In this document: one piece after another, positions 1 to 64,000 of the stretch
Position numbering within the stretch: the first letter of the stretch is position 1
Layout of the letters: every line of letters begins with the position of its first letter
Assembly (NCBI GenBank): GCA_050084515.1
Contig: CM114271.1
Span: 25,792,001 to 25,856,000 of the forward strand
Reading direction: 5' to 3'
From: Blasia pusilla
Taxonomy: Eukaryota
Length of the DNA stretch: 64,000 bases
The notes under the pieces: generated by a model
Database searches by the model: none
What the model saw: the letters and a program-made list of their open reading frames with translations, nothing else
What the model was told of the DNA's origin: nothing
Made by a program: the position numbers and the translations under genes

Positions 1-158
1 AAAATTGTTTGTTCTGATTTGATTTTCACTGCTTTGAATCTCTAGGAATCTTTGTGAGAGGCTTGGAGGTTTATCACATTCTTTTGAGTTTGTTGGTGGT
101 TCAAATTTTCAAAGGGAATTGTCAGCTTTAGTTCTTATATTAGGTGGTCATCTCACAG

Positions 159-2688
159 GCGGGTAGATATGAGTAATCTTGAAGAAGTACGGGCAGCTGT
201 GGGCCCTACAACAAAGCTGGTGTGGTTGGAGAGCCCAACGAATCCTCGCATAATGATCGCAGACATTCGTGTACATTTCTTCCTCTTCTTAATTCAATGT
301 TGTTTCCCCTTATTTGTATTACGTGAACGATGGAATGAATAAACTGATTGTTTGTCCAGTGGTACGCAAGAGATCCACAAGGGAGCATTCAGTGATTTGC
401 GGTGACTATATATTTTTGTTGGGTGGAAACCTTTCTGAGAAAAGCTTCAGGTTTTGATGAATTTGGAAGATTTACAGGAAATAGCAGATATTGCACACAA
501 ACATGGAGCCCTAGTGATGGTCGACAATAGTATTATGTCTCCAATACTTTCCAGACCACTTGAGTTGGGGGCAGGTAAGAAAGAGTCTGGGTGCACAGAA
601 TTGGAATCACGTTTAGCTTATCTTGAGTTTAGGTATGCAGGAACTTGCTTTGTGGACGTGTTGAATCTAAAGGTTCTAAGTCAAGAAGGAATGTTTACTC
701 TGAGTGTGGTTTAAGTTTGAATAGATTATTTTTTCTGGAGCTTTTCACCAGAGTTTGGATGCCTGGCGGTTTACATTTTCTCAGCATGAATCTAGCAAAG
801 AAGGCTTCCAACCTTACAGATATGATCTTTTGCTTCAACAAAACTGTTTGTTTCTTGCAAGGTTCACAGATATTGTGATGCATTCAGCTACAAAATTTAT
901 TTCGGGCCACAGTGATATCATGGCTGGTGTTCTTGCTGTGAAGGATCCAAGGTATGGATGTCAATCAGCTACTTATCGTCAAAATGGAATCAGATCCCTA
1001 TGAGGAAACGTGGAGGTTTGTCATGATGTAAACCAAGCCAGCACTGGCTTGCCTTCATCACTTTCGTAATGCTGCACCACTGTCCTGATACAATCACTCC
1101 TGGGCCATTTCTATGAGAACCTTTCATTAAGACAACAGAAGAGTGAATTAAAGTTTTGCACTCACTGACGCCAGGGGCCAAGGGATAGACAGAAATGTCA
1201 AGGTCTAAGCAGGCACTAGCAGAGCCCAGACAGTGTGCAAAGGTCGTCAGGAAAGAAGCCTTCCGTGAGTCTTCTGAATCATATAAATGTGCTACTTCAA
1301 GTATTTGCCTTATCTTTACATTTAGAGTCCTCGAGCACAACTACCCTGTTACTTCTGTTGTCATATAATGATGGAATTCGTATGCAGATGTGGGTCTAGT
1401 TGAGTGTAGAATAGGGCGAAACAAAGGACTTAAGTGAATCCTATTTTCACCCTATTCATAATAAGCATGCTTAACCTGTGCAGTCTGGCAAAGGAGCTTT
1501 ATTTTCTGCAAAATGCGGAGGGCACAGGCTTAGCACCATTCGACTGTTGGCTATGCCTCCGTGGTATCAAGACTATGGCACTTCGTGTTGAAAAGCAACA
1601 GGTTCTGGGATTCTCAGTTGGTCTTTATTTTGCAAGTTCCCGTCTGTGAGGAAACCTTCTGTTTTTGTGATTTGTTCCTTCACGAACGAAATAGAGATTT
1701 GAAACTCTCCATTCTTCCTTGTGGTGTAACAGGCCAATGCACAAAAGATAGCAGAGTTTCTTGATACACATCCGCAAATCAAGAAGGTCAACTATGCTGG
1801 ACTCCTGGGACATGTTGGTCGAGATTTGCACTTCTCACAGGTATATTTATCCTACCAGTGAGTTCTGCAAACACTTTTCAAAGTACCAGGGATTGGGTCT
1901 AAGGGTAAACTCTTAATGGGACACATGTGTGAACAGTGCAAGGGTGCGGGATCTGTTCTGAGCTTCACGACTGGTTCTTTGGCGGCATCTAAGCATATTG
2001 CCGAGGAGACAAAACTCTTCAGCATTACAGTCAGCTTTGGTAATTTTGTCGTCTGTCTTTTTTCTGATATACCTCTAGCATATGTAGCATTATCATCTGA
2101 ATGTTCTTACGTTTCTCCAGGCTTCCTGTAGTTGAAGATTCTCTGGTCTTTATTTTTCCCTTGAAGAAACTATTATTTCTTTCATCCCGGTTTCTTCATT
2201 GGTCTGGTTTAATGCTTGAATGATTAATGTGTGACAGGTAGTGTGGCATCGCTGATTAGCTTACCTTGCTTCATGTCTCACGCAAGCATCCCTTTGCATG
2301 TTCGTGAAGCTCGTGGGTTACATGAAGATTTGGTTCGCCTCTCTGTAAGTTCAATTGAATGTTGGAATCACTATACACGTCAATTGCCATTGGAGCTCAT
2401 GCATCACAGTTTGCCCAGGCAATTAAAGCCCCAAACTCCCATGGTTGTATGTACAGCTGTGGAAAGTAGTGTTCTTCAAGGCTCATTATGGCTTAGGATA
2501 AGCAACTCAATGGTTCAATTATGAGAGATGGTATGTTACTAGTTATGAGCACAATTGACATCAAGGAAATATCTCCAAGACTCTCATAACATAACTTGTA
2601 ATATACGTGGTATGTGCAGATTGGAATTGAGGATGTGGATGACCTTATCAGTGATTTGGAACAAGCCATTAGAACTGCATCTGTGTAG
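159..2688 (+). CDS. CBL: Cystathionine beta-lyase (PLP-dependent), 3' portion; gene starts upstream of the window. Exons 159-270, 478-574, 870-951, 1484-1601, 1733-1840, 1937-2039, 2238-2344, 2620-2688
   Basis: GT-AG exons join in frame to give [35 protein letters not shown] (PLP lysine), [46 protein letters not shown] and [16 protein letters not shown]; stop TAG at 2686-2688. Confidence 0.95.
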
Positions 2689-3899
2689 CATCTTCCTTTT
2701 TTAATTCAGACTAGGATTCTTTTCATCATTGCAAGGTCATGTATAGACAATGTACATCAGTATCTGCAATGTAGGGGGATAGGGATTGTGAAGCAGTCAA
2801 CTGTGGAGCAGATCTGCAGGTAAAGGCTGGTCACTTGTGCAATTCTGCGGAGCATCGTATGCACTCGATTTTAGTTGCCTTGACCACCAATGTACTGGTT
2901 CTTGATGGAGCTTTGGAAAATAAAGCTGACCTTCATCACTCATGCCCTGGGACAAGCTTGCATTCATGGCAAGAGTTGCAGTTTGTTCACACAATATTTG
3001 AAGACTTGTGAAGCAGCTTAACAGAATGGAACCAAACAGGTGGTGATCTTCAAGAAATACTGTCACTGTCAAGGTAAACTAAGAAAACTGGAGGTAAGGA
3101 AACCCTGAGACTACCAGAAACTTTGATATCATCCAACAAGTCTAGTAAAGACACGGCAAGGGAAGCAAAGAGGAGCAACAACTGGCTGTGCCCACATTCA
3201 ATTACTATGGAAAATTTGACATGGTGATAAAGTTCAGGCCTACATCCTCTAATTTGAGATGCCCAATTACGATGCTGGGGTAGACATGCATCCTGTGAGA
3301 GTCTAGATGTTGAGATAAGGGACAACTCTGCTCATCACCAAGACAAGTCATTTTATGATTGACATCAACCTCACTAGTGCTCAAGCATAACCTCATGGTA
3401 CTTTGGCTTGGCACAACTTTTGTTCCCTCTCTTCTCATGTTGGGGACATATCTTTCCTTTTTGGCTTTTCGGGATTCATAATGTCCCCTTTGATGTTGGA
3501 TTTCAGATGAGCATCCCTCACTTCTAGGATTGGCCAAATGTGGCCATCTTGAGTTGCATTGGTCCACACGAAGGGCGTTGGTGCAGATCGTACGTATGTG
3601 CACCCTCTAGCCCTTGTATGTTGAGAGGACATTCAATTACTCGGCCAAGAACCCAAAAATCCACATCTTGAGAAAATGCCATATCCACATTGGGACTAGA
3701 TTTCCTTTGATAAGAAATATACTTTTTTCAGCTAAACATACATGGGGTCATATTTTTTATTCAGATTTCAACAATTTTTTTAGAATGTAAATTGAAAAAC
3801 TTTGAAATCTAACAAAGAAAAGTTGTTATGCGTTATTATTTTAGTGCCCAAAAGAGCTTCTTGCCACTAGAATGCATCATTCCATGATATAGTTTTCCA

Positions 3900-4600
3900 T
3901 GTTTGAGGTTATAACGACTAGATCCAACATGTGTTTAAAGTGAGTAAGGTGGTGTTAGAAAGTTTGTGAGAACATGATTCCAACGTATTAAAAATTTGGT
4001 AAATGCATGAGCAAAAGTTTGGAAACCATCCTTGAGTTTGGAAATGATGGTCGGGTTGAGGGCCATAAAGGGAGAGGAAGGAATCTGTAGAACTATATAT
4101 AAGGGGGAAGATCTTCAACGTTGTTTGGAACTTGAATCCCACCTTGAGAACCATGGGGGTGAATCAAGAAAATATGATAGGGTACGGATTCAAAGGTTGA
4201 TCTTGGGGTTTGGACACCAAGCCAAGTCCAGATGGACTAATTATGGATATAAACCGTGGATATTGAATCGTGATTCATATATTGAGTCTCGGTTATAGAT
4301 CCAATCGAGATCCATCAAGCAGTTGTAACTCCCATGCATTGACGAGGTTTTAAATCCCTAGACTATTGAGGAAGTTTGTTCCAAATCTTGGATGACTTGT
4401 CTGTGTTGGAGAGTAAAGGATTAGGTTAACATCTAACTTATGTCTAGATTGGTTGAGCTTGAAGAGTTTCCCGAGAGCGAGACATGAGAGACGCAAAGCT
4501 GGTTACCCAAATCGTAGTTGATGTGGATGTGTTTGGATGTAGATTAGTAAAGAGAGCATGACTTGTTGTACGAAAGCTTCTACAACACATAAGACAGATA
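3900..4600 (+). repeat. Degenerate dispersed repeat (LTR-like); inverted relative copy at about 36000-36720
   Basis: Blocks such as TGAGTAAGGTGGTGTTAGAAAG, CTATATATAAGGGGGAAGAT and GAGAGCATGAC align in the same order with the reverse complement of 36000-36720; boundaries approximate. Confidence 0.55.
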
Positions 4601-5748
4601 TGTCTTATATGATGATCGTTGGGTGAGGTTTCAACTTTTAATCTTTTGCAATGTAAAATAGCAAAAGATTTAAAGTTGAGACCTCACATAGGGAGCATTG
4701 TTTTGCTAAAAAAAAACCTTGGTTCTAGTGAGGCAAAACACATGGTTAAAGAGCTTCAATAGTACAACTTTTAGAACCCAAAAGGCATGCAAAACTACAA
4801 ACTTGCTTGGGGAGATTCAACCTTATTCACACTATTTAGTAATATATTTATTTAAGTTTGAACCCCCAATTTTTTTGTATAGAGTCCTTTTGCATAATAA
4901 CAACCCATCGTAAGATAAAAATTTCTCGAAAGAAACTTGACTTAGTTTTGGTGTCACTCACTCATCCCAATATTAAAGTAATAGCTGTAAACATAGCCAA
5001 AAAAAAATGCTTGAACGATTTTTTTTATAATCAAAGTATTTTAGTAATTTTAAATTAAATTACATCCGTAAAAATTTGTATATAAAATTTGGAAAAACAA
5101 GTTCTTGATACTTCTTACTTCTATCTCTTGCAATAAATATTTAGAAAAGTTTCAAGATCTGAATGGACTCGAAACTCATAGCATCCATGAAAAAATTTCT
5201 ATCAAGACTAGAAAGAATGGATCCTCTTTTTAATTTTCTATTTCAAGAAAAATAAAATTCAAGATTAATTTCTCCACAAACTATTGTTACTTATATTGTG
5301 TAACTCAAGTACAATTGAAACTTTGCAAGAGTTGTTGAAACACTCTTAAGTATAGGCTCAAAGAGTTTCATAAATTTAAGATATTTCTCTTCGAGATATG
5401 TTTTTATGTAGGCTTTGCTAACATATCTTTCTTGCCTTCAAATAGAGATGTGCATGGATATAGTAATAAGAATCACTTGTAATTCAATATCCATGCAAGA
5501 AGGGATGAAGAAAAAAAGAGCAAGGTTGCATATAGATAGAGTTTGTGTCCGCAGTCATGTCCAAGTTCGTGGACTTAAATCCGTCCTATGGAAGGACTTG
5601 TCTATGTGGGCCCCATCTTCCCCTTCTTTCTCATTCCCCCCGCTTGCCTTTGTGTTCTATTCTCTCCCGTTTCTTCCTCCCTCCATCTCCACTCCCTCCC
5701 CCCTTATTGCCAAGATTGCATGGAAACGAAAAAAAGTCTAAACATGTC

Positions 5749-6000
5749 CGGCCCGCACCTGAGTCCCCGGCGTCGACCAGGGCTGATAGAGCCCACATCC
5801 GTTGCGGGCTCGTAGGGTGGGCTGGGCCCTGCGCGAGCCGTCCCCAAGCCACCCCTTGCCCGCCATGCGGGTCCTGTGCGGGCCTGAGCCCACCCAATCG
5901 GGGCCAAGCTCGCTCTATGGGCCGTGCAACGGGTGCGGGCTCTATCAGCCTGGGTATACTCGGAGGGCTCTAGGGCACGCTCGGGCTCGGGTGCGGGCCG
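5749..6000. repeat. GC-rich imperfect inverted repeat (fold-back/MITE-like)
   Basis: CGGCCCGCACCTGAG...CCAGGGCTGATAGAGCCCACATCCGTTGC...GGGCCC (5749-5830) pairs with GGGCC...GCAACGGGTGCGGGCTCTATCAGCCTGG...CTCGGGTGCGGGCCG (5900-6000). Confidence 0.65.
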
Positions 6001-8574
6001 CGGGTATTCGCTCTCGCACGGACATGGACTTTGTCTGTGTGCAACTGTGCCTATTGCCCCATTCGCCCTTGCCTTGACTTCCATCATGAACTATAAGTGT
6101 GGGTCCCACAACTTGCAATCCATGTCTGTGGATAGGTCCATACTTGTCCGTCCGTCCGTCCGTCCATGTCCGTCCTAGGGAATGACTTGTCCGTCCTTGT
6201 GTGCAACCATGAGAAAGAGTAATTGAAAGACCCGGAAATATGGAATTCCAAAATGAATTGTTTTTGGTATGCACATCATGTAAGAGATTTCTTGAGGAGA
6301 CTTCCGAAGAAGTGACAGAAAGCTAAAACGAAACTTGGATTTTTTTGGTGAGACATTTCTAGAAAGGAAATTTAATCTAAAAACTTTGATGGTTGGATAT
6401 TTTTGTTCAATAGTATCATCATATAAGAAAATCAATCTTTAGCTTTTTTTTTGGAAATATTTCGTGCTTGGACATCTTTAGGAAAATCTTTCTTCTTATA
6501 GAAATTTGATATAAGAATTATTCCGTTTGGATATTTTTTATGGTAGAATGTAATTTGAAAAAAATTCCAAATCGTTATTTCTAGTGTGGCCAACAAATGA
6601 AGGACTAACATATAAAGGCTTTTGATAGATGCTACAATTCTATAGTTTAACATGAGAATACTTGATGTAGATAGATAGATACATAGATAGATAAGGATGA
6701 GAGTCCACTTTGTGCAAGCCATTTGCGAGTCCACTCTTGTTTGTGATCATTCCAAAATTTGTGTGTAAATTGCGAGTGAGTTGCATTTGTTGTATACTTG
6801 CGAGTCTTGGGAGAAGTAAAAGACTCACACACATTTTGCAGTGTGATTTGTGAGTGTGCCTCGTAATGTTGGAGTACAAGGCATCACAGTTTGTGCCACT
6901 TGTGAGACATGACGTTCTAGCAAAACTTTTGCAACGTGGTGATAGTTTGCGAGTGCTTTGCGTTACACACTTGCAAATGCACTCACAAGAATTACAAATA
7001 ATGAAACCTTGATGATAAATTCTCCTTTCGCCTTCAAAATCATTCCATTTTTGCTTTTCCTCCCAACTTTCTAAGACTCCTCTCCTCACTTTGAAACTAT
7101 TAAATTTTTTTTATAGTGGAATTACATTTTAAGTTTAAAAATAAATAGATTTAAGGAGATGTAAATGAGTGAGATTCATAGTACTATATTTTTTTTTTCA
7201 AAATTGTTGTTTCTAAAATATAAGAAATGAATGAGAAAAAAGAAGAAACAAAGGCACCTTAGAGAATAACTTGGAAGGAGCCTAATCCCCCTTGAAAAGT
7301 TGTCCTATAGACCCAAACATGAGTCCAAAGGGAGAATAGGGAGAAGAAAAAAACTACATTGCAAGTGTAGAAAGCCATTACTTAGATTCACTATTTTTAT
7401 TGAGTTTTTTTAATAAATTTTCTTTTACACGTTTTTACGTGCCTTTTAGGAGTCAATTAGGAGTAATCACAACGTCACCTAGACTCACAAAATCTCACAA
7501 TCGACTCCTAAAGTTATGCAAAACTTGCGAGTGGTTCCAAAGTACTCGTGAGTGTTTTGCAAGAGTGTAAGAAAAAGGGCCTTTTGACTTGCTTCACACT
7601 CATGAATTGCAAGTAGATTTATCCTCTTGGATCCTATTTTGTGAGTGTTGAACTTGCAAGCTCGCTAATAGTTTGTGATTCCATTTCATATGATTATCAA
7701 TTCGAATTCACACTCCATTATCACAGGCACTATCTCACGACCCAATTCCCCTTGTGCCCCTTCGTCGCATGGGCACCTTACTAGCAGTGCTGAAAGAAAA
7801 TTGTTTCTAGATGCGCAATAAGGCATGAGAGAAATATTTGGTAACATGAGAATATGTAAATAAGTAGGAGGCACAAGTTTGAATTAACTCCCATAATTAG
7901 TTTTTAAAATATAATATGAAATCTAACTCACAAGGAAAATAATCATTTTGACCGAAATTGGCAAAAGGAAAAAGTATAGAATTTGCAAAAAGAGGGGCGT
8001 TGTTTTTTCTCCTCCACTTGAGACTAAAGAAAACGGTGCAGCTCTGTTTTCCAGTGCGGCGCCATCGCTGTTGCATTCCTTTGCAATTTTGTGTGTCGCG
8101 TGTATGTGGGGCACGGACGAGTACTGTCGTCTGGGGATTCTTCTGATACAAAGAGCGGAAGCGAGTGATTGTTAATTGCTGTGGACGAGCCGGTCTTCTC
8201 AACTCTGTATTCTGTATGAGCTTGTCCATTCCGTAACTGCGTGAACGAGGAGATGGATGCTTGAAGTAGTAGGGCTGAAGGTGTGGAGTTGTGTGTGTAG
8301 TAGCGGCTGAACCCTACGCTCTTTCGTGCTGGAGAAGCGTCACCGCAGCGTAAGGTTCTCTCATATTTCTGGAAGATTTGGTGAGTTTGGGCCGGCCATC
8401 GTTCGGAAATTGCGTCTGAGCTTGCTGGATTTAGCTTAAGGCACGGTTTTGAACACGGGATTATCGGTGCAACCTGTCGCTGTAGGAGAAGTTAAGTTTT
8501 GCGATTAGTGGGAGGAGGATTGGAGAGTGAGAGCTGTTGGAAAAGTGGTTAGAACTCAGGAAACAGCGGCAGAG

Positions 8575-9657
8575 ATGTGGACGAACCTGACTGCAGAAGG
8601 GACGGAGGTTTTGGGAACGGGAATATATCAGTGCCTTACGGCGTGGACAGCGCTGCAGTTGGCTATACACAATGGATGGGGTGGACAGACGTCTAACCTT
8701 AAGTTTCAGCAATTACACTCGGAGATATTGACCTTCTTCACCCGTTCGAAAGGTCTAGATTCTACTCTTTCTCGCTCTCGAGACTCTGCTACGTTTAGCA
8801 ACAAATACTTCTACCTGCGTGAACTGTCATTTCAGATTCCCCATCGAGTTGCGTAATATAGGGATTGATAGTTATGATTTGGCCCAGAGCAACGCTACAT
8901 CGATGAACTGGAGGATCTTTTGGACCAGTTCATGCTGAACTCTTTCAACACGGAGATCGAAGATGGAAGTATTTTTGAGGTATTCAGCCATTTCCTTCTT
9001 TCAATTTCTCGGCTGCCGCTCTTGGATTCTAGGACCACACCGTCTCTTAGTTAACGACGTTGTTGCATCAGTAGCATTACCGATGTAGACACAATCCACC
9101 AATAATTTGTACTGGACGAATCTCTGGTAATGTGAGAATGTCATACAGGTATCCGAACAGCTGATGACCATCCACGAAGAGTGTACGCTTGGGAACTTTG
9201 AGAACGTAAAACGTTTGATCGCATCAACTGCTGGAAGCGCACAGTCAGTTCATAAGAGTGTAGAGGTGAGAGTATTGATCGATTTGTGCTGCAATTTGAG
9301 GTTCATGGTGGCTGTTTAATGTGCTACGGACAGAGTATTGCTCTTGAGGTTTGCAAGTTAGTTAGATGATGCTGGGGTGTAGTTGATCGCACATTTTCCA
9401 ATTGTACGTTTGTTTTCTTGGCATGGCAGCTACCATCTCCAGAGGATGAGATGGGCAACCCCACAGACAATTCTGGACTTGGTACTTCACAAGCAGATGG
9501 GGATGACATGGACATGGACCTGGAGAACTCCTCACCTCCATCTTCCAATGCATCCAAACCCACTCCCAAACCCGTGCAATCACGTTTGACTGAGGAAGAA
9601 GTGGCAGATGGTTGGCAAGAAGCACCGGCTCGCAGTCGTAGACGCAACAAGAATTGA
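8575..9657 (+). CDS. TSR2: Pre-rRNA-processing protein TSR2. Exons 8575-8752, 8888-8979, 9149-9265, 9430-9657
   Basis: Spliced product has WTALQLAIHNGWGG, YIDELEDLL...FNTEIEDGS, VSEQLMTIHEEC and a C-terminal acidic tract ending DGWQEAPARSRRRNKN; canonical GT-AG sites. Confidence 0.9.
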
Positions 9658-11811
9658 TCATTGTGCCTTATTAATGAGCACTTAAACTGTGTCTCACTGG
9701 AGATTTTATGTAAGCGTTTCTGCAATCTTGTAGGAGAGATTTGCATCATTGTGCACCATTGAAAAATTGATTTGTATGTTCCTATCTTTTGCGTACTTGG
9801 CTCCCCTTGTGGATGAATGGGAAGACCTAGGGACAATTTCTTTAAACGTTATTGGTACTACTATCATTAAAATTCCCTAAACACTACTCTCCTTGGACAA
9901 TTGCAGGCGAGATTTCCTCCCAGGTTCAATCCCCACGAGAACTCTATGGCCTTGACATCAATTCTTCCGTTACACACTTGTCTCGGACCAGTGTCAACAC
10001 CTTGTCCTTGAACTCATGGTTGTTCCCTTTGGTGAACTCAAATTTCATCTTCAGAGCAGTTCTTAACTTTTGTACCTATTCCTCTCCCTCTATTTATCAC
10101 TGCCCATGGGAAGTGTAGGCAGATATGTAATAAGTTCTCTTGATCTCCGTATATGAAGACATCGTACTGATGCCATGTAATGAGCTATGTAGGCAAATGG
10201 AAAGAGCTGTGGAGGCAAATGTGAACCTACAAATGTGTACCAAAGTCAGATTCCTTGAAGTAGGCATACTCACTCAGGTAGCCCTTTGAGGAAAAGAGTG
10301 TGGACACACCTGGATGATCCTAGACTACTGCTGGTCCGCGATTTATAGGACCAGCAGGTCCAGATATCATGCTTCAACCACACATGTTCGGTCGAAGCAT
10401 GAAAATGATCTGTAGAACTTCACTAGAGATTAGGTCTGGGCTGCCGACTACTTACGTCAGAATATTGGAGTCATGGCAGTGCACTAATACACAAGAGGTC
10501 TAGTGTTTCGAGCTAAAAGTATGGAACAGATCCATTCATATTATCCACATGACCTCACGACAATGTGCGATTGCATTTTTTTTGGAACTGGAGTATCCGT
10601 GGGGAGTCAAGTGCACAAAATCAAACTGGCTGATTGTAAAGTGGTGATAAAATGACTGGATCTTAACTAATGAAACCGGCAGTTTGTAAATCAGTCAATC
10701 AACCGGCCCATGATTGGTTCGTAATTCTATCATAGACGAGAACTGTGTAACACTGCAATTATTTTGAGAGTTGTCAATCAATCTTCCAATCATGTCCTTT
10801 GAGGGTGACGAGTCTGATGAGAACATGCACAAATGGTTATTCTTATGTAAGTAGGATTATGAAATAGAGTTATTATTAGGTCTCTTGCCAGAATTTTAAC
10901 AAAAGGATAGGATGATTTATCAACATACACACCTAAATTCATATTATTATTGGAGAGTGCAATCTTGTTTTGAAAATATTTGACATTAGGCGATTGCATT
11001 TAAAAAAAATGATTTAAAATGGGGGATTGCAATAAGAAATTCTTTGTTTTTCAAAAGTTTATTGATGGTAAATATGGTCTTGAGTGTTGCACGAGGCCGG
11101 AGTATAGGTCCTAAAATCATCACAATTCAATCGGAGATTATTGTACGAGGAAAGAAGAAACAATATGGAGAGTTTAGAAGGGGTTTTAGCAAGAAAGATC
11201 ATTTTACGGTTTAGAGTGTGGATGATATTCATGTCAACATACATGTGTTCAAAAATTAAAAAGATTTTTAAAAAATATTTGAGGTTGTTTGAAAATAATT
11301 TCATTAAAAAAAAAGTGGCAAAATTATTTTTAGAATCGAAATTAAAATAAAAGAATTTAGTAAGTTTTTTTTTTATCTCTCCATCTGTCCTTACTTATCT
11401 TAAAGATTCAAAATATGATTCTTCCAAAAAGAAATTTAAAACTATACAAATTTTTTTTTAATGGAGATTTACCCATGAAAAGGATAACTTGTTTGGCAAT
11501 AATTAATCTTCTCTCCAAAGAGAAGATTCATTATTGGGTTTTCCAGCAGCCATTTATGGTATTATTAACATCCCGTACTTCATAAAAGCAAAGCTTATGC
11601 TATGCGATTCTCAACAACGCATTCATTCATAGTTTCCCCTACTAGAATTTCTGTACCCGAATGAGCGAGGGAAAATGATGAACTTCGATAAATATACATG
11701 ACGGAAAAACAAAAGGAGGGGACTAAAAGAGTCCACAGCATACATGCATTCCCCCCTTCTTTTCGAAGGTAATACGAAGAACGTAACTTGTACCCCTAAC
11801 AGCTGATCAGC

Positions 11812-12950
11812 TTAAAGGAAGGTTTGGAAGACGGGTGCATGGATAAAGCTTTCTGTGAGCACTAGAGATAGAAATCCTATCATGGCGAGTCGTCCGTTCC
11901 AGCGCTCGGCTTTGGCCGTGAAAGGCCCGAAGCTTCGAGCATCCGTAGACTCCCCATTCAGCATCGGGACAATTGACGCGTACGCGATCAAGGGAACGAG
12001 CGCGATGTACCACACCAGCCCCGTTCCCTGTGTGTACAGTTGATCGAATACCGTCAGCCCGCTCACCTTCTCTGCTACCGCCGCCCATACTACGCCGAGC
12101 ATCGCCTGCAACAAAGCGTATTGAATATCGGTGAAATTATGTTAAGAAACGTCTATGCCGAGCATCGCCTGCAACAAAGCGTATTGAATATCGGTGAAAT
12201 TATGTTAAGAAACGTCTATGCCGAGCATCGCCTGCAACAAAGCGTGTTGAACATCGGTGAAATTATGTTAAGAAACGTCTATCGCCTGCAACATAGCATG
12301 TTGGACATCTGTAAAATTATGTTAAGAAACGTCTATGCCGAGCATCGCCTGCAACATAGCATGTTGAACATTGGTAAAATTATGTTAAGAAACGTCTATG
12401 CCGAGCATCGCCTGCGACAAAGCGTATTGAACATCGGTAATTATGTTAAGAGACGTCTATAGTATCCAGCTTAAGCTCGACCAAATAGACTCGGGAAATT
12501 GAGTTTTTCCTGGCAGGAGAATGAGCTAGGGGCCTACAGAATCCTGTCCGGGCAGAGCGGGGAAAAACTCACCAATCGGCCGTTGATGGTCTCCGGTGCT
12601 GCACCGTCAAAAGCAAAAATGCTACCGATACTCTTGTCACCAGTCTCAGGGCGCCTCTCCACTTCGGGACGCGGGTAGAAGGAGCCGGATTTTGGCACAG
12701 CACCAAAGACTGATTTCTTCTCTGACTCATTCGTCTCCTGGTTTTCCAATATCTCCTCCCGGGTGATATCGTTCTTCGTGGCGTTGTCCACGGTCTCTCG
12801 AACACTTTCGCACCGGATGAAGTTCCTTCCGGCTACCATTGGCGTCGAACTCACACCGCCGAAAGCCACAGAGCTGGCCGGGTTCCTGAAGCGCTGGGTT
12901 GAGAATGACAAGCTCGACAAACCTCCCAAAACGACCGAAGAGGAAGCCAT
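11812..12950 (-). CDS. ELIP: Early light-induced protein (ELIP)/LHC-like chlorophyll a/b-binding family protein with transit peptide. Exons 12950-12573 and 12105-11812
   Basis: Two LHC helix motifs FAFDGAAPETINGRL|AMLG and AERWNGRLAMIG; Ser-rich N-terminus; GT donor at 12572-12571, CAG acceptor at 12108-12106. Confidence 0.9.
12094..12460. repeat. Six tandem copies of an ~63-bp unit (one lacking 9 bp) spanning the ELIP intron/exon-2 boundary
   Basis: Unit GCCGAGCATCGCCTGCAACAAAGCGTATTGAATATCGGTGAAATTATGTTAAGAAACGTCTAT starting at about 12094, 12157, 12220, 12283 (short), 12337 and 12400. Confidence 0.95.
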
Positions 12951-13135
12951 GATCGCCGCAACTGACACTCACTAGCAATAATTGATTTTCGTGAACGCAG
13001 CGATCAGAACACCACCGAACTCGGCAAGCTTTTCCAAGGAAAGCAATTCAATTTGCTCGAAAGCGGACTGGAAGATCTAAAAACCCTTTAGCATTCGACT
13101 TTTCGACAGTGACAATTCCAAGTGCAAGCTTCGAA

Positions 13136-13374
13136 TTTTATAGGAGCAGCGTTTCCGAAAGCCTCGACACTTGGCATTGCGCTGAAAGTGCTGCTAATCG
13201 TTTGTCGCTCCAAGTGTTGGGGCAATCAAAAGCCCACGAAGGTTTACTCGCAATGGAAACTCGTGGCATGCACGAGCTTCCAACAGATATTGGCGCCGGT
13301 TCCCCTCTCCTGCTTTACGGGTTACGGTCCCTACAAGCAATCATTGTAACGTGTCATCTAACTATTCACGTGTC
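13136..13374 (-). promoter_or_regulatory. Putative ELIP promoter: TATA box plus ABRE/G-box pair
   Basis: TATAAAA on the minus strand at 13142-13136; ACGTGTC at 13349-13355 and CACGTGTC at 13367-13374, upstream of a gene family known to be light/ABA/desiccation-induced. Confidence 0.5.
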
Positions 13375-13598
13375 GTATTATAATTGATTTTCTCTTAAAT
13401 GGCCGAAAACTGGTTTTATTTCATTGCAAAAAAATGTGGAGAGAGCTCCCAATTCATCCCATGTATGTACTTCAATTTCTTTATGTGTGTATTTCAATTT
13501 CCTTGTCTACCTACGTTAAAAGACGTATTTCAATGCATGCCTATACTAAATGGTTATCTATTCTACTAATTCTCATTTTTATATATATATATATATAT

Positions 13599-16329
13599 CC
13601 ACTTTATTAGAAAATAAACCTCAAAAGAGGAAAAAAAGTCAGTCAGGGTCCACAATGCTCAAAATATCAGAATGGTATGAACTTGGTTGAATGATCAACC
13701 ATGACAACGCTCGAACTGCCCATGATTCACGTAAGAATATCTTCAGTTCCCACCGCTCACATGATGCGCAAAAACATCTCAAAAGAGGAGCCAAAAAATG
13801 CATGATGGAATGCGAAAAGAAAATGGCAACTAGCCAACGCAAACACCAACTCAACGAGCTGAATTGAAAGTCTGAAACAAATCTGACAAGAACACGAGTG
13901 TTTGGTCAGACGTGAATGGACGACGAGGCGAGCTACCCCACAACCACCTCTGCACGACATATCAATGCCAAGGCTTGTGGACGTTGTAAGGCCACTGAGA
14001 TGCATTGCCGAAAATAAGACACATGTAAATGACCGAATACTTCCACTGAAAAAGGAATAAATCCATCATTCGTATGTCTCACAACATCACTTAACTCATT
14101 GATTCTTGTTGCAGCTTCGGCCGCCTAACCTTTGGTATGTGCGGCTCAACACACCAAGTCAGAACTTGTTGGATCACCAACCACCAAATCACCTAGTGTC
14201 CGGAATACACCTCGAGACATAGCAAGATCCACTCTCTGACGAGAGGTTGCTTGTGTGGTTGAAGGTAGCACATGGAGTTGCTCTTGCCCAACGGTGTATC
14301 ATGCAGTACGAGCCACTGATGCAACCGCCTCTCTAATGCAATCATGTGTGGCTGTTCGTTCTCCACCATGTGCACATCAGAGAATATGGATACCCTTGGC
14401 ATCAATGGGATCCCCGCATACACAATTAGGCACACCTAATAGAGAAGGATGGGGAAGTCCAAGGCGTAACCGCAAAGCTGTCGAGAATATACTTCAAGAA
14501 AGACGAAATGGAAGAATAAGAGGATTCGCAATAAGGCACGCCCCCGCTCCGATACCTGCACATGAATGCAGACAAGCTCAATGAGCGTCAGAGGATGCCT
14601 CAGAGAGAATGCTAGAAAATTTGATTTGATGTAGATTCTCTGAGATATGCTCTTGAAGTCGATCAAGCCCTTCCATAATCAATTGACTGAAAGGGGGTAG
14701 AATTGCTTGTGTAGCAAGAGGAAGAAGAGCTCGTGCAGATCTCAATTGTTGTTGAAATAACAAGTTCCCCTCTTCTACATGGGCAACATGATCCATCAAG
14801 ATAGGTGTATCGCCTTGGCGAAACCTTGAAGCCATAATCGGTGCGACCAACGCCCAACTCCCCAAAAAGGCTGTGGGAGGAAATTAGACTGTGGAGCAAA
14901 GTCCCACCCCTCCAAAAGAAATAGGTAAGATAGTTTTTTGTGAAGCCAAGACACCATCCTCTCCCTCAAATATATTCGAGCCAAGAAGTTGACCAAAAGT
15001 TGCCAAGATAGAAACGTCAAAAGAGGCCGACCAACATAAGAACCTTGAAGTGGGAGGAGAAGTGCGAAGAAAGTAGGAAGGACGTCGTAGAAAATATTTG
15101 GAGAGAATCCCATAAGCCACTTGGGGATCCCCCAGATGAGGTAAAAAATGAAGCCATTACACGTCTTTCAAAAGGACCTCATCCAAGAACTTTGAGACAT
15201 AGTCGACGAAGTCAATTGGGACCCCAAGAACCCTAATCCCTTCAATGTAGATGGGAAAATCAGGAGTAGGTGGGGTGAATGTTGAGGGTAGGCATGAAGG
15301 AGACCATACTCCACATTTACTAGGCGGGACTTTAAGGTTTAAGAAAGAGAGTTGCTCCACGAAATGGATATAAGCAGGAACCACTTCAGAAGGAGGACCT
15401 GTTGAGTGTCATCAACAATAGAAGGGAAAAGAGAAGATGGAAATGCTTGTGCTCATGCTCGATGGAAACGAGAATGGGCAATGGCAAAGAGTGGGCCACC
15501 CATGGGATCACCTTGATGTGTACCACAAGCCGATTGTAAAATACTATATTCCCCGGAAGTAGCATGATGAGAATAGATAATGGGCGTATCATAGGCAAAG
15601 AAGGAGCAAACAAATGGAATAAGACTCGTAAGTTGTCCTCCTGCACAACGTAACTCCTCAAAGATGGCCGCACGAGAAACTGAATTGAATGCATTAGCCA
15701 CATCGACCTGAATTACTACCCATTCTGGATGAATATCAAAAGTGGAGCAAATCCCATGCACCACATCTTCACAACCTCCAGGAGTTGCCACTCCAAATTC
15801 ATGAGGAAATAAGTTGGCACTAAAGTGAGGACAAAATTGCAAGCATAGGGATTGACTAACCAAGCGGTATAAGACATCTCCAATAGCCAAACGGCGAACA
15901 CCTTAGGGAGGCTTATCCATAGCCAACAAACGACAAGCCCCTAAGAGCATGGAGACAAAGAATGGGAGACGACATGCCGCAATATGTGCACACACCTTAT
16001 ATATAGAGAGAGAGAGACAAAGCCACTTGCTGAATCTAGCGGGATAAAGCAATGGCGGAGATGCTCAAAAAACCATCCTTGATAGACCGCTTGCTGATAA
16101 GCAAGGAGTATGAAGAAAAGCCCTTGTGAAAACCTCCAAGTCAAGCTCCAAGTCAAGGTCCGTTGTAAAGTCTTCCACAAAAGGTGGAGCATCGCCACTT
16201 GAGGGAGGGTGAAGAGCTTCTAAGAGAGCCGCTTTTTCCGCACTTGGAACCTCCGGAGAGAGAGGACCCAACGCTCGAGCTGCACGTGAAAACTCACCAA
16301 TGAGCCCCAAAAGTAGACTTCGTCAAAGG
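13599..16329 (-). mobile_element. Degenerate CRE-clade non-LTR retrotransposon (RT, CCHC knuckle, restriction-like endonuclease), 3' part; ends at an (AT)9 tract
   Basis: Minus-strand motifs GEFSRAARAL, AIGDVLYRLV, HEFGVATPGGCEDVVH, DVANAFNSVSR, QGDPMGGPLFA, LRLRLG..CVCG...H...CAHGGERTATHD, RVDL...GDLVVGDP, FIPFSVEVFG and ISVALQR; AATAAA followed by (AT)n at 13598-13581; many stops and frameshifts. Confidence 0.85.
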
Positions 16330-16817
16330 TGTCATATCTTTTAGGATAGATCGATGAGATCTAGTAGAGCGCCTTTGTGAGTAGTGGAGGACAGGCTCAG
16401 TAGGTCGAGGATGACCTGTTGAAGCTCATTTGGAGCCATATTGAGCAACTTACTATTTTAGGTAACTACCATTTTGAGTATATGGTCGACTTTCTTTTTT
16501 TGGTAAGTGGCCTTTGACCTCCTACATCGGGTCAAGAGCTTAGGAGGTGACTTGGGAGAATATGTTACCATGGAGAGAGCTTGGTAGAAGGGAGCTTGGT
16601 AGAAGGGAGGGGTATACCTCAAGGAGAGAGAGCTTGAGAGCTCATTCTCTCTTTCTTGAACCTCTTGACATGAGGCGGAGGAGCTATGGTCCCTTGCCTT
16701 GTGAGTGTAACCCAAGCCTCTCATCAGGAAAGTGGGTCTGGTTTGACATGAGAGAGAGTACACATCTTTGAGAGCTATGGTGTGAGATGGTGTAGAGAGA
16801 GATTGGATCTTACTTTA
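16330..16817 (+). repeat. Terminal repeat block A1 (copy A2 at 25968-26476)
   Basis: TGTCATATCTTTTAGGATAGATCG...GATTGGATCTTACTTTA is highly similar to 25968-26476, apart from an ~40-bp indel, a 15-bp duplication and scattered substitutions. Confidence 0.95.
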
Positions 16818-18357
16818 CAAAGAGAGAATGAGAGAATGAGAGAGCTTCATGGGGAAGCTCGTCGGTCACTCGCTGTTTTTGCAGGTTGGGGACTGTGTTC
16901 CCTGTTCAGCGGCTCATAGGAGTGCTCACCAGAGCAAGGGCTGCTTGGACTGTTCTTTGCATTTGCCGATTTTTGTGTGGAAGAGTGGCGCACGGAAGCG
17001 CTGCCCAATTTCTGATAGGGATTGATTATGGGGGCGGGTTGCCCCATGCCGATGCTCTCGGGAGCACCATGTAGCTTGATGACTTGTATTTTTACAGGTT
17101 TTATATTTTGGTTGGGAGAAATCAGCGCGGAAGCGCTGCCAAATTTTGTGTAGGAGAAAGAGACATTGGGTTTTACGACAGTCCCTTTCAGTTTTTACTT
17201 TTGACGCTCTTGTAGATCGTGAAGCTATGCAGGTTGTGCAATAAACAATGCGCAATTTGGAGTTGCGAGTAAAAAGTTATGGTCAATCTTTCAAAACTGC
17301 CATTGCTAAGCAATTTTTAGAGTTAAATTGTTCAAACCCTAAACCAGCCGCCACGCCGGCGACGACTCTCGCCATCACCGGTCAATGGTCAACCGTCACT
17401 GTCAACCATCAACGGTCCACCGGCCACCGTCGGCCGTTGCTGTTGCCCAGCGTTGCTCAAAGCCGCATTCAGCCGTTGTCCACCCTTTGGTTGCCATTGC
17501 CGCCATTACGGAGTGGAGGGTCTTCCACGACGTTCGTTGATTCTCTGACTTGCGTCGCCACCACGTACTTTGTTTTGGCCGCCACAGTCATCAAAGTTTC
17601 GTTGTCAACTAGTGATGGCAGATGACTTACGGTTATGGTGTTTGAGTTTTGATTTCATGCTCCTATGTTGTGATTGGTAGCCGCTCGATGACGATCGAGT
17701 ACCGTGTCGTGACGCCCGTAGCCGTAATGCGCCGCCGATTGCCGCTCGTGGCCGCACCATACCGTCTCGATCGCAGAGTCCCACCGTCATTGTGGAAAAG
17801 AGTGTGGGTTTATTGTTGATTGAGGAGGGTATGCCGCGGAGTGCCGCATCCCACCATCGAGGGCCGTGCCGTTTGTAACCGTTCCGTGCCGCCTGCAACG
17901 CCGCACCGTTCCGCTGGAACCGCACTATCTATCGAGGAGTTTTGAGCAGCGTCTGTACGAGAGGAGTACGACTTGCTGATTGGAGGAGTTGTCTCCACGA
18001 CCGAGTTGGGGTTGAGATTTGTAGTTTCTGAGGAGCGACATTGACATGTGTTCAGGTTACCCATTTTGGTGCTTTACCCTACACGCGTGAGGGATTCTGG
18101 GATTTGGGTAGTTTATTTGGGGATATTGGGTTGTATGGATGCTGAGAGCATCATTTATGTATGTGGTTTACGGGACAAAGACCTGTGTGGGATGTCATGA
18201 GTTTAGGGTAGGTTGTCGATGAGATGATAGTGTGGTCGATTTGCCGCACCACGCCGCTTGTTGCCGCATGTTACACGTCTCGAGGAGGAAGAGTGTAGAT
18301 CGAGTGCTGCATGTTTGGGATGAGTGATTGAGCAATTACTCACAAGGTTGAGAGTGA

Positions 18358-19759
18358 TTGTGTGAGAGGGGCATTAGGGCCATCGCGGCATCTTTTCAGG
18401 ATTTTGAGAGGCGAGGTAGTGGACCTGAGAGTAGCTCTGGAGGGTTTACCCAAAGTGGTGCGAGGTTTCAAGGGTTTCTGCGTGAGAGACCACCTCGATC
18501 TCCTTCTGTGTCGTCTTCAGATGAGGGGGAGCGTATAGAAGAGTTTGTGAGCACATCGTCACACATTGTGAGTGGTCCTACCAGTCGTGCGTACGAGATG
18601 GACGATCGGAGTAGAGGACCGCGTAGGTTTTCAGGTGCAGTAGGCACGATTGAGTTGCATGATTTCATAGCAGAGTTTAGGAGTTGGTGCGACTCCGAGC
18701 GGGCTAGGAACTCTAGAGAGTTCCACATGTTTACACCATGGAACGGTATATTCCAGCATTTAGAAGGGGCGCCCATAGACGATTACCATGAGTTCTCTCA
18801 AAGATATGCACTTGAGATCGAGGCGTGGAGGCACTACTATGACCCCCATTATGTGCCATGGACAGAATTGTTCCCAGATGAGGAGGAGGAGTCAGGAGAG
18901 GCTATTTCCTCTTCCACTTGTGACGTTTTAGGAGAGGTCACTCGCACGGGAGCAGTTGCACCGTCTAGTCGGGTTCGTCCCAGGTTCAACCTTGTGGTTG
19001 AGTTCTTTGCTGAGTTGAGGACGAGCTACCAAGGGGTATGGACGGAGAAGTTGCGGAGCATCCACCACTTCCAGAGACTCCCGGGTGAGAGTTTTCATGA
19101 GGCTTACACTTGCTTGCGCTGATTGATCAACGTCACTCAGGGGTGATAGAGGCTCAAGCTATCCAGTTATGGTACGCGATGCTGGACCGGACCCTGCGGA
19201 CACGTATGCGGGAGGGGGTGCTTCTATGAACACCTCCCCTACGTTGAGAGATGTTTTTAGGACCGCCGAGAACATTGAGCGCAACATGGCGGAGGAGAGC
19301 GTAGCCACCATGGGTTCTGGGCGAGAGCTGTCACGATTGCCTGCACTACCTGTGCAGCAACGTGGACTCCGAGATAGGTCGACTGTGGCACCACGAGCTG
19401 AGGGAGGATACCGGGGGGGCGTGTCACAAAGACTTGCGCCTTCATATGCGGCTCAACAACGGCTGCCTACTATTACTTGTTGGTCATGTGGTGGAGCCCA
19501 TCATCAGCGCGATTGCACTTGTCAGGATCATGGACGTGTGCCTCAACATGGAGGAGGAGATGGTGCTGCACCAGGAGGTTATCGGTATGACTATTGTCAG
19601 AGGTATGGTCATACACGCGCCAAGTGTTTCAGTTTACATTCTCAGTTACGTCCGGACGGAGGGCCACACAGGGCACTAGAGCGAGTAGCTAGTCCGGGTG
19701 GGCCTAGAGATTGTGTACCAGGTGGTCCTGTTGGGGGACAAGGAGCTGGAGTTGCCTGA
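18358..19759 (+). pseudogene. gag-like ORF of the retroelement, with zinc knuckles
   Basis: FQRLPGESFHEAY retrotransposon-gag-like motif; CWSCGGAHHQRDC (CCHC) and a degenerate second knuckle YCQRYGHTRAKC; interrupted by a stop and a frameshift. Confidence 0.75.
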
Positions 19760-20537
19760 CACGGTGGTGGAGTTTCCCATGGAGGAGGTAGAGTACCACC
19801 ACCTAGACGCGCCTAGAGAGATGCCGGACGTGAGGTTGGGATGGATGCTCAGATACGGCAGCTACAGGAGCAGATTTCTGTTATGGCATCGTTACCTGAT
19901 GCCAGATCCGTGGCATTGACATCATATGGAGCAGCCAGAGATCTGGAGGATCCTGGTTGGATGTGCAGGGTTGCCCAGATGGAGGCATCCGGAGTTGTGA
20001 TGCGTGGAGTAGCCGCAGAGTTGGATCCACAGTGAGGGGAAGCCAGGGAACATACTAGGCTTCCTCATTCTTTCACGTTGTCCGAGGCGATGAGGACCCC
20101 ATCGATGGGTCCTTATCAGAGTTCCTGGAGAGTTGGTGTGCATGCACAGAGGGAATGGGAGAAGCGAGTACAACGACTCCTATTGTTGATGCTCAGGAGG
20201 GGCATGTGTCGAGCACGTTGTTTGGGGCGGCCACCGTTGTGTACCGCACTCCTTTATTTTCTACTTCTGATGTTATGACGTGGGGGGGGGGACTCTCGCC
20301 GAGGCTTTTCGGCTGGCCGTTTCACTATGTGAGCGCGGAGTTGGAGTTCTTGCATCACGTTCAAAGGTGATTGCAAAGGAGGTGATGGACTTGCCCTTGG
20401 AGCGGGTGCTCGGGCCATCCACGTCAGATTCGTGGAAGGCTGCGGCTGCTAAGATGGCGGAGATGCTCGCTAGACCAGCGATACAGCGTGCCATGGCTTC
20501 TCCTGGTATTGTGTTGCTAGATAACTGAGGAGCGGTC

Positions 20538-20873
20538 TTGCAGTTGGTGAGTCCCGGAGGTAGACCTTTTAGTCCGCAGCGCGTCTTGTTGGATTCAAGA
20601 GCACAACCCCTGATGTTGGGGAAAGCGTTATTCAGAGGATTTGGCTTGACGAGAGCCGATGTGGAGCGTTGTCCATTACAGATACAGAAATCCTTGGGTG
20701 GAGCGAGTACCACACAGTATATCACCCAACAGGAGGTCATGGTGAGGATTCGCCCGGAACATCCTACAGATGAGTCCGTGGTGCGAGCCAAGGCGATAGT
20801 GATTGATGCAGAGTCCTACGATGTCTTGGTTGGTGGAGCAGAGTTATACCCGATGGGGTTTTCCCTAGATTAG
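20538..20873 (+). pseudogene. Retroviral-type aspartic protease domain (degenerate)
   Basis: VLLDSRAQPLMLG (DSGA mutated) and downstream YDVLVGG. Confidence 0.7.
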
Positions 20874-21299
20874 TGGGAGTAATCAACGTCCTACACACCA
20901 TGATGGCAGTCATGTGATGGGTGCCTTAGCTCATTACCTGTTCGATTCACAGGTGCAGTGATCGAGCGATGGCCATGAGAGGTGGTGACCTTAGCAGCAT
21001 TTAGCAGTGCCTTCACTTGGCCTAGTGATTTGATTGAGGGACATGTCCATGCAGAGGATACTCATATTCCTGACATTTCTATGGAGAGGAGTGTTATGGT
21101 ACCCGCATCATTCCGTGGAGGAGAGGTGCCGTTCTGGGGCTCGATTTAGGAGCTTTGATGATTGGCAGATGAGCATGTGCAGGCCGCGTGGAGCGAGGCA
21201 TTTGCACCGGAGCATGAGGGGTCTGAGGAACCCGAGGTAGCATGGAGTGCTACGATGACACCCTTGGATACCACACTTATTTTGTGGTGTACCCTTGAG

Positions 21300-22250
21300 G
21301 AGGGTATTCGAGTGTTAGATCTCTTTGGAGGGATTAGCACCGGGTTAGCTGTTGTTTTGCAGGCCGGGGTACGAGTACAATAGTACCTGTATGTGGAGAG
21401 TCATGATGTTGCGAGGCGCGTCTCACTACAACATGTGGCGTAGTTATGCCTACATTTTCCCGACTTATTTTCTACGTCCACGGTACAAGAGTACAAGAGT
21501 TCCCTACCAAGGGATATTTTTTTGATGGGGGCGTAGGACTTAGAGCAGGTAGGGATCATTGATTTGGTCATTGCCGGTTGGCCATGTCAGGGCCAATTGA
21601 GTGTTGGACGAGGCAGCGGGCTGGCTGACACTCGGTCTAGGTTGTTTTGGGAGATGTTGAGGTTCTTACGGCAGTTGCAGGAGCACCGGTCTCGTTCTCC
21701 AACCTACAATTTGGAGAATGTGCCGATCTTAGGAGACTCCAGGTCACAAGTGGTGACAAGTGCTCATCAGGTGCGTGCCGAGATCGGCCCAACAGTGTTC
21801 TTGGATGCGGCGAGTGTAGGTTCTAGAGCCCATCGCATGCGTCTATGGTGGACCAACTTGGTGCCCTGTGCAATATTACGGAGGGCGTATGCAAGAGTGG
21901 AGCGCCCCTCCTATTTGTTAGTGGATTCCATTCTGAATCCAGGTCGTCGATCACACGCAGCGAGGTACGATGATCGACCACCGTTGACTGTGGTCAATCG
22001 GGTAGGCAGGCCACGGGCAACCTTGCCCACGTTTGTGAGTTTTCTTGCTTGCTATGCATACAAGGAGGCCGGTCCTGACTTGGTTTGGGATGAGCATGTT
22101 CAGCGGTTGGTGGAGCCCAATGCCGACGAGAAAGAGCGAGCGATAGGATTTCCCACAGGAGTGACGGCAGTACCCTCAGTGTCAGAGGTATCACGACGCC
22201 ATATCTTGGGTCCCGAAGTGCTTGACGTGGATCCTCAGCTTGGGAGTGGC
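21300..22250 (+). pseudogene. C5-cytosine DNA methyltransferase domain (DNMT3-like) inside pol
   Basis: One frame carries motif I VLDLFGGI, IV DLVIAGWPCQG, VI LENV, VIII AHRMRLWWTNL, IX EPNADEKERAIGFPTGVT and X RRHILG; TAG stops at 21381, 21441 and 21534. Confidence 0.92.
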
Positions 22251-22659
22251 TGAGCAACGTCATATGAGATTGCAACAGATCACATCGGTTGCGTTGGTGA
22301 GCCCCATGCCTACCAAGATGGTGGAGGTAGTGGCTGGAGGCGAGACCCGAGAAGATCCACACACTAGGGGAGATCGGGAGAGACACCCTTGGACTTCTTG
22401 GGATGTTTTGAAGGTACGCCAGGAGATGATAGCCATAACATCGAGCGTGGTTCCGGACACTGCATGTGGAGGAGATCAAAGTTTGCACTTGGTTGCAGGA
22501 GAGCGGTCGAGTGTCGTTGTTGGAGATGGGGTTGCACCATAGCAACCACCGATATCCGCGCTGGAGAGTCCTACCGAAGTCACGATGGAGACTTGGGAGC
22601 CGGATATGGGCCTTAAGTTGACAGGAGGAGAGCGGCGCCGAATACATCAGTTCCTCAGG

Positions 22660-24010
22660 AGTTATAGGAGCTGTTTTGCGTTTAGCATGGAGGATTTGGG
22701 TACGCTGGAGGGACCGCGGATCCGCATTGAGTTGTCGAGTAATACGCCAATCTTCCGATGACCCTACAAGTACAGTGATATGGAGAGGGCTTTGATTCAG
22801 AGTAGGAGCCAGGACTTGGTTGGAGCAAGACTAGTGAAGATGTTGCATGCGGAGTATGCATCTGCCACTGTCATGCCCGCCAAGAAGGATGTGCATGGCA
22901 ATTGGACGGATGGGCGGATGTGTGGGGATTACCCACCTATCAATCGGCAGACAAAGTCTGATAGGTATGCCATGCCCACCCGTGGGGAGATGTTTGATGC
23001 GATTGGTCACGCAAAGGTTTTCAATTCATTGGATTTGCAAGCTGGATACCATCAGCTGCCTATCAGATTGGAGGACATGTAGAAGATGGCATTTTGGGGC
23101 ATCGATCCTCATGGGAAGGATTTTTGTATCAGTGGCGGTTTTTACCATTTGGATTAAAGAACGCCCCAACTGAGTTTCAGAGGGTCATGGATAGGATCTT
23201 GGCTGGTCTGGATTTTGCTAGGTGTTATATTGATGACATCGTAGTCTTTAGCGCCACGATTGAGGAGCATGAGCGACATCTAGAGGAGGTGTTTCGACTA
23301 ATTGCAATTACATGAGCTGAAGCTACATCCAAGCAAGTGCAAGTTCTTCTACGACGAGATTGAGTACTTGGGTCATACGATATACCCATGGGGCCTTGGT
23401 GTTTAGCAGACGAAGGTAGAGGCTATCTCACGCATTCCACGCCCTACAAATGTGAGCCGTGTTCGCGCATTAATGGGATTGGCGAACTTCTATCGGCGGT
23501 TTGTCAAGGGATTCAGTTTGATTGCAAAGCCGCTGACCTTGCTGACCAAGTTGGATCACGAGTGACACTGGGGGATGAGCAGGAGCGAGCATTTCAATTG
23601 CTCAAGGACAGGTTGACATCTGCGCCCATCTTGAGGAGACCGATTAAGGGGTGTCCTTTCCAGTTGCACACATATTGGAGCATGTTGGGGCTTGGAGCGG
23701 TGCTCACCCAGCATGATGATCAGGGTAGAGAGTTTGTGGTGGCTTACGCTAGCCGCTCGAACAACCCTAGAGGCAAAGTAAAACTCGTATGAGGATGAGT
23801 GCTTTGCTGCAGTGTGGGTTGTTGCGCATTTCAAGTGTTACTTATTCGGCAATCCCTTTACCATCATCACTCATCATCAACCACTAAAGTGGTTGATGGA
23901 GTCCGACAAGCTTACAACGAAGCTTGCGAGATGGGCTCTGTTGTTGCAGGAGTATGATTTTCAGGTGGTACATAGACCTGGGACGCTCAACCAAGATGCA
24001 GATGGGTTCA
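22660..24010 (+). pseudogene. Reverse transcriptase and RNase H (Gypsy-type)
   Basis: RMCGDYPPIN, LDLQAGYHQ, LPFGLKNAPTEFQRVMD, YIDDIVVFS (YIDD at 23226-23237), LGAVLTQ, VVAYASRS, KLARWALLLQEYDF and HRPGTLNQDADGFS. Confidence 0.95.
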
Positions 24011-24399
24011 GTTGTAACCCATGCCCGAGTTCGCAAGATGCGACTGGAGCTCGATGGCATGGAGAGAGTGATGAGGAGTCAGTGCCAGGATGGCACACGT
24101 CAGCCTATTTAGGCATGTTGGCTATGGAGAGCCAGAGTGTGGAGACTTTGATGGCGAGGTCTAGTGGAGAGTCCTTGGATCCCGAGGCCTTTGAGGAGAT
24201 CATAGGTGGCCGAGATATTCATGATGATGGAGTAGTCTTGGAGTACTTTCGTACGGGTAGCGTTGCGAGCACTGTGGGTGCTAGAGAGCGGGATCGGATC
24301 CTACAGCGGGCCAGACGGTTCCTTTGGGAGGGGACACATGTTTTGAGGGTTTGGGTAGGTAGGGTACGCGTAGTTCCGCATCCTTTGCAGAGAGCACGA

Positions 24400-25651
24400 C
24401 TAGTGCAACATGCCCACGAGGAGTTGGGTCACTTTGGGGTGAAGCGGAAGTACAGCTTGCTTCAGATTCAGCATTGGTGGCGAGGCATTATAGACTGACG
24501 ACCAGCAGTTTGTTGCCAAGTGCATGGTGTGTGATCGGGTCTGAGCATCGTTCAATGCTCCGACTCCACACTTGCATCCATTACCTATCATGGGCTTAGG
24601 GTATAGATGGAGTTCGGATTTTTCAGGACCTTTGCCTTTGACGGAGCATCACAGTCGTTATGTGTTGGTGATGATCGAGCACTTCTCGAAGTGGATCGAG
24701 TTGGTTGCATTTCCTGACAAAGCGAGTGAGGGAGTAGCTTATGCCTTCCTTAATAGAGTGCTGAGTCATTATGGCGCACCGGCTCAGGTGTTGACAGACG
24801 GGGTACCGATTTTTGCGGTGAGTTCCATGCCTTGTGTGATCAGGCTGATCGACCACCGCACGACTTCGCGAGATTATCCCGAGGCAGATGGATTAGCGGA
24901 GAGAGTTGTGCAGACGGTGAAGAGGGGTTTACGCAAGTATGGCTTGAAGAGAGATCACCTAGGAGATTGGGACCTCCAGTTGCCATGGTTGGCGATGGGA
25001 TATAGATTCAGCAGGCAGGCATCCTTAGCGTCTTTTTCACCGTACTTGCTACTTTATGGCCGAGAGCTAGATTTACCTGCGGCCATTCATCAAGATGCTG
25101 GTGAGATGCTGGACCTTGATGACCCAGATGTATGGATGCGAGCATGTTATTAGAGGGCTGAGTTGTTTTGGAGAGTGATGCCCATGGCGTTCGAGAACTT
25201 GGCGATTGCGTAGCATCGAGATACGTTGAGGTATGCGAATATTCGGGGTGGTGGTTATCGCCCAACTATCCGGAGGTTTCATCAAGGAGATTATGTCTTC
25301 TTGCAGCAGACGGCACCGACGACATTGGATGTGACTGCAAGGCGCACTATCATGAGAGTGCGTGACGTTTTGCCATCCGGTGTTCTCTTGCTGGAGGGAC
25401 GTGATGATCTGGTATGGAAGGACCATGTGCGTAATTGTGCGCCATGTAACCTTCTTAACATTGATGGTAAAGTAGATCCAAGCTCAACAGTAGTTTCTGC
25501 AGGCTTGCGTTGTATGTTGTGTGGTTCTGCTCGTGATGCGGCCACGATGCTAGTCTGTGATGGATGTTCGAGAGGTTGGCATATGGCATGTCTGACGCCA
25601 CCTCTCACTAGGGTTCCTCGGGGACGATGGATGTGTCCCAGATGTACATAG
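24400..25651 (+). pseudogene. DDE integrase (HHCC + core) with C-terminal PHD finger
   Basis: HAHEELGHFG...CMVC, WSSDFSGP, EHFSKW, VLTDG and GLAERVV; PHD (C4HC3) CMLC...CDGCSRGWHMACLTPPL...WMCPRC at about 25510-25647. Confidence 0.92.
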
Positions 25652-25837
25652 AGGAGATACTAGGTAGGTTTTGATTCCGAATTTTTCTGTGATTTGGATG
25701 ACAAGAAGGTAACTGACGATGGGGCCACATGAGTACCCGGCCTTTCTGCTCTTAGCGTCCTTGAGATGTATGTCATGGTACGTAGGGATAGATGGCTATC
25801 TGGAGTTAGAGGGACCTAACCACCAGCTAGGGGGGCG

Positions 25838-25965
25838 ATTGGAGATAATTTAGTACTTCTTGTCTCGTTGTTTGGATGCCATGAGTTAGCATGGGATCGT
25901 GCGTATTTGTGTGTGTGTTCGGTGATAGCGATGTATGTTGTGTAGCGATGTGTATGGGCATGACA
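25838..25965 (+). repeat. Repeat block B1 (128 bp; copy B2 at 26476-26603)
   Basis: ATTGGAGATA...GTGTATGGGCATGACA closely matches 26476-26603 ATTGGAGATA...GTGTATGCGCACGACA; preceded by AGGGGGGCG. Confidence 0.95.
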
Positions 25966-25967
25966 AC

Positions 25968-26603
25968 TGTCACGTCTTTTAGGATAGATCGGTGAGATCT
26001 AGTAGAGCGCCTTTGTGAGTAGTACAGGCTCAGTAGGTCGAGGATTAAATGCTGAGGCTCTGGGAAACCTGAGAGAGCAGGTTTCTCCATCGTTTCGGCT
26101 CATTTGGAGCCATATTGAGCACCTTACTATTTTAGGTAACTACCATTTTGAGTATATGATCGACTTTATATTTTTGGTAAGTGGCCCTTGACCTCCTACA
26201 TTAGGTCAAGAGCCAAGGAGGTGACTTGGGAGAATAGGTTACCATGGAGAGAGCTTGGGAGAAGGGAGGGGTATACCTCAAGGAGAGAGAGCTTGAGAGC
26301 TCATTCTCTCTTTGTTGAACCTCTTGGCATGAGGGGGCGGAGCTATGGTCCCTTGCCTTGTGAATGTAACCCAAGCCTCTCATTAGAAGAGTGGGTTTGG
26401 TTTGACATGAGAGAGAGTGCACATCTTTGAGAGCTATGGTGTGAGATGGTGTAGAGAGAGATTGGATCTTACTTTATTGGAGATATTTTATAACTTCTTG
26501 TCTCGTTGTTTGGATGCTATGAGTTAGCATGGGATCGTGCGTGTTTGTGTGTGTGTTCGGTGATAGCCATGTATGTTGTGTAGCGATGTGTATGCGCACG
26601 ACA
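25968..26603 (+). repeat. Repeat blocks A2 (25968-26476) and B2 (26476-26603), forming the right end of the element
   Basis: Starts TGTCACGTC, ends CACGACA; A2 abuts B2 directly at CTTACTTTA/TTGGAGATA. Confidence 0.95.
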
Positions 26604-26607
26604 AAGG

Positions 26608-26790
26608 CATTTTTGTATAGAAGGCCTCGCATGATTGGCATGTTGAGTGGGATGAGCCGCAACTAAGGCCTTTGCTCGAAGTACATGCTCATTCTGAAGA
26701 TTCTCCCAATCCCTAGACATAAAGCGTTGAATACGCGTGGAGGTTTCACGCGAGGTGCCAACATGTGTCAAATAGGAAGCATGTACTTTC
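26608..26790 (-). mobile_element. 5' continuation of the CRE-clade LINE beyond the nested Gypsy insertion
   Basis: RIQRFMSRDWENL...PSIQKCL joins in frame to (*)RSLLLGLIGEFSRAARAL once the insertion and one AAGG copy are removed. Confidence 0.8.
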
Positions 26791-27268
26791 CTTCATAAAT
26801 GTTTCCACATATACAAAGAAAAGATTTTCCACTTATGCTTCTCATATGTTCTTAACCACAAATTTCCAAATTTTTTTGGTATGGTTTATGCAACAACTAT
26901 AAAACTATTCCATGCCACCTCTCTCTTGGAAAAGTTCTTGTACATATTCCCAAAAATAATAATACCAAGGATAAGTCTTCAAGAGAGTCTTTGATAGCCT
27001 CTAATATGTGCATGATTAGGATCTCAAATATTCTCCCTATATCTTGAATTTGTTGTTTGCTAAGTCTATACCTACAACCAACACTCCAAACCTAGCATAT
27101 CTCCATATGTCCCCAAAAGCTTGTAAGGAGTATAAGTTCATTTAGGGAAAGTTCTCATAGGCATGGCACTTCAAGCAATGGGCCATTACATTTCTATTCG
27201 TCTCCTTCCAATTTAGGTGGATTTTTTTTTAAAAGGCCATTGTGGAGACAAAAATGGAAGTTGTATCC

Positions 27269-27338
27269 ACTTCCTCTTAGGCACAAACTTTTCCATGTCA
27301 ACACTAAAACTTGGAAAAGTTTGTGCCTAAGAAGAAGT
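27269..27338. repeat. 27-bp inverted repeat (1 mismatch) with 16-nt loop
   Basis: ACTTCCTCTTAGGCACAAACTTTTCCA (27269-27295) versus TGGAAAAGTTTGTGCCTAAGAAGAAGT (27312-27338). Confidence 0.85.
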
Positions 27339-29711
27339 AACACATCAACTTTGGTAGGATCCTACAAAAGTTCATGTTTATTGAACTAAGGGCAAGCTCA
27401 ATGAATCTCCCCATGATTGGTTGTAGAAGTTTCATAATTAGGTAGCGTATTTTTGTAGATATTCTTCATTACGTTGCTTAAGCCAATGAAAATCATCACA
27501 TATTTTCTCCAAGCTTTTGTGATCTTAAATTAGCCTGTAAACACATCCTACAATTCTTTCTAAGTTGTCGAATTTTTGGGTTAGAACCTTACCTGGGAGT
27601 ACAACTTCCCTCCCATCAAGTGCTTAAATAGTGACTTGCGTGACGCGACTAGTGGCTCATTTATACTATTAAGAGAGGATGGGGTTAGAGAAACCCTCCT
27701 CCGACGTCAACACATGTCCTTTCAAACCTCTTCTGCTATTGAGACGTGTCAGATTTAAGGAGTAGTTAAATTAAGAGGATCAATTTTCCCCTCACATGGG
27801 CAACATACTAGTTTCTTATATGTGAGACTTGTTGCATTCTTGAAAGTTGTAAGTAAGTGGTGTAATATAATTGGTATGTTCAAAATAAAAAGCATCTCAC
27901 TAAAAATAATTTTCACTCCTCCATTTCTAGTCTTGAGAAGGCTCAAGTAATTCTTTGTGGTCATTCCTCTAAAATTCATGCAAGTTCTCTTTGTCTCCTC
28001 CAAATCTTACATTCCCCATAATATAAAAAAGCATTTTCAAAATTAAAAGTATTATTATTATTTCTTCGTATTATACAAGTCATGAATATAATGATTATTA
28101 TAAATACAAATCCATAAAATAATTTTCAGAATCCGGCGGTGGTGTGAATGAGTCCGAGTGCGGAAACCGAAGAAAAGCTCAGCACTCGACGCTGATTTTG
28201 CAGCCCACCGTTGTTAGTGGACTTGCCGGTAGCCCGGCACCGCACAGGTGGAGTGCGACGCTCCTTGGGAAACAGCGATGGTACCTCGGGACGCGACTCA
28301 GTGATAGTTACGGTGCCGCTGACGAATTCATAACAGTTGAAGCGCCTGCGCTCCGTCCCGTGCGAATGGTGTGGTGGTGAGTATGTTGGAGACTATTTCA
28401 GAGTAAACCCTAGAATCACACTTCGGAGCTAGGATTTGCACTTTCTTAATTTCTCACGGTGTGCGTACACATACGGTACAAGATTGGCACTGCCATGCCG
28501 ATTCGGTCTGCTACTGTCCTCCGCACGTGACATATCTGATCGTATCTTGTATCTTTCGACTGGATCCGAGCTTGCATTCCGAAGAGGCCTCGCTCTCAAA
28601 TTTTGTGCGTGGATGTTCACGACTTTTTGGCTGCATCTGCACATGTGACGACCTAGAGAGTCCGAACAGAGCAAGATTTGGATGTGATGGAATCGACCCT
28701 GAGTGGGGCTCAAAAACGAAGATGCACTTCGATAAAAACGAGTGATGGAAAACCCATCGGAAGTACAAAAGAGGGGGACTCAATGAGTCAAAACCTGAAA
28801 GCCACAACAGGACCAGAAAAGGAAGAAGAGGGCATCCCCCTACCGACGAAACTCACACCAGAAACAATATCAGCAACAACAAGAGAACTATGACTACTAC
28901 CTTTGGTGCGGTGAGCGTGGACTCTAAACCTCGTCCCCGGCCCGTTAGTTAGTTGTCAGACTCGCATAGGGGAAACGCGCTACGTGTGGTGTATGTATTT
29001 GACTGGGATGCGTTTCAGAGGCAGTTGGCAGCTCACGGGGATATACTGGTTGATTGCTATACACACCTACATGACAGCTATTTGTGGAGATTGGCTTTAG
29101 ATTTCAGAGGACATCAACTGACTAGATTGACGTCCGACTGTGGCCAGACGCTTGAAACAGCTTTTCCAATACTAATAATTGGTAGGTTTAGGCGAACTTC
29201 TGGCGATGGCGTTGTAGTCCTAGTAGACAGTGGGAGTAAGTCGAACATTCACACCTCTGACGAAGAGATATGATTCGTTACAGATACGACTCATCGCCAG
29301 TCAAATGAGGTCTCTGAAAGTCAGCGGAGAAGTTTCAAGCAAGTCCTTCTCTGTAAATTTGCATTGTTCATCGCTGTCTCGTCTACCTGCTCCCGATTAT
29401 TCCGAAATCACAAGACAAATCCAAAAGCTGACGAAAGTTGTGGATAGTAAGATAAATGAAGAAACTTATTCCATCACTTGTATGGTAATCTCGCTTCTTA
29501 CGGATTTTTGATATGGAATTTAGAAATTTCCAATTTGGGTGGGTCTACAGGTTCCTTTGGTCGTCACTTCTTTTCAACAGTGGACAGACACAGGCACTAT
29601 CTACACGACGTTGTATCAAACGGGCACATTCTCCCATGTACGAATCAGAAATGTCTCATCTCAGAGAATTGAAAGCCAGAGTCGACTCGCTACCTAATCG
29701 GCTCTTAGCGT

Positions 29712-31825
29712 CTACCGCGCTCCGTCACTCAGAATCTGTAGACCGGAGCTGGCGAGTGCTGCCATTTGATCTCTTGAGAAGACAGGCGTTGGGAACACCA
29801 GAGAAATAGTCAGCTCCAGACCTTGAGGACCTTCCACTAGGGCTTCTCCGATACTGAAACAAGGGCCGACGCCGTGCATAGATGCGAATGGTCCAAAAGT
29901 CCCGGCAAGGTTTAGCTTCTCGACATTCTTCCACCTCGAATCAAGTGTCTTGGTGAAGGCGGAACACAATGCCGTCCTGAGTGAAGATTTTGGCGTCAAA
30001 TTCGGTCGCTTCAAAACCTGTACAAGATCAGGTACCAGGAATTAGTGTTATATACGAAACTGATTCTCCGAGGTATAGGGAGATTCTTGAAGTCCTTACA
30101 TTCCTCTTTGATCGCCTGTTCGAAGACGGAAAACGACGGGATCTGTACTGAGTATCTTCGTGGCAAAGAAAAGACGTACACTGACAATTGTTCTTATGCA
30201 CTGGGGCCGCGTGCTGTGCTTTCCATGACAAGCAAGTTCTCAAGCAGACAATCGCAACAAGCATTAAGTATTCCAGCTTGCAGGAGGCACACAATTCAGA
30301 ACGAAGGTGTGGTCTACCTGAGAGAAAAGCATGTTCATCACAGGGATTTCGGAAAATTGGCGCGATTTCGCCAACTCCTTCTCAGTGGCAGAGGAAACGC
30401 TTCGAGCGAGCTCCCAGAGATCTGCATCTGGCTTCACTATCTCGTCTTGAGAGACCCCACCACTATAGTTTCCAAGTGCCAGATCGGCCACTGGCGGCTC
30501 AAAATATGGTCGACAATCCACGATACTGTCATTCCACATACAGACAACTTCAGAAAATCGATCACATCCCTACTTCTGACGGTCAACGGCCACAATCCTC
30601 AATAGAACAAACGCGTGCAGAGGTAAGATAAGGTGGTTACGAGCTACTCAAATGACTTTCCCTAGACTCCACACACAGACCTGGTGAAGCTGAAATGCGA
30701 CTTTTTCTCCTTCAACTCTTTCACACCCGCGGCTGCCTTCAAGAAGGCTGCAGTGAGGGCTGCAGCTGGCGTTGTTTTCTCCCTTTCGCAGGCAGCCAAG
30801 AAGGACGACGTAACTGGGAAACAAGTGCCAGATTCACAAAGGATTCAAGAGGTAAGATCTCAAACCCGAATCAGCCATCACGTATCTACAGAATAGAAGG
30901 ACCTCCGCTTGGACGCCGCATCCCTAGTTTACATCGCGCAGTTGAGAACCTAATCTAGACACGCTGAGGACTGTACAGGAAAACCTGAAGATAGAGAACT
31001 CATATAACCTGCAATCTTAGTGTGCTTACCATTTTTGCCGAGAGAGTAGCTCAAGATGTCACTCTGAAATTTGCTAGGCTTGGCATCGGAGAATCCCGAA
31101 TGGAAAGGAAATAAAGTGTATTTCCCAGCTTGAACGGCGTATCCCACGGTGTCCAAACCCTTCTGAAAGAAACCCTTGGATTTCCCCTTGGGAATCATGT
31201 CTTCGAACGCAGGAAGGAGTTCATTCTTGCCGGGAACTTCCGGCAGCTGCAGCTCCTGCCCGTCCACAATGCAGTTCAAAGCGGTGAGGAAGCTCTGCCC
31301 GATGGTGACAGCAGAAGGTCTGTCAAGGCCACCGCTGACGAACCTCAAGACTATGATCGTCTTGGGCTGAGATGGCTCCGTGTACACGTGAATCTGGAAG
31401 AGATTCATAGGCCCCGTCACTTTCTGAGACGCATTGGGGAAAGGAGTGTTTAACTCTTTCTTGACTATGTGGTTGAGCGCCAGGCTCAGATTGTTGTCGC
31501 TGTTATCGCCTGGAAGAATCAGAATTGCTGTAGTGCTGTCGATAAGTAGGGGCCACGGAAACACTTCCATAGAAGGCGTCGAGGACCCTTCAGAAACTTG
31601 ATACACGAGTTTACCTTTCGAGTTTTCTACTATCCGGGACCTGAGAAGCGCGTGGCACTCCATGACAGATTTCGCAGCCAGAATTATCTGCTTCATCTCC
31701 ACAATCCTCTTGAAAGCAAACCCAAGAACCTGAACTCCTGTTCCTCCAGCCGTGGCCTTGGTCCAATTCTCTTCAGTCGCACCGAGTGCTCTACCGTTCT
31801 CGGCACCATCCTGACTGGGAGCCAT
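29712..31825 (-). CDS. Condensation-domain/CoA-dependent acyltransferase-like protein. Exons 31825-31030, 30813-30681, 30525-30318, 30017-29712
   Basis: RALGATEENWTKATAGGTG, HALLRSRI, ELNTPF, LLPAFEDMIPKG, FLAACEREKTT, IVDCRPYFEPP, DLWELAR, SMHGVGP and FPTPVFSRDQM; GT-AG exons in frame. Confidence 0.8.
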
Positions 31826-34177
31826 GTCTGGCTTACTTGTGAAGATGGGATGGGTCCTCCTGCTGAACTGCGAGTAGAACCTCCACCCACCTCCTCTGCC
31901 CTGCGTAGCCAAAATTCGTCTGCACAAAATCCTCACTCCTTAGTTAAACTTTCAGAACAGCGCAAGCATGCTGCCACCATAACACTTACGGCATTTGAGT
32001 AAGATCAGCTCTCAGATGTCCCCTCAGCTCCGAAAAACCACCCACCGCACAACCTGTATGTGAGATTGGATCAGGTCGACACTAAGGTGGTCGGAGGCCA
32101 TTCCTCACACGTTCGGACGAAGCGAAGACACGGCGAGGAGGGGACAAAACCTCCACGATCACAAGGGTGACACATACAAGGATTGCATATCACCCTGAAA
32201 GTCTGATTAATGATTCAACAGATACGTCGGGAAGTCTTGGACATAATGAAAATGAGCAGGCTCGCCACGGGATAATCCAAGAGTGGTGCTATGGTAGAAT
32301 GGGCACATTCTTCCAATGCTGCACAGCGCGTTGCCAGTTGGTGCACTCCCACAGGTATACATGGAAAATCAGTTCAAGTACGAACGACATAGAAGACACT
32401 TCCCTGCAGCTGCCGAATTCACCAATCCACTAGCTCAAGCACTCTAGGTGAGTGACTATGGTACGACAACGGCCAGACGAGCAAGAATGCGATCATGATC
32501 CACAAAATGGGCTCTTCTGTGGACTTCCTGGTCCTTGCAGTAGACAGTAGAACTAAACGGAGAGAGAGAGAGAGATGCAAGACGATGAAAACTCCAGGAG
32601 CCATATGCCTGATTACACATCAAAAGGAGAGCAGCAGCAAAGAATTGCTCTGCATGGCGAATACAGCAAGCGGAGACGGAAGCGGCCCTCACCAGCTCAG
32701 CAAACCCTGCTCGTCGCCTCGGCAGACGATCCACCACGAACAGAGTCCCAACTCAAAACAGTGATTAGCGAGCGCGCACTTGGAATTCACTCAGCTCCGG
32801 CCTTCGACTTACAACTCACAGTGCACAGGAGCTATAAGGCGGAGAAGAGTCGCACAGGTCAACAAGGGATGAAGAAGGCGGTGGGCGATCAGGTAATCGG
32901 GCGGCGGTCACAACTTCACATAATATTCAGCTCATTGTTTAGCGAGTAAAGGCAGGGGAAGACATCGCATACCATACCAAAAGAGAAAAAACGAGATGTT
33001 AGCAAACAAAGGGTAGAGAGGAGGCAACTCATCAAACAATCAAACAATTAATGCTACTGCTCCCCCAACGTCAGAATCAGCTGGGCGAGCAGCAGTAGCT
33101 GGAGCTGTCACGAGAGAGTGACTGCTCTGACGGGTGGCCTCCTTACGGGAAGTGTCAGTGCCGACAACTGCACAAGTCCACGGCACCTAAAGGGTACGAC
33201 TCTGTACGTTACCTACCGACGTCCCCCTCGCCATCCCCCTTCCTTTCACTCATCGCTACGCTACACCCCTCCCCCTCCTCTACATCCTCCTTGTATCTCT
33301 TGTAAGTTTCTACTCTACGCTTCCTTTTTTACGCTGCCGCTGTATTTAGACACGACCATGGGCATACAACGCTCCACTGGGCTTTATTTCATGGATGTGT
33401 CAATGCTTTTTTCGCCTGCGCGCGCACGCGAGTGCTCTGCCGATGGATGGATGGGTCTGGTCCGTTCAACGGACGGAAATGCGAAGGAAGGAGGTATTGC
33501 CGGAAACCCGAGGGGTGGTATTTGTCTTTTTATGTACAGGTATTGTAAGTAGTAAGTACAGCGCTGAGAATGCTCACCTATCTGACACGCCTCAAACGTA
33601 ATGCTACAAAACGAAACTCCTCTTTATAGTAATTCGTTCGAGTCCGTAGACGTCATTAATTAAATTTAGATTACTGGAGAGTGCTTTTCATTTTTCAAAT
33701 TCCTTTCACGCTTCAGGCATTTAGCACTTGGGAGGAGGGTTCGTGTCATGAGATTTGTCGATTTAGGGTCAATGCAACTTACTTGAAAGTTAATTATGGG
33801 AGGGAATATGAACAGGAGATAATATATTATTTTAAACTAAATCGAATAATTTTTGAAAATAACTAAACTGTCTAATTAACTGGACACAGAAAATATCTCA
33901 ACCATAAAAAATAGCCATACCCATTCTTTCTAAGGTTAAGGTTAATCACATCTATCATGCATATACCAGAAAAGGAAAATGTGAACGAATCAATAAAAAT
34001 GTGTATACGAATTAAAAATATTTTTGAATGTAGGTTTCATTTTCTTGCAAATTTGACTTTCATGACTCTTTTTTATCGTGCACGCATGTTCACAATCCAA
34101 TTACCATTCATGCTATGAGTTTCACACACGAAACTTCACACAAGTGAAGAATTCGGAGTAGTATAGTCCCATCCATG

Positions 34178-34381
34178 CAGGGTTCGGAAAGGTTTTTTTC
34201 TTGGACGCGGTCCATTGACGGGAATGTCCAATCGGAAAGGGTAAGTCCGGATTTTGAAACGGTTTTGAGATATGAAATACAAAAGACTTACTCGAATTCC
34301 AGTCGGTTTTCATAGACAACTTTTAAATCAATCGGAATTCTCAAATTTAACCGATTAATAATACTCGTAACCCCATCATTG
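34178..34381 (+). mobile_element. hAT-like MITE, copy 1
   Basis: Starts CAGGGTTCGG, ends ATCATTG; flanks CATCCATG / CATCCACC (degenerate 8-bp TSD); colinear with 40414-40628. Confidence 0.7.
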
Positions 34382-34741
34382 CATCCACCGTTGCTATTCT
34401 AGCTTTGAAAGACCGTTTAATTATAGGGCACCATTCAAACATTTGCTTTTATAAGGTAAGACTAACACGACGACTCTCTAAGCTAATCCCTCCCCACCTA
34501 CCTAAGCCCTTTTTTATACATATTTTATATTTCTCACGGTTCCTTCACGGGCTTGAGTTCAACCATCAACTAATTGTTGCTTTTATAAGGGACCTCCGAC
34601 ACGGCGGCCGCCTCACCCAATTCACGTCGGAAGTTCCAAACCCCAACTACCTAAACCCTTCCCCTCATAGAGCACTTGAGTTCCGAACCGACGGCCGTCA
34701 ACGTCATCCGGTGAGTTGCATTCGAGCATTGCGTCCCGAAG

Positions 34742-34980
34742 CAACTCTTCCCGAAGCAAGGTTCCGCGTCTTTCCGTCGGAATGGCAGTACCCACTCTTC
34801 CCGAAGCCAGGTTCCGCGTCTGTCCGTCGGAACGGCAGTGCCAACTCTTCCCGAAGCCAGGTTCGGCGTCTGTCCGTCGGAACGGCAGTGCCAACTCTTC
34901 CCGAAGCAAGGTTCCGCGTCTGTCCGTCGGAACGGCAGTGCCAACTCTGCCCGAAGCAAAGTCCCGCGTCCGTCCGTCCG
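34742..34980. repeat. GC-rich minisatellite, ~4.7 copies of a 50-bp unit
   Basis: CAACTCTTCCCGAAGCCAGGTTCCGCGTCTGTCCGTCGGAACGGCAGTGC starting at 34742, 34792, 34842, 34892 and 34942. Confidence 0.92.
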
Positions 34981-35999
34981 TGCGTTGGCCCTAACGTGCC
35001 CCCCGCCGCATCTGGTATTCGTATGCCCACGAACCAATCATCGTTTGAGGGTTTCCAAGAAGATACGGTACAGGGTTTCTCCCGCTTCCGGTCCGCCGGG
35101 CCCACATCCGCATTTATGGCTCCAGCCGGCTGCCTCTCCTGCGTCGGATTGTCCTTGGGAGAGAAAGCTTGGTAGGGTACGTTCTCTAACGAGCGACGCT
35201 ACTCCACTAAAGACACACGCACACTCGCGGCAGTGCAATCGGCTAAAAGGATCCTTTAGGGTCATAAGTGAGGAAGATGTCATGAATGATCCGGCTTTTA
35301 TACGGGTATTCCCTCGGGGGTATTCTAGTGAGAATTAATTTGGTCGTAATAATTTGGGGTATTCTAGTGAGAATGAATTTGGTCGATAAGCTTTTAATTT
35401 TTAAGAAATTGTGGAAATGAAGAGAATTCGGTGTGCGTTTAGTACGGGTCTATTATTGATATGTCAATTCATTATTACGAGTGTATATGTAGGTTTAAAT
35501 TATTAACTTTCAATTTTATTTTAAAATTATGATATATTTTCTAATTAATTATAGAATTATTTATTGATTGAGAAATCAAACAATCCTACTGGTTAAAATA
35601 GGATGGATATCCATAGGAGTTTGAAAAATGAATGGACATTCTCCAACAATGAGATAGATTTAACCCCTCCACATTGGCAATATCATATTTGAACGTGTTT
35701 GGGATTTAAGGGTTATTGTTCCTTTTTTTCCATGTCTTAGGATTTGAAAAATCTTTACTTTGTTTAGGTAGGGTTTTCAAAAATGATTGTCCAATCTCTT
35801 ATTTGATCCAAGGCTGGAAATTCTTGTTCAAAGCAATGTCCGCATAGAATCGGGATTCATTGTTGAGCTAGCCCAATGAAAATGTGAAACTCCAATCCTA
35901 GATACCAAGCTCCAGCAAAAATTCCAAAGGAAAATATTAGGTTTTGCGGAGAATGAGTTTGAGAAATTTTTCGTTTGCCTACTCTTCTAGAACGTTAAT

Positions 36000-36720
36000 C
36001 TCTAGTATTGCAAAAGCGTATGTTCAGTAGGTCATGCTCTCCTTATTGATGTACACCCAAAAAATCTCATGTAAGTCATTTTTTGGGTCAACCAACCACA
36101 TATCTCCCCGAGTTTGTCAACTAGGGCTATCCAAAAAGCTCAACGCTTCAGAACCCCTCACTTCCAATACGAGTAGATCTTCCTCGACTTGGGACAAACT
36201 TCCTATATAGTCCAAGCACCTAAAACAGCGCTCGCGTCGAGAGTTGTGCGCCTAGCAATTCCAATTGTTTGATGAATCTCGAATGAGTCCCTAATCGAGA
36301 TCCAAAATTTGAGTCACGGGTCGAGGTCCAAGATTGACATCTAAATTTGCCCCTTTTAGACTTGGTTTGGTGTCCACACCGCGAAGCCAACCTCCCAATC
36401 CATTACATACCCTTGGTTTGCCTAGTGGTGCCCCAAAGTAGAGTTTAGGGTCTAAGCACTCTTGGATATCCTCCCCTTTTTATATACTTCTAGATATCTC
36501 CACCCCTCCCTGCCTTTGGGAAAGTCCTCTTGGGCTGCTCGTTTTGGCCCTCAACCCAACAACAAATATGATAGTTGAGGGGCAGTTTCTCAATCTCTAT
36601 TTATGTGTTTGTTTGGATTTTTGGTGCTTTGGAATCTTATTTGCATAAGCTTTCCAACGTCGCCTTATTCATCCCATACGCACATTCACTCTTGGTCTTT
36701 ATGAACTTAAACAGTGCAAA
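36000..36720 (-). repeat. Degenerate dispersed repeat related to 3900-4600
   Basis: Reverse complement shares ordered blocks with 3900-4600; boundaries approximate. Confidence 0.55.
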
Positions 36721-37329
36721 ATATCCAAATGCACATTAATTCTTGATCATTATGACCCGAAACAACGAAAAACCCCTAATTGCTACATAATCAAGTTCCA
36801 AATACTCTTAGCAACCAACTCTATGGGACTTAAGCTCCTCCCAAGTCTTGCTTCACATTTGGTCTGCTTTATCGAGTCACAACCCTCATTGCTTAAAACG
36901 CTTGATCTTGCTTATGTCTCATGTCTCATCCAAGAGACTTCTTCAATGCACGTCAATCCTAGTGTGAGCCTTCTAGAGTTATGATGTTCTGCATTAGTTA
37001 TGAGGATCGCGAAAAAAATTCCTTATGCAAAAAAAAACCTCCCAAAAATTTCCTACGTTGTATTTTAAAAAAAAATTATCTATAGGGATTACTGTAGAAA
37101 AATTGCTAAACAAGCATGACTAATGGTATACAACTCTCTCACATACACATCACCATAGAAAAAAAAATTTTGCAATGAGAGAATGAGTGGGGATTCATCC
37201 CCTTCTCAATTATATAGGATATGCACAAAAAACCTTAATCCTACCCATAGTCTATACTAACACTAATTATGGTTAACTATTCCTAGTTAAAATAATCACA
37301 CACTCTCTGCAACCTTAATAAAATGAATA

Positions 37330-38010
37330 CAAATGAAGTTAATACTTAAGTTCTCTTAAGTCCTTCATATCAAATTATGCCTATAATTTTACCTTTACTT
37401 GTTGTATTATATCCTCATCACTCCCAATAATCAAGAGGTCATCAACGTACAATACAATGATAGTCGTATGATTTTGTCCTCTCAAGATATATAACAAGGA
37501 ATTAAAATGACAGACCGTAAAGCCAAACTCTCGTAGAACGTATGTAATCTTGCGATACCAAGCTCTTGAAGCTTGTGTAGAGCTTTCTATAATCTATATA
37601 CAATGATACTCATATCCAAGTGGTTAAGCCATATATACCTTCTCATGCAAATCTCTATTTAAGAAGACATTCATGACTCTACTTCTTACTCATTACAACT
37701 ACAACCACTATTCTCATATTCATCATCTTTCCTATAGGCTAAATGTCTCTTTCTAATTCATACCATATTTTTGGGCGTAGCCCTTGGCTACAAACATGGT
37801 TTTATATCTGTTCATTATAGTATCTTTATTGCGCTTGATATTATAAACTCATGAACAACTAACAACTTCCTTACCATGAGACATATCAACTAGATTCCTC
37901 ATCTATTAATATCTTGATGTAGCAAGCTATTCCTCCATAGCCTTAATCCTTTTGATCTTACATGCAACTTCTTCAAAATAACTCAGATTTCTATTCTTAA
38001 AGGGCAATCG
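37330..38010 (-). mobile_element. Ty1/Copia reverse transcriptase remnant
   Basis: Minus-strand VAKGYAQKYG..ETFS, QASRAWYRK and VLYVDDLLI; heavily disrupted. Confidence 0.8.
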
Positions 38011-38439
38011 TCTTACATGCTTATGGTTGCACAAAAATAACCAAGTTTGTCCCTAAGACGAACATGAATGAACAAGTTTGGACATATCCGCGGACATTGA
38101 TTGCAAGAGGTGGAACCAACACTTTATAATTCATCATGGAAGTTCAAGGACGAGTGGAAAAATAAGGGGGAAGGAAGTGGGGATGGAGGGCAACCTATGT
38201 CTCCACCTACAACGTGTTGTTATAGGTGGAGACATAGGTGGATCCATATTTGGCATTGATGTACTTGGTGTAGTTTATCTCCTTTTGCGAACTCTTGTTG
38301 AACCATTACAACTTGCCACTATTGGAAATAATGAAAAATGCCTAGTAGAAGGGGAGAAATAAATTCTTTCGTCTCATAGAAAGGATATGAAAAGAAATTA
38401 ACTAATGTCTAAATTTTACAAGATTTGAAGCGAAATTTG

Positions 38440-39330
38440 ATTTTACTTATAGTATTATGTGACTACAGTTTATACGTTTGCTTCAAGGAATCTAGAGTTG
38501 TCATTAAGGATGCCAATGGGAAAGTAGTGGATGAAGATATCTAACATGGAAATGTCTATGATTTGTAGGCTTTCGCAACAAGTGTTGGAATAGATCTTAG
38601 TACTAGTAAGTTATGGCATAAGAGATTTGGTCATTTAAGCTTTCATCTACTCGGTCATATGCATAAATCTCGCATGGTTGATGATTTACTAACAAATTTT
38701 GGAGTGTCAGATATATATGAAGCTTGCATGATGGGCGAGCAACACCAATAAGCATTCCCACAAGAGTCAAGCAATGGAGCAAAGGCTACTCCAGAGTTGA
38801 TCCAGTTTGACCTATGAGGTTAAAATACAAACTATGGCATTAGGTGGTTTTTCCTACTTTCTTTTAGTGATCAACTATTATAATAGAAAGACGTGGGTAT
38901 ATTTCCTTTGGAATAAGGCAAATAATTTTGGAAAATTTAAGATATGACACAATCTGGTCGAGAATGAGGCAAGAAAGAAGGTACAAAACTTTGCATTGAT
39001 TGAGGAGGCTAATTCTTATAAAAAAAAATCAAAAAAATTAGGAAGAGCATGCCATGAAATGAAACAACTATTAATCATCACACATACCTACAAAAGATGG
39101 ATTTGTTCACTATTGGGCATTGAAACTATACAATGATGGAGATTGCAAGGCATATGCTGAAAGCAAAAGGTTAAAAAAAAACTCTTTTGGGCTAAAGCTA
39201 TTAATATTAATGTTTACATTTTGAATAGAAGTGTTATTGAGTGAGCGCAAGGCATGACTTCTCATCAAACATACTCATGTAAGGTACCATCAATCCAACA
39301 CTTATGGACCTTTAGTAGCAAATGTTTTTA
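38440..39330 (+). mobile_element. Ty1/Copia GAG-pre-integrase and integrase remnant
   Basis: LWHKRFGHLS, EACMMGEQH, KTWVYFL and FWAKA; many stops; opposite orientation to the neighbouring RT remnant. Confidence 0.75.
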
Positions 39331-40413
39331 AAAGATTTGATGCATTAAGGACCAAACTTGAGTCCAAGAAGATTCATGATATGGTGTTCAAGGGACAATC
39401 TCTTTAAGTGGCAAACATCAATGGTCCATTTAATGGGACATTATCCTCAAACAAGGAGATAACCAACGAGAACACATCAACTAGACTTTGTTGGCATTCC
39501 GAGTGATGCGGACGTAGATTTCCGAATCGATCAGGAAAGCCTTCAAAACACCTACAAGGGTTTTTCATCATCACAGCTCCACATGAAATCTTCTACCACT
39601 GAGCTTTGACTAAAATTTCCTTAGCCCAAAGTGAAAATTTTCCTCCTCTTGCCTCTCTTTTCTCCTAAAACACCAAGAATTACACTTATGCTTATTAATT
39701 GCATATTATTGGATCTTATTCCTTGCTGCCATCTCAACCACTCCTAGTAGTTTTTTTTTTCCATCATGAGTGTAAATATTTTCTTGCATGTAGGGTCTAT
39801 GCGTTGCATGTTAGGCACCAATGTTTTACCACCATGTCAACTTCTACATGGAGATCAAACTGATTGAGAAGACCTCCATCAAATAATGTTGTTCTCCCAA
39901 AAAAATATTTTCCATAATATCTTGCCCAATAATGAATAGCTATCCTCTTACCCCTGATATTCAAAGTCTGAATTCATGAAGAACAATAGCCATTACAACA
40001 ACAACTTATGGGAAAATAAAAATTCTGAACTCTTCTTAATCCAAAGATGGGAACTAAAATGTACTCACATAAACTTAGGAGGTCCGAATTTTTATTTATC
40101 ACTTAATGAATGTATATTATTATTGGTATTTGGTATTATCTCAAAATGTCTATGGATGATAAAACTCGTATTTTCTAATTTTAATCATGAAAACTTACTG
40201 ATGTATCCTTTTGTAATTAAAAAATTCTTCATATCGTCTTTAGATTAAATCATTCTTTTTACTTAATGAACATATTTTTAATTGTGCATTAAATTAGTCA
40301 TCACTAAAGGTACTAGGTTTAGAGAGATGAAGATTGTCCGATGATTAATCGAACCTCTTCAGGTACCCATAGATAGAAGGGATCTTCAGATATAGCAAAG
40401 CAGACACTCATAC

Positions 40414-40628
40414 CAGGGTTCGGGGAGTTTTTTCGCGGGACACGGTCCATCGCCAGGAATGTCCAATCGGAAACGGTAATTCCGGATTTTGAACCGGTTT
40501 TCAGATACAAAATACAAAGGACCTACTCGAATTCCAGCCGGTTTTCGTAGGAAACTTTTAAATCAATCGGAAATTCCCAAATTTAACCGGCTAGCAATAC
40601 TCGTAACCCTGGATCTCCCTGATCATTG
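40414..40628 (+). mobile_element. hAT-like MITE, copy 2
   Basis: Imperfect TIR CAGGGTTCGGGGAG / CTCCCTGATCATTG; perfect 8-bp TSD ACTCATAC at 40406-40413 and 40629-40636. Confidence 0.8.
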
Positions 40629-43011
40629 ACTCATACAGACGGTGAGAAAGTCTACGTCCTTCCAATACAAGAAATAAACAAAGTTACTTCCTTTAATTCG
40701 GTTTCCGTTATAATCAGGAGTTATTACCAAATCATGAAAATAATAGTTAATGCATTTAGTTAGTTCAAACGCGTTTTGGAATGTTTCATGATTAGAAAAT
40801 TGTATTAATAGGGTTCCAAAGCATGTGGGTACGTTGACCCATGTGGAACTTTTATTAGCTCTATTCTAGTTATAATCAAAGTTTCCATGGAATTTTTCAG
40901 CAAAGAAAAAGTGGGTGAGAAAAATAAATAAAATACGGGTTTGCTAAGAAGCGTCATGAAGCAGAGAAGAAAAGAAAATAGTGGAAATATTATAATTGTG
41001 TTCTTATTGTTATTGGATATTTTAAAAACATGTCTAGGTGAAATTCTTTTGGATATGTTGAAGAGATATTTCAGAATTTTATGGTGTTTATCAAGATCAC
41101 AGAAATAGAAAATAGAGATGGTATATATGTATTTATAGTAACACAAATGTTTGAATTTACAATATGCAAGGTTTGAGAAAGGTGCCAAAATTGGAGACGA
41201 ACTTAATCTTTGGTTCTCATACTTAAAAGTGGAGGACTTGGCCCCTTTATGGTTGTGAATGAAGAAGTGAAAATATTCCGTGGCATGGTGGTGAAATGAT
41301 GATTCTGTTTTGACATCATTTTTCCAGTAAGACCATGCAACAACATTCCAATATTCTAAATTGAAATGGAGGAGCTTAATTTTATGGCATTAATTTTGTT
41401 GTGTCTCTAGTATAAAAGCCCGCTAATAAATTGCCAATGCATGGTCAATTCAATTTAATAAACCTAAATATTTGAACCTTAGGTGAAATTTAAGATGAAA
41501 TGTGTCATACCCTGATAGGGTTGAAATTACAAATGAGATCCTCCCCGAATGGTACATAAGTTTTAATATAAGATCCCGATGCCCTCATAAAAAAAGTCAG
41601 ATTGTAAAACACATTAAATGAGAGATATGGTTCACGAATATAAGTTTGTTGGTTTCATGAATCCGTATGTTTCATTCGAACACCATCTAGAATCCATATC
41701 TTACAATTCAGTTTATGGACATGCAAATCCATCACAAATGTGGCGCCACGAATTTTGTCTTACTGCTATGACAAGTACACTCGAAATATTCACAAAAAAT
41801 ACCCCTAAACTGATATTTTGGAAAGCTTTTTCAAGGAAAGCCAAGTTCTAGGACCTAGCATGGATTAAAATTCCAAGCGTGTCTCATTTCCACAATGCTA
41901 TCTTCTGCTAGATGCTTAGCCGAGAGTTGATGTGGCACTCTCAAAGAGCTTTGCAAAGATTTTGATCTTGTGAAACAGCAAGGAAGCTATACGCAAATTC
42001 AACCCTATAAATAGAGCAACAGAAAAGCAATAATCAAACTTGAATTTATGTATCAAGTGATTTTACACATGAAAAGAAATGAAAAGAATACAAAATTAGT
42101 GCATTTAGAGTCGATGTCATTCGCACTTCTATATCTTCCACTTTGAGCATTATTCTTTCATGCAAATATTCATCATTTTTCAGCTCAAATAATGTGGGGC
42201 AAGTGCTTACAGCTCACGCATGATGCAGCCGTGAAGAAACCACCAAACTAAGCGATAATCTCCCTGAGAGAGCCCTCACAGCGGAGAGGTGCAAGCATAC
42301 GTTTCAATTCTACTGATGTGACAGTATGCTCATCTACTAACCGTTTCATAATGTTTAGCAGTCATTTAAGATTTGCAGGAAAAAGACAATGCTGCATGCA
42401 ACATTCACCGAAATTTCAATTTTCCAACTCATCAGCCCTTGATAAACAATTCACCCCAGGAAGCGTCATAAAGAGCCCTCAATCTAACCAGTTGAATGGT
42501 ACTGTCACACAAAAATGAGAATTCAGAGTCAAAGAAGAACAAACAAATCTGTTGTCAGAGTTCTACAGATGCAAAAAAATATTCATCCAGTCACTGTTTG
42601 ATAGCACTCTTATCCCAAGAAGAAAATCTTTCAACCATATCGTTTGCATACATTCATTTGAAACTGTGCCCCTCTACCCATCACCTCTTCATAATCAGTC
42701 GATGTGAGGACATGTCACACAGGAATCTACAATTCAAGCACGAAAAAACGTCCCACAGCACACAAAAGTGTTATGCAATGCATCGATACAAAGCCTTGAA
42801 AAAGTAGTTCCAGCATGAGCATCAGAAATGACTGGGTAGAAGATGCTCTAAAGAAAGAATCATGACCTCTGCTATGAGAGGAAAAAATAAATAAGAATCT
42901 GACATTGTCCTATCATATAATACATCTGATATTTGACACTATCTGATTCGTCTCACCTAGTAGACAGACATAGATCGATTGATGTGAAAGGAGCACTAAC
43001 TGATAAGTTAT

Positions 43012-46000
43012 TTACTTTGACAACCAGTACAGGAGTATGAGTATTGTACACACAAATGTTACAGTCCCTAAGATAATGTTGTCCAGTGATTTTTTGCGTC
43101 TAATATCCGTCAAAATATTATTTATCTGCAAAACACCAGCAGACTATTAATGAGCAGGCCACTCTAGCACTTGTCAAATAATATACACTTGTACACCGTC
43201 ATAAAGCATCAGATTGGCATAAGACATTCTGTGACTTCGCACTTACTGATGGTAAACTAGCTCCCATGACACCAAGTTTATGGCTGACGTCTCCGAGGGT
43301 GGAACGTTGAATAGTCAATCCACTTAAAGTTGCCTGGACGTGTGCAATAAGTGAATCCATCTGCACATCACACCACATTTCAGTCACAAACAGAGGAATC
43401 CCTTCCCATAATGAGAGTTTTGTAGACATATGCTCCTAGTGGCTTTGGGAAGTTTCCCAGCACCTGTCCATTACTCCTGCTGATAGCTGCTTGCTCTCGT
43501 AGTAGTGCTTGTTCCGAAGAGCCCAGACCATTCTCAATGTCATTTTTCTTATTTGTGGGTCCGCTGAAGGTCTCAAGTAGCTTTGCATGTTCCCGATTGA
43601 CTTTAGCCCTGCCATTGATTCGAGCATACTCCTGCATTGCCATATAAAGGCATGATTAATCTTTCCACACATACTATGAGTATCGTCATTGTTCGGTTAT
43701 TAGTGAGCAAAGCCTATCTATGCCAAAAGTTACAGTAAGAGTCTACCATAGCTTTTCCAATTCAATTGCTTCAACCACTTTCCTCAGTAAATGAACAACA
43801 GAACTACTAACTAGATTCAAACCATGCATTCAAACATCCTAGCTGTGTAGATGTTGAATACTACCCCTTGAGTTGATGAATCAGCTGGAAATGTCCTATT
43901 GCCAACTGCCAACAGTTTCTTTGAATTTCAATCGCATACTTGGAAGATATTGTACGGTCCTTTCTTTATCCACCATTCAACATAGAGTAAAAACTTTTAC
44001 ACACAGTGGTAAAGCCAAAACTTCTTTGGAGGGGAAGTCGTTGTCTCTTACTTGAGTCAACTCTTGAAGAATGTCTTTATGCCGAGCCAGGGTGTGAGAG
44101 AGAACATGTGAGGCACCACTTGATACCCATTCTTGCATTTGAGTGTTCACTTGTCGCAAGTCTTGTAGAAGCTGCTTTATTTGTGCATCAGTCACACCCT
44201 CTGGATCTTCAGGTCCACTTGCGATTTTGCGGTAAGCAATCAACTTGTCATCCAACTCACTCTCTATTTTACGAGCCTGCACAGAAGTCATAGTTTACTT
44301 TCAGACTAACAAACTACAACTCCGACAGTCTCTCCTCAAATCTAAAGCAGTCAAAGATGTGAAAAAGAAGCAAAAGAGCATCTCCATGGTCTCAGCTTTC
44401 CAAAAGTTGGCTGGCTTGCAGGATGCAGGACAATGCCTAAGTCCTTGAGAATGAAAATCAGCAGATCAGATGAGGTAAGTTATTATAATCAATCAGAATC
44501 TCTTGTTATAATCTCAGGAAGCGTCATCTCTTGTTATAGATCAAATAGAATTGGAGTTGACATTTGCAGCCAGGTGACTATGAAAATCGGCTAGGTTTTG
44601 CTCGAGACACCACCATTGTCAAGGAACATTCCTTTTGGAACTTCAGATGGTGCAAACAAGTTGCTACTACGATTTCACATCTCCTAGATCTTGTCTGGAA
44701 AATAAAATGCTAAGATGAAAGAATTGCTATGTAGAAATGTTTCACACTTCAACTCTGTATAGAAATGCTCTTTACTAAAAAAGAGATATTCGCTGGAACT
44801 ACGGTCAGTCATTCGGTAATAGATGTCCTGCCATAGGGCAGTTCACAGAAGGTCTGGTTTGTCCAAGTTTTGACATAAATTAATGCGACCTATGCTACAC
44901 TGCAAGGGAGTCATTCTAACCAGACTTGAAGACCACTTCATATCCAAGACCAGGACGACAATGGCAGACAATATGAAGGCAGAAAATCGATACACGGTGA
45001 CGGATGAACTACCTACGCTGGATGGTAAATCTATTAGCTTACGAGGTCCAAAGGATTTTCTTTTCTCTCCATCGCCCGTACTAACTTCGTTGACGTAATG
45101 CTACGTTACGTGTACATCCTTGTTTGAGGTCCAATTCCCCATCTCTTCATCGGGAGAAGTACGGCATTTTAAAAAATAGGCAAGAAAAACCGCGAAGACT
45201 GAAAGCACGTTTAAGGGGCACTAGGACCACGCGCTACAGAATGGAAAACATTAATTTTGTTTTTTTTTAAGAAACATTTTTCCAAGGGATTTACAAGAGC
45301 AAAGATTGCTTAAATTGATAAGCCCTTCCATGGATCATGTATGTGACGATTGTGAGACTAAAGATGGAAGTTCGTCTCTGTCCAACACAACACGAGGTAA
45401 AGTTTTCTACAGATCTACAATTCGGAGATACAAGAGACTACCAACGGGAACAAACAGAATTGGTTGCACGACCTACACATCAAAATGTTCGCCATCATAA
45501 CAGAGATCTGCGCGGGTCTCCACAACGATGGTCCCAAATTCAATGTAATAGACGTCGGTGGCGAGATCAAGACTCCAAATAAAAGAACCGATTTGGAGTC
45601 TTGATCTCGCCACCGACGTTTAAGGGGCACTAGGACCATGCGCTACAGAATGGAAAACATTAATTTTGTTTTTTTTTAAGAAACATTTTTCCAAGGGATT
45701 TACAAGAGAAAAGATTGCTTAAATTGATAAGCCCTTCCATGGATCATGTATGTGACGATTGTGAGACTAAAGATGGAAGTTCGTCTCTGTCCAACACAAC
45801 ACGAGGTAAAGTGTTCTACAGATCTACAATTCGGAGATACAAGAGACTACCAACGGGAACAAACAGAATTGGTTGCACGACCTACACATCAAAATGTTCG
45901 CCATCATAACAGAGATCTGCGCGGGTCTCCACAACGATGGTCCCAAATTCAATGTAATAGACGTCGGTGGCGAGATCAAGACTCCAAATAAAAGAACCGA

Positions 46001-46103
46001 TTTGTTAAATTCATGTAATTCAGATTCCAAGGCATACCTTCTTCCGTAGATTATCCCACGCATTAGTTTCGCTTTCTTCCGGCCACAAATTCCCAACCGC
46101 CAT
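43012..46103 (-). CDS. GOS11: Golgi SNAP receptor (Qb-SNARE) GOS11. Exons 46103-46038, 44276-44052, 43631-43464, 43360-43247, 43125-43012
   Basis: WDNLRKK|ARKIESELD, SHTLARHKDILQELTQE, REHAKLL, LLREQAAI, QRSTLG, INNILTDIRRKKSLDNIILG and C-terminal TM segment ending YWLSK*. Confidence 0.93.
45207..46004. repeat. Near-identical tandem duplication (389-bp copies, period 409) in GOS11 intron 1, with a perfect 29-bp hairpin at the junction
   Basis: Copies at 45207-45595 and 45616-46004; arms 45552-45580 and 45591-45619 are exact reverse complements. Confidence 0.95.
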
Positions 46104-47492
46104 CGCTACGAACTCCTGTTCCTCCCTACTCGACTTCTCCTTGCAATTCCTCAATCCACCTGTACGTGTCTCCCCTTTTCCAGAGAAAAAAACGAAATTG
46201 TGCCTCGATCTTTCCAACTTGAGAAACAATTGACGCCTCTAAGGCACTTCAAGCTGTCCAGATAGAACGGATAAGAATTAATAGCAAATCACCCCCGCCT
46301 CTTTTCATTTCCCCCGATCCGCGTGTTCGGTTTGCGATCCATAATCCGGATCTTCCGTTCCACCCTGAGCAGCCCCTCGCTCGGATGGCTGGCATGTAAA
46401 TATCACATCAATTCTGCAAGTCCGCGCAGGGAATCGAAGCGAACTTTCCTCCCCTCGCGTCTCTCTTCATCGCAACAATAATGTCTCTCACCCGCAGGGA
46501 GGGGAAGCCTCTACGCCACCTCGTTGACCACGAAAGCGAAAATCGCAGCAGTCTGCCGGGGACTACCGGATACACCTTTAAATTAAAGTAAACCCCGCGG
46601 AAAACTTAAGTAAGCACCTTAAGGGCGACGTTCTTCTTCTACTGGATGGAACGTTTACTGAACAGCGGCGCGCTGGGTTGTTCTGCCGCGAACGTTCTTG
46701 TATCAAAAGAAGCATTCAAACTCACCTCACAAGCGATCATTCTTGTTCTTCTACGCTGGATGCCGCCACGGAATTCCGTCTCACCGACATCCACCGATCA
46801 GCTACAGGAGTAGACAGGAGACCATCCTCGCTACCTTTCCGTCCACGTGGTCCGTGATATGTGTGCTCTTGGTTTTCCACACGATCCTGTCAAGTCCTCT
46901 TCCTTCTCCACTGACTGCTCTGGTTGATGGTCTCTGGGACGCTTCCATCAGGGATCCGGGTCCAGGGAGGTGTATAGAATGTTGTGCGCTTTGGTTAAGG
47001 CGAGCAGGGATCGGATGGAGAGGTGGATTGATTAATTGAATAACAAAAGGTTTTGTCTGTTTATGGTGATTGAATGAATACTGTTCGAGGATGAGTGGCA
47101 GGCAGAGTCATGAAGGGGTTGTTGTGTTAGCAGGGAGAAGCAGAAGTTTGGTTGGAAATTTTGTTTACTAGGAAGGAAACGTTTGCAGCAGTTGGAAACA
47201 GGTGGGAGGAGGAATCGAGGGGTTGGACATAGCGCGGAGAAAGGTCCGACAGCTGAGTTTCAGGCCTGATTATGGCCAGCGGTGGAGTCACTCAACTGTT
47301 GACGCGGGCGTGGAGTTTGGGCAGGGATTCTGGATTATTGACGATAGAGATTGACGTTGTAGATGCTTACTGACGCGCTTGAAGCGCATAATTAAGGTGT
47401 TTGGGGGAGTCTGATCCTTCCGGTCCCACTTCGCGGATGATCTAGTGTGTATTCTGTCTGATTTCTGGTACAAGATCGCAGGGTGTGCTGAA

Positions 47493-49996
47493 ATGGAAAA
47501 ACAAGTTCGGGATGCTGTGGACGTTCAAGGTGAGGTCTCCACGCAACGAAGGAGGGTAGATCCTGTTCGCGATCTCCTCATGGGTTTCCGCACCAACCTT
47601 CCATGCATTTGGGCACTCCTACGATAATTGCGTCATGAATACATGGAGATTTTGTAGAATTTACTGATAGCGAACAGCTGGACCGTGATTTCATATTCTA
47701 CCATGACACAAAGTTTGGATCGCTGCCACGTTTTTAGTGATCTAGTCCTATGAGCCGAAAATTGAGATGGAGTACTAATTAGATGAATTGAAACGTACGA
47801 ACTTTCAAAATTGAATTACTCACCGAGTGCTAATGCTTGTTGTAAATTACAGGAGAGAGGAGGAAATCATCGAGAAAGTGCAGAACATTAGTGAGCTTAT
47901 GCGTCGGGAGTTTGGGACGTCACTTGGAAGATATTATTGAAGACGTTCACTTGTTTGCTCCCGCTTGCCCGCCTTCTGTCAAGGTGCTCATTTGTAAAGC
48001 CCTACCCGAAGGTTTCAAACTCAAGCCTACTTGGTCAGTATCGTGCCATTAGCAAGTGCATCTTGCTATAAAGATGAGCTCCCGCTTTTCAAACAACGGA
48101 CACTTTAACGGTCTTCAGTGAAGCCGGTTGTATGGCTTTGATTCCTTCTTGACTTAGACCTTGGGAATGAATGAATCATGTAATCCCAGTGATCTCTGGA
48201 AGACTCAGGCCGGATCATGTCCTTGACCGGTAAGCACGATGCTCATTTGGAGCTGCGAATTATGATATGGGAGTGTTAGCTGAAGCAATGCCTGGCTTCC
48301 GAGTGTAAACGTAGCAATCCATGTTGGTAAGAAAGTTAACCTACAAGGATAAGTATGAACTAATAAGTGGCTCATCTTTTTTGTCTCGTGTTTGAAGGCG
48401 TCTCTTCTCGCAATTGCTCGCAGAAGGGATTTACTTTGTGACGAACTACTGGTTGCACTTGCTGATGAGACTTGGGAGATATTAGATGTATCAGGATCTG
48501 ACATCACCGATTCCAGCATCCAGACAGTGGCAAAAATGTGCTCTCGTCTTCAAGCTATTGATATAAGGTGTAGATTTTATCACTTCAGGGCGTAATACCG
48601 AATATTTAATGTCAGCCAAGAATTTCCATTGTTATTTTGAGGTGTTTCGTTCCGTCACAATGACAATGCATATTACAGCGTACTGCTTATTATTCTATCA
48701 TGATATCTATCTTTCTATTCAAAGAATCTGACATGAATTTGTGTGACAGTCGATGTAGTCACCTGACACCACAATCCGTGCACGTTTTGGTCCAGCACAG
48801 CCCAGCGCTTCACACTATTCGCTGGGGGTATGGATAACCTCCTTAGTATGAATTTGCTGTGTTCGTCTTTGAATCATAATATGACTTTAGGTTTGTTCTA
48901 TCTAGTACTCACTTGTAAATCTCATCAGTTCAAGCACTTGGGAGTTTTCCCCTTTTCTCAGAGGTTAGCACATATGAACAGGTCAATAGTCTTCTAATAC
49001 ATGCATTAGTTTAGCTTGCTGACGTGAGGTGCATGAACTTCATTTATGCGTTAGCAGCTTATTTTGAATTTATATTCACCGGATCTGCCATAACTGCATG
49101 CAGGGGAACACCAATGAGCAACACAACTGCCAGGTTGGCGCTAAGCTACATTTTACCCAAGCTTAATGTAAATGACGAAGCTGAAGACAGTTGGGAAGAG
49201 CTTGACATAGAGCAGGTTGGAAAGGGTGCCCAGGCCTTGAGATGGCTTGTCTGGGTGAGCTTTCTTTGAGTTCTTGCCATGCTGCCGAAGCTTTCTCCTC
49301 CCTCATGTGTGTTGATTTGGCATTTAATAGAGTCTGTTCCTCCAATTTCGTCACTGGATTCCAAATTGTTCTTAGACAGATACACAGGTTTATTTGTTTG
49401 CCTATCACTGAAGTGTGAACCTGGTGTTTTGAGAAGATTTTGGTGTGTCATTAGCCTGGGAGTTGCTCGCCATGTAGTTGGTTGCAATGTATTGGGCTTG
49501 GCATAAGCACTTCTAAATGCGTGGTATACTTACTCAGTGCTGCTAACTTCTAGCTGTTGTTACTGTTATGCAGCCTTCCATAGATGGGAGATCCAGTAAC
49601 CTTCTTGAGACAGAGTGTCCTCGTGTGGTGGTGAATCCCAAACCTTTCTCGAAAGGTTTCCAACATTTGTCTGTACCTTGGGAGGCTTTTCCAGAAACAG
49701 TGTTGGATGCAGCTTTAATTGAAGATATTGAGCCTGATATATGGTCAAAAAAGTTGTTGAAGTCCAGAATTGTTTCTGGAAGAATTGCAGACGATGACGC
49801 TCCAATTCTTTCTGTAGCTGAGCGATTCAAACTTGCTTTTATTGCTAGGGATGAGAGACTTGCCCCAAAAAGAGCAAAGAACACAAGGCAAAATCAGCGC
49901 CGCGCTGAAAAAGCTTGGCTTAATTCTGACACTGATGCTAAGGCCAGAGCATGGGCAGGGGTTGCCAGAAAGTCTTTGAAGGGGCTAGAAGGTTGA
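47493..49996 (+). CDS. RNI-like (LRR) superfamily protein. Exons 47493-47529, 47853-47983, 48398-48567, 48750-48827, 49104-49254, 49574-49996
   Basis: LVSLCVGSLGRHLEDII, AIARRRDLL, WEILDVSGSDITD, AIDISRC, DSWEELD, ALRWLVWP, ECPRVVVNPK and AERFKLAF...RLAPKRAKN; GT-AG exons in frame; first exon less certain. Confidence 0.85.
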
Positions 49997-51697
49997 CACG
50001 AGAGTGAACAGATGGAAGAAAATTGCTTCTGTTCGGAGAAAGTAGTTGGCTTGGGCTTGGACAAAGTCTCGGAAGAGCCACATGTACAAATGCAAACATG
50101 AATTTGAGTATCTATTGAAGGTTGAGTCTCCAGGTAAGTGAGGCAAATTCTTCATGCCGTACTTTCTCAACTTTTGTATCCATCCTGCAATTCCATGGAG
50201 GCTGAAAGGTCGTGGAGCTGTGAGAAGTATTTCTTCTCGTGCTTCAGTTGTAATTGTAGGCAAGTGACCCCGTCCACATAGAAAGTAAGTCGTGATCAAA
50301 GTTGATTCAGGTTATGCTTGGGCAGATACGGAAAGGCTCATCAGCATCTACTGCAAGTGCTCTGGTGCAGTTCAAGTTACGATTGGGTAGAAACAGCAGA
50401 ACTTCACTTGAAATTGTGCTGCACATATGGCTTTTTTATGAAGATTTCCAATGACGACACTTAATTAGAGGCTAGTAGTGGCTTGGGATTCTTGCCTTAT
50501 GTCGATTCTTCAGTATGAGGTTTGGGAGAGCTAAATTTGTCTTGTTTGTGAATTGCTGCAGCTTCAGTTGAATTCTTTATATCTGAAGAGTCCACGCAAT
50601 CCACGCAATAACTGTGGTATTTCTATCGGAAGTGTACCAAAATCTGCTTTTAGGTACAGGAGCTCATAAAATTCATACTAGCCCACAGGTGGTTAGACTT
50701 CAGGTTATGCTCAAGGAGAAACCCAGTTTCAATTAGGTTGAGTTAGAGGGAGGTGTCTATAGTTTAGGATATTGTGAGTCTGAAGGGTCCCATGTATGTA
50801 TCTTCTTATTCACTAGTGCATTGTTTAGAGACCATCTGCAAAACAAAGCCTTGGTTTTCCAGGACTATGTTCTCCTTTCTCCCTACAATCTGTCAAATTG
50901 GCTGGTGTTACTACAGCAGAGGTCTTCAAATGCCGAGTTGCTGTTCAAAGTCCCATCTTCCTCACCCTGATTCTACTCAGACATAGTTTCTTCGTACTTC
51001 TACTGCAAACAAGCACAAGGTGGACCTGTAGTCATGGGTTTTGCTGTTGGATTGCTGATGGAGGGCTATGTGGTTGTAGTTACTGTCTTATGAGATATAT
51101 AGAAACTAAAAGAAATTCGGCAGTGAAGGCTTGAAGCAGAAAGCAGTCTTACTTGCTTTATTGGTGTTTTTTCTTCTCTGGCCAGATACAATGGGTTTAG
51201 AAAATTGCTTTGCTTCCAATTTTGTCCCTATATTTTTGCGTCTACCTATCTTGGCATTAATTTAGAACGGCCATCCTTGGCAGTTGTGAGGTTGTGGCTC
51301 ATGAGATACGTTCCCCTCTTGATATTTATCTAGATTGGAGAATGATTCAAATGGATATGGCTAATGAATTCAATATAGTTTCTTATGTGGCCATATTCAA
51401 GGAGTTCCGTTTTTTTTATAGGACGACAAATTACGAGTCTTCATTTCTCCTTTGCTACTATGTCCATTATCTATTATGAGCATGCTATTTCCAAAACACA
51501 AAATATTCTCCAATGGGCATGTGGCACACATTAAGACGATTACATGAATATCCCACATTTTGCCATTGCACATTTATGTGCCTTTCGCGTATTAGGAAAA
51601 ACGCTTCCATCCTATGCTTTGTCTTCTACTGTTGATTACATCCACATTATAGCTCCTCCTTCTAAAGTGGTCTCTACTTATATTTACTTTTTGGAGC

Positions 51698-51735
<38 letters not shown>

Positions 51736-51738
<3 letters not shown>

Positions 51739-51959
51739 GGATCCCAATCAGGTAAAGTAGATTGTGTGGTGAAGAGTTTCTTGGTTGACCCTTGGAAGCT
51801 CCGCACAAACACGTTGTTTGGTCAGCACTCACACTATATGAGAGTGTCTCCCTCCTCTCATATGGTACCTTCTTCACTTGCTTCTCTCTCTACACCCATC
51901 CCAGTGCGCGGGGTCTATGGTCGCAAGGCTACGACAGGCACAACTTAATGAGTACAGTT
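51736..51959 (+). mobile_element. 5'-truncated 3'-UTR-only copy of the RTE-X-like LINE, inserted in (CT)n
   Basis: Matches 54384-54625 apart from a small internal deletion; flanked by (CT)n on both sides. Confidence 0.88.
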
Positions 51960-51977
51960 TCTCTCTCTCTCTCTCTT

Positions 51978-52096
51978 TGATGCGATCATACCAGGGTTAC
52001 TACACCAGATCCCATTAGAACTCTGCAGTTAAGCGCCCTTGGGCCGGAATAGTACTGGGATGGGTGACCTCTCGGGAAGTCCCGGTGCTGCATCCA
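51978..52096 (+). rRNA. Full-length 5S rRNA-derived sequence (head of a SINE3-like element; probably not a canonical rDNA unit)
   Basis: GATGCGATCATACCAG...AGTTAAGCGCCCTTGGG (box A)...AGTACTGGGATGGGTGACC (IE/box C)...CCGGTGCTGCATCCA, 119 nt; no oligo-T terminator directly downstream. Confidence 0.9.
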
Positions 52097-52181
52097 AGCA
52101 AGCCTTTGTCTCAAGCACCGTCCAACCAGGGCGCGGGGTCTATGGTCGCAAGGCTACGATAGGCACTACTTAATGAGTACA

Positions 52182-52209
<28 letters not shown>
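51978..52209 (+). mobile_element. 5S rRNA-derived SINE (SINE3-like): 5S head + ~74-nt LINE-derived tail + (CT)n
   Basis: Tail 52108-52181 GTCTCAAGCACC...GGTCGCAAGGCTACGATAGGCACTACTTAATGAGTACA matches the LINE 3' end at 54552-54625. Confidence 0.8.
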
Positions 52210-52212
<3 letters not shown>

Positions 52213-52291
52213 GATGGAAGTGCAATAATTGAGCAAGGCTAGGGACAAAAATGACGTAAAGGCCTTGCTCTCTCTCTCTCTCTCTCTCTCT

Positions 52292-54624
52292 TTGGATGGA
52301 AGTGCAGTAATTGAGCAAGGCTAGGGACAAAAATGACGTAGAGGAAAGATAGTGGAATGGTGACCACGGCTAAACAGATCCGACATGTGTTTGAAGACCA
52401 TTACAAGGAGTTAGACAGGAAGCCCGCTTGGACATCCCTTGAAGAGTAGAACTCCGAGAGGGTGGTGGAGGATTTTGTTAAGATACGACGAGAGAAGGTA
52501 GTAGATGAGGTTGAGTTGGGCAACCCATATAACGATTGATTCTCCCTGGTTGAGGTGGGAGCAGCGATCAAAGAACTTGTGAACCACAAAGCAGGTGGTG
52601 GCCATGAGCTTGTGAATGAGCTGTTGAAGTATGGCGATGCTGCTATGGCTCGTTATCTAGTGAGTCTCTTCAACCTGGTCTGGCAGGCAGAAGTCATCCC
52701 AAAAAGATGGCGTGTGGGAGTCATCGGGAACCTCTTCAAGAAGGGTGAGCGAGAAGGCTGTGGAAACTACAGGGGTATTACATTGCTGAGTGTAGTCGGG
52801 AAGCTCCTTTGGCGTATACTCAACAATAGGATGTCTGTGTACCTAGAGGAGAATTTTGCCGTCAAGGAAGGCAAGGCTGGCTTCCGGCAAGCCCGAGGAT
52901 GCGTGGATCACATCTTCACTTTTAGTCAGATTATCCAAGGTAGGAAAAAAGAGGGGAAACCCACCTATTGCTTCTTCTTGGACCTCAAGAAGGCATAAGA
53001 CACTGTATGGCGTGACGGGCTATCTTATAGCTTGTGGAAGGCGAGGCTGAGAGGGAAAATGTGGAGGGTGGTGGAGAAGATGTACCAGAACACAAGGAGT
53101 AGAGTTCTTGTGAATGGCCAAAAGAGTGGGATATTCGACATCAAGGAAGGAGTGGCTCAAGGATGCCCGCTCTCCCCCATTCTCTTCAACATTTTCGTGA
53201 ATTCCCTATTGGAAGAAATGGAGGATAGTGGACTAGGCATACGGGTGGGTATGTTTGTTGATGACTTTGGTGGCCTTGAGGAAACAGGAGAGAAACTCCA
53301 AGAGATGATCTCCCTGACCAAAATCTGGTGTGACATGTGGGGCATGGAGGCAAAGTGCGGTGTGATGATTTTCAATGGCAAGGAGGGGACCAAGACCAAC
53401 AGTGGTACTGGGGTGAACAAGAGATCCCCCGTATGGCTACATACACCTATCTCGGCATAGAATTCTCGGAAGATTGCATGTGGGATGCGCACATTAAGAA
53501 GACTACTGAGAAAGGCCACAAGAAGGTGAACGGTTTGTCCAGATTCCTACACTGCCGGGATATCACATGAGAAGTAAAGCGCTCTGTCATTTTGCATATC
53601 ATTCGTCCCTCGTTGGAATACGGGGCAGCAGTGTGGGATGCCAACACCAAACAAAGGGATAGGCTTGAAGCTGTGCAGTTGAAGGCGTTTCGGGATATGA
53701 TGTCAACCTCATCACACACAGCTCGAGTGGGTGTGAGATCAGAACTAGGTGTGGAACCCTTGGAGGATAGACGTGACATTGCCAAGTTGAAATGGCGGAT
53801 GCAGCTGGAGACAATGGACTCCCATCGCTATCCTAAAGAGGTGATAGGGAAAACCTGGACCCAAAGAAGACCCGTAAAGTAGGCCAAATCTTGGACGAAA
53901 GGTTCAAGAGATTGTGCAAGCTTCCAAGCTCCCAGCAGGGCCTGAACTGTAGGAGCAAGATGAGAAAGCATTCGTGGATACCATAACCAAAGCAGTGGGC
54001 AAACGCTCACAACAGAACAACATGGAGGAAGCCATGAAAATGTCTGACCTCTCTCTCTTGACGGTATATCTCGAGAAGGCAGAACTGAAGAACTATTTGC
54101 GGGAACCCCTTGCTTGGGAACCCGGCTCAAGTTCAAGTTCAGAACGGGAGAAATCCCCTTGAGCCATAAGAAAAGCAGGATGGGAACACAACTAAACTCT
54201 TGTGCCTTGTGTGACGATGGGGATGAAACCTCTAGTCATTACTTGGTCTCTCGCCAAAATTCACAACTCACAGAGCAAGAGCATATCCGATATTGCTAAG
54301 CCGGGTAGCACCAGAATTGTTCAACACATTGAGAGGGCTTGATTCATTGCCCAAAGCGATGCACTTTGGTAAGTAATGTCTATTGGGGATCCCAATCAGG
54401 TAAAGTAGATGGTGTGGTGAAGAGTTTCTTGGTTGACACTTGAAGCTCCGCACAAACACGTTGTTTGGTCAAGACTCACACTATATGAGAGTGTCCCCTC
54501 CTCTCATATATGGTACCTTCTTCACTTGCTTCTCTCTCTACACCCATCCCAGTCTCAAGCACCATCCAACCAGGGCGCGGGGTTTATGGTCGCAAGGCTA
54601 CGACAGGCACTACTTAATGAGTAT

Positions 54625-54696
<72 letters not shown>
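52292..54696 (+). mobile_element. 5'-truncated RTE-X-like LINE (RT, C-terminal Zn knuckle, 3' UTR, (CT)n tail)
   Basis: NLFKKG...NYRGITLLSVVGKL, AGFR, DHIF, FLDLKKA*DTVWR, GVAQGCPLSPILFNIF, MFVDD, YTYLGI, IRPSLEYGAAVW and CALCDDGDETSSH; clade call from motif style only. Confidence 0.85.
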
Positions 54697-54701
<5 letters not shown>

Positions 54702-54799
54702 GTCCAAAGTAGTGAATGTGAAGCATGATTTCCTTCATGCCTTTACTCGATATTGAATATTCATCCCCATATACCCTTGATCTTATCATTTGCATTGAA

Positions 54800-57700
54800 A
54801 GGGTTGGGAAAGGGTTTGGGTTCTTGATATCCCACTTGCATGGCAAAAAGATAAGTGTATGGCGCCCATCCTAGTCGGGACTCAAGAAGGGAGTCATGAT
54901 CGCGGATCTAAATAGGAAAAACCTGGGTATGATCCACCAAAGTTGGAATCTAGACTAACTAGTCACTAGATTAGGAAGGGCGACAAAACCAACCTCGGGA
55001 CTAACACTAGGCTAGATATGCATGTGTCTTGTGACTAGCTTTAGGTGATAAAAAAGGCATATCTACTCGCGGGGGAAAAGGCAAGGCAAACAAGGTTTGA
55101 GATCTTGGAGCCAGATGCCAAGCCCAAGAAGCAAAGAATACGTGACTAGTCAAGATGGGTGAGACACCACAAGACTAACTACAAAATGCAAAGCGCAACA
55201 AAATAACCATGAGAGGATAAATGGGGAGTCAAGATTTGCGCTGGCCATGAGACAAATGAGCTCCAAGATATATTTGGGGAGCCAAGAGTTGAATAAGCTG
55301 CAAGAAGTCTCTGCCAAACCATCTTGATACATAACTAGTCAAACGCCAATCCGCGAGTTGCAAACCACGTATGGGTTGAGGGCCAAAATCAAGGGTCCAA
55401 GGGAAACAATGGAGGAGGTGGGGTCCATGGAGAATCTCGGAAGCATCCATAGGGGGAACACTCTCCCTCTTAATTACCTTAAGTCCCTGAACCAAGAACT
55501 AACCGATGCGCATTTGGTCATGGTTCACGTTTGACCTAAGGAATTAACCGACGCACTCCAATTTAGACCAGCAACTTGGGGAGATTGGTCAAGGCTCGTG
55601 GAAGAGGCTTCTTTGGAAGATGATACTTACTTTGGGCGACTAAATTTGATTAGCGCTTGGTGACTTTTTGGCTACCTGCGGAGCACACAACCAATTGAGT
55701 CTTTGGGATTCAACTTAAGTCTTGAGCTTGCAAAGCTCAAGGTCAAGAGTGTTGCGAGGGGAAGTTAGGTGATATAGAGGTCAAACTATACGATGTGGTA
55801 TCAGAGCAAATTAAACCACCAAACTCGCCACCGAATAGACTATGATTAGTTAACAATTTTGGAAAAAATGATCGGTATAGCCAAAGACAGGAACAATCCC
55901 TGTAGGGATAGGAAAAAGGTTATGGATCTTGAATTGCCCTAGCTTGGGGAAGGTCCGAGGGATGTGGAGAATAAGCCTATTGGGCATCATCTCCCATAAG
56001 AATTTGAGGATATAGGTGAGCTCAATGAGTTATCCAATCACGATGAGGGTTAGGGGGACGAAACGCTGATCGGAGAAAAATCCCTGCCCAAGACTAATGG
56101 TGATTCGTTGGAGAAACTAGAGGTCAAGAGGTGCAACGCCTATATGGATGAACCTAAGGAATTATCATTGTTGAAGAGGAAGGTTAGCAAGGAGGCTAAG
56201 AGGAAGGTCACGAGAATTCAACTGTCCGCGAGTTTCAATGAGGTTCAATGTGCCATCTTCACGGCGTTGAAGGAATAACTGTAAACCCAAATAGACTATA
56301 TATGTGGTTGGGGAGACCATGAAGGTATGTAGCTCAACTTTAGTCTTGTCCCCAAGATATCAATTGGGAGACGTGAGGAAAGAGTTATCTATGTATAGGA
56401 ACAAGACAGATATCAAGCGCCTCAATCAAGGGGTGAGGAAGGTAGAGCTTATTTTTGGGACTTAACAGGTTCTTAGAGCCAAGTGGGGAGTCCAGGCCTC
56501 TTTGAAATTAGAGGCATATGCACTCACAAAATACCAATTTTTTTGTAAGAACTAGAATACCACACAGCTGGATTGGGGGAAGCTCACCTAAGAAATGAGG
56601 AATTGTTTGGCAACTTAGGATTAAGGGCTTAGGATTTAGGGTGGTATGTCCATGCCTAAATTTGGTTGCAGCAAAAGCACTTAGGAGGCTTGATCAAAGT
56701 TTCATTACTTAGTTCCAAGAGACGTTGGCGATGATTGAAAATATGTTAAATGTTGATCAAATCATCTATTCTTGTGGAGGAAATGTTGCCCAAGTTGAAA
56801 TGGAAATTGAGGGAGAAAAGAACTTCACCGGAAACCAAGTTTGGAAAGCTAGAGACGACCATTGACATGGCTACTCTACAGATAGCGGGCTATCTAAGTC
56901 TTGAGAAGCGAGACAAGAAGTCACGAATGCTGGGTCATTATTTGATGGGGGTGAATAAGAGGAAACCTGATGGGACAAGTCCGCACATGGGATGAGAACC
57001 CAAAAGGTTCAAACCTCAAACATCACCAAGTTCTAAGTAAGGGGCGATCTCAAGCAAACTTGAAGCTAGAGGGTGTTATGTGTTCTTGGTCATTGCAAGT
57101 GGAAGTGTCCTAAGGCAAAATGGGCCAAGGCGTGGAAGGCTAGATTGCCGCTACAACAAACAAGAGTTGTCATCAAACACTAGGCTTTTGACATCATAAG
57201 GGAAACTAATGCCTTGACATTTAGCGTGTTTGATTGGGAGCCTTCAAGAAACGAGTTGAGGGAAGGTGATGAGCCTTTGAAGGAGTCGCATCAAGATACT
57301 AGTTAGTGCTAATTTTTAGTTAAGGTACTGATTGTAGGAAAGTTTTGTGGTTGCTTTGATTGACATAGGCATGACCTACAACTTCTTAGATCCAAAGTTA
57401 GTAGAAAGGATAGGAGTGCTAGTAATTGACTTAGAGCAACCCCAAGTTATGATCGATGTTGATGGACACTTAGGAACCACTTCAACCTAGGTCCTAGGGG
57501 TTGAATATTAAGATAGTGATTCCAAGAGAGGAAGCCAAACTTCGCACTAGGGAAAATTTTCTAATATGTAACTTAGACGACATAGATTTGATGTATCACT
57601 TAGAGTTTTGCGTAAACATGTCATAGTGATTAGATCAACTGAAGGCATTTTAGAGGTTCCTCTTAGTGATGGAAATTCCATGAGGATTCTTGAGATTTAA

Positions 57701-59200
57701 AGTGCAAATTTATGTCCTCAAATTTTGAGGATTAATATATCAAGTAAAACACAATGCTCAATTGATTTCAGCGAAGCAACTTGAAAAGGATCTCAATGGT
57801 GGGTTCCAATATTGCGGAATCACATTGAAATTTGAGGCATCTGAAGTGGATGATGCATCACTAAAAGAGGAACTAAAAGTAAACCTTACGTCTAGAGTGT
57901 GGAAAATCTTGGAAGTGTTTGGGTATGTCTTAAGAAGGGAACTTTTGAAAGGAATACTGCCTAAGCAAAACATGGATCATAAGATTGAACTCAATTCTAG
58001 AATGGACCTCATCTTGAGGAACCCTTAGATGATGGATCCCCAAGAAAGGAAACTCTTGTATGAGCATATTAAGACATTGGAGGAAAGCGAGTTTATTCGC
58101 CCGAGTATATCAGCGTTAGGAGCCCCTTCCTTTTTGATCTCAAATAAGGATGGGTCTATGCGCTTTTACGTGGATTACAAAGCATTGAACAAAAAGACTA
58201 TCAAGAATAAGTATTTGGTGCCTTTGGTAGATAAGTTGCTTGATATGGTGGTGGGATCCAAGTATTTTACCAAATCCAAATTGGGGAAGGGAATGAACAT
58301 AACACCGCGATAAGGACAAGATCCGGATCCTGTGAGTTTCTAGCACTGCCCTTTGGACTAACCAACGTGCCAACTAAATTCATGACTCTCATAAATACTA
58401 CCTTTCAGGATTTCTTAGACATGGGACTACTTGTGTTCTTAAATGACAACCTCATATATTCGGTGATCTAGGAGGAACACAAGGTTCTCTACAAAGAAGT
58501 CTTTGGGCATTTGAGGAAGAACAAACTATTTGCAAAACCTTCTAAGTGTTGCTTCATGGTCCAAGAAATGGACTTCTTGGGACATGTGTTGAGAACGTAA
58601 GGCACACCACTCAATCATGACAAGCTTGAGGCTATCAAGTTGTGGCTAGCACCAAGGAATTTGAACAAAACACTTTCATTTTTTGGATTTTTAATCTTCT
58701 ATAGAAGATACATATAGGCATTTTCCAAGGTTGCTAGAGCGCACTATGACTTGACACGGAATGGTTTGATGAGTGTTAGGTGGCGTTTGAGCAACTAAAG
58801 TTTCTATCAAGCGACCCTTATGTACTCAATTTTCCGAAAATCAAGATCCCACTCAAATTTTGAACCGATATGTCTAACTTTACAATTGGCGGAGTGTTGA
58901 ACCAAATGGGTTGACCAATTTCTTATGAGTCGGCCAAATTAGATAACAACTGGTCCACTCATGAGAGGGAGATGTATGCGGTGATTCATTGCCTCAAGAA
59001 GTAGGAAGTATATTTGTTACAAAGTACGGACTTTAAGGTTTATACCAAAAGCATCACTTGCAAATATTTTGCAAGTCAAGAGAAGCTATCACTAAAACAA
59101 CTCCATTAGCAAGAATACCCAACAAGATTTGATATGGAAATCATGTATAAATCAAGTAAGTAGAATGAGGTATAAGCCAAGTAGGCAGAAGCAATACTCG
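54800..59200 (+). mobile_element. Highly degenerate Ty3/Gypsy element with tRNA-Met PBS; truncated after RNase H
   Basis: PBS TGGTATCAGAGC at 55796-55807; ALIDIG..NFL protease; KDGSMRFYVDYKALNKKTIKNKY, LPFGLTN and HEREMYAVIH; left boundary approximate. Confidence 0.8.
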
Positions 59201-59295
59201 AGAGGAACTTGGGTGGTGGAAACTAATTGGAGAAACTTGGAAAAGACCATTTATATTCCTAGCACGATGAAATTTCCCAAGGATGGCTAGATTGT

Positions 59296-59566
59296 CCTAA
59301 TGAGAGGTGGCGTCAGACATGCCATATGCCATTCTCTCGAACATCCATCACAAACTAACATAGTGGCTGTACTATGCGCAAAACCATACAACATACATGG
59401 CAAGTGAATAGGAACTAGCGCCAAGCTCAGATCAAAAGTAATGTCAGTGTTTGGAAGGTGATATTATGCACATGATCCTTCCAAACCATACCATCGCATC
59501 CCTCCAATAAAAGAATATCAGATGATAAAACATCATGTACTTTCAAGATAGTGCAAGACCAAACAT
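59296..59566 (-). mobile_element. Fragment (integrase C-terminus + PHD) of a second member of the DNMT/PHD Gypsy family
   Basis: Minus strand KVHDVLSSDILLLEGCDGMVWKDHVHN...TMLVCDGCSREWHMACLTPPL closely matches 25350-25610. Confidence 0.85.
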
Positions 59567-60782
59567 ACCAATATCTTATGCTCAAGAAGAACACAAAAGA
59601 TATTCGAAACATCTAAAAAAAGATGAGAGGAGAAATTGAAAGTCACCCACAAATGATTAAAATGAAGAGATGAAATCATATTGCTAATAATAGCAAAAGA
59701 TAAAGAAAAAGAAAAAAGAAAATACTCTTCCCCTTCCGCTTGGCTCTTATCCCATAAAATTAAAACGAATAATTGAAATAAATCCACTTTATTATAATAG
59801 TAGTGGATCCGATTACACATGGATATTTTATCGAAATTCGCCGTCCAAAGTATCGGCTACCGATATCCGGCCGTCCGCGTAGCCGCCCGGTATTTATAGT
59901 CACACGGCGCCGCGTATCGCGGGGTCGACATCGACGAAGCGAACCCAATATCGGGCACCCAAAGAAGCAGAGGCAGAGAGCAGAGTGCTGTCGTGCCCGA
60001 TTCTCACCCAATTAAGGAGGTCAATATAGGGCTTCGGAAGCAAGCCTGCTCTGGTAAGGTCCTCGAGTTCTGGGCTTGCGGAGGTCAACATATCGCATGG
60101 AGCCGCGGAGAATGTGGGCGTCTCCATAGCACAGCGGCATATCGGGCACTCGCGAAACTCCCCTCACCTTCTCTTCCCTCTCCCTCTCCCTCTCATCATC
60201 TTCTCTCGAGGCGCTGCAGAGGAGGCACTATCTGAGAAAGTTTCAGTGTCTTAGATCTATCGCCGCGTTGATGCTGCGCGACCTCCATCGCTGCGCTGAA
60301 TGACTCGATTGGACTCTGCGCCTTCCGTGCTGGCTGATCCCTGCGCGAAATTCTCTTCTGTGGATCACCGTTCCGATTTTTTCCTGTCGACGGGGGGAGG
60401 TTTTGTGGTTGCGGCGTAATCTCATGAGCGATAGATTCATCCGGTGGTCTTCGGGGTTGTCTTAGGGCAGGGAAGGGGAAGGGGAGGAGGAAGTGAGGGA
60501 GGGAGGAAGAGAGGCGCATCTGCCCAGCCCAGCCCGGACCAGCCCTGCCCTGCCTTGTGTTGCAACTGCGGGCGCAATTCGCGATTGTGTTGGAGGTAGG
60601 ACAGGTGGGATTTAGTGGGGTTTGAAGATTCTAGTTGGGAGGTGAGGGTAGTGGAGGATCGGTATTGGATTTTGTGGAAGAGAAAGAGGCGAATTCACTT
60701 GAGGCTGGAAGGAGAACGAGGAGGAAGTGGAGGTAGTACAGGCGTGGGCCGGAAAGGGGGATTGGAATTGGTGGAATAAACA

Positions 60783-63700
60783 ATGAGCACATCTACACCA
60801 TCACAGAAGGTTCATGTCAAGAATTCTGCCTCTCTTGAATGAAGTGTGGATTATGAACCGAGAGGAGAGGAAAGCTGCGTCTGTATTGCTCTTTTGTTTG
60901 GGGGCAGTTGGTATTTGGGAAGGTTGGATGATGGAAAGGGGTGGAGAGTCATTGCAAAGCCTTGTAGCGTGCTCCTAACAGTGGTGATTTTGTCTAGGGG
61001 TTTCCCCGTTGGTTGTGGATTTGTTTCATTTGTGGCGTCTCCGATATTATGTTACGTCAGAGTCTTGGAACTGATCCGATTACCGAACATGAGATTGAAT
61101 TTAAGGGAATTCGTTGGCAATTTCCCTTCCAACTGCTGGTATCTCGCTCGGCTCGGCGTAGTTTTTAGTCGTTGATCCTATCTAGTATCGATTAATCAGA
61201 TATGGATTTTTCTGACGTGTGCAGACTCTGAGTAGGATTGCTGCCAATCGCTTGCAAAAGGAGTTGTCCGAGTGGATTTCCAACCCTCCTACCGGGTTCA
61301 AGCATAAAGTCACAGATAATTTACAAAGGTACCCTAAAGGGCAACAGAGATTAGTAGTTCTCCTGCTGGTTTTGCTCATCGGTGACTACTTCTTGGCCGT
61401 CGCTCAGGCTCCTCGCCTTCCTCTTGACTGAGTTGAATCTCACAAGTCAAAGTGGTTTGCTACAGGTGGATAATAGAGGTTCATGGAGCACCTGGCACAC
61501 TCTACTCAAATGACCTGTACCATTTGCAAGTTGATTTCCCTGAGAATTACCCTATGGAGGCCCCCCAGGTTTGTGTTGTTTTATCTTGTGCTTCAAGATA
61601 CCTAGGAACACGGTTTGCTGCTTCTGCTACAAACTATTACAATGGCAATCTTTCCTAGAGATCAGCTCACAGTAAGGGGGCTTGGGGGAAAATTGCCTTC
61701 AGGTAAGGTGCTAATTCATCGTAGAAGTGGAAGCACGAGCTGGATCCTCTTCAAATTGTTGCAGAACTTTAGGTTTCCAGGTCCTCTTCTGATTGTGGAG
61801 TTCAGGGAGCTAGTTAAGATTCCATATCTATAATTCTGGTAAACGTGCTTGGATCATTACTGTCCGGATGTATTATCTTGTGCTTGTTGAGTGCCTTTGC
61901 GGCCTAACTTGCACTTTTCGGTATCTTTAGGTTATCTTCATCCAGACCCCGCCCTTGCACCCGCACATATACAGCAACGGCCACATATGTCTTGGTATTC
62001 TCAATTTGTTCCCTTGCCTCTCAAGTTCGAAGTTGATGCGAATGCCCAAGAGAGATTAATAGGATGTTATCTCATGAGGCAGCGTCCTAGGAAATTGGTT
62101 GAGTTCAACTTCAGATGGTACGTTGCAACTGAGAGTCATAAAATTTGCTCGGATTGGTTGGCATTGTCATGAGTCCACGGACTAGTTTTCCCAATATCAG
62201 GGATTAATTCAGGGGGAAAGGATTGAAGGAATTTTGATGATGATACAGGGAGTTAGTCTTGTAGAGCTCCTAATGTCTATGTTCACTTTTAAATGCAATC
62301 ATGGACAGTTAAGGTTGTTGGTGTTGGTTACTATGGATAATTAACTGGTAACTCTAGTTCAGAGAAAATTGAACAGTAGTCTTTTAATGGTCTTCTTTTG
62401 CAAAATCAGTATTATTGTTTCATGGAGTTGGAGGTCTCTTCTGTAGTTGTGCAAGCCAACTCTGTGTTATGGAAGTTAACTGCCATTCCTCATAATGATG
62501 ATGGTAGCATATGAAAGATGTGGGCTATTCTCATGACCGTATCAAAAGATGGGGTCTTAATTCATGGTTATGTTTTCATTGCCAGATATCTTGTATGACT
62601 CCTGGTCACCTGCAATGACAGTAAGCTCAATCTGCATCAGCATTCTTTCGATGTTGTCCAGTGCTACACAAAAGGTAATTTTGCCAAAGGTCACCCCTAA
62701 TGTCCCTGTGTCTATTTACTCCTCGAATGTTGAAGATTTTTGGTAAAGAGAGGAAGAGAGTTGTAAGGAGAAATGAATCATTTTCACTTTTAAACAAAAA
62801 GACGTCGTGGTCTAAATGTGTGAATTAGGCTTTCCATGCAGTGGTCTGACCTCTCCAATACAGTTGGTCAGTGTAGCTTATTGCAACCCACAGAAAACGT
62901 CTTAGGTGGCCTTGGAAGAGTAGATGACTAGGCAACTTCTTCTTGGTGCATTCTCTTGTCAGACCCACCCAAAGGATAACTAACACTGCATCCCTGGAGA
63001 GGCCCTGTGCAGAGTGTGCTGGAAATATAGATAGATAGTTCAGGAACAGTAGTATTGTGTCTGTACTTCGCGGAAAAATTTAATACATTCTTCTAGTAGT
63101 CCCAGGCTGTGTGCTAGGCTGGGCACATGCGAAAGGAGAAAAGGCAGTGCCTAAGGCACGTGTTGGAAAGCCAATTTGGAGGACTAGGACATAACCCAGT
63201 ACTGCATGACACATCCTTACGAGTAATTAAGACGCACAACAATGTATAGTCAGCACGATTGTTGGTTCCACTGATCAGGGTGGAACTACCTAACGATTAT
63301 ACAGATCTTTAAAGAGAGTAGATTTAATCGCTTGCCATGTGCATTAGAGAGAGTGGGTTTGGCCAGTGCAGTTCATGCATTTGGCTTTTCACTGCAGGGA
63401 AAAGGCAATGAATTACTTAGTTTTGATACCGACTCAACAGATACACAAAGTATAAATGGAAAAACCATAATCCAAACAGTGAGTGGAAAGGCTAGTGGCA
63501 TGAGATCTAGTCATGCATATTACTCGATTTCATACTAGTTTTATGATACAGTTGTTTTGAAACTTATATGCAAATACCGGGTGATTGAAGTGGGAGGATT
63601 TTTCCTACATTGAGTTGCCATGAAGTTTATGAGTTTTGCTTAAAGGAAGGAGTTGCAACCTGTGTCACCTAATTAAAGTTCTTTGTTACAGGCAAGACCT

Positions 63701-63787
63701 CCAGACAATGACCGCTATGTAAGGAATTGCCGCAATGGCAGATCACCGAAGGAAACACGATGGTGGTTTCATGATGACAAAGTGTGA
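60783..63787 (+). CDS. Ubiquitin-conjugating enzyme E2, UBE2W/plant UBC15-18 group. Exons 60783-60809, 61225-61328, 61466-61568, 61931-61994, 62586-62674, 63692-63787
   Basis: RIAANRLQKEL, VDFPENYPMEAPQV, HPHIYSNGHICLDILYDSWSPAMTV and RSPKETRWWFHDDKV*. Confidence 0.95.
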
Positions 63788-64000
63788 TACACGAGCTAGA
63801 CCATTTAAGTGCTGGTCCTGTGGAGGAAGGTGGTAGGCTTTTCTTAAGGGAAGAGTGTTTAGTTTCTGAAAGCTTCTTCGCTGAAGCATTAGCTGCTACA
63901 TAAGCAAGGTGCTCGTTGATTGATTTGCTGGGTGTTTTGAGGTTTTCCCAGGTCAAACATGATATACCAGGCTTTTACCCGTATGTTTCTGAGAGAAATC

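Follow-up and report, generated by a model that had tools for sequence, protein, structure and literature searches.

Split terminal repeats in a Ty3/Gypsy-type retroelement of Blasia pusilla and their probable origin by integration at an internal palindrome of end-joined cDNA

The element at positions 16330-26603 of the window, i.e. the whole 64,000-nucleotide stretch of Blasia pusilla DNA analysed here, was confirmed to have the order A1-internal-B1-AC-A2-B2, with split terminal repeats. The copy is old and degenerate and belongs to a Ty3/Gypsy-type family that is very abundant. The explanation that best fits this structure, to which we assign a probability of about 65%, is integration at an internal palindrome of end-joined cDNA; as part of it, the integrase sites of this family would not be the ends of the reverse-transcribed repeat. 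An earlier note on this DNA had proposed an interpretation of this kind, which overall was partly supported.

Block A1 (16330-16817, plus strand, 488 nt) carries the left terminus TGTCA. It was matched by BLASTN to block A2 (25968-26476, plus strand) with an E-value of 3.7e-171 and 83% identity over 529 columns that include three indels, the blocks being 92-95% identical. Block B1 (25839-25965, plus strand), which ends in TGACA, was matched to block B2 (26477-26603, plus strand), which bears the right terminus CGACA at 26599-26603; the alignment of 25838-25966 to 26476-26604 showed 94% identity (E 2e-53). Both pairs are equally diverged (about 94%), as expected if each was identical at insertion. 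No identical complete LTR is present at both ends: the left end consists of A only and the right end of B-NN-A-B. The split repeats reported in the earlier note, their coordinates and the unlike nature of the two ends were thus reproduced by these alignments and by reading of the termini. The junction TGACA-AC-TGTCA, also described there, lies between B1 and A2 at 25961-25972, where the right and left integrase end sites stand head to head with a 2-nt spacer.

The sequence AAGG flanks the element on the left (16326-16329) and on the right (26604-26607). In addition, 201 raw DNA reads join 16325 to 26604 with four shared letters (among the best 15 of 1225 joints). This joint represents the empty site of a repeated host element and fixes the insertion boundaries as well as the previously claimed 4-bp duplication. 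The host carries an RT-like ORF on the minus strand, with an RVT_1 match of 24.6 bits, below the cut-off of 29.6. When the flanks were read together, no ORF of at least 80 aa crossed the junction, and the claim of a restored host CRE frame was not confirmed.

The abundance of the family was visible in the raw DNA reads, whose depth was about 1400-3500 over the element versus about 1.5 for unique flank, per orientation, i.e. a roughly thousand-fold difference. The B end was linked to the A start through two letters in 279 reads (best 15 of 1225 joints). Reads beginning at the A start (2245 at 25968) have diverse sequence upstream (agreement 0.33), and beyond the B end 6293 reads (4229 + 2064) likewise continue into diverse sequence, supporting this boundary of B2. 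The B-NN-A spacers in reads of other copies were GC (81), AC (71), GT (68) and AT (37) among the joints listed. Since only the best-supported 15 of 1225 joints are covered by these data, canonical junctions may exist at lower frequency in the family of the window copy.

Related elements were collected as 61 metagenome loci, 27 of them with repeat or boundary pieces; the loci may stem from few genomes, and at least four pairs are the same or homologous loci. A is followed directly by internal sequence in 16 loci (13 distinct), and the purine tract by B1 in 11. B1-NN-A2 was found in eight loci, seven of which continue to B2, with the spacers GC (3), AC (2), AT (2) and TC (1). The commonest spacer in reads and loci is therefore GC, the AC of the window copy being a variant. 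B is always the short block, with 113-129 nt versus 339-509 nt for A. The canonical order was found in none of the 61 loci, which contained neither B followed by the internal start nor the purine tract followed by A. The five complete related loci all share the split layout and have 4-bp duplications (TCTC, AAGG, CATA, CACA, TGTG); with the window copy included, six of six complete copies combine a 4-bp duplication with the termini TGTCA...(C/T)GACA.

A single old and degenerate copy in the window could suggest a one-off rearrangement, or an assembly artefact, of a canonical element with a true LTR A-B at both ends, the case that the earlier note itself had named against its reading. Such an origin would require two exact deletions in the window copy. 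Independent contigs repeat the same order, at eight 3' ends and at 13 5' ends when only distinct ones are counted, as opposed to no canonical copy, and hundreds of raw reads contain the B-NN-A junction, so that the chance of this origin is close to negligible. The split layout is supported as a trait of the family and not a rearrangement.

The coding part of the window copy consists of gag-like, protease-like, C5 cytosine DNA methyltransferase (DNMT), reverse transcriptase (RT), RNase H, DDE-integrase and PHD pieces, each of which is broken and lies on the plus strand; a copy whose reading frames are intact was not observed. Translations of the broken gag-like ORF pieces (18358-19759) contain one zinc-knuckle-like motif and match no Pfam family at its cut-off, while a Marchantia relative (P0005) bears the UniRef name 'CCHC-type domain...'. 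The aspartic-protease-like piece (20529-20873) reads LLDSRAQ in the window copy and LLDSGAQ in the alignment of relatives, one of which (P0015) has an Asp_protease_2 match below the cut-off (E 1.6e-4). Between the protease (PR) and RT pieces lies the C5-DNMT piece (21537-22253; PF00145, E 2e-7, 31.2 bits, cut-off 22) with PCQ and ENV motifs, which is 57-65% identical to relatives from liverworts and a Sphagnum moss. The RT (22762-23315; PF00078, E 1.3e-15) occupies two overlapping frames and is therefore frameshifted. It is followed by an RNase H of Ty3/Gypsy type (23364-23960; PF17919 and PF17917, E 1.5e-16 each) and by the integrase (24388-25153), which is broken between 24498 and 24545. Its zinc-binding H2C2 piece (PF17921, E 2e-5, 25.1 bits) and DDE core (PF00665 rve, E 6e-7, 30.1 bits) lie just under the curated Pfam cut-offs of 25.5 and 32.6 bits, respectively, a point against the proposed integration route. 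The C-terminal ORF piece (25214-25651) ends in a PHD finger (PF00628, E 2.2e-12), and no chromodomain was matched in the window copy by Pfam. The Ty3/Gypsy pol order PR-RT-RNase H-DDE integrase was thus found, a DNMT piece lying between PR and RT and the integrase being followed by a PHD finger; the relatives P0007 and P0015 show the order PR-DNMT-RT-RNase H.

The repeats themselves could point elsewhere. The layout A1-B1A2-B2 is the hallmark of PAT/Ngaro elements, and SymbioDIRS-Dnmt3 is described as A-coding-B-A-B (PMC5890265), which would suit a DIRS/Ngaro/PAT-like element integrated by a tyrosine recombinase whose gene was lost or escaped detection. A scan of 20 ORFs on the two strands of the element, and of six relatives, gave no match to a tyrosine recombinase family, and the element does contain pieces of the zinc domain and the DDE core of an integrase. 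The duplications and TG..CA inverted termini of all six complete copies fit DDE integration and not integration by a recombinase. A recombinase origin is therefore extremely unlikely, and the earlier assignment to Gypsy-type DDE-integrase elements holds.

The sites from which reverse transcription would start were also located. Directly 5' of B1 lies a polypurine tract already pointed out in the earlier note, CTAGGGGGGCGA (25827-25838, plus strand), which is a probable plus-strand primer. The identical tract directly precedes B1 in 11 of the 11 related loci that hold this junction, and it is kept in both lineages although their B sequences differ. The candidate priming site just after A1 was likewise borne out, as a primer-binding site of the self-priming (Tf1-like) type at 16819-16832 (plus strand), 1 nt past the A1 end. 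It is the exact reverse complement of the stretch CTCATTCTCTCTTT within A1 (16641-16654, plus strand), which probably marks the 5' end of the transcript, i.e. the start of R. A TATA-like box (16613-16616, plus strand), the putative core promoter, is situated about 25 nt upstream, and in related loci GGGGGTATAAAG occupies the corresponding place, again about 25 nt before the self-primer stretch. A1 would accordingly comprise the 3' part of U3 followed by R-U5, and B1 the start of U3.

The pairing in the window copy spans 14 nt at offset 1, a length reached in none of 5000 shuffles of A. In three related loci (L038, L039 and L047) the site is another one, 16 nt long and at offset 0, which pairs with positions 164-179 of their own A, again with 0 of 5000 shuffles reaching this length. 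As each lineage has a different site with a matching partner, the self-primer pairing covaries. Both the priming site by the 5' repeat and the purine tract by the 3' repeat are present and define a repeat that is permuted relative to the integrated ends. Given a purine tract before B1 and a self-primer site after A1, the reverse-transcribed repeat should be B-NN-A; the form B-AC-A suggested before agrees with this in its order, and its spacer applies to a variant.

The A2/B2 joint (26476-26477, plus strand) brings together the last base of U5, before the priming site, and the first base of U3, after the purine tract. This holds exactly in both lineages, in agreement with the claim that A2/B2 is the joint of linear cDNA ends, and it is supported that A2/B2 behaves as a joint of two cDNA ends (U5 end to U3 start). 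Among eight distinct joints, four are identical, two differ by substitutions only and two contain remnants: 17 extra nt and a CGAG remnant of the purine tract in L033, and 9 nt of the priming site with 5 filler nt in L045/L046, the remnant of L045 being located in an otherwise rearranged copy. That joints are mostly exact, only two of eight having remnants, can be held against the end-joined cDNA route. It would agree with B2 being made by the reverse transcriptase, the plus strand reaching the U5 end, switching to a U3 start, on its own or on a second cDNA, and copying B up to the palindrome, after which integrase would trim both sides at internal palindromes. A switch of this type would also yield the observed polarity, because only the right end would be extended by the plus strand. 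The 5-nt filler and 17-nt insertion fit end-joining better, and the joint offers no homology to guide a switch, which makes this origin of B2 very unlikely.

Integration of end-joined cDNA, the preferred reading, would proceed as follows. Transcription would start within A, about 25 nt past the TATA box, and the RNA 5' end would fold back onto the site just after A1 and prime the minus strand, as in Tf1. The plus strand would be primed by the purine tract just before B1, giving a cDNA with the repeat B-NN-A at each end. The outer ends, i.e. the U5 end and the U3 start, would then be joined to form A/B. The integrase would open the ...TGACA-NN-TGTCA... palindrome of the repeat adjoining the priming site by a nick after each CA, and insertion of the permuted molecule with a 4-bp duplication would leave A-internal-B-NN-A-B. 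We infer every step of this route from features that were observed as such, namely the layout, termini and duplications, the positions and conservation of the primer sites and the make-up of the joint. No extrachromosomal form was observed, which weighs against the route, as does the failure to see any copy that is intact in its reading frames.

Whether the joined molecule is a closed 2-LTR circle, as proposed in the earlier note, is a separate point. The joined cDNA ends agree with it. A symmetric 2-LTR circle contains two identical palindromes, and random cutting predicts about half of the insertions in the other permutation (A/B-NN-A-internal-B), which was found in 0 of 12 distinct 5' ends; an extra asymmetry is therefore needed. 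From the sequence evidence, a closed circle is a tentative suggestion with somewhat less than an even chance. The strict polarity would be accounted for if the end sites were relocated without circle closure, integrase committing to the 5'-repeat palindrome on linear cDNA or on a reverse-transcription intermediate, and host end-joining linking the outer ends either ahead of strand transfer or following it. The 5' repeat becomes double-stranded long before the 3' repeat, the short B places its palindrome nearer to a DNA end, and joints with filler and primer remnants resemble end-joining products. A circle with one favoured palindrome would account for the data equally well. Retroviral integrases, moreover, normally require that their sites lie no more than a few nucleotides from a DNA end. 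We regard it as unlikely, although it deserves consideration.

There is about an even chance that, in a whole lineage of LTR retrotransposons with a DDE integrase, the end sites of this enzyme have been shifted from the ends of the cDNA to a palindrome within U3. Joining of the two cDNA ends, which retrovirology treats as a dead end, would then be an obligatory step on the pathway, and the U5/U3 joint would be kept as a scar in every insertion. With an integrase of retroviral type, such a lineage would have converged on the layout of DIRS/PAT elements and on transposition through circle junctions as known from bacteria. Speculatively, since there are two CHG sites in the palindrome core CAGCTG, the DNMT of the element could help to select which of the two palindromes is cut.

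The earlier note had treated the layout as foreign to DDE Gypsy elements. However, A-coding-B-A-B is already in print for KnitGypsy-Dnmt3 of Klebsormidium nitens, which, according to the Fig. 4c legend of de Mendoza et al. 2018 (PMC5890265), has DIRS-like repeats and a Gypsy domain composition. Both elements have a Gypsy-type pol with a C5-DNMT domain inside and A-coding-B-A-B repeats; that account, as given with the figure, concerns layout and domains and comes without termini, duplications, primer sites or mechanism (PMC5890265). For the family of the Blasia window, termini, duplications and candidate primer sites are available, together with a proposed mechanism. The likeness noted is one of layout and domains. 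KnitGypsy-Dnmt3 comes from an alga, whereas the window element has a bryophyte-like host: among named proteins, those closest to its own belong to Calypogeia, Marchantia and Sphagnum, word-based searches gave only bryophyte names among the matches listed, and a profile search for relatives among proteins of 2409-5000 aa found nothing.

As for the primer site, the self-priming criterion used for Tf1, sushi and Tcn1, as set out in PMC6317226, is a complement of at least 10 nt to a stretch within the 5' repeat, starting 0-5 nt after the repeat; the pairings of the window copy (14 nt, offset 1) and of L038, L039 and L047 (16 nt, offset 0) are of this kind. The comparison concerns the primer site. 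At its C-terminus the window copy bears a PHD finger, and a chromodomain was not among its Pfam hits.

Split direct repeats of the order A1-internal-B1A2-B2, with the two element ends head to head at the internal B1A2 joint, are common to the family and to DIRS, Ngaro and PAT elements. The latter, among which TOC1 also belongs, carry a tyrosine recombinase gene and do not duplicate their target, whereas the family described here combines a DDE integrase with TG..CA termini and a target duplication of 4 bp. IS3/IS911 transposition is similar in that the DDE enzyme works on a left and a right end which abut with a spacer of a few bp; these are bacterial DNA transposons that move without reverse transcription, and the comparison implies no kinship. 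For foamy virus (PMC1180852) and HIV-1 (PMC1905944), integrase is described to cleave the palindrome at the LTR-LTR junction of 2-LTR circles, which speaks in favour of the proposed route. In these cases, as in the proposed route, a DDE integrase of retroviral type cuts an internal palindrome of head-to-head end sites to give processed ends. In the retroviruses, however, the palindrome is the U5/U3 joint and its cleavage a side path, while in the window family the palindrome lies within U3, the joint is retained and the route is apparently the main one.

BLASTN comparison of the repeat blocks in the window copy of the Gypsy-type element aligned A1 (16330-16817) with A2 (25968-26476) at an E-value of 3.7e-171 and 83% identity over 529 columns. 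This alignment contains three indels of 5, 41 and 15 nt, and its ungapped blocks are 92-95% identical. B1 (25838-25966) and B2 (26476-26604) share 94% identity. The divergence of A1/A2 and of B1/B2 is equal (identity about 94%), which is consistent with both pairs having been identical at insertion. The element starts with TGTCA, ends with CGACA and is flanked by AAGG on each side, while B1 and A2 meet at TGACA-AC-TGTCA and the last base of the purine tract CTAGGGGGGCGA lies one base 5' of B1. According to these repeat comparisons and the terminus and flank readings, the repeats described in the earlier note are genuine and lie where it had placed them. No A- or B-like sequence was found elsewhere in the 64-kb window. 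The sole candidate for a second copy there was a truncated 260-nt relative of the C-terminal (PHD) region of the element (59296-59554, minus strand; 74% DNA identity, 56-67% protein identity), around which no repeats were found, and it was rejected.

On the plus strand, the element carries in order gag-like ORFs, an aspartic-protease-like piece, a C5 cytosine methyltransferase, reverse transcriptase (RT), RNase H, integrase and a PHD finger. The methyltransferase piece (PF00145, 31.2 bits) exceeds the cut-off and the RT and RNase H pieces are of the Ty3/Gypsy type; the zinc-binding piece of the integrase (E 2e-5) and its DDE core (E 6e-7) both score slightly under the Pfam curated cut-offs. 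All coding pieces are broken by stops and frameshifts. Ten further ORFs of the element, on both strands, gave no match when scanned for protein families, and hence no tyrosine recombinase was found. Among named proteins, the closest are of liverwort origin (Calypogeia fissa, 65%; Marchantia, about 60%) or come from a Sphagnum moss (60%), and some of these proteins unite methylase, RT and RNase H.

The region 15300-27600 was compared, at 85% likeness, with two sets of contigs, about 1% of a raw Hi-C DNA run and a raw RNA run. Raw DNA depth per orientation was about 1400-3500 in the element versus about 1.5 in the unique right flank; as a rough figure, the family is therefore repeated some thousand-fold, and its copy number in the genome of Blasia pusilla appears to be about a thousand or more. 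A joint of 16325 to 26604 with four shared letters, present in 201 raw DNA reads, represents the empty site of a repeated host element and thereby fixes both insertion boundaries and the 4-bp duplication. The junction from B end to A start was found in 279 reads, with GC (81), AC (71), GT (68) and AT (37) as two-letter spacers. Unrelated sequence followed beyond the A start in 2245 reads and beyond the B end in 6293 (agreement 0.33); these diverging reads are the termini of many insertions. Canonical joints, which would link the B end with the internal start or the purine tract with the A start, were absent from the best 15 of 1225 joints. Differences among family copies were C>T at 1153 and G>A at 1241 places, against 69-342 for other changes (read set X21), an excess consistent with decay by deamination of methylated cytosines.

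The host element extends over 14796-16329 (minus strand) and from 26604 to about 26700, with a raw-read depth of about 550-750 per orientation, and includes a reverse-transcriptase-like ORF (15453-15902, minus strand; RVT_1, 24.6 bits, under the cut-off). Its uninterrupted form is represented by the same 201 reads. Another, unrelated retroelement fragment gave a weak reverse-transcriptase match at 58346-58504 on the plus strand (36% over 53 aa). Further repeats of the window, at 12038-12501, 34692-34991, 45207-45915 and 51731-54653, comprise tandem arrays with periods of 63 and 50 nt, a 300-nt pair (99% identical, spaced by 409 nt) and paired repeats that are separated by 2.4-2.6 kb and may bound another element.

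In the RNA run (X22, 411-nt bins), depth rose from about 10-30 in the 5' part of the element to about 120-160 in the 3' part and A2, and was zero in the unique flank. The library orientation suggests that the family is transcribed in the sense direction. Fifty-three RNA reads follow the window copy as far as the last base of the purine tract (25838) and then run on into GTTGTGGTACAC, which is the B start of the lineage found in metagenome contigs and differs from B of the window copy. Blasia pusilla thus transcribes a second sub-family as well, in which purine tract and B meet at the same boundary.

Sixty-one metagenome loci were retrieved with an alignment of the methylase and its relatives. 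The 31 longest were subjected to self-comparison, and all 61 were searched with four pieces of locus L038, namely A, B and the first and last 200 nt of the internal part. At least one piece was present in 27 loci; the other 34 are short and hold coding sequence only. A passes directly into the internal start in 16 loci, which amount to 13 distinct insertions after three same or homologous pairs were merged, and for 12 of these 13 a complete A start abuts unrelated flank. In none of these 12 distinct 5' ends does B stand ahead of A or separate it from the internal part. Eleven loci have B1 after the purine tract; what comes next is a two-letter spacer and A2 in eight of them, flank in two and the locus end in one. 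The eight spacers are GC (3), AC (2), AT (2) and TC (1). A2 runs into B2 in seven of these eight loci and also in a rearranged copy (L045/L046). All five loci with two ends carry identical 4-nt flanks (TCTC, AAGG, CATA, CACA and TGTG). Outside the termini, A and B of the metagenome loci showed no alignable similarity to their window counterparts, so that the layout is common to two diverged lineages. A majority of canonical copies, with A-B complete at both ends, was the case that the earlier note had set against its own reading; among the loci examined the canonical count was zero.

L024, one of the two loci in which flank comes after B1, has the layout A-internal-B, as does L004, and both were considered as candidate primary products. 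Comparison of L024 (13483-15482) with L041 (8172-9766) showed flanks 95% alike over about 1.6 kb, marking one ancestral insertion, and L041 keeps B1-AT-A2-B2. L024 must therefore have arisen later, by deletion between B1 and B2, while L004 could be either a primary product or such a deletion. The pair L024 and L041 illustrates that recombination between the short direct repeats B1 and B2 can remove A2. The AAGG duplication is common to the window copy (16326-16329) and to the unrelated copy L038 (1675-1678); the six duplications available are too few for a target preference.

The purine tract is identical in the window and in all 11 loci despite the differing B. The site 3' of A1 is no tRNA site and is the reverse complement of a stretch within A, thus corresponding to what is taken as self-priming in plant elements (PMC6317226); the arrangement agrees with the scheme of Tf1. 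In the window the pair is 14 nt long (16819-16832 versus 16641-16654), and in L038, L039 and L047 a different 16 nt is paired (offset 0 versus A positions 164-179). Most of the more decayed copies retain the pair with 1-5 mismatches, and none of 5000 shuffles of A reached 14 or 16 nt. In both lineages the self-primer stretch inside A is preceded, at a distance of about 25 nt, by a TATA box. The positions of purine tract, priming site and TATA box point to a transcript start inside A, with the end of U5 at the A end and the start of U3 at the B start. The repeat made by reverse transcription would accordingly be B-NN-A, NN denoting the two-letter spacer, as the earlier note had proposed, and the purine tract before B1 together with the priming site after A1 supports that proposal. 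In a mirror model, the reverse-transcribed repeat would be A-B and the palindrome a fresh joint; this was rejected, since every locus has the purine tract ahead of B and the priming site behind A.

The B1-NN-A2 junction consists of the right and left termini of the element placed head to head. In L038 it forms a perfect 16-nt palindrome, CATGACA-GC-TGTCATG, and GC is the commonest spacer in both reads and loci. The AC, GT and AT spacers are probably transitions at the two CHG sites of CAGCTG, as would be expected where family members differ mostly by C>T and G>A. Nicks after each CA would leave the CA-3' ends recessed behind 5' overhangs of 2 nt, as integrase normally does in 3' processing. 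Cleavage of a palindromic LTR-LTR junction has been described for the integrases of foamy virus (PMC1180852) and HIV-1 (PMC1905944).

At the A2|B2 joint of both lineages, the last base of A2 is exactly the base preceding the priming site after A1, and the first base of B2 is exactly the base after the purine tract that precedes B1. The joint thus links the U5 end to the U3 start. Eight distinct joints were found in the loci, of which four are identical and exact, two carry substitutions only and two contain insertions. In the joint of L033, 17 additional nt stand before CGAG, the terminal bases of the purine tract, and that of L045/L046 has 9 nt of the priming site and 5 filler nt; the latter carries less weight because L045 is otherwise rearranged. 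Remnants of both primers are expected if the joint was made afresh from finished cDNA ends, and are not expected were B2 copied from RNA.

In the proposed route, the cDNA would bear B-NN-A at each end and its outer ends would become joined. Integrase would then open the palindrome in the repeat adjoining the priming site, and the permuted molecule would be inserted with a 4-bp duplication. This route is reconstructed from scars, since the analysis detected no extrachromosomal form and found every copy to be broken. A closed 2-LTR circle is one plausible path to the joined form. Such a circle has two identical palindromes, yet the other permutation, A|B-NN-A-internal-B, was found in none of the 12 distinct 5' ends, and an asymmetry must therefore exist. 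After the second strand transfer, the 5' repeat may become double-stranded long before the 3' repeat; the 5' palindrome may lie closer to a DNA end, B being always short; or the element's own methylase may mark one copy of the palindrome. The structural reading of the earlier note is supported, and the count of layouts across the family, the self-priming site and the footprints at the joints extend it. The circle step of that note, with cleavage of the internal junction in a 2-LTR circle, is plausible and does not by itself account for the polarity.

The legend to Fig. 4c of de Mendoza et al. 2018 (PMC5890265) assigns to KnitGypsy-Dnmt3 of Klebsormidium nitens a DIRS repeat structure with Gypsy domain composition. 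The statement in the earlier note that such a layout was unknown in DDE Gypsy elements is to be dropped, as this layout is in print. Going by that published description, the Blasia element may be regarded as a bryophyte-type member of the barely characterised KnitGypsy-Dnmt3 kind. A 2026 preprint mentions 'streptophytes (Gypsy-DNMT3)' in passing, and termini, duplications, primer sites and mechanism are absent from both texts. A full-text literature search, with subscription journals, Repbase and supplements outside its scope, turned up no account of the mechanism and no record of the family from liverworts or mosses.

LTR finders, dating methods based on LTRs and TE classifiers all presuppose that an element has the same LTR at its two ends, and the family will be mis-delimited or misclassified by them. 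If the proposed route is true, the family offers a natural case of integration with end-joined cDNA as its productive substrate, and a long-debated side reaction of retroviral integrase becomes testable in plants. The route would also account for the 'DIRS-like' repeats of Gypsy-DNMT3 elements. Unlike the DIRS order, the element has no recombinase and possesses target duplications and TG..CA termini, which places it outside that order. Bacterial elements of the IS3 type transpose through circle junctions, and the working suggested for the Blasia element would resemble this transposition as well as the retroviral side reaction at 2-LTR junctions.

Follow-up and report, generated by a model that had tools for sequence, protein, structure and literature searches.

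The stretch of DNA analyzed here (64,000 nucleotides from Blasia pusilla, hereafter the window) contains at positions 16330-26603 a retroelement that raises two questions, namely what primes its reverse transcription and how its repeats came to be arranged as they are. The element is a decayed Ty3/gypsy element with a C5 DNA methylase, a reverse transcriptase (RT), an RNase H, a DDE integrase and a terminal PHD finger. Its repeats follow the order A1-internal-B1-A2-B2 (A–internal–B–A–B), with the 4-bp target-site duplication (TSD) AAGG at both ends (16326-16329 on the left, matched by 26604-26607 on the right). The best explanation overall, which we consider very likely to be correct, is a self-priming primer binding site (PBS) in a PHD/DNMT-bearing Ty3/gypsy lineage; integration of end-joined cDNA is a less certain part of the same model.

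All parts of the element described here lie on the plus strand. By repeat comparison, block A1 (16330-16817), which starts with TGTCA, corresponds to the distal U3, R and U5 of the cDNA LTR. It includes a TATA-like box, GGTATACC (16611-16618), a U3 arm able to fold back on the R-start motif (16621-16633), and the R-start motif itself (16641-16656), a putative self-primer. The PBS complementary to this motif (16817-16832) directly adjoins A1 and has a partial tandem duplicate at 16830-16840. The internal region carries decayed gag-like frames with a zinc-knuckle-like motif (18358-19759; the zinc-finger match was weak and below the cut-off, and the gag label is positional), a putative protease fragment recognized by position and motif with no Pfam match (20529-20873), a C5 cytosine DNA methyltransferase whose frame is interrupted by stops and frameshifts (21162-22253; PF00145, E 2e-7), a broken RT and RNase H (22762-23960; PF00078, PF17917, PF17919), a broken DDE integrase with H2C2 and core (24390-25153; PF17921 and PF00665, both slightly below the cut-offs; 147 homologs) and the C-terminal part of the integrase, which ends in a PHD finger without a chromodomain (25214-25651; PF00628, E 2e-12). 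Block B1 (25838-25965), directly adjoined by a polypurine tract (PPT, 25829-25837) found at the same place in other families, ends with GACA and corresponds to the proximal U3 of the cDNA LTR. The border between B1 and A2 (25968-26476) forms an intact internal attachment-like site, GACA-AC-TGTCA (25962-25972), which was also seen in other families. A2 contains a perfect R-start motif at 26300-26315 and meets B2 (26476-26603), which ends with GACA and forms the right end of the element, at a junction (26470-26483) that we read as the joint of two cDNA ends. A1 and A2 differ by 29 substitutions in 468 aligned bases, and B1 and B2 by 8 in 127. No tyrosine recombinase Pfam match was obtained in the 39 element ORFs, nor in intact relatives (for example P0121). 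We also considered A1 as an ordinary TG...CA LTR with its end at 16819 and rejected this reading, as A2 is without the CA and the PPT precedes B1 and not A2.

The element is inserted in a decayed minus-strand non-LTR-type RT sequence (14800-16325 and to the right of 26607; RVT_1 match at 15453-15899), and pieces related to this flanking sequence are found inverted at 51459-51640 and 54696-54754. The window also contains a LINE-like RT (52540-54300) without integrase, located in the region 51700-54750 between CT-rich direct repeats approximately 2,648 bp apart, a decayed second gypsy RT fragment on the plus strand (57729-58313), and an isolated PHD-region fragment on the minus strand (59296-59554) that is 74% like that of the window element. 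Tandem arrays of 63 bp and 50 bp and a 99% identical duplication, with 409-bp spacing, are located at 12038-12501, 34692-34991 and 45207-45915.

The sequence at 16818-16832, CAAAGAGAGAATGAG, is the exact reverse complement of 26300-26314 in A2 and matches 16641-16655 in A1 at 14 of 15 positions, the A1 motif of the window copy itself being mutated (G>C at 16655). Both matches, as well as the TATA-like box upstream of the motif, had been reported in the preliminary description, and recomputation returned the same coordinates. Pairing with A2 adds one more base (A16817 : T26315), so that this duplex extends over 16 bp (16817-16832). On each strand of the 64-kb window the 15-mer is present a single time. 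A comparison of 9,020 interior positions placed the start of the longest reverse-complement match to A2 exactly at 16818, and the next-best interior match, when the site and its tandem duplicate are set aside, is 11 nt. When the LTR was shuffled 2000 times keeping k=2, 3 or 4, the observed anchored match to A1 or A2 was never equalled (0/2000 each); with k=5 its length was attained in 45/2000 (A1) and 23/2000 (A2) shuffles. The predicted transcription start, A16644, sits 31 nt downstream of the first T of the TATA-like box.

In agreement with the preliminary description, no TGG-type tRNA PBS was found after A1. The earliest TGG 3' of A1 is at 16850, and none of 76 copies had TGG at the LTR end. 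When host tRNAs were compared with the site (a partial set of 31 distinct tRNA calls with 15 anticodons, Met not among them), at most 2 nt paired at the tRNA 3' end and 8 nt internally.

Covariation of the two motifs across diverged families had been set beforehand as a test of self-priming, and it was found in five families. In addition to F1, the family of the window element, F2 and F3 were identified in the same genome and F4 and F5 in metagenome contigs. The post-LTR site was ACAAAGAGAGAATGAG in F1, ACATGAGAAAGATG in F2, ACTCAAAGAACT in F3, AATTCTAGAAAAACT in F4 and ACTTGACAAGAATGTC in F5. The site paired with its own LTR over 16, 14, 13, 15 and 16 nt in F1 to F5, respectively, compared to 4-8 nt across families, and only 0-1 of 500 shuffles per family attained the own-LTR duplex. 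Medians over all copies of F1 to F4 were 16, 14, 12 and 13 nt with the own LTR and 5-7 nt across families. Within single copies, a duplex of at least 13 nt was present in 27/30 F1 copies (a biased figure, since the query contained the site), of at least 12 nt in 12/17 F2 copies (unbiased, the query being without the site), of at least 12 nt in 12/20 F3 copies (three of which belong to one tandem array) and of at least 10 nt in 6/7 F4 copies. F5 is represented by a single contig, where PPT-B stands before A and the site after it (a collapsed or tandem assembly). No BLAST match was obtained between representative A blocks of F1, F3 and F4, and the integrases of F3-like, F4 and F5 loci were 45-68% identical to that of the window. 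The metagenome sample comprised 69 of 80 loci and yielded nine complete A-internal-B-A-B elements (two F3-like, seven F4). At the distant, probably algal, loci L165, L186, L190, L192, L206 and L207, no A1~A2 pair was found.

The predicted start was also similarly placed in these families. A pyrimidine-A is located 29-32 nt downstream of the TATA box and within the duplex in all five; for F2 and F3 the values (+32 and +30) refer to the second pyrimidine-A listed, the one within the duplex. The primer length that it implies is 12-13 nt, and 15 nt in F4. F2 (TATATAA) and F4 (TATAAAA) have canonical TATA boxes at the same spacing as the non-canonical box of F1. In four of the five families (F1, F2, F3 and F5) the PBS starts with AC, and in the same four the leader is 170-185 nt long despite dissimilar LTRs; the two features together possibly reflect a rule of cleavage or spacing. 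At L044:3560-4100, an A-like block diverged by 68% has the F1 R-start motif intact, and at L013:35-90 the F1 PBS was kept with diverged flanks.

The repeat layout is shared across the family: 28 of 30 F1 5' ends begin at A without B, and the remaining two read PPT-B-A. B was present in 12 of the 20 3' stretches fetched, comprising nine B-A-B, two B alone and one cut by the stretch end. Ordinary paired co-linear full LTRs were not found at the ends; nine of the 12 B-bearing copies were A-internal-B-A-B. The TSD of 11 genome copies with paired ends was 4 bp, perfect in eight and matching at three of four bases in three, and 6/9 complete metagenome elements had a perfect 4-bp TSD. Exact-pattern counts across the genome were 2,647 for A ends, 968 for A ends followed by the site, 1,011 for the A/B junction (overlaps included) and 603 for the intact PPT-B-site-A pattern, which contains the internal attachment-like site. 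Three or more families are present in this land-plant genome, and F1 and F3 each account for roughly 800-1000 pattern matches. The elements are abundant here, and standard LTR finders would mis-bound them. The mirror product A-B-A-internal-B was absent, as the only three pattern matches were all ordinary 3' ends with a chance flanking TGTCA. 1-LTR circles or recombination between B1 and B2 could explain the A-internal-B copies, and recombination between A1 and A2 the solo A-B copies with a TSD. At G000:C1:7357100-7361800 (L069-L071, L229-L231) we observed a tandem array of approximately 1,036 bp consisting of an F1 A/B piece and an opposite-strand F3 5' end.

The A/B joints locate the ends of the cDNA. 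Among 40 F1 joints, one shared A was found in 30, two A in seven, a retained PBS C in two and a three-base insert in one. Three forms were found in F2 (10, 2 and 1 joints), and in F3 16/19 joints were alike and 1/19 retained PPT bases with loss at the A end. Joint type was unclustered on a tree of 24 elements (5 changes vs a shuffled mean of 5.5). The subfamily marker of B2 was that of the element's own B1 in 23/23 typed elements, and the B1 closest to B2 was the own B1 in just 4/24. The variation of the joint from copy to copy and the retention of PBS or PPT bases, as in a 2-LTR circle joint, indicate that the cDNA LTR is B+A with the site adjoining its right end. A ends at the PBS and B begins at the PPT, which places the cDNA ends inside the integrated copy, at the A/B joint. 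Duplex start and cDNA end are 0-4 nt apart. Judged from the sequence, reverse transcription yields a B+A LTR whose end coincides with the beginning of the duplex, as a primer at the site predicts. This agrees with the permuted-LTR model of the preliminary description, in which the functional LTR end had been placed at the end of block A, for the A end coincides with the cDNA end at the A/B junction.

RNA-seq reads (three raw runs from one study) gave strand-biased coverage over L020:150-2150. In the same three runs no 5'-end pile-up was observed near the predicted start at 1556, a position where the signal is confounded because A2 reads map there too. Read depth carried on past the motif. Some reads spanned the A/B junction (19 loose ends in one run), so this junction can be transcribed. 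ViennaRNA folded the duplex at P>0.5 in only 5/30 F1 leaders; most F1 leaders folded otherwise in silico because of a competing GA/CU-rich stem. One leader each of F2 (nt 1-9), F3, F4 and F5 formed the duplex at P near 1. In four of the five families the U3 arm between the TATA box and the predicted start folds onto the motif, and we infer that in RNA derived from A2 this hairpin masks the primer sequence. With a transcription start at the predicted A, the U3 arm would mask only the 3' copy of the motif, consistent with self-priming. If transcription starts further upstream, the arm would block priming, and the transcription start site (TSS) is therefore decisive.

Self-priming at the 16818 site, with a transcript start at 16644 and the first 12-13 nt as the putative primer, is in our judgment highly probable, and the covariation in five families, the finding of no TGG-type tRNA site and the coincidence of the A end with the cDNA end support this reading as it was originally proposed. 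A chance or low-complexity match in a GA-rich LTR, or a functionless local duplication, is exceedingly improbable. The low-complexity caveat that accompanied the original proposal is real but small: the motif is GA/CT-rich, with the tandem duplicate at 16830 and a similar arm in U3, and k=5 shuffles attain the length in 1-2%, whereas k=2-4 shuffles never did so in 2000. Against it, five families with different sequences each form their own duplex at the same two positions, by which this explanation is largely refuted, and the site is the best among the 9,020 interior positions and adjoins the cDNA end. The pairing might instead have a structural role in the RNA (in leader closure, dimerisation or packaging), with priming by a host RNA, e.g. 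half-tRNA-Met/Ile. In several families the duplex reaches upstream past the predicted TSS by 0-5 nt, which would fit this alternative, as would the absence of tRNA-Met from the host tRNA set compared, and cleavage of the self-primer is a presumed step. However, a fixed host primer would fix the site, yet the site changes wholesale between families along with the LTR, and the cDNA end is 0-4 nt from the duplex start; we regard this alternative as quite improbable. Priming could also proceed from the 3' copy of the motif, if the RNA ended at, or were cut in, the A2 motif and this end annealed to the site. In the window copy it is the A2 motif that is the perfect complement, and covariation cannot tell the two copies apart because they are the same in sequence. 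In full-length RNA, however, the A2 motif is preceded by the pairing U3 arm (4/5 families), priming with it would leave the first strand transfer of the established LTR model without an acceptor, and read depth carries on beyond it. Priming from the 3' copy is thus very improbable.

The complementarity, its position, its covariation and the anatomy of the junctions are the observed parts of the model, and the following steps would connect them. Transcription would start at an A approximately 31 nt below the TATA-like box (16644), and the first 12-13 nt would pair with the site just past block A. The paired 5' segment would be cut off as a primer, presumably by the RNase H of the element, as in Tf1. 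Minus strong-stop DNA would jump to the R copy in A2, where the primer sequence would be masked by the U3 hairpin. The PPT before B1 would be the starting point of the plus strand, and the result would be a linear cDNA of the form (B A)-internal-(B A). Its two ends would be joined, forming the A/B junction, and integrase would make a staggered cut at GACA-NN-TGTCA, which lies one B-length beyond this junction. The product, inserted with a 4-bp TSD, would then read A-internal-B-A-B.

We lean towards the circle route, i.e. joined cDNA ends and an integrase cut at the internal GACA-NN-TGTCA site. Since the mirror product is absent (3 chance matches vs 603 PPT-side sites), this route would need a rule that spares the PPT-side site. 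The CpG-flanked site together with the DNA methylase of the element could, speculatively, be a way of marking the spared site. The missing mirror permutation also speaks for a different origin of the layout, in which no circle forms de novo. Read-through RNA that includes B2 could give rise to it by a route like that of PAT/Ngaro, or it could come from integrase-processed linear cDNA with a re-attached B piece. RNA reads that span the A/B junction would fit such an origin, and tyrosine-recombinase elements typically have this layout (PMC7192593). On the other hand, the joints are heterogeneous, show no clustering and include retained bases of the PBS or PPT, the 39 element ORFs and intact relatives gave no tyrosine recombinase, and the 4-bp TSDs and TG...CA ends point to a DDE integrase. 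An origin without a circle is therefore doubtful, though by no means negligible. The wider proposition, that self-priming independent of Tf1/sushi, obligatory joining of cDNA ends and DDE cleavage of one chosen internal GACA-NN-TGTCA site on a 2-LTR circle characterize a Ty3/gypsy lineage found throughout green plants, has in our estimate an even chance of being right.

The element has the features of Ty3/gypsy, with the Pol order PR-RT-RH-INT including a DDE integrase, TG...CA ends, a short TSD and a PPT by the 3' LTR, and the nearest solved structure for the relative P0025 was Ty3 Gag-Pol. No Chromo match was found at the integrase C-terminus of the window element, where the frame ends in the PHD finger, and Chromo and PHD occurred together in 1 of 120 among the integrase homologs listed. 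In the RT tree, 23 PHD-bearing sequences grouped together (SH-aLRT 98), with the single chromodomain sequence outside this group; the tree included no identified Tf1/sushi/Tcn1 sequence, and the representative RT search was dominated by multi-copy arthropod proteins. Membership of the window lineage in Tf1/sushi/Tcn1 is unsupported by domain content and is unproven. The nearest named integrase homologs are from liverworts, and those further out from Sphagnum, Coleochaete, Klebsormidium and Volvocales; the homologs include P0104 of K. nitens, a protein annotated with integrase and PHD. REM1 and Chlamyvir may be relatives of this lineage. The C5 methylase lies before the RT in the window element and its closer relatives (P0121, P0176) and between RNase H and integrase in P0207, P0231 and P0288, which belong to a clade with chlorophyte-named proteins. 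The differing position could be due to domain relocation or to two captures. P0155, a member of this eukaryotic lineage, is labelled uncultured cyanobacterium in NCBI, which probably reflects a mis-binned contig.

The closest described element is KnitGypsy-Dnmt3 of Klebsormidium nitens, for which a DIRS-like repeat structure is given in a figure legend (de Mendoza et al. 2018, PMC5890265). Compared by description, it shares with the window element the gypsy domains, a C5 methylase in Pol and DIRS-like split repeats (PMC5890265). The window lineage is that of KnitGypsy-Dnmt3 by domain content and repeat layout, the sequence link to K. nitens being the integrase homolog. The text of the article as available contains no primer, PPT, attachment site, TSD or integration model for KnitGypsy-Dnmt3 (PMC5890265). 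A 2026 preprint, in the part available, mentions streptophyte Gypsy-DNMT3 only in passing (10.64898/2026.05.21.726589). In a search with thin coverage of subscription journals and Repbase Reports, we found no published account of self-priming, circle cleavage or integration for the window lineage. With the PBS and the PPT fixed at these borders of A and B, a repeat layout noted in one figure legend becomes a testable mechanism, in which a DDE integrase acts at an internal site of end-joined cDNA.

In Tf1 of S. pombe the RNA's first 11 bases serve as primer after RNase H cleavage (PMC7175516, PMC4600332, as far as available). As in Tf1/sushi elements (S. pombe Tf1, S. japonicus Tj1), the PBS of the window element lies by the 5' LTR, is complementary to the predicted RNA 5' end and takes the place of a tRNA site. 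The name 'Tf1-like' given in the preliminary description therefore holds for the mechanism, by the anatomy of the site, and not for kinship, as relatedness to Tf1/sushi is not established. Similarly, the RNA start of the element would be the primer as had been suggested, but the primer is more probably 12-13 nt (15 in F4) than the approximately 11 nt proposed by comparison with Tf1. Unlike Tf1/sushi, the window element has a PHD finger, a C5 methylase and split A/B repeats and is without a chromodomain. Self-priming has been predicted for 12% of plant elements, in Tcn1 and TAR only (Neumann et al. 2019, PMC6317226, in the text available), and the window site conforms to the self-primer rule of that study, i.e. 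10 bp or more with a start 0-5 bp from the 5' LTR. Ordinary LTR pairs are present in Tcn1 chromoviruses and TAR copia elements, and a chromodomain in Tcn1; the window element has neither (PMC6317226). The available text of the same study does not mention PHD, methyltransferase, Marchantia or Klebsormidium. The window lineage would thus be a third self-priming lineage in plants beyond Tcn1 and TAR, with covariation support in five families.

Split direct repeats have otherwise been described for tyrosine-recombinase elements, and a circular intermediate was proposed for the DIRS type (PMC7192593, in the part available). The window element resembles PAT-like/Ngaro elements in the layout A1-ORFs-B1-A2-B2 (PMC7192593), and differs from them in its DDE integrase, true PPT, 4-bp TSD and TG...CA ends. 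Integration from a 2-LTR circle junction was proposed for retroviruses (Panganiban and Temin 1984) and later rejected for them, according to the available text of PMC11054761. As in that model, a symmetric CA-n-TG site on a circle would be the integrase substrate in the window lineage (PMC11054761); unlike in that model, the site lies inside the LTR with a spacer of 2 nt and is distinct from the joint between the two ends. If the circle route is true, the circle-precursor model, given up for retroviruses, would have in these elements a natural counterpart for which the circle is obligatory.

Follow-up and report, generated by a model that had tools for sequence, protein, structure and literature searches.

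A DNMT3-type methyltransferase domain within a degenerate Ty3/gypsy-like element of a Marchantia-like liverwort

We analyzed a 64,000-nucleotide stretch of genomic DNA (the window) and find that its DNMT3-type C5 cytosine methyltransferase domain is part of a retrotransposon family. The host genome is that of a Marchantia-like liverwort, and positions 16330-26603 (+) most probably represent one old, dead Ty3/gypsy-like insertion belonging to a "Gypsy-DNMT3" lineage, a reading to which we assign a probability of roughly 0.8. That transposons should encode cytosine methyltransferases is a paradox, since hosts rely chiefly on DNA methylation to combat them. Among land plants, the Gypsy-DNMT3 lineage is now found in Marchantia polymorpha, M. 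paleacea, Calypogeia, Sphagnum, and the window's own liverwort. Closterium has it too, and a chlorophyte carries a sister architecture.

The degenerate 10.3-kb element enclosing the methyltransferase domain displays the gag, protease, reverse transcriptase (RT), RNase H (RH), and DDE integrase (INT) order of Ty3/gypsy elements, with the methyltransferase inserted after the protease (PR). Its features, in window positions, are as follows.

16326-16329 (+): AAGG, left candidate of a 4-bp target-site duplication; the same bases stand at 26604-26607, past the right end
16330-16817 (+): repeat A1 at the 5' end of the element, beginning TGTCA and matching A2
18595-19760 (+): gag region, interrupted by stop codons and shifts of frame (ORF list; tblastn with Marchantia P0005 and Sphagnum P0022)
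19478-19516 and 19595-19627 (+): two CCHC knuckles of gag
about 20286-20870 (+): aspartic protease region, collinear with P0005 and P0008
21252-22250 (+): DNMT3-type methyltransferase domain (Pfam, phmmer, motifs)
22219-22539 (+): C-terminal ORF1 tail downstream of the methyltransferase, shifted by +1 from the domain's frame (aligns with the P0005 and P0022 tails)
22540-22548 (+): TAG followed by CAA CCA, the ORF1/ORF2 boundary and a candidate leaky stop
22543-23315 (+): reverse transcriptase with YIDD at 23226-23237 and an internal frameshift (RVT_1, E 1.3e-15; tblastn of P0008)
23364-23960 (+): RNase H (RT_RNaseH_2, 1.5e-16; RT_RNaseH, 1.5e-16)
24380-25150 (+): integrase with H2C2 zinc domain and DDE core (Integrase_H2C2, 2e-5; rve, 6e-7)
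25214-25648 (+): C-terminal extension of the integrase, ending in a PHD finger at 25511-25648 (Pfam PHD, E 2.2e-12)
25838-25967 (+): repeat B1, with ...GACA plus 2 nt at its end, adjoining A2 and 94% identical to B2
25968-26476 (+): repeat A2, which matches A1
26477-26603 (+): repeat B2, the right element end (...CGACA; repeat match, termini, WGS reads)

The repeats follow an A-coding-B-A-B layout, not LTR...LTR, in the window and in two related loci, L042 and L028. A1 and A2 are about 91% identical by blastn and 93.8% identical over aligned columns (K2P 0.065). The termini read TGTCA...GACA, flanked by 4-bp duplications of AAGG (window and L042) or TCTC (L028). Past position 26603, 235 WGS reads turn into unlike, mutually different sequence (agreement 0.35), as fits the end of a multi-copy element. 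No such repeats were found in L055 and L063, two loci in which the methyltransferase instead lies between RNase H and integrase. The observed/expected CpG ratio is 0.75 in the element and 0.66-0.78 in the flanks, which is no useful difference.

Within the methyltransferase domain, motifs I, IV, VI, VIII, and IX are collinear in a single frame.

21315-21347 (+): motif I, LDLFGGISTGL
21573-21593 (+): motif IV, AGWPCQG
21711-21725 (+): motif VI, LENVP
21828-21857 (+): motif VIII, AHRMRLWWTN
22113-22154 (+): motif IX, EPNADEKERAIGFP

The resulting order, I-IV-VI-VIII-IX-(X), is non-permuted, unlike that of DRM. A first-pass annotation made from the letters alone had described ordered C5 methyltransferase motifs in one frame, resembling DNMT3, and had proposed a profile check; both the coordinates and the Pfam PF00145 score bear it out, the window domain reaching 31.2-31.4 bits (E about 2e-7) against a gathering cut-off of 22, while relatives score 27-58 bits. 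Database relatives match the domain at up to E 4e-122, and the similarity is not due to chance. Searched against the PDB with phmmer, the window copy finds DNMT3A at 8.1e-13, DNMT3C at 9e-10, DNMT3B at 1.5e-9, DRM at 6.5e-4, and M.HhaI at 0.02.

The copy is badly decayed. Three in-frame stops, each TAG, interrupt the methyltransferase at 21381-21383, 21441-21443, and 21534-21536. The frame of homology then shifts by +1 after RRHILG, which ends at 22211, and resumes with CLTWILSLG from 22219; the 7 nt between them (22212-22218) stand in place of the six codons QAMDLN of relatives, which read GQAMDLN, so the motif X core is deleted and frameshifted, and the ORF1 tail consequently lies in the +1 frame. 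The earlier description of the decay, three TAG codons plus a frameshift at motif X, is confirmed. Intact motif X and an open frame, absent here, are present in relatives P0005, P0025, L005, and L022. The three TAG codons and the frameshifting motif X deletion inactivate the domain of the window copy. Gag, the protease motif, and RT are also damaged: the protease active-site triplet reads D-S-R at 20586-20606 where relatives have D-S-G (LLDSGAQ in P0005). Pfam places Asp_protease_2 or gag-asp_proteas at the same position in the K. nitens and Closterium relatives. The Integrase_H2C2 and rve matches score slightly under gathering in this decayed copy, and the match to Sphagnum P0022 has 66% identity.

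To place the family among cytosine methyltransferases, we compared its profile with the PDB. DNMT3A is found at 2.3e-21 and DNMT3C and DNMT3B at about 1e-18, followed by DRM (1e-11) and M.HhaI (1.6e-6); DNMT2 matches are much weaker than those of DNMT3 (E 3e-5 to 9e-5), and no DNMT1 or CMT appears in this search at E<=0.01. The AlphaFold model of an intact relative, P0025, has a pLDDT of 90.7, and among the Foldseek matches listed for it all are DNMT3A, 3B, or 3C. The best of these is 6brr_A (E 5e-19, TM 0.83 on the target), with an identity to DNMT3A of only about 22% in the fold alignment. Cys140 and Gln141 of the motif IV PCQ and Glu183 of the motif VI ENV are invariant in 36 diverse family members. 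By sequence, profile, and predicted fold, and in comparison with solved structures only, the family is closer to DNMT3 than to DRM, DNMT1, CMT, DNMT2, or bacterial enzymes, in keeping with the DNMT3 resemblance noted at first pass. Pfam finds no PWWP or ADD reader domain in ORF1 of P0005, P0175, or P0123, and DNA_methylase is the sole Pfam domain in ORF1 of P0005. The PHD finger that follows the integrase is the element's sole reader-type domain.

The domain is family-wide. Collinear gag-PR-DNMT proteins are found in Marchantia polymorpha, M. paleacea, Calypogeia (C. fissa), Sphagnum, Closterium, and Klebsormidium nitens, and intact family members have uninterrupted ORFs. Two word searches gave 23 and 25 hits, and 78 metagenome loci carry the family methyltransferase. 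A family profile search yields 14,858 proteins at E<=1e-3, of which the stricter threshold of E<=1e-30 leaves 480 clusters; of 30 proteins looked up in the cluster records, 7 have an organism name, including Closterium (n=4), K. nitens (n=1), and Scenedesmus (n=1), and no host DNMT3 gene is identifiable among the best 150 matches (all E<=3.4e-67). In bryophytes, several database entries labelled "DNA (cytosine-5-)-methyltransferase" turn out to be transposon ORFs, a point of consequence for tallies of methylation genes. The first-pass annotation had suggested that DNMT-carrying retrotransposons extend to a land plant. This holds: one spliced host gene next to the element has its nearest counterparts in Marchantia paleacea (70%) and Riccia (61-62%), identifying the host as a land plant.

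The K. nitens protein GAQ93235.1 (P0175) contains CCHC, aspartic protease, and DNA_methylase domains in one ORF and aligns collinearly by BLASTP with Marchantia P0005 over 569 aa (29% identity, E 1e-54). Because the CCHC-protease-DNMT order of the window family equals that of GAQ93235.1, our data extend the host range of a known kind of element and add no new arrangement. In the methyltransferase tree, the K. nitens domain falls on the same side as the family at a branch with 92/94 support (unstarred), on a long branch of 1.98; a quick tree places it within a clade with support of 98 (starred), again with a long-branch warning. A sister group has a single long ORF in which the methyltransferase sits between RNase H and integrase (RT-RH-DNMT-INT-PHD); it includes the Scenedesmus sp. 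"pol" protein KAF8056149.1 and many metagenome polyproteins. On the tree, one change is enough to separate the two placements of the domain (34 and 18 labelled rows). The outgroup consists of two distant M.HhaI-like proteins, which leaves the root, and hence the direction in which the domain moved, unsafe.

Codon comparisons indicate that the domain is maintained. Between the window copy and 54 others, dN is 0.31-0.79 and dS is saturated in 52 of the 54. Among 990 pairs within L001-L053, omega is 0.5-0.84 where dS is below 0.4 (close pairs) and about 0.15-0.16 in the 43 deep pairs (dS about 2). The putative enzyme is a long-standing part of the family that purifying selection has maintained, and other members retain its catalytic residues.

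The domain had also been described as lying inside pol, between protease and RT. Its position between the two stands, by collinear tblastn matches of Marchantia and Sphagnum polyproteins and by Pfam, but an in-frame stop at 22540-22542 splits it from RT. This stop is kept across the family, so pol is not one unbroken frame that includes the methyltransferase, which is instead part of the gag-PR ORF. Of 41 sequences spanning the junction, 38 have TAG or TAA (TAA in 12) followed by CAA CYN as the nearest preceding in-frame stop before RT begins; the second codon after the stop is CCC in 33, CTC in one, and a strict YYA (CCA, CTA) in four. The annotated proteins P0002, P0005, and P0006 terminate here, and RT, RNase H, DDE integrase, and the PHD finger run in the same frame downstream. 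A metagenomic relative, P0100, is an exception in which the methyltransferase and RT share one unbroken ORF. The sequence context alone suggests that the junction stop is read through. Re-initiation at an ATG two codons past the stop (CAA CCC ATG), an arrangement seen in the L001-L053 group, was considered and rejected; read-through is preferred because this ATG is missing from the window, L022, and L056/57.

The PHD finger is kept in 18 loci whose contigs reach that far, distant intact elements included. Its nearest solved counterparts are those of CHD4, PHF12, KDM5A/B, PHF21A, and AIRE. The PHD fingers of CHD4, PHF21A, and AIRE, and PHD1 of KDM5A/B, read unmethylated H3K4.

These features suggest a mechanism, which we put forward tentatively and at somewhat less than even odds. 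The methyltransferase would form the C-terminal portion of a Gag-PR-DNMT polyprotein that is about as abundant as Gag, with RT-RH-INT-PHD produced only upon stop read-through. It would enter the particle together with Gag and methylate de novo the element's own newly made DNA or the new insertion, while the integrase PHD finger would direct insertion to chromatin with a particular state of the histone H3 tail. Counting against it, the K. nitens domain produced no methylation in the sole published assay, made in yeast, from which its authors draw no firm conclusion (PMC5890265). The conserved stop ahead of RT and the PHD finger of the integrase provide concrete, testable hypotheses, and since Marchantia polymorpha, a land plant, has family members, genetic work there could address what transposon methyltransferases are for.

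The enzyme may instead act in trans in the nucleus, on host DNA, competing elements, or resident family copies, as self-restraint or as mimicry of host marks, with the gag-PR fusion serving merely for expression. Lying upstream of the stop, the methyltransferase would far outnumber RT and integrase, no sequence feature ties it to cDNA, and the text of the Klebsormidium study likewise leaves the role of retrotransposon DNMTs open (de Mendoza et al. 2018, PMC5890265). We nevertheless hold a trans role to be unlikely, if a serious contender: fusion to Gag-PR in one ORF has been kept from K. nitens to bryophytes, and fusion inside pol has been kept in the sister group, both of which would be in line with a function in the particle or the pre-integration complex.

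Read depth raises a different question, whether the module is being lost from this liverwort genome, with abundant relatives lacking PR-DNMT or carrying a replacement and the window domain a relic of an older subfamily. We mapped reads at >=95% identity from a WGS run labelled as the same species, of which about 1 in 100 was read. Depth is about 1x in single-copy flank, about 100x at 19207-19807 (gag knuckles), 74-138x at 22813-25216 (RT-INT), and about 540x over A2, and the element's copy number in this genome looks high. Over the PR-DNMT segment depth falls to about 5-17x (about 5-11x at 20409-22211, against about 74-540x over the gag knuckles, RT-INT, and repeat A), so most close relatives in this genome may lack the segment or differ there. 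With a 95% cut-off, however, depth depends strongly on how far this old copy has diverged locally, the sample covers only that small part of the run, and plain deletion of PR-DNMT cannot hold for all copies because autonomous ones need protease; ongoing loss of the module therefore strikes us as improbable. RNA reads give thin sense coverage of the element, about 1 at most over the methyltransferase bins, which we count neither for nor against expression of DNMT-bearing copies.

Methylation of the element's genomic RNA (m5C, DNMT2-like) in place of DNA is very improbable. It has been raised for a LINE-borne DNMT, and the K. nitens domain gave no methylation in yeast, an assay its authors call inconclusive (PMC5890265, text). 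Yet the sequence, profile, and fold matches point to DNMT3 (E 1e-21) and not DNMT2 (E 3e-5 to 9e-5), and the related SymbioDIRS-Dnmt3 domain of Symbiodinium methylates CG in DNA, with de novo activity shown in yeast (PMC5890265). Lastly, that this copy alone captured a host DNMT3 fragment, a possibility raised at first pass together with a lack of purifying selection, or that a host gene lies beside a transposon by chance, has nothing in its favor beyond DNMT3 similarity and is refuted, to a negligible residue, by the gag-PR-DNMT-RT order in at least six named genera and dozens of metagenome loci, by intact members with continuous ORFs, and by an omega far below 1 (about 0.16) at depth.

The published account places the acquisition of DNMT3 "in the K. 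nitens lineage" (PMC5890265); the present host range shifts the origin to something older or more mobile. In its broadest form, the interpretation would be an ancient Gypsy-DNMT3 lineage across green plants, from chlorophytes to bryophytes, with an epigenetic kit: a streptophyte DNMT3 ahead of a leaky stop, packaged and cDNA-methylating, and PHD-steered insertion. This full version is doubtful as it stands. Were it true, part of the bryophyte DNMT3-like gene count would be transposon-borne.

Several known systems resemble parts of this element. Animal DNMT3A/3B, plant DNMT3, and DRM have in common with the family the catalytic fold and motif set, with DNMT3A/B/C as best matches. Host DNMT3 enzymes carry PWWP/ADD readers, whereas the family domain is without them and fused to Gag-PR. 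The RT-RH-DNMT-INT-PHD elements, whose methyltransferases are 36-43% identical to the bryophyte-type query P0025, have the same gypsy RT/RH/integrase set and C-terminal PHD finger, but place the methyltransferase between RNase H and integrase instead of after the protease. Chromoviruses, gypsy elements with an integrase chromodomain, similarly carry a chromatin-reader module at the integrase C-terminus, which in this family is a PHD finger.

The type I leaky stop context of the tobamovirus type is UAG-CAR-YYA, and MuLV gag-pol also uses read-through. The family junction is like both in having an in-frame UAG/UAA followed by CAA, with replicase-type domains in frame downstream. It differs from the tobamovirus-type context in its third codon, the predominant CCC (33 of 38) not being YYA, and from leaky-stop gag-pol in that the stop follows protease and methyltransferase and not Gag.

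The closest published counterparts come from a single study. In the literature we found cytosine methyltransferases borne by transposable elements only for dinoflagellates and one charophyte, and the host range given here in no paper, although the supplements and figures of PMC5890265 and PMC12344493 may list further streptophytes. SymbioDIRS-Dnmt3 combines a DNMT3 domain in a retroelement polyprotein with A-coding-B-A-B repeats, as does our family, but uses a tyrosine recombinase (PMC5890265); the family of the window instead encodes a DDE integrase and shows 4-bp duplications of the target. KnitGypsy-Dnmt3 of Klebsormidium nitens, a gypsy-type element with a DNMT3 domain (de Mendoza et al. 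2018, PMC5890265), is closer still: its domain is non-rearranged and DNMT3-type within a gypsy polyprotein, its DIRS-like repeats are A-coding-B-A-B (Fig. 1e and 4c legends), and its Ka/Ks is below 0.2, compared with 0.16 for the deep pairs of the family. The two differ in their hosts, K. nitens for KnitGypsy-Dnmt3 and land plants (liverworts and mosses) and Closterium for the family described here.

A single-frame reading of 21252-22250 (+) yields a C5 cytosine methyltransferase (DNMT) domain in which motifs I, IV, VI, VIII and IX follow one another in canonical order, as the first-pass annotation had described:

21315-21347, +, motif I, LDLFGGISTGL
21573-21593, +, motif IV, AGWPCQG
21711-21725, +, motif VI, LENVP
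21828-21857, +, motif VIII, AHRMRLWWTN
22113-22154, +, motif IX, EPNADEKERAIGFP

The lesions reported there are also present. Three in-frame stops, each TAG, lie at 21381, 21441 and 21534, and the frame breaks after RRHILG, which ends at 22211; homology resumes in the +1 frame with CLTWILSLG from 22219. Because seven bases replace six codons (QAMDLN) of relatives in this interval, the core of motif X was deleted together with the frameshift. The domain assignment holds against Pfam PF00145 (31 bits, above the cut-off of 22), and the proposed resemblance to DNMT3 is upheld by solved structures, among which DNMT3A is the best match (8e-13), followed by DNMT3C and DNMT3B, and ahead of DRM (6.5e-4) and M.HhaI (0.02).

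An eight-member family profile gives the same ranking against solved structures, with DNMT3A at 2.3e-21, DNMT3C/B at ~1e-18, DRM at 1e-11 and M.HhaI at 1.6e-6; DNMT2 reaches no better than 3e-5, and the matches at E<=0.01 include none named DNMT1 or CMT. For the intact relative P0025, AlphaFold modelling on an alignment of 36 sequences gave a mean pLDDT of 90.7, and the Foldseek matches listed for this model are all DNMT3A, 3B or 3C chains (best match 6brr_A, E 5e-19, TM 0.83 on target). The motif order is permuted in DRM, whereas in this family it is not. All 36 diverse family members compared keep the catalytic Cys and Gln in motif IV and the Glu in motif VI, and Pfam finds no PWWP or ADD domain in the family ORFs examined.

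The domain is embedded in an element organized as follows:

16330-16817, +, repeat A1
18595-19760, +, gag with two CCHC knuckles
20286-20870, +, protease (PR), active-site triplet D-S-R, versus D-S-G in relatives
21252-22250, +, DNMT domain, then a short tail
22540-22542, +, in-frame TAG between DNMT tail and RT
22543-23315, +, RT, YIDD at 23226
3' of RT, +, RNase H (RH), then integrase (INT)
25511-25648, +, PHD finger ending the integrase C-terminal extension (Pfam E 2e-12)
25838-25967, +, repeat B1
25968-26476, +, repeat A2, 93.8% identical to A1 over aligned columns (K2P 0.065)
26477-26603, +, repeat B2

The 129-nt B repeats, 94% alike, flank A2 on each side, a layout that differs from a plain LTR pair. 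The element starts with TGTCA, ends with GACA and has AAGG on either side. Two metagenome copies, L042 and L028, share the A...B-A-B layout and likewise have 4-bp duplications (AAGG in L042, TCTC in L028). In one WGS run, 235 reads enter mutually different sequence beyond 26603, as where a multi-copy element ends. Where B1 meets A2 inside the element (25966-25969), a right-end ...GACA and a left-end TGTCA... lie 2 nt apart, the spacer being AC, GC or AT among the window copy, L042 and L028. The junction resembles joined ends, or a circle junction, built into the element.

The window copy is dead, carrying frame breaks in gag and RT in addition to the DNMT lesions. It is also old, since its A repeats differ by ~6%; we would guess at an insertion age of a few million years, on substitution rates of other plants that may not fit liverworts. 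At 227 places the window has A/T and WGS reads from other copies have G/C, against 122 places with the opposite difference, an excess that fits C-to-T decay.

Reads from ~1/100 of one WGS run with the same species label were placed at >=95% identity, giving these depths (both orientations summed):

Single-copy flank, about 1
DNMT bins, 5-11
RT-integrase, 74-138
Repeat A2, about 540

As 8,403 of the 8,846 placed reads are 95-99% alike to the window, they derive from other copies, and at such depth the family or its close kin must be abundant in the genome. Depth over PR-DNMT (19808-22800) is ~10x below that of the gag knuckle region and of RT-integrase and the repeats (22813-26476) at this identity. 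Either most close copies do without this segment or differ there, or the old window copy is locally more diverged. In three RNA runs, where the minus-strand host gene served to judge orientation, sense coverage of the element is thin (depth <=~1 in DNMT, 2-6 in RT-integrase, 14-31 at the 3' end), versus ~80 for the host gene.

That the domain exists in this copy only, as a captured host fragment, is excluded by proteins and loci found across the family. With the read-through domain as query, word-index searches matched 23 longer and 25 similar-length proteins, including ones from Calypogeia fissa, Marchantia polymorpha (among them Mp_4g09160, Mp_8g17980 and Mp_6g11220), M. paleacea, Sphagnum and Closterium. 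These are at most 62% identical to the window copy, and their sequences hold gag, protease and DNMT within one ORF. A scan of metagenome contigs added 78 loci. Searching 1.84 billion cluster representatives with a profile gave 14,858 proteins at E<=1e-3, of which 480 reach E<=1e-30, many of the best 150 being polyproteins of 1,000-3,456 residues; cluster look-ups named six matches, four from Closterium, one from Klebsormidium nitens (GAQ93235.1) and one Scenedesmus sp. 'pol' (KAF8056149.1). Some database entries for transposon ORFs of this kind (P0006, P0015 and P0030) are titled 'DNA (cytosine-5-)-methyltransferase', and through such titles bryophyte genomes can be credited with too many host methylation genes.

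Selection was assessed by the Nei-Gojobori method on codons aligned to P0025 from every locus. Loci L001-L053 cluster with Sphagnum proteins in the DNMT tree; of these 53 loci, 50 carry 1-9 in-frame stops, so most of these copies are dead too. No such stops occur in the distant loci L054-L065, L068 and L069. Between the window and 54 other copies dN is 0.31-0.79, and synonymous sites are saturated in 52. The 990 pairs within L001-L053 were binned by dS; besides the pairs in the bins below, 44 are saturated:

dS 0.05-0.1, 31 pairs, omega 0.84
dS 0.1-0.2, 530 pairs, omega 0.57
dS 0.2-0.4, 327 pairs, omega 0.51
dS about 2, 43 pairs, omega 0.16

This is as expected if recent differences reflect neutral decay after insertion and deep ones active lineages under constraint. 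The omega of 0.16 for deep pairs excludes an absence of purifying selection across the family.

The DNMT domain occupies two placements. Bryophytes, Closterium, K. nitens and some metagenome proteins have the order gag-PR-DNMT-RT-RH-INT; the Scenedesmus pol and many metagenome polyproteins have RT-RH-DNMT-INT-PHD, an order that 40 proteins show in full. In a careful DNMT-domain tree of 58 rows, with near-duplicates and long-branched rows left out beforehand and two distant M.HhaI-like proteins as outgroup, members of the gag-PR-DNMT type group together (97/89) and the placement changes state once; support is 92/94 with the long-branched K. nitens row added. In the closest clade, where internal branches are very short, Sphagnum (moss) copies sit inside liverwort copies. 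Element relationships are therefore not simply host relationships, and old lineage sorting or transfer could account for the nesting.

In 41 sequences covering the junction, drawn from the window and loci L001-L057, we traced the RT frame upstream from where the RT region begins; in 38 the stop reached first is TAG or TAA, with CAA CYN after it:

TAG CAA CCC, 21 of 38
TAA CAA CCC, 12 of 38
TAG CAA CCA, 2 of 38, the window (22540-22548) among them
TAG CAA CTA, 2 of 38
TAG CAA CTC, 1 of 38

Annotated Calypogeia and Marchantia proteins terminate at this conserved stop, so DNMT is the C-terminal domain of a gag-PR-DNMT ORF, with RT-RH-INT-PHD downstream in the same frame. The context is similar to the tobamovirus-type leaky stop, UAG CAR YYA, which makes it a candidate leaky stop whose putative read-through would determine how much Gag-PR-DNMT is made relative to RT-RH-INT. 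The PHD finger lies 3' of integrase in all 18 loci with contigs long enough, distant intact elements included, and is kept in both architectures. Among solved structures it comes closest to the PHD fingers of CHD4, PHF12, KDM5A/B (PHD1), PHF21A and AIRE, which are readers of the unmodified H3 tail. In chromoviruses the integrase C-terminus bears a chromodomain; here a PHD finger takes that place.

The stop before RT, the PHD finger and the two placements sharpen a mechanistic hypothesis. A Gag-linked DNMT would be packaged and could methylate the element's own new DNA, RT-IN would arise by read-through of the stop, and the PHD finger may guide integration. We regard this joint mechanism as tentative, at somewhat under even odds (about 0.4).

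The rest of the window holds other retroelement remains, namely RVT_1 fragments at 15453-15902 (-) and 52540-53460 (+), a different gypsy-type RT at 57981-58738 (+; 24-32% to a Marchantia polyprotein) and, at 59296-59552 (-), a fragmentary second relative of the integrase-tail and PHD region (56-67% identity, stops present). A tandem array at 12038-12501 (+), with at least 6 copies of a 63-nt unit 66-91% alike, lies within an open frame and encodes 21-residue peptide repeats. The ORF at 12534-12968 (-) opens with MASSSVV... and ends in FAFDGAAPETINGRL, presumably typical of light-harvesting-like one-helix proteins; Pfam gives no match for it. The host gene adjoining the element, at 29424-32700 (-), is expressed and spliced, with introns visible in RNA reads, and is a PapA_C / wax-ester-synthase-like acyltransferase according to its relatives' Pfam labels. 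It has four GT..AG introns:

30016-30315, -, intron
30526-30680, -, intron
30814-31029, -, intron
31920-32692, -, intron

This gene is closest to Marchantia paleacea (70%), Riccia (61-62%), Calypogeia (50-53%) and Sphagnum (52%), with vascular plant proteins more distant. By this gene the window belongs to a Marchantia-like liverwort, and so to a land plant, which bears out the suggested extension of the arrangement.

In the main text of openly available papers, the TE-borne DNMT3 domains found are those of Symbiodinium and K. nitens, to which later work adds mentions of a single line, such as 'streptophytes (Gypsy-DNMT3)' in bioRxiv 10.64898/2026.05.21.726589; this text held no statement on bryophytes or Closterium and no match for the Marchantia gene identifiers. 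GAQ93235.1, from K. nitens, the host species of KnitGypsy-Dnmt3, carries a CCHC knuckle, an aspartic protease and DNMT in order and is collinear with a Marchantia protein over 569 residues (29% identity, E 1e-54), and hence has the arrangement of the window element. The unusual repeat layout described for KnitGypsy-Dnmt3 in the figure legends of PMC5890265 is likewise that of the window element, which is thus a known kind of element with a wider host range.

Follow-up and report, generated by a model that had tools for sequence, protein, structure and literature searches.

A probable chimeric 5S-LINE retrocopy, present in single copy in the genome of Blasia pusilla

In this study, we describe a 5S rRNA sequence that stands at the head of a LINE 3' end within a stretch of 64,000 nt of the genome of the plant Blasia pusilla (hereafter the window, to which positions given without a contig name refer). 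The unit lies in a tandem pile of LINE pieces with CT runs between them (51701-54697), and the entire cluster is inserted within an old, degenerate reverse transcriptase (RT)-like fossil, LINE-B-like by eye, whose left part occupies 51459-51700 on the forward strand and which resumes at about 54698-54754. An inverted homologue of the fossil at 15278-15588 serves as an empty-site comparison and carries a short TC run at the insertion point. Reading along the forward strand, on which all the parts lie, the cluster opens with a (CT)n run at its left edge (51701-51735), followed by a separate insertion, a 5'-truncated 3' piece of the family that we call LINE-A with a 21-nt internal deletion (51735-51959). 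The left copy of a target-site duplication, consisting of (CT)n and TTG (51960-51979), extends over the initial 1-2 nt of the 5S match. The 5S head (51978-52096) is a full-length match to Rfam RF00001 (100.8 bits, cut-off 38, E 7e-21), the sole Rfam match in the 64-kb window, and it carries 4 substitutions relative to the 5S of the main array. An 11-nt linker (52097-52107), made up of the 8-nt 3' trailer and the TTT of a minor class of 5S genes, is joined blunt, with neither microhomology nor added bases, to the last 74 nt of LINE-A (52108-52181, matching 54552-54625). The tail and the right copy of the duplication together take up 52182-52212, the (CT)n covering 52182-52209 and the duplication 52193-52212. 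Beyond them come an 82-nt repeat (52210-52291, family D10) that duplicates the 5' border of the neighbouring truncated LINE with its CT run, a broken 5'-truncated LINE-A copy with remains of the RT and of a C-terminal zinc-finger-like region (52292-54625, corresponding to nt 2407-4788 of a 4.8-kb element), and the (CT)n tail that forms the right edge of the cluster (54626-54697). The 82-nt duplication of the truncated LINE's 5' border can be followed over 52186-52344.

The target duplication is 20 nt long and brackets head and tail together; it is mostly CT repeat, and its unique part is TTG only. That a single duplication is common to head and tail points to a single insertion. No LTR pair was found around the element when repeats were compared within the 64-kb window. 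An earlier note on this DNA had described the complete 119-nt 5S, the 11-nt linker, the last 74 nt of the LINE and the (CT)n, and all of these are present. Its statement that the 5S lacks an oligo-T terminator holds insofar as the first downstream run of four T is at 52473, but the TTT at 52105-52107 is a terminator remnant of the source 5S class. The adjacent LINE, which had been taken as the apparent partner, does share the tail (54552-54625); however, the chimera tail has 4 differences from this neighbour and 1 from the majority of 33 LINE-A tails, so that the adjacent LINE is not the donor. Likewise, the TGGTC-GCAA-GGCTA hairpin can be drawn at 52143-52156, but the tail folds no better than shuffled sequences: the z-scores of three whole tails were -0.68, +0.26 and -0.18, and the hairpin appeared in the minimum-energy fold of one of these three and in neither window copy. 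A role of the GCAA hairpin as a recognition signal is thus not supported by folding predictions.

Elsewhere in the window, direct repeats at 16330-16817 and 25968-26476 (85-95% alike, about 9.65 kb apart) are probably retrotransposon LTRs, and broken frames at 57729-58313 (+) have, by eye, the look of an LTR-retrotransposon RT, although 58029-58310 gave no Pfam match. Positions 12038-12501, 34692-34991 and 45207-45989 are occupied by 63-nt and 50-nt tandem repeats and by a 300-nt duplication whose inverted arms are 32 nt long. A 3' piece of LINE-B, 85% alike, is found on the reverse strand at 28720-28900.

The junction pattern has one match in the 389.9-Mb genome, namely the window itself. Moreover, the whole 203-nt query returned no second copy of head and tail among the 40 scored of 1766 candidates; a full copy should rank first, and the other matches were the query itself, the adjoining LINE stub and 5S-only matches. 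The 5S end with its trailer, allowing at most one mismatch, occurs at 8 places genome-wide, and only the window copy continues into LINE-A. In one DNA run (X1), possibly the source of the assembly, the summed contig depth was 9.7 over the linker versus 128 and 3021 in the flanking bins; such contig depths are not copy numbers, and they show no sign of a collapsed family. In a run from another sample (X2) no contig covered the linker, and contigs cannot show absence.

Two classes of 5S gene bear on the origin of the linker. The main 5S array is on C8, extends at least over 28.087-28.164 Mb in units of about 340 nt, and has a trailer unlike that of the window. The window-type trailer is carried at 8 places in the genome, 5 of which are degenerate, gene-like copies on C4 with common upstream and downstream flanks and a T-rich run after the trailer. 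Thus, the comparison of the linker with the true 5S 3' flank, which the earlier note had proposed as a check, shows that the linker is the 3' flank of a minor-class 5S gene. All five dispersed heads of the minor trailer class stop exactly at the TTT, two of them with diverged trailers. Since these heads span from the transcript start to the U-tract, the window head appears to be a copy of an unprocessed pol III primary transcript, and we infer from the coincidence of head ends with transcript ends that the donor was RNA; for the mature 5S 3' end of this species we relied on the Rfam model. The assembly contains no young source array for the minor-class trailer, the C4 copies being degenerate. 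At one other locus (L114, C22:403659), a 5S identical to that of the array is followed by the minor-class trailer, stands on a 4-kb LINE-B and has a 10-nt duplication; the first ~173 nt after its trailer are missing from five other long LINE-B copies. To judge from its sequence, this locus implies a young minor-class 5S source missing from the assembly.

The LINE that supplied the tail is a well-populated family. Full-length LINE-A copies are about 4.8 kb long, and one has an uninterrupted frame of 1300 codons whose product matches Pfam RVT_1 (111 bits) and Exo_endo_phos (25.0 bits against a cut-off of 24.5). LINE-A, called RTE-X-like in the earlier note, therefore combines an APE-type endonuclease with an RT, a domain pair common to many clades, RTEX included; its RT matched only L1 and R2 in the PDB, and Atlas gave unnamed EN-RT clusters. 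RTE-X LINEs have been reported in Marchantia (10.1101/827881), which is a lead only for the placement of LINE-A. The exact 32-nt tail motif has 513 matches genome-wide. TC repeats follow 25 of the first 30 tails under a strict test, four long copies have TC-rich 5' flanks, and copies are up to 98.8% alike. Judged by such sequence likeness, LINE-A (for example L105) is young and its activity may persist. Stubs that start near the equivalent of 54552-54557 were examined as possible further headed copies, and none of 21 had a 5S head; about 18 lay behind CT runs and 3 were internally altered LINE copies. C5:38155k, considered as a second copy of the linker, proved to be an internally deleted LINE.

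LINE-B is a different element. Its tail has 888 exact matches, its RT matches RVT_1 at 36.9 bits with no PDB match, and its finger and nuclease motifs were recognized by eye, Pfam giving only a sub-threshold zinc-finger match. The CRE clade combines an RT with an N-terminal C2H2 finger and a C-terminal restriction-like endonuclease; the LINE-B motifs look CRE-like, and LINE-B is a candidate member of that clade. One of the first 30 LINE-B tails has a 5S head within 1.5 kb.

A genome-wide census of 5S heads was made with two patterns for the start of 5S, built so as to leave out the array flank; they gave 17 and 4 matches. Three rows were dropped, namely an array unit, a match that is not 5S and a gene of the C4 cluster; C2:61332k, known from the trailer search, was added and the other C4 cluster copies were left out, leaving 19 heads. 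By design the census passes over heads with a mutated first 14 nt, with AA at -7/-6, or with 5' truncation combined with other trailers. A search for an internal 5S anchor with the tail within 60 nt gave no match; it also misses C1:31464k, in which the anchor is changed, and is given no weight. Of the 19 heads, which lie outside gene clusters, thirteen are clear joins in sense, the 5S being fused to a LINE piece at the 5' end of the latter; the LINE position differs in all 13, and no junction is common to any two. Of these joins, 3 involve LINE-A and 10 LINE-B. Apart from the window locus, the LINE-A joins are C1:31464k, in which a 5S half sits on a 67-nt LINE-A tail with a 12-nt duplication that is clearer than that of the window, and C1:44016k (L120:1159-5571), in which a near full-length LINE-A has a whole 5S with a 24-nt internal inverted copy joined to its extreme 5' end; the 3' end of this LINE-A showed no matching duplication. 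In the ten LINE-B joins, the 3' pieces range in length between about 46 nt and about 4 kb. For C22:403k the LINE-B reference was cut from the same locus, and support comes from five other long LINE-B copies that are 93-94% alike from nt 174-265 on.

The remaining 6 heads comprise C2:27653k (an ambiguous match to LINE-A), two with an old or short LINE-B-like match, C5:23061k, and two unjoined heads. C5:23061k (L138) was rejected as a chimera: here a pre-5S copy has entered the 3' region of an old LINE-B-like piece and carries an 8-nt duplication of its own. No adjoining antisense join was found among the 19 heads. The heads begin no more than about 3 nt from the 5' end of 5S and lack the upstream flank of 5S genes. 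At their 3' ends, 9 of the 13 clear joins have the trailer and 0-4 T, 2 have oligo(A) and 2 are 5' halves, so that 11 of the 13 reach the 5S 3' end. Among the junctions that were aligned base by base, five were blunt, and others showed a short filler or from one to a few additional bases. Duplications of at least 7 nt were detected by script at 8 of the 13, of which two 7-nt ones could be chance. No junction being shared, the 13 joins are, on this sequence comparison, independent chimeric retrocopies. LINE ends far outnumber them, with 513 exact LINE-A tails versus 3 clear joins and 888 LINE-B tails versus 10; the capture rate near 1% that these figures give is rough, as numerators and denominators are both lower bounds. 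Unique junctions together with LINE ends far in excess of chimeras are the pattern that section 19 of PMC4494074 describes for independent template switches.

Other RNAs were also looked for on these LINEs. U6 gave 34 matches, of which 30 were read, and 2 were joined to LINE-like 3' pieces; these pieces were compared with LINE-A, LINE-B and each other only, so more may exist. One U6 (L219, C7:20855551) stands on a piece of a third family, which ends in CT and has a zinc-finger-like remnant, and the other (L220, C4:35960298) on an old LINE-B-like end. That U6 has also been captured weakens any claim of strict 5S specificity. Eight further loci (L234-L238 and L240-L242, e.g., G000:C6:27757565 and C7:11766477) share a degenerate U6-derived piece that scores 38-43 bits (cut-off 44) and lies between LINE-A-like fragments in a larger repeat, 82-92% alike, with a TPR-like gene fragment seen by eye upstream of some of them. 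It is probably an old U6-LINE chimera carried by another element. ARAGORN found no tRNA head on LINE-A at 51 loci. Rfam was also run on 20 loci from each sample of 30. For LINE-B (without the known 5S locus and the last nine) it yielded sub-threshold miRNA matches only, and for LINE-A a single tRNA, unjoined and about 480 nt downstream.

Taken together, the unit at 51978-52209 is very probably a single-copy chimeric 5S-LINE retrocopy and not a SINE. The earlier note had held a one-off template-switch chimera in reserve as its second reading, and this accords with the single-copy junction and with the finding that at least 13 5S-LINE joins, the window unit among them, arose independently in the genome. 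In an order of steps that we infer, the event would have started with a nick by the LINE-A protein in (CT)n that bordered an older LINE-A copy on its 5' side, and target-primed reverse transcription would have begun there on a LINE-A RNA. Once 74 nt had been copied, synthesis would have moved to a 5S primary transcript that was still unprocessed, entering it at its 3' end (trailer and UUU); the pre-5S RNA would then have been copied to its 5' end and the hybrid sealed with the (CT)nTTG duplication. The product has not spread and would be a dead retrocopy.

The join itself was probably made by end-to-end template jumping. RtcB ligates ends that bear a 3'- or cyclic phosphate, and nascent pol III RNAs end in a 3'-OH; for this reason we favour jumping over ligation of the two RNAs before reverse transcription, a route that we consider rather unlikely. 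Sequence alone cannot separate the two. End-to-end template jumps by non-LTR RTs have been described in vitro (PMC8594491; PMC2912911), and RNA ligation is named as an alternative for U6/L1 chimeras (bioRxiv 10.1101/2025.02.02.635956).

It is quite improbable that two insertions produced the unit, with a tailless pre-5S retrocopy landing exactly at the 5' edge of a 74-nt LINE-A stub. Stubs of such size are common, the 21 matches that start nearby lacking the normal upstream sequence, and at C5:23061k a 5S does sit inside an older LINE-B-like piece with a duplication of its own. The window head, in contrast, has no duplication of its own, the sole duplication enclosing head and tail, and in the ten LINE-B joins the 600 nt upstream of the head contain no adjoining LINE-B piece.

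The main reading of the earlier note, a SINE3-like family with a 5S head mobilised by LINE-A, is less credible still and is already refuted for this assembly: the count of the junction across the genome, which that note had asked for, yields a single locus with no independent copies, an outcome that the note itself had named as refuting a family, and the linker is the 3' flank of a 5S gene. The locus does have a 5S-derived head and a 3' end of 74 nt common to its partner LINE. A type-1 pol III promoter is predicted in the head, where the positions at which we assume the A-box, intermediate element and C-box to lie are the same as in the array, and no T4 occurs until 52473; its upstream flank has been replaced by CT repeat. 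Moreover, LINE-A looks young and its tail is abundant in RNA. What is absent is a set of many dispersed copies with one junction, there being 1 copy here, 13 junctions among 13 joins, and the remaining 5S-LINE-A joins breaking elsewhere. In two RNA runs, of which 6% and 12% were read, the linker had a depth below 3 and the tail one above 3000, and about 1070-1090 reads per run extend from the tail upstream into ordinary LINE sequence. The 5S reads had the array letter at 3 of the 4 diagnostic sites in all cases and at the fourth in 4 of 6. These libraries are poor for small pol III RNA and hardly sample 5S, which makes the expression result a weak test.

Transfer of a 5S gene piece beside a LINE stub by DNA repair or recombination has an almost negligible probability. 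Gene-like 5S copies with common flanks do occur outside the main array (the C4 cluster), and C7:9777k has an array-like upstream flank, but the head ends are transcript ends, the upstream flank is absent, the junction is blunt, and the same pattern recurs at 13 loci in one orientation.

The chimeric retrocopy can be set beside several known systems. As in mammalian U6/L1 chimeras, a full-length pol III RNA lies in sense orientation 5' of a strongly truncated LINE 3' end, junctions are unique, a single insertion is seen and there is no further spread (bioRxiv 10.1101/2025.02.02.635956); where its features can be compared, the window locus may be classed with chimeras of this type. The present case departs from U6/L1 in its plant host, in a head that consists of pre-5S and trailer, and in having as partners two LINE families with CT or T-rich ends, L1 being poly(A)-tailed. 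Human 5S/L1 joins, which make up 10.5% of 253 chimeras, also place 5S on a LINE 3' piece with target duplications but are often antisense and truncated (bioRxiv 10.1101/2025.02.02.635956), whereas here all 13 clear joins are in sense and 11 of them extend to the 3' end of 5S. SINE3 and Ped-1 share with the unit a 5S head with an internal pol III promoter (predicted here) and a LINE-derived 3' end (PMC4494074; PMC3747384), but they are amplified with a fixed junction, in vertebrates and insects, and the window unit is single-copy; membership of SINE3 fails because of copy number, the criterion in section 19 of PMC4494074. Cassandra TRIMs likewise hold 5S-derived sequence in a plant retroelement, but as promoter sequence inside LTRs (PMC10946416), whereas the head here is a whole, near-identical 5S and LTRs are absent. 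In ending in and inserting at TC repeats and in building tandem piles, LINE-A resembles microsatellite-targeting LINEs; crocodilian Tx1 families target (TTCC)n (PMC4494074), and RTEX elements with repeat tails have been described (PMC3747384). No 5S-derived SINEs are known in plants according to a 2024 review (PMC10946416), and our limited search of titles and the beginnings of abstracts found no report of plant 5S-LINE chimeras.

The single locus is a dead retrocopy, and the interest lies in the repeated capture of pre-5S by two LINE families. That untrimmed heads are in excess suggests that the encounter took place in the nucleus. We put forward, with some hesitation, that two unrelated LINE machineries preferentially grab nascent, untrimmed 5S in about 1 in 100-200 insertions, that reverse transcription takes place beside pol III transcription or pre-5S processing, and that the genome holds unamplified proto-SINE3s; if this is true, no other of them would resemble a SINE as closely as the window locus, and this in a kingdom from which 5S SINEs are said to be absent. 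Chimeric heads of this kind would inflate counts of dispersed 5S genes. Dispersed heads are also fossils of the 3' ends of 5S precursors, including a trailer class that has no young array in the assembly. Precursors with a 5S head and a LINE tail arise repeatedly in this genome and are raw material from which such families could start; as they recur and none found has spread, the barrier seems to lie after fusion, in transcription, termination or silencing.
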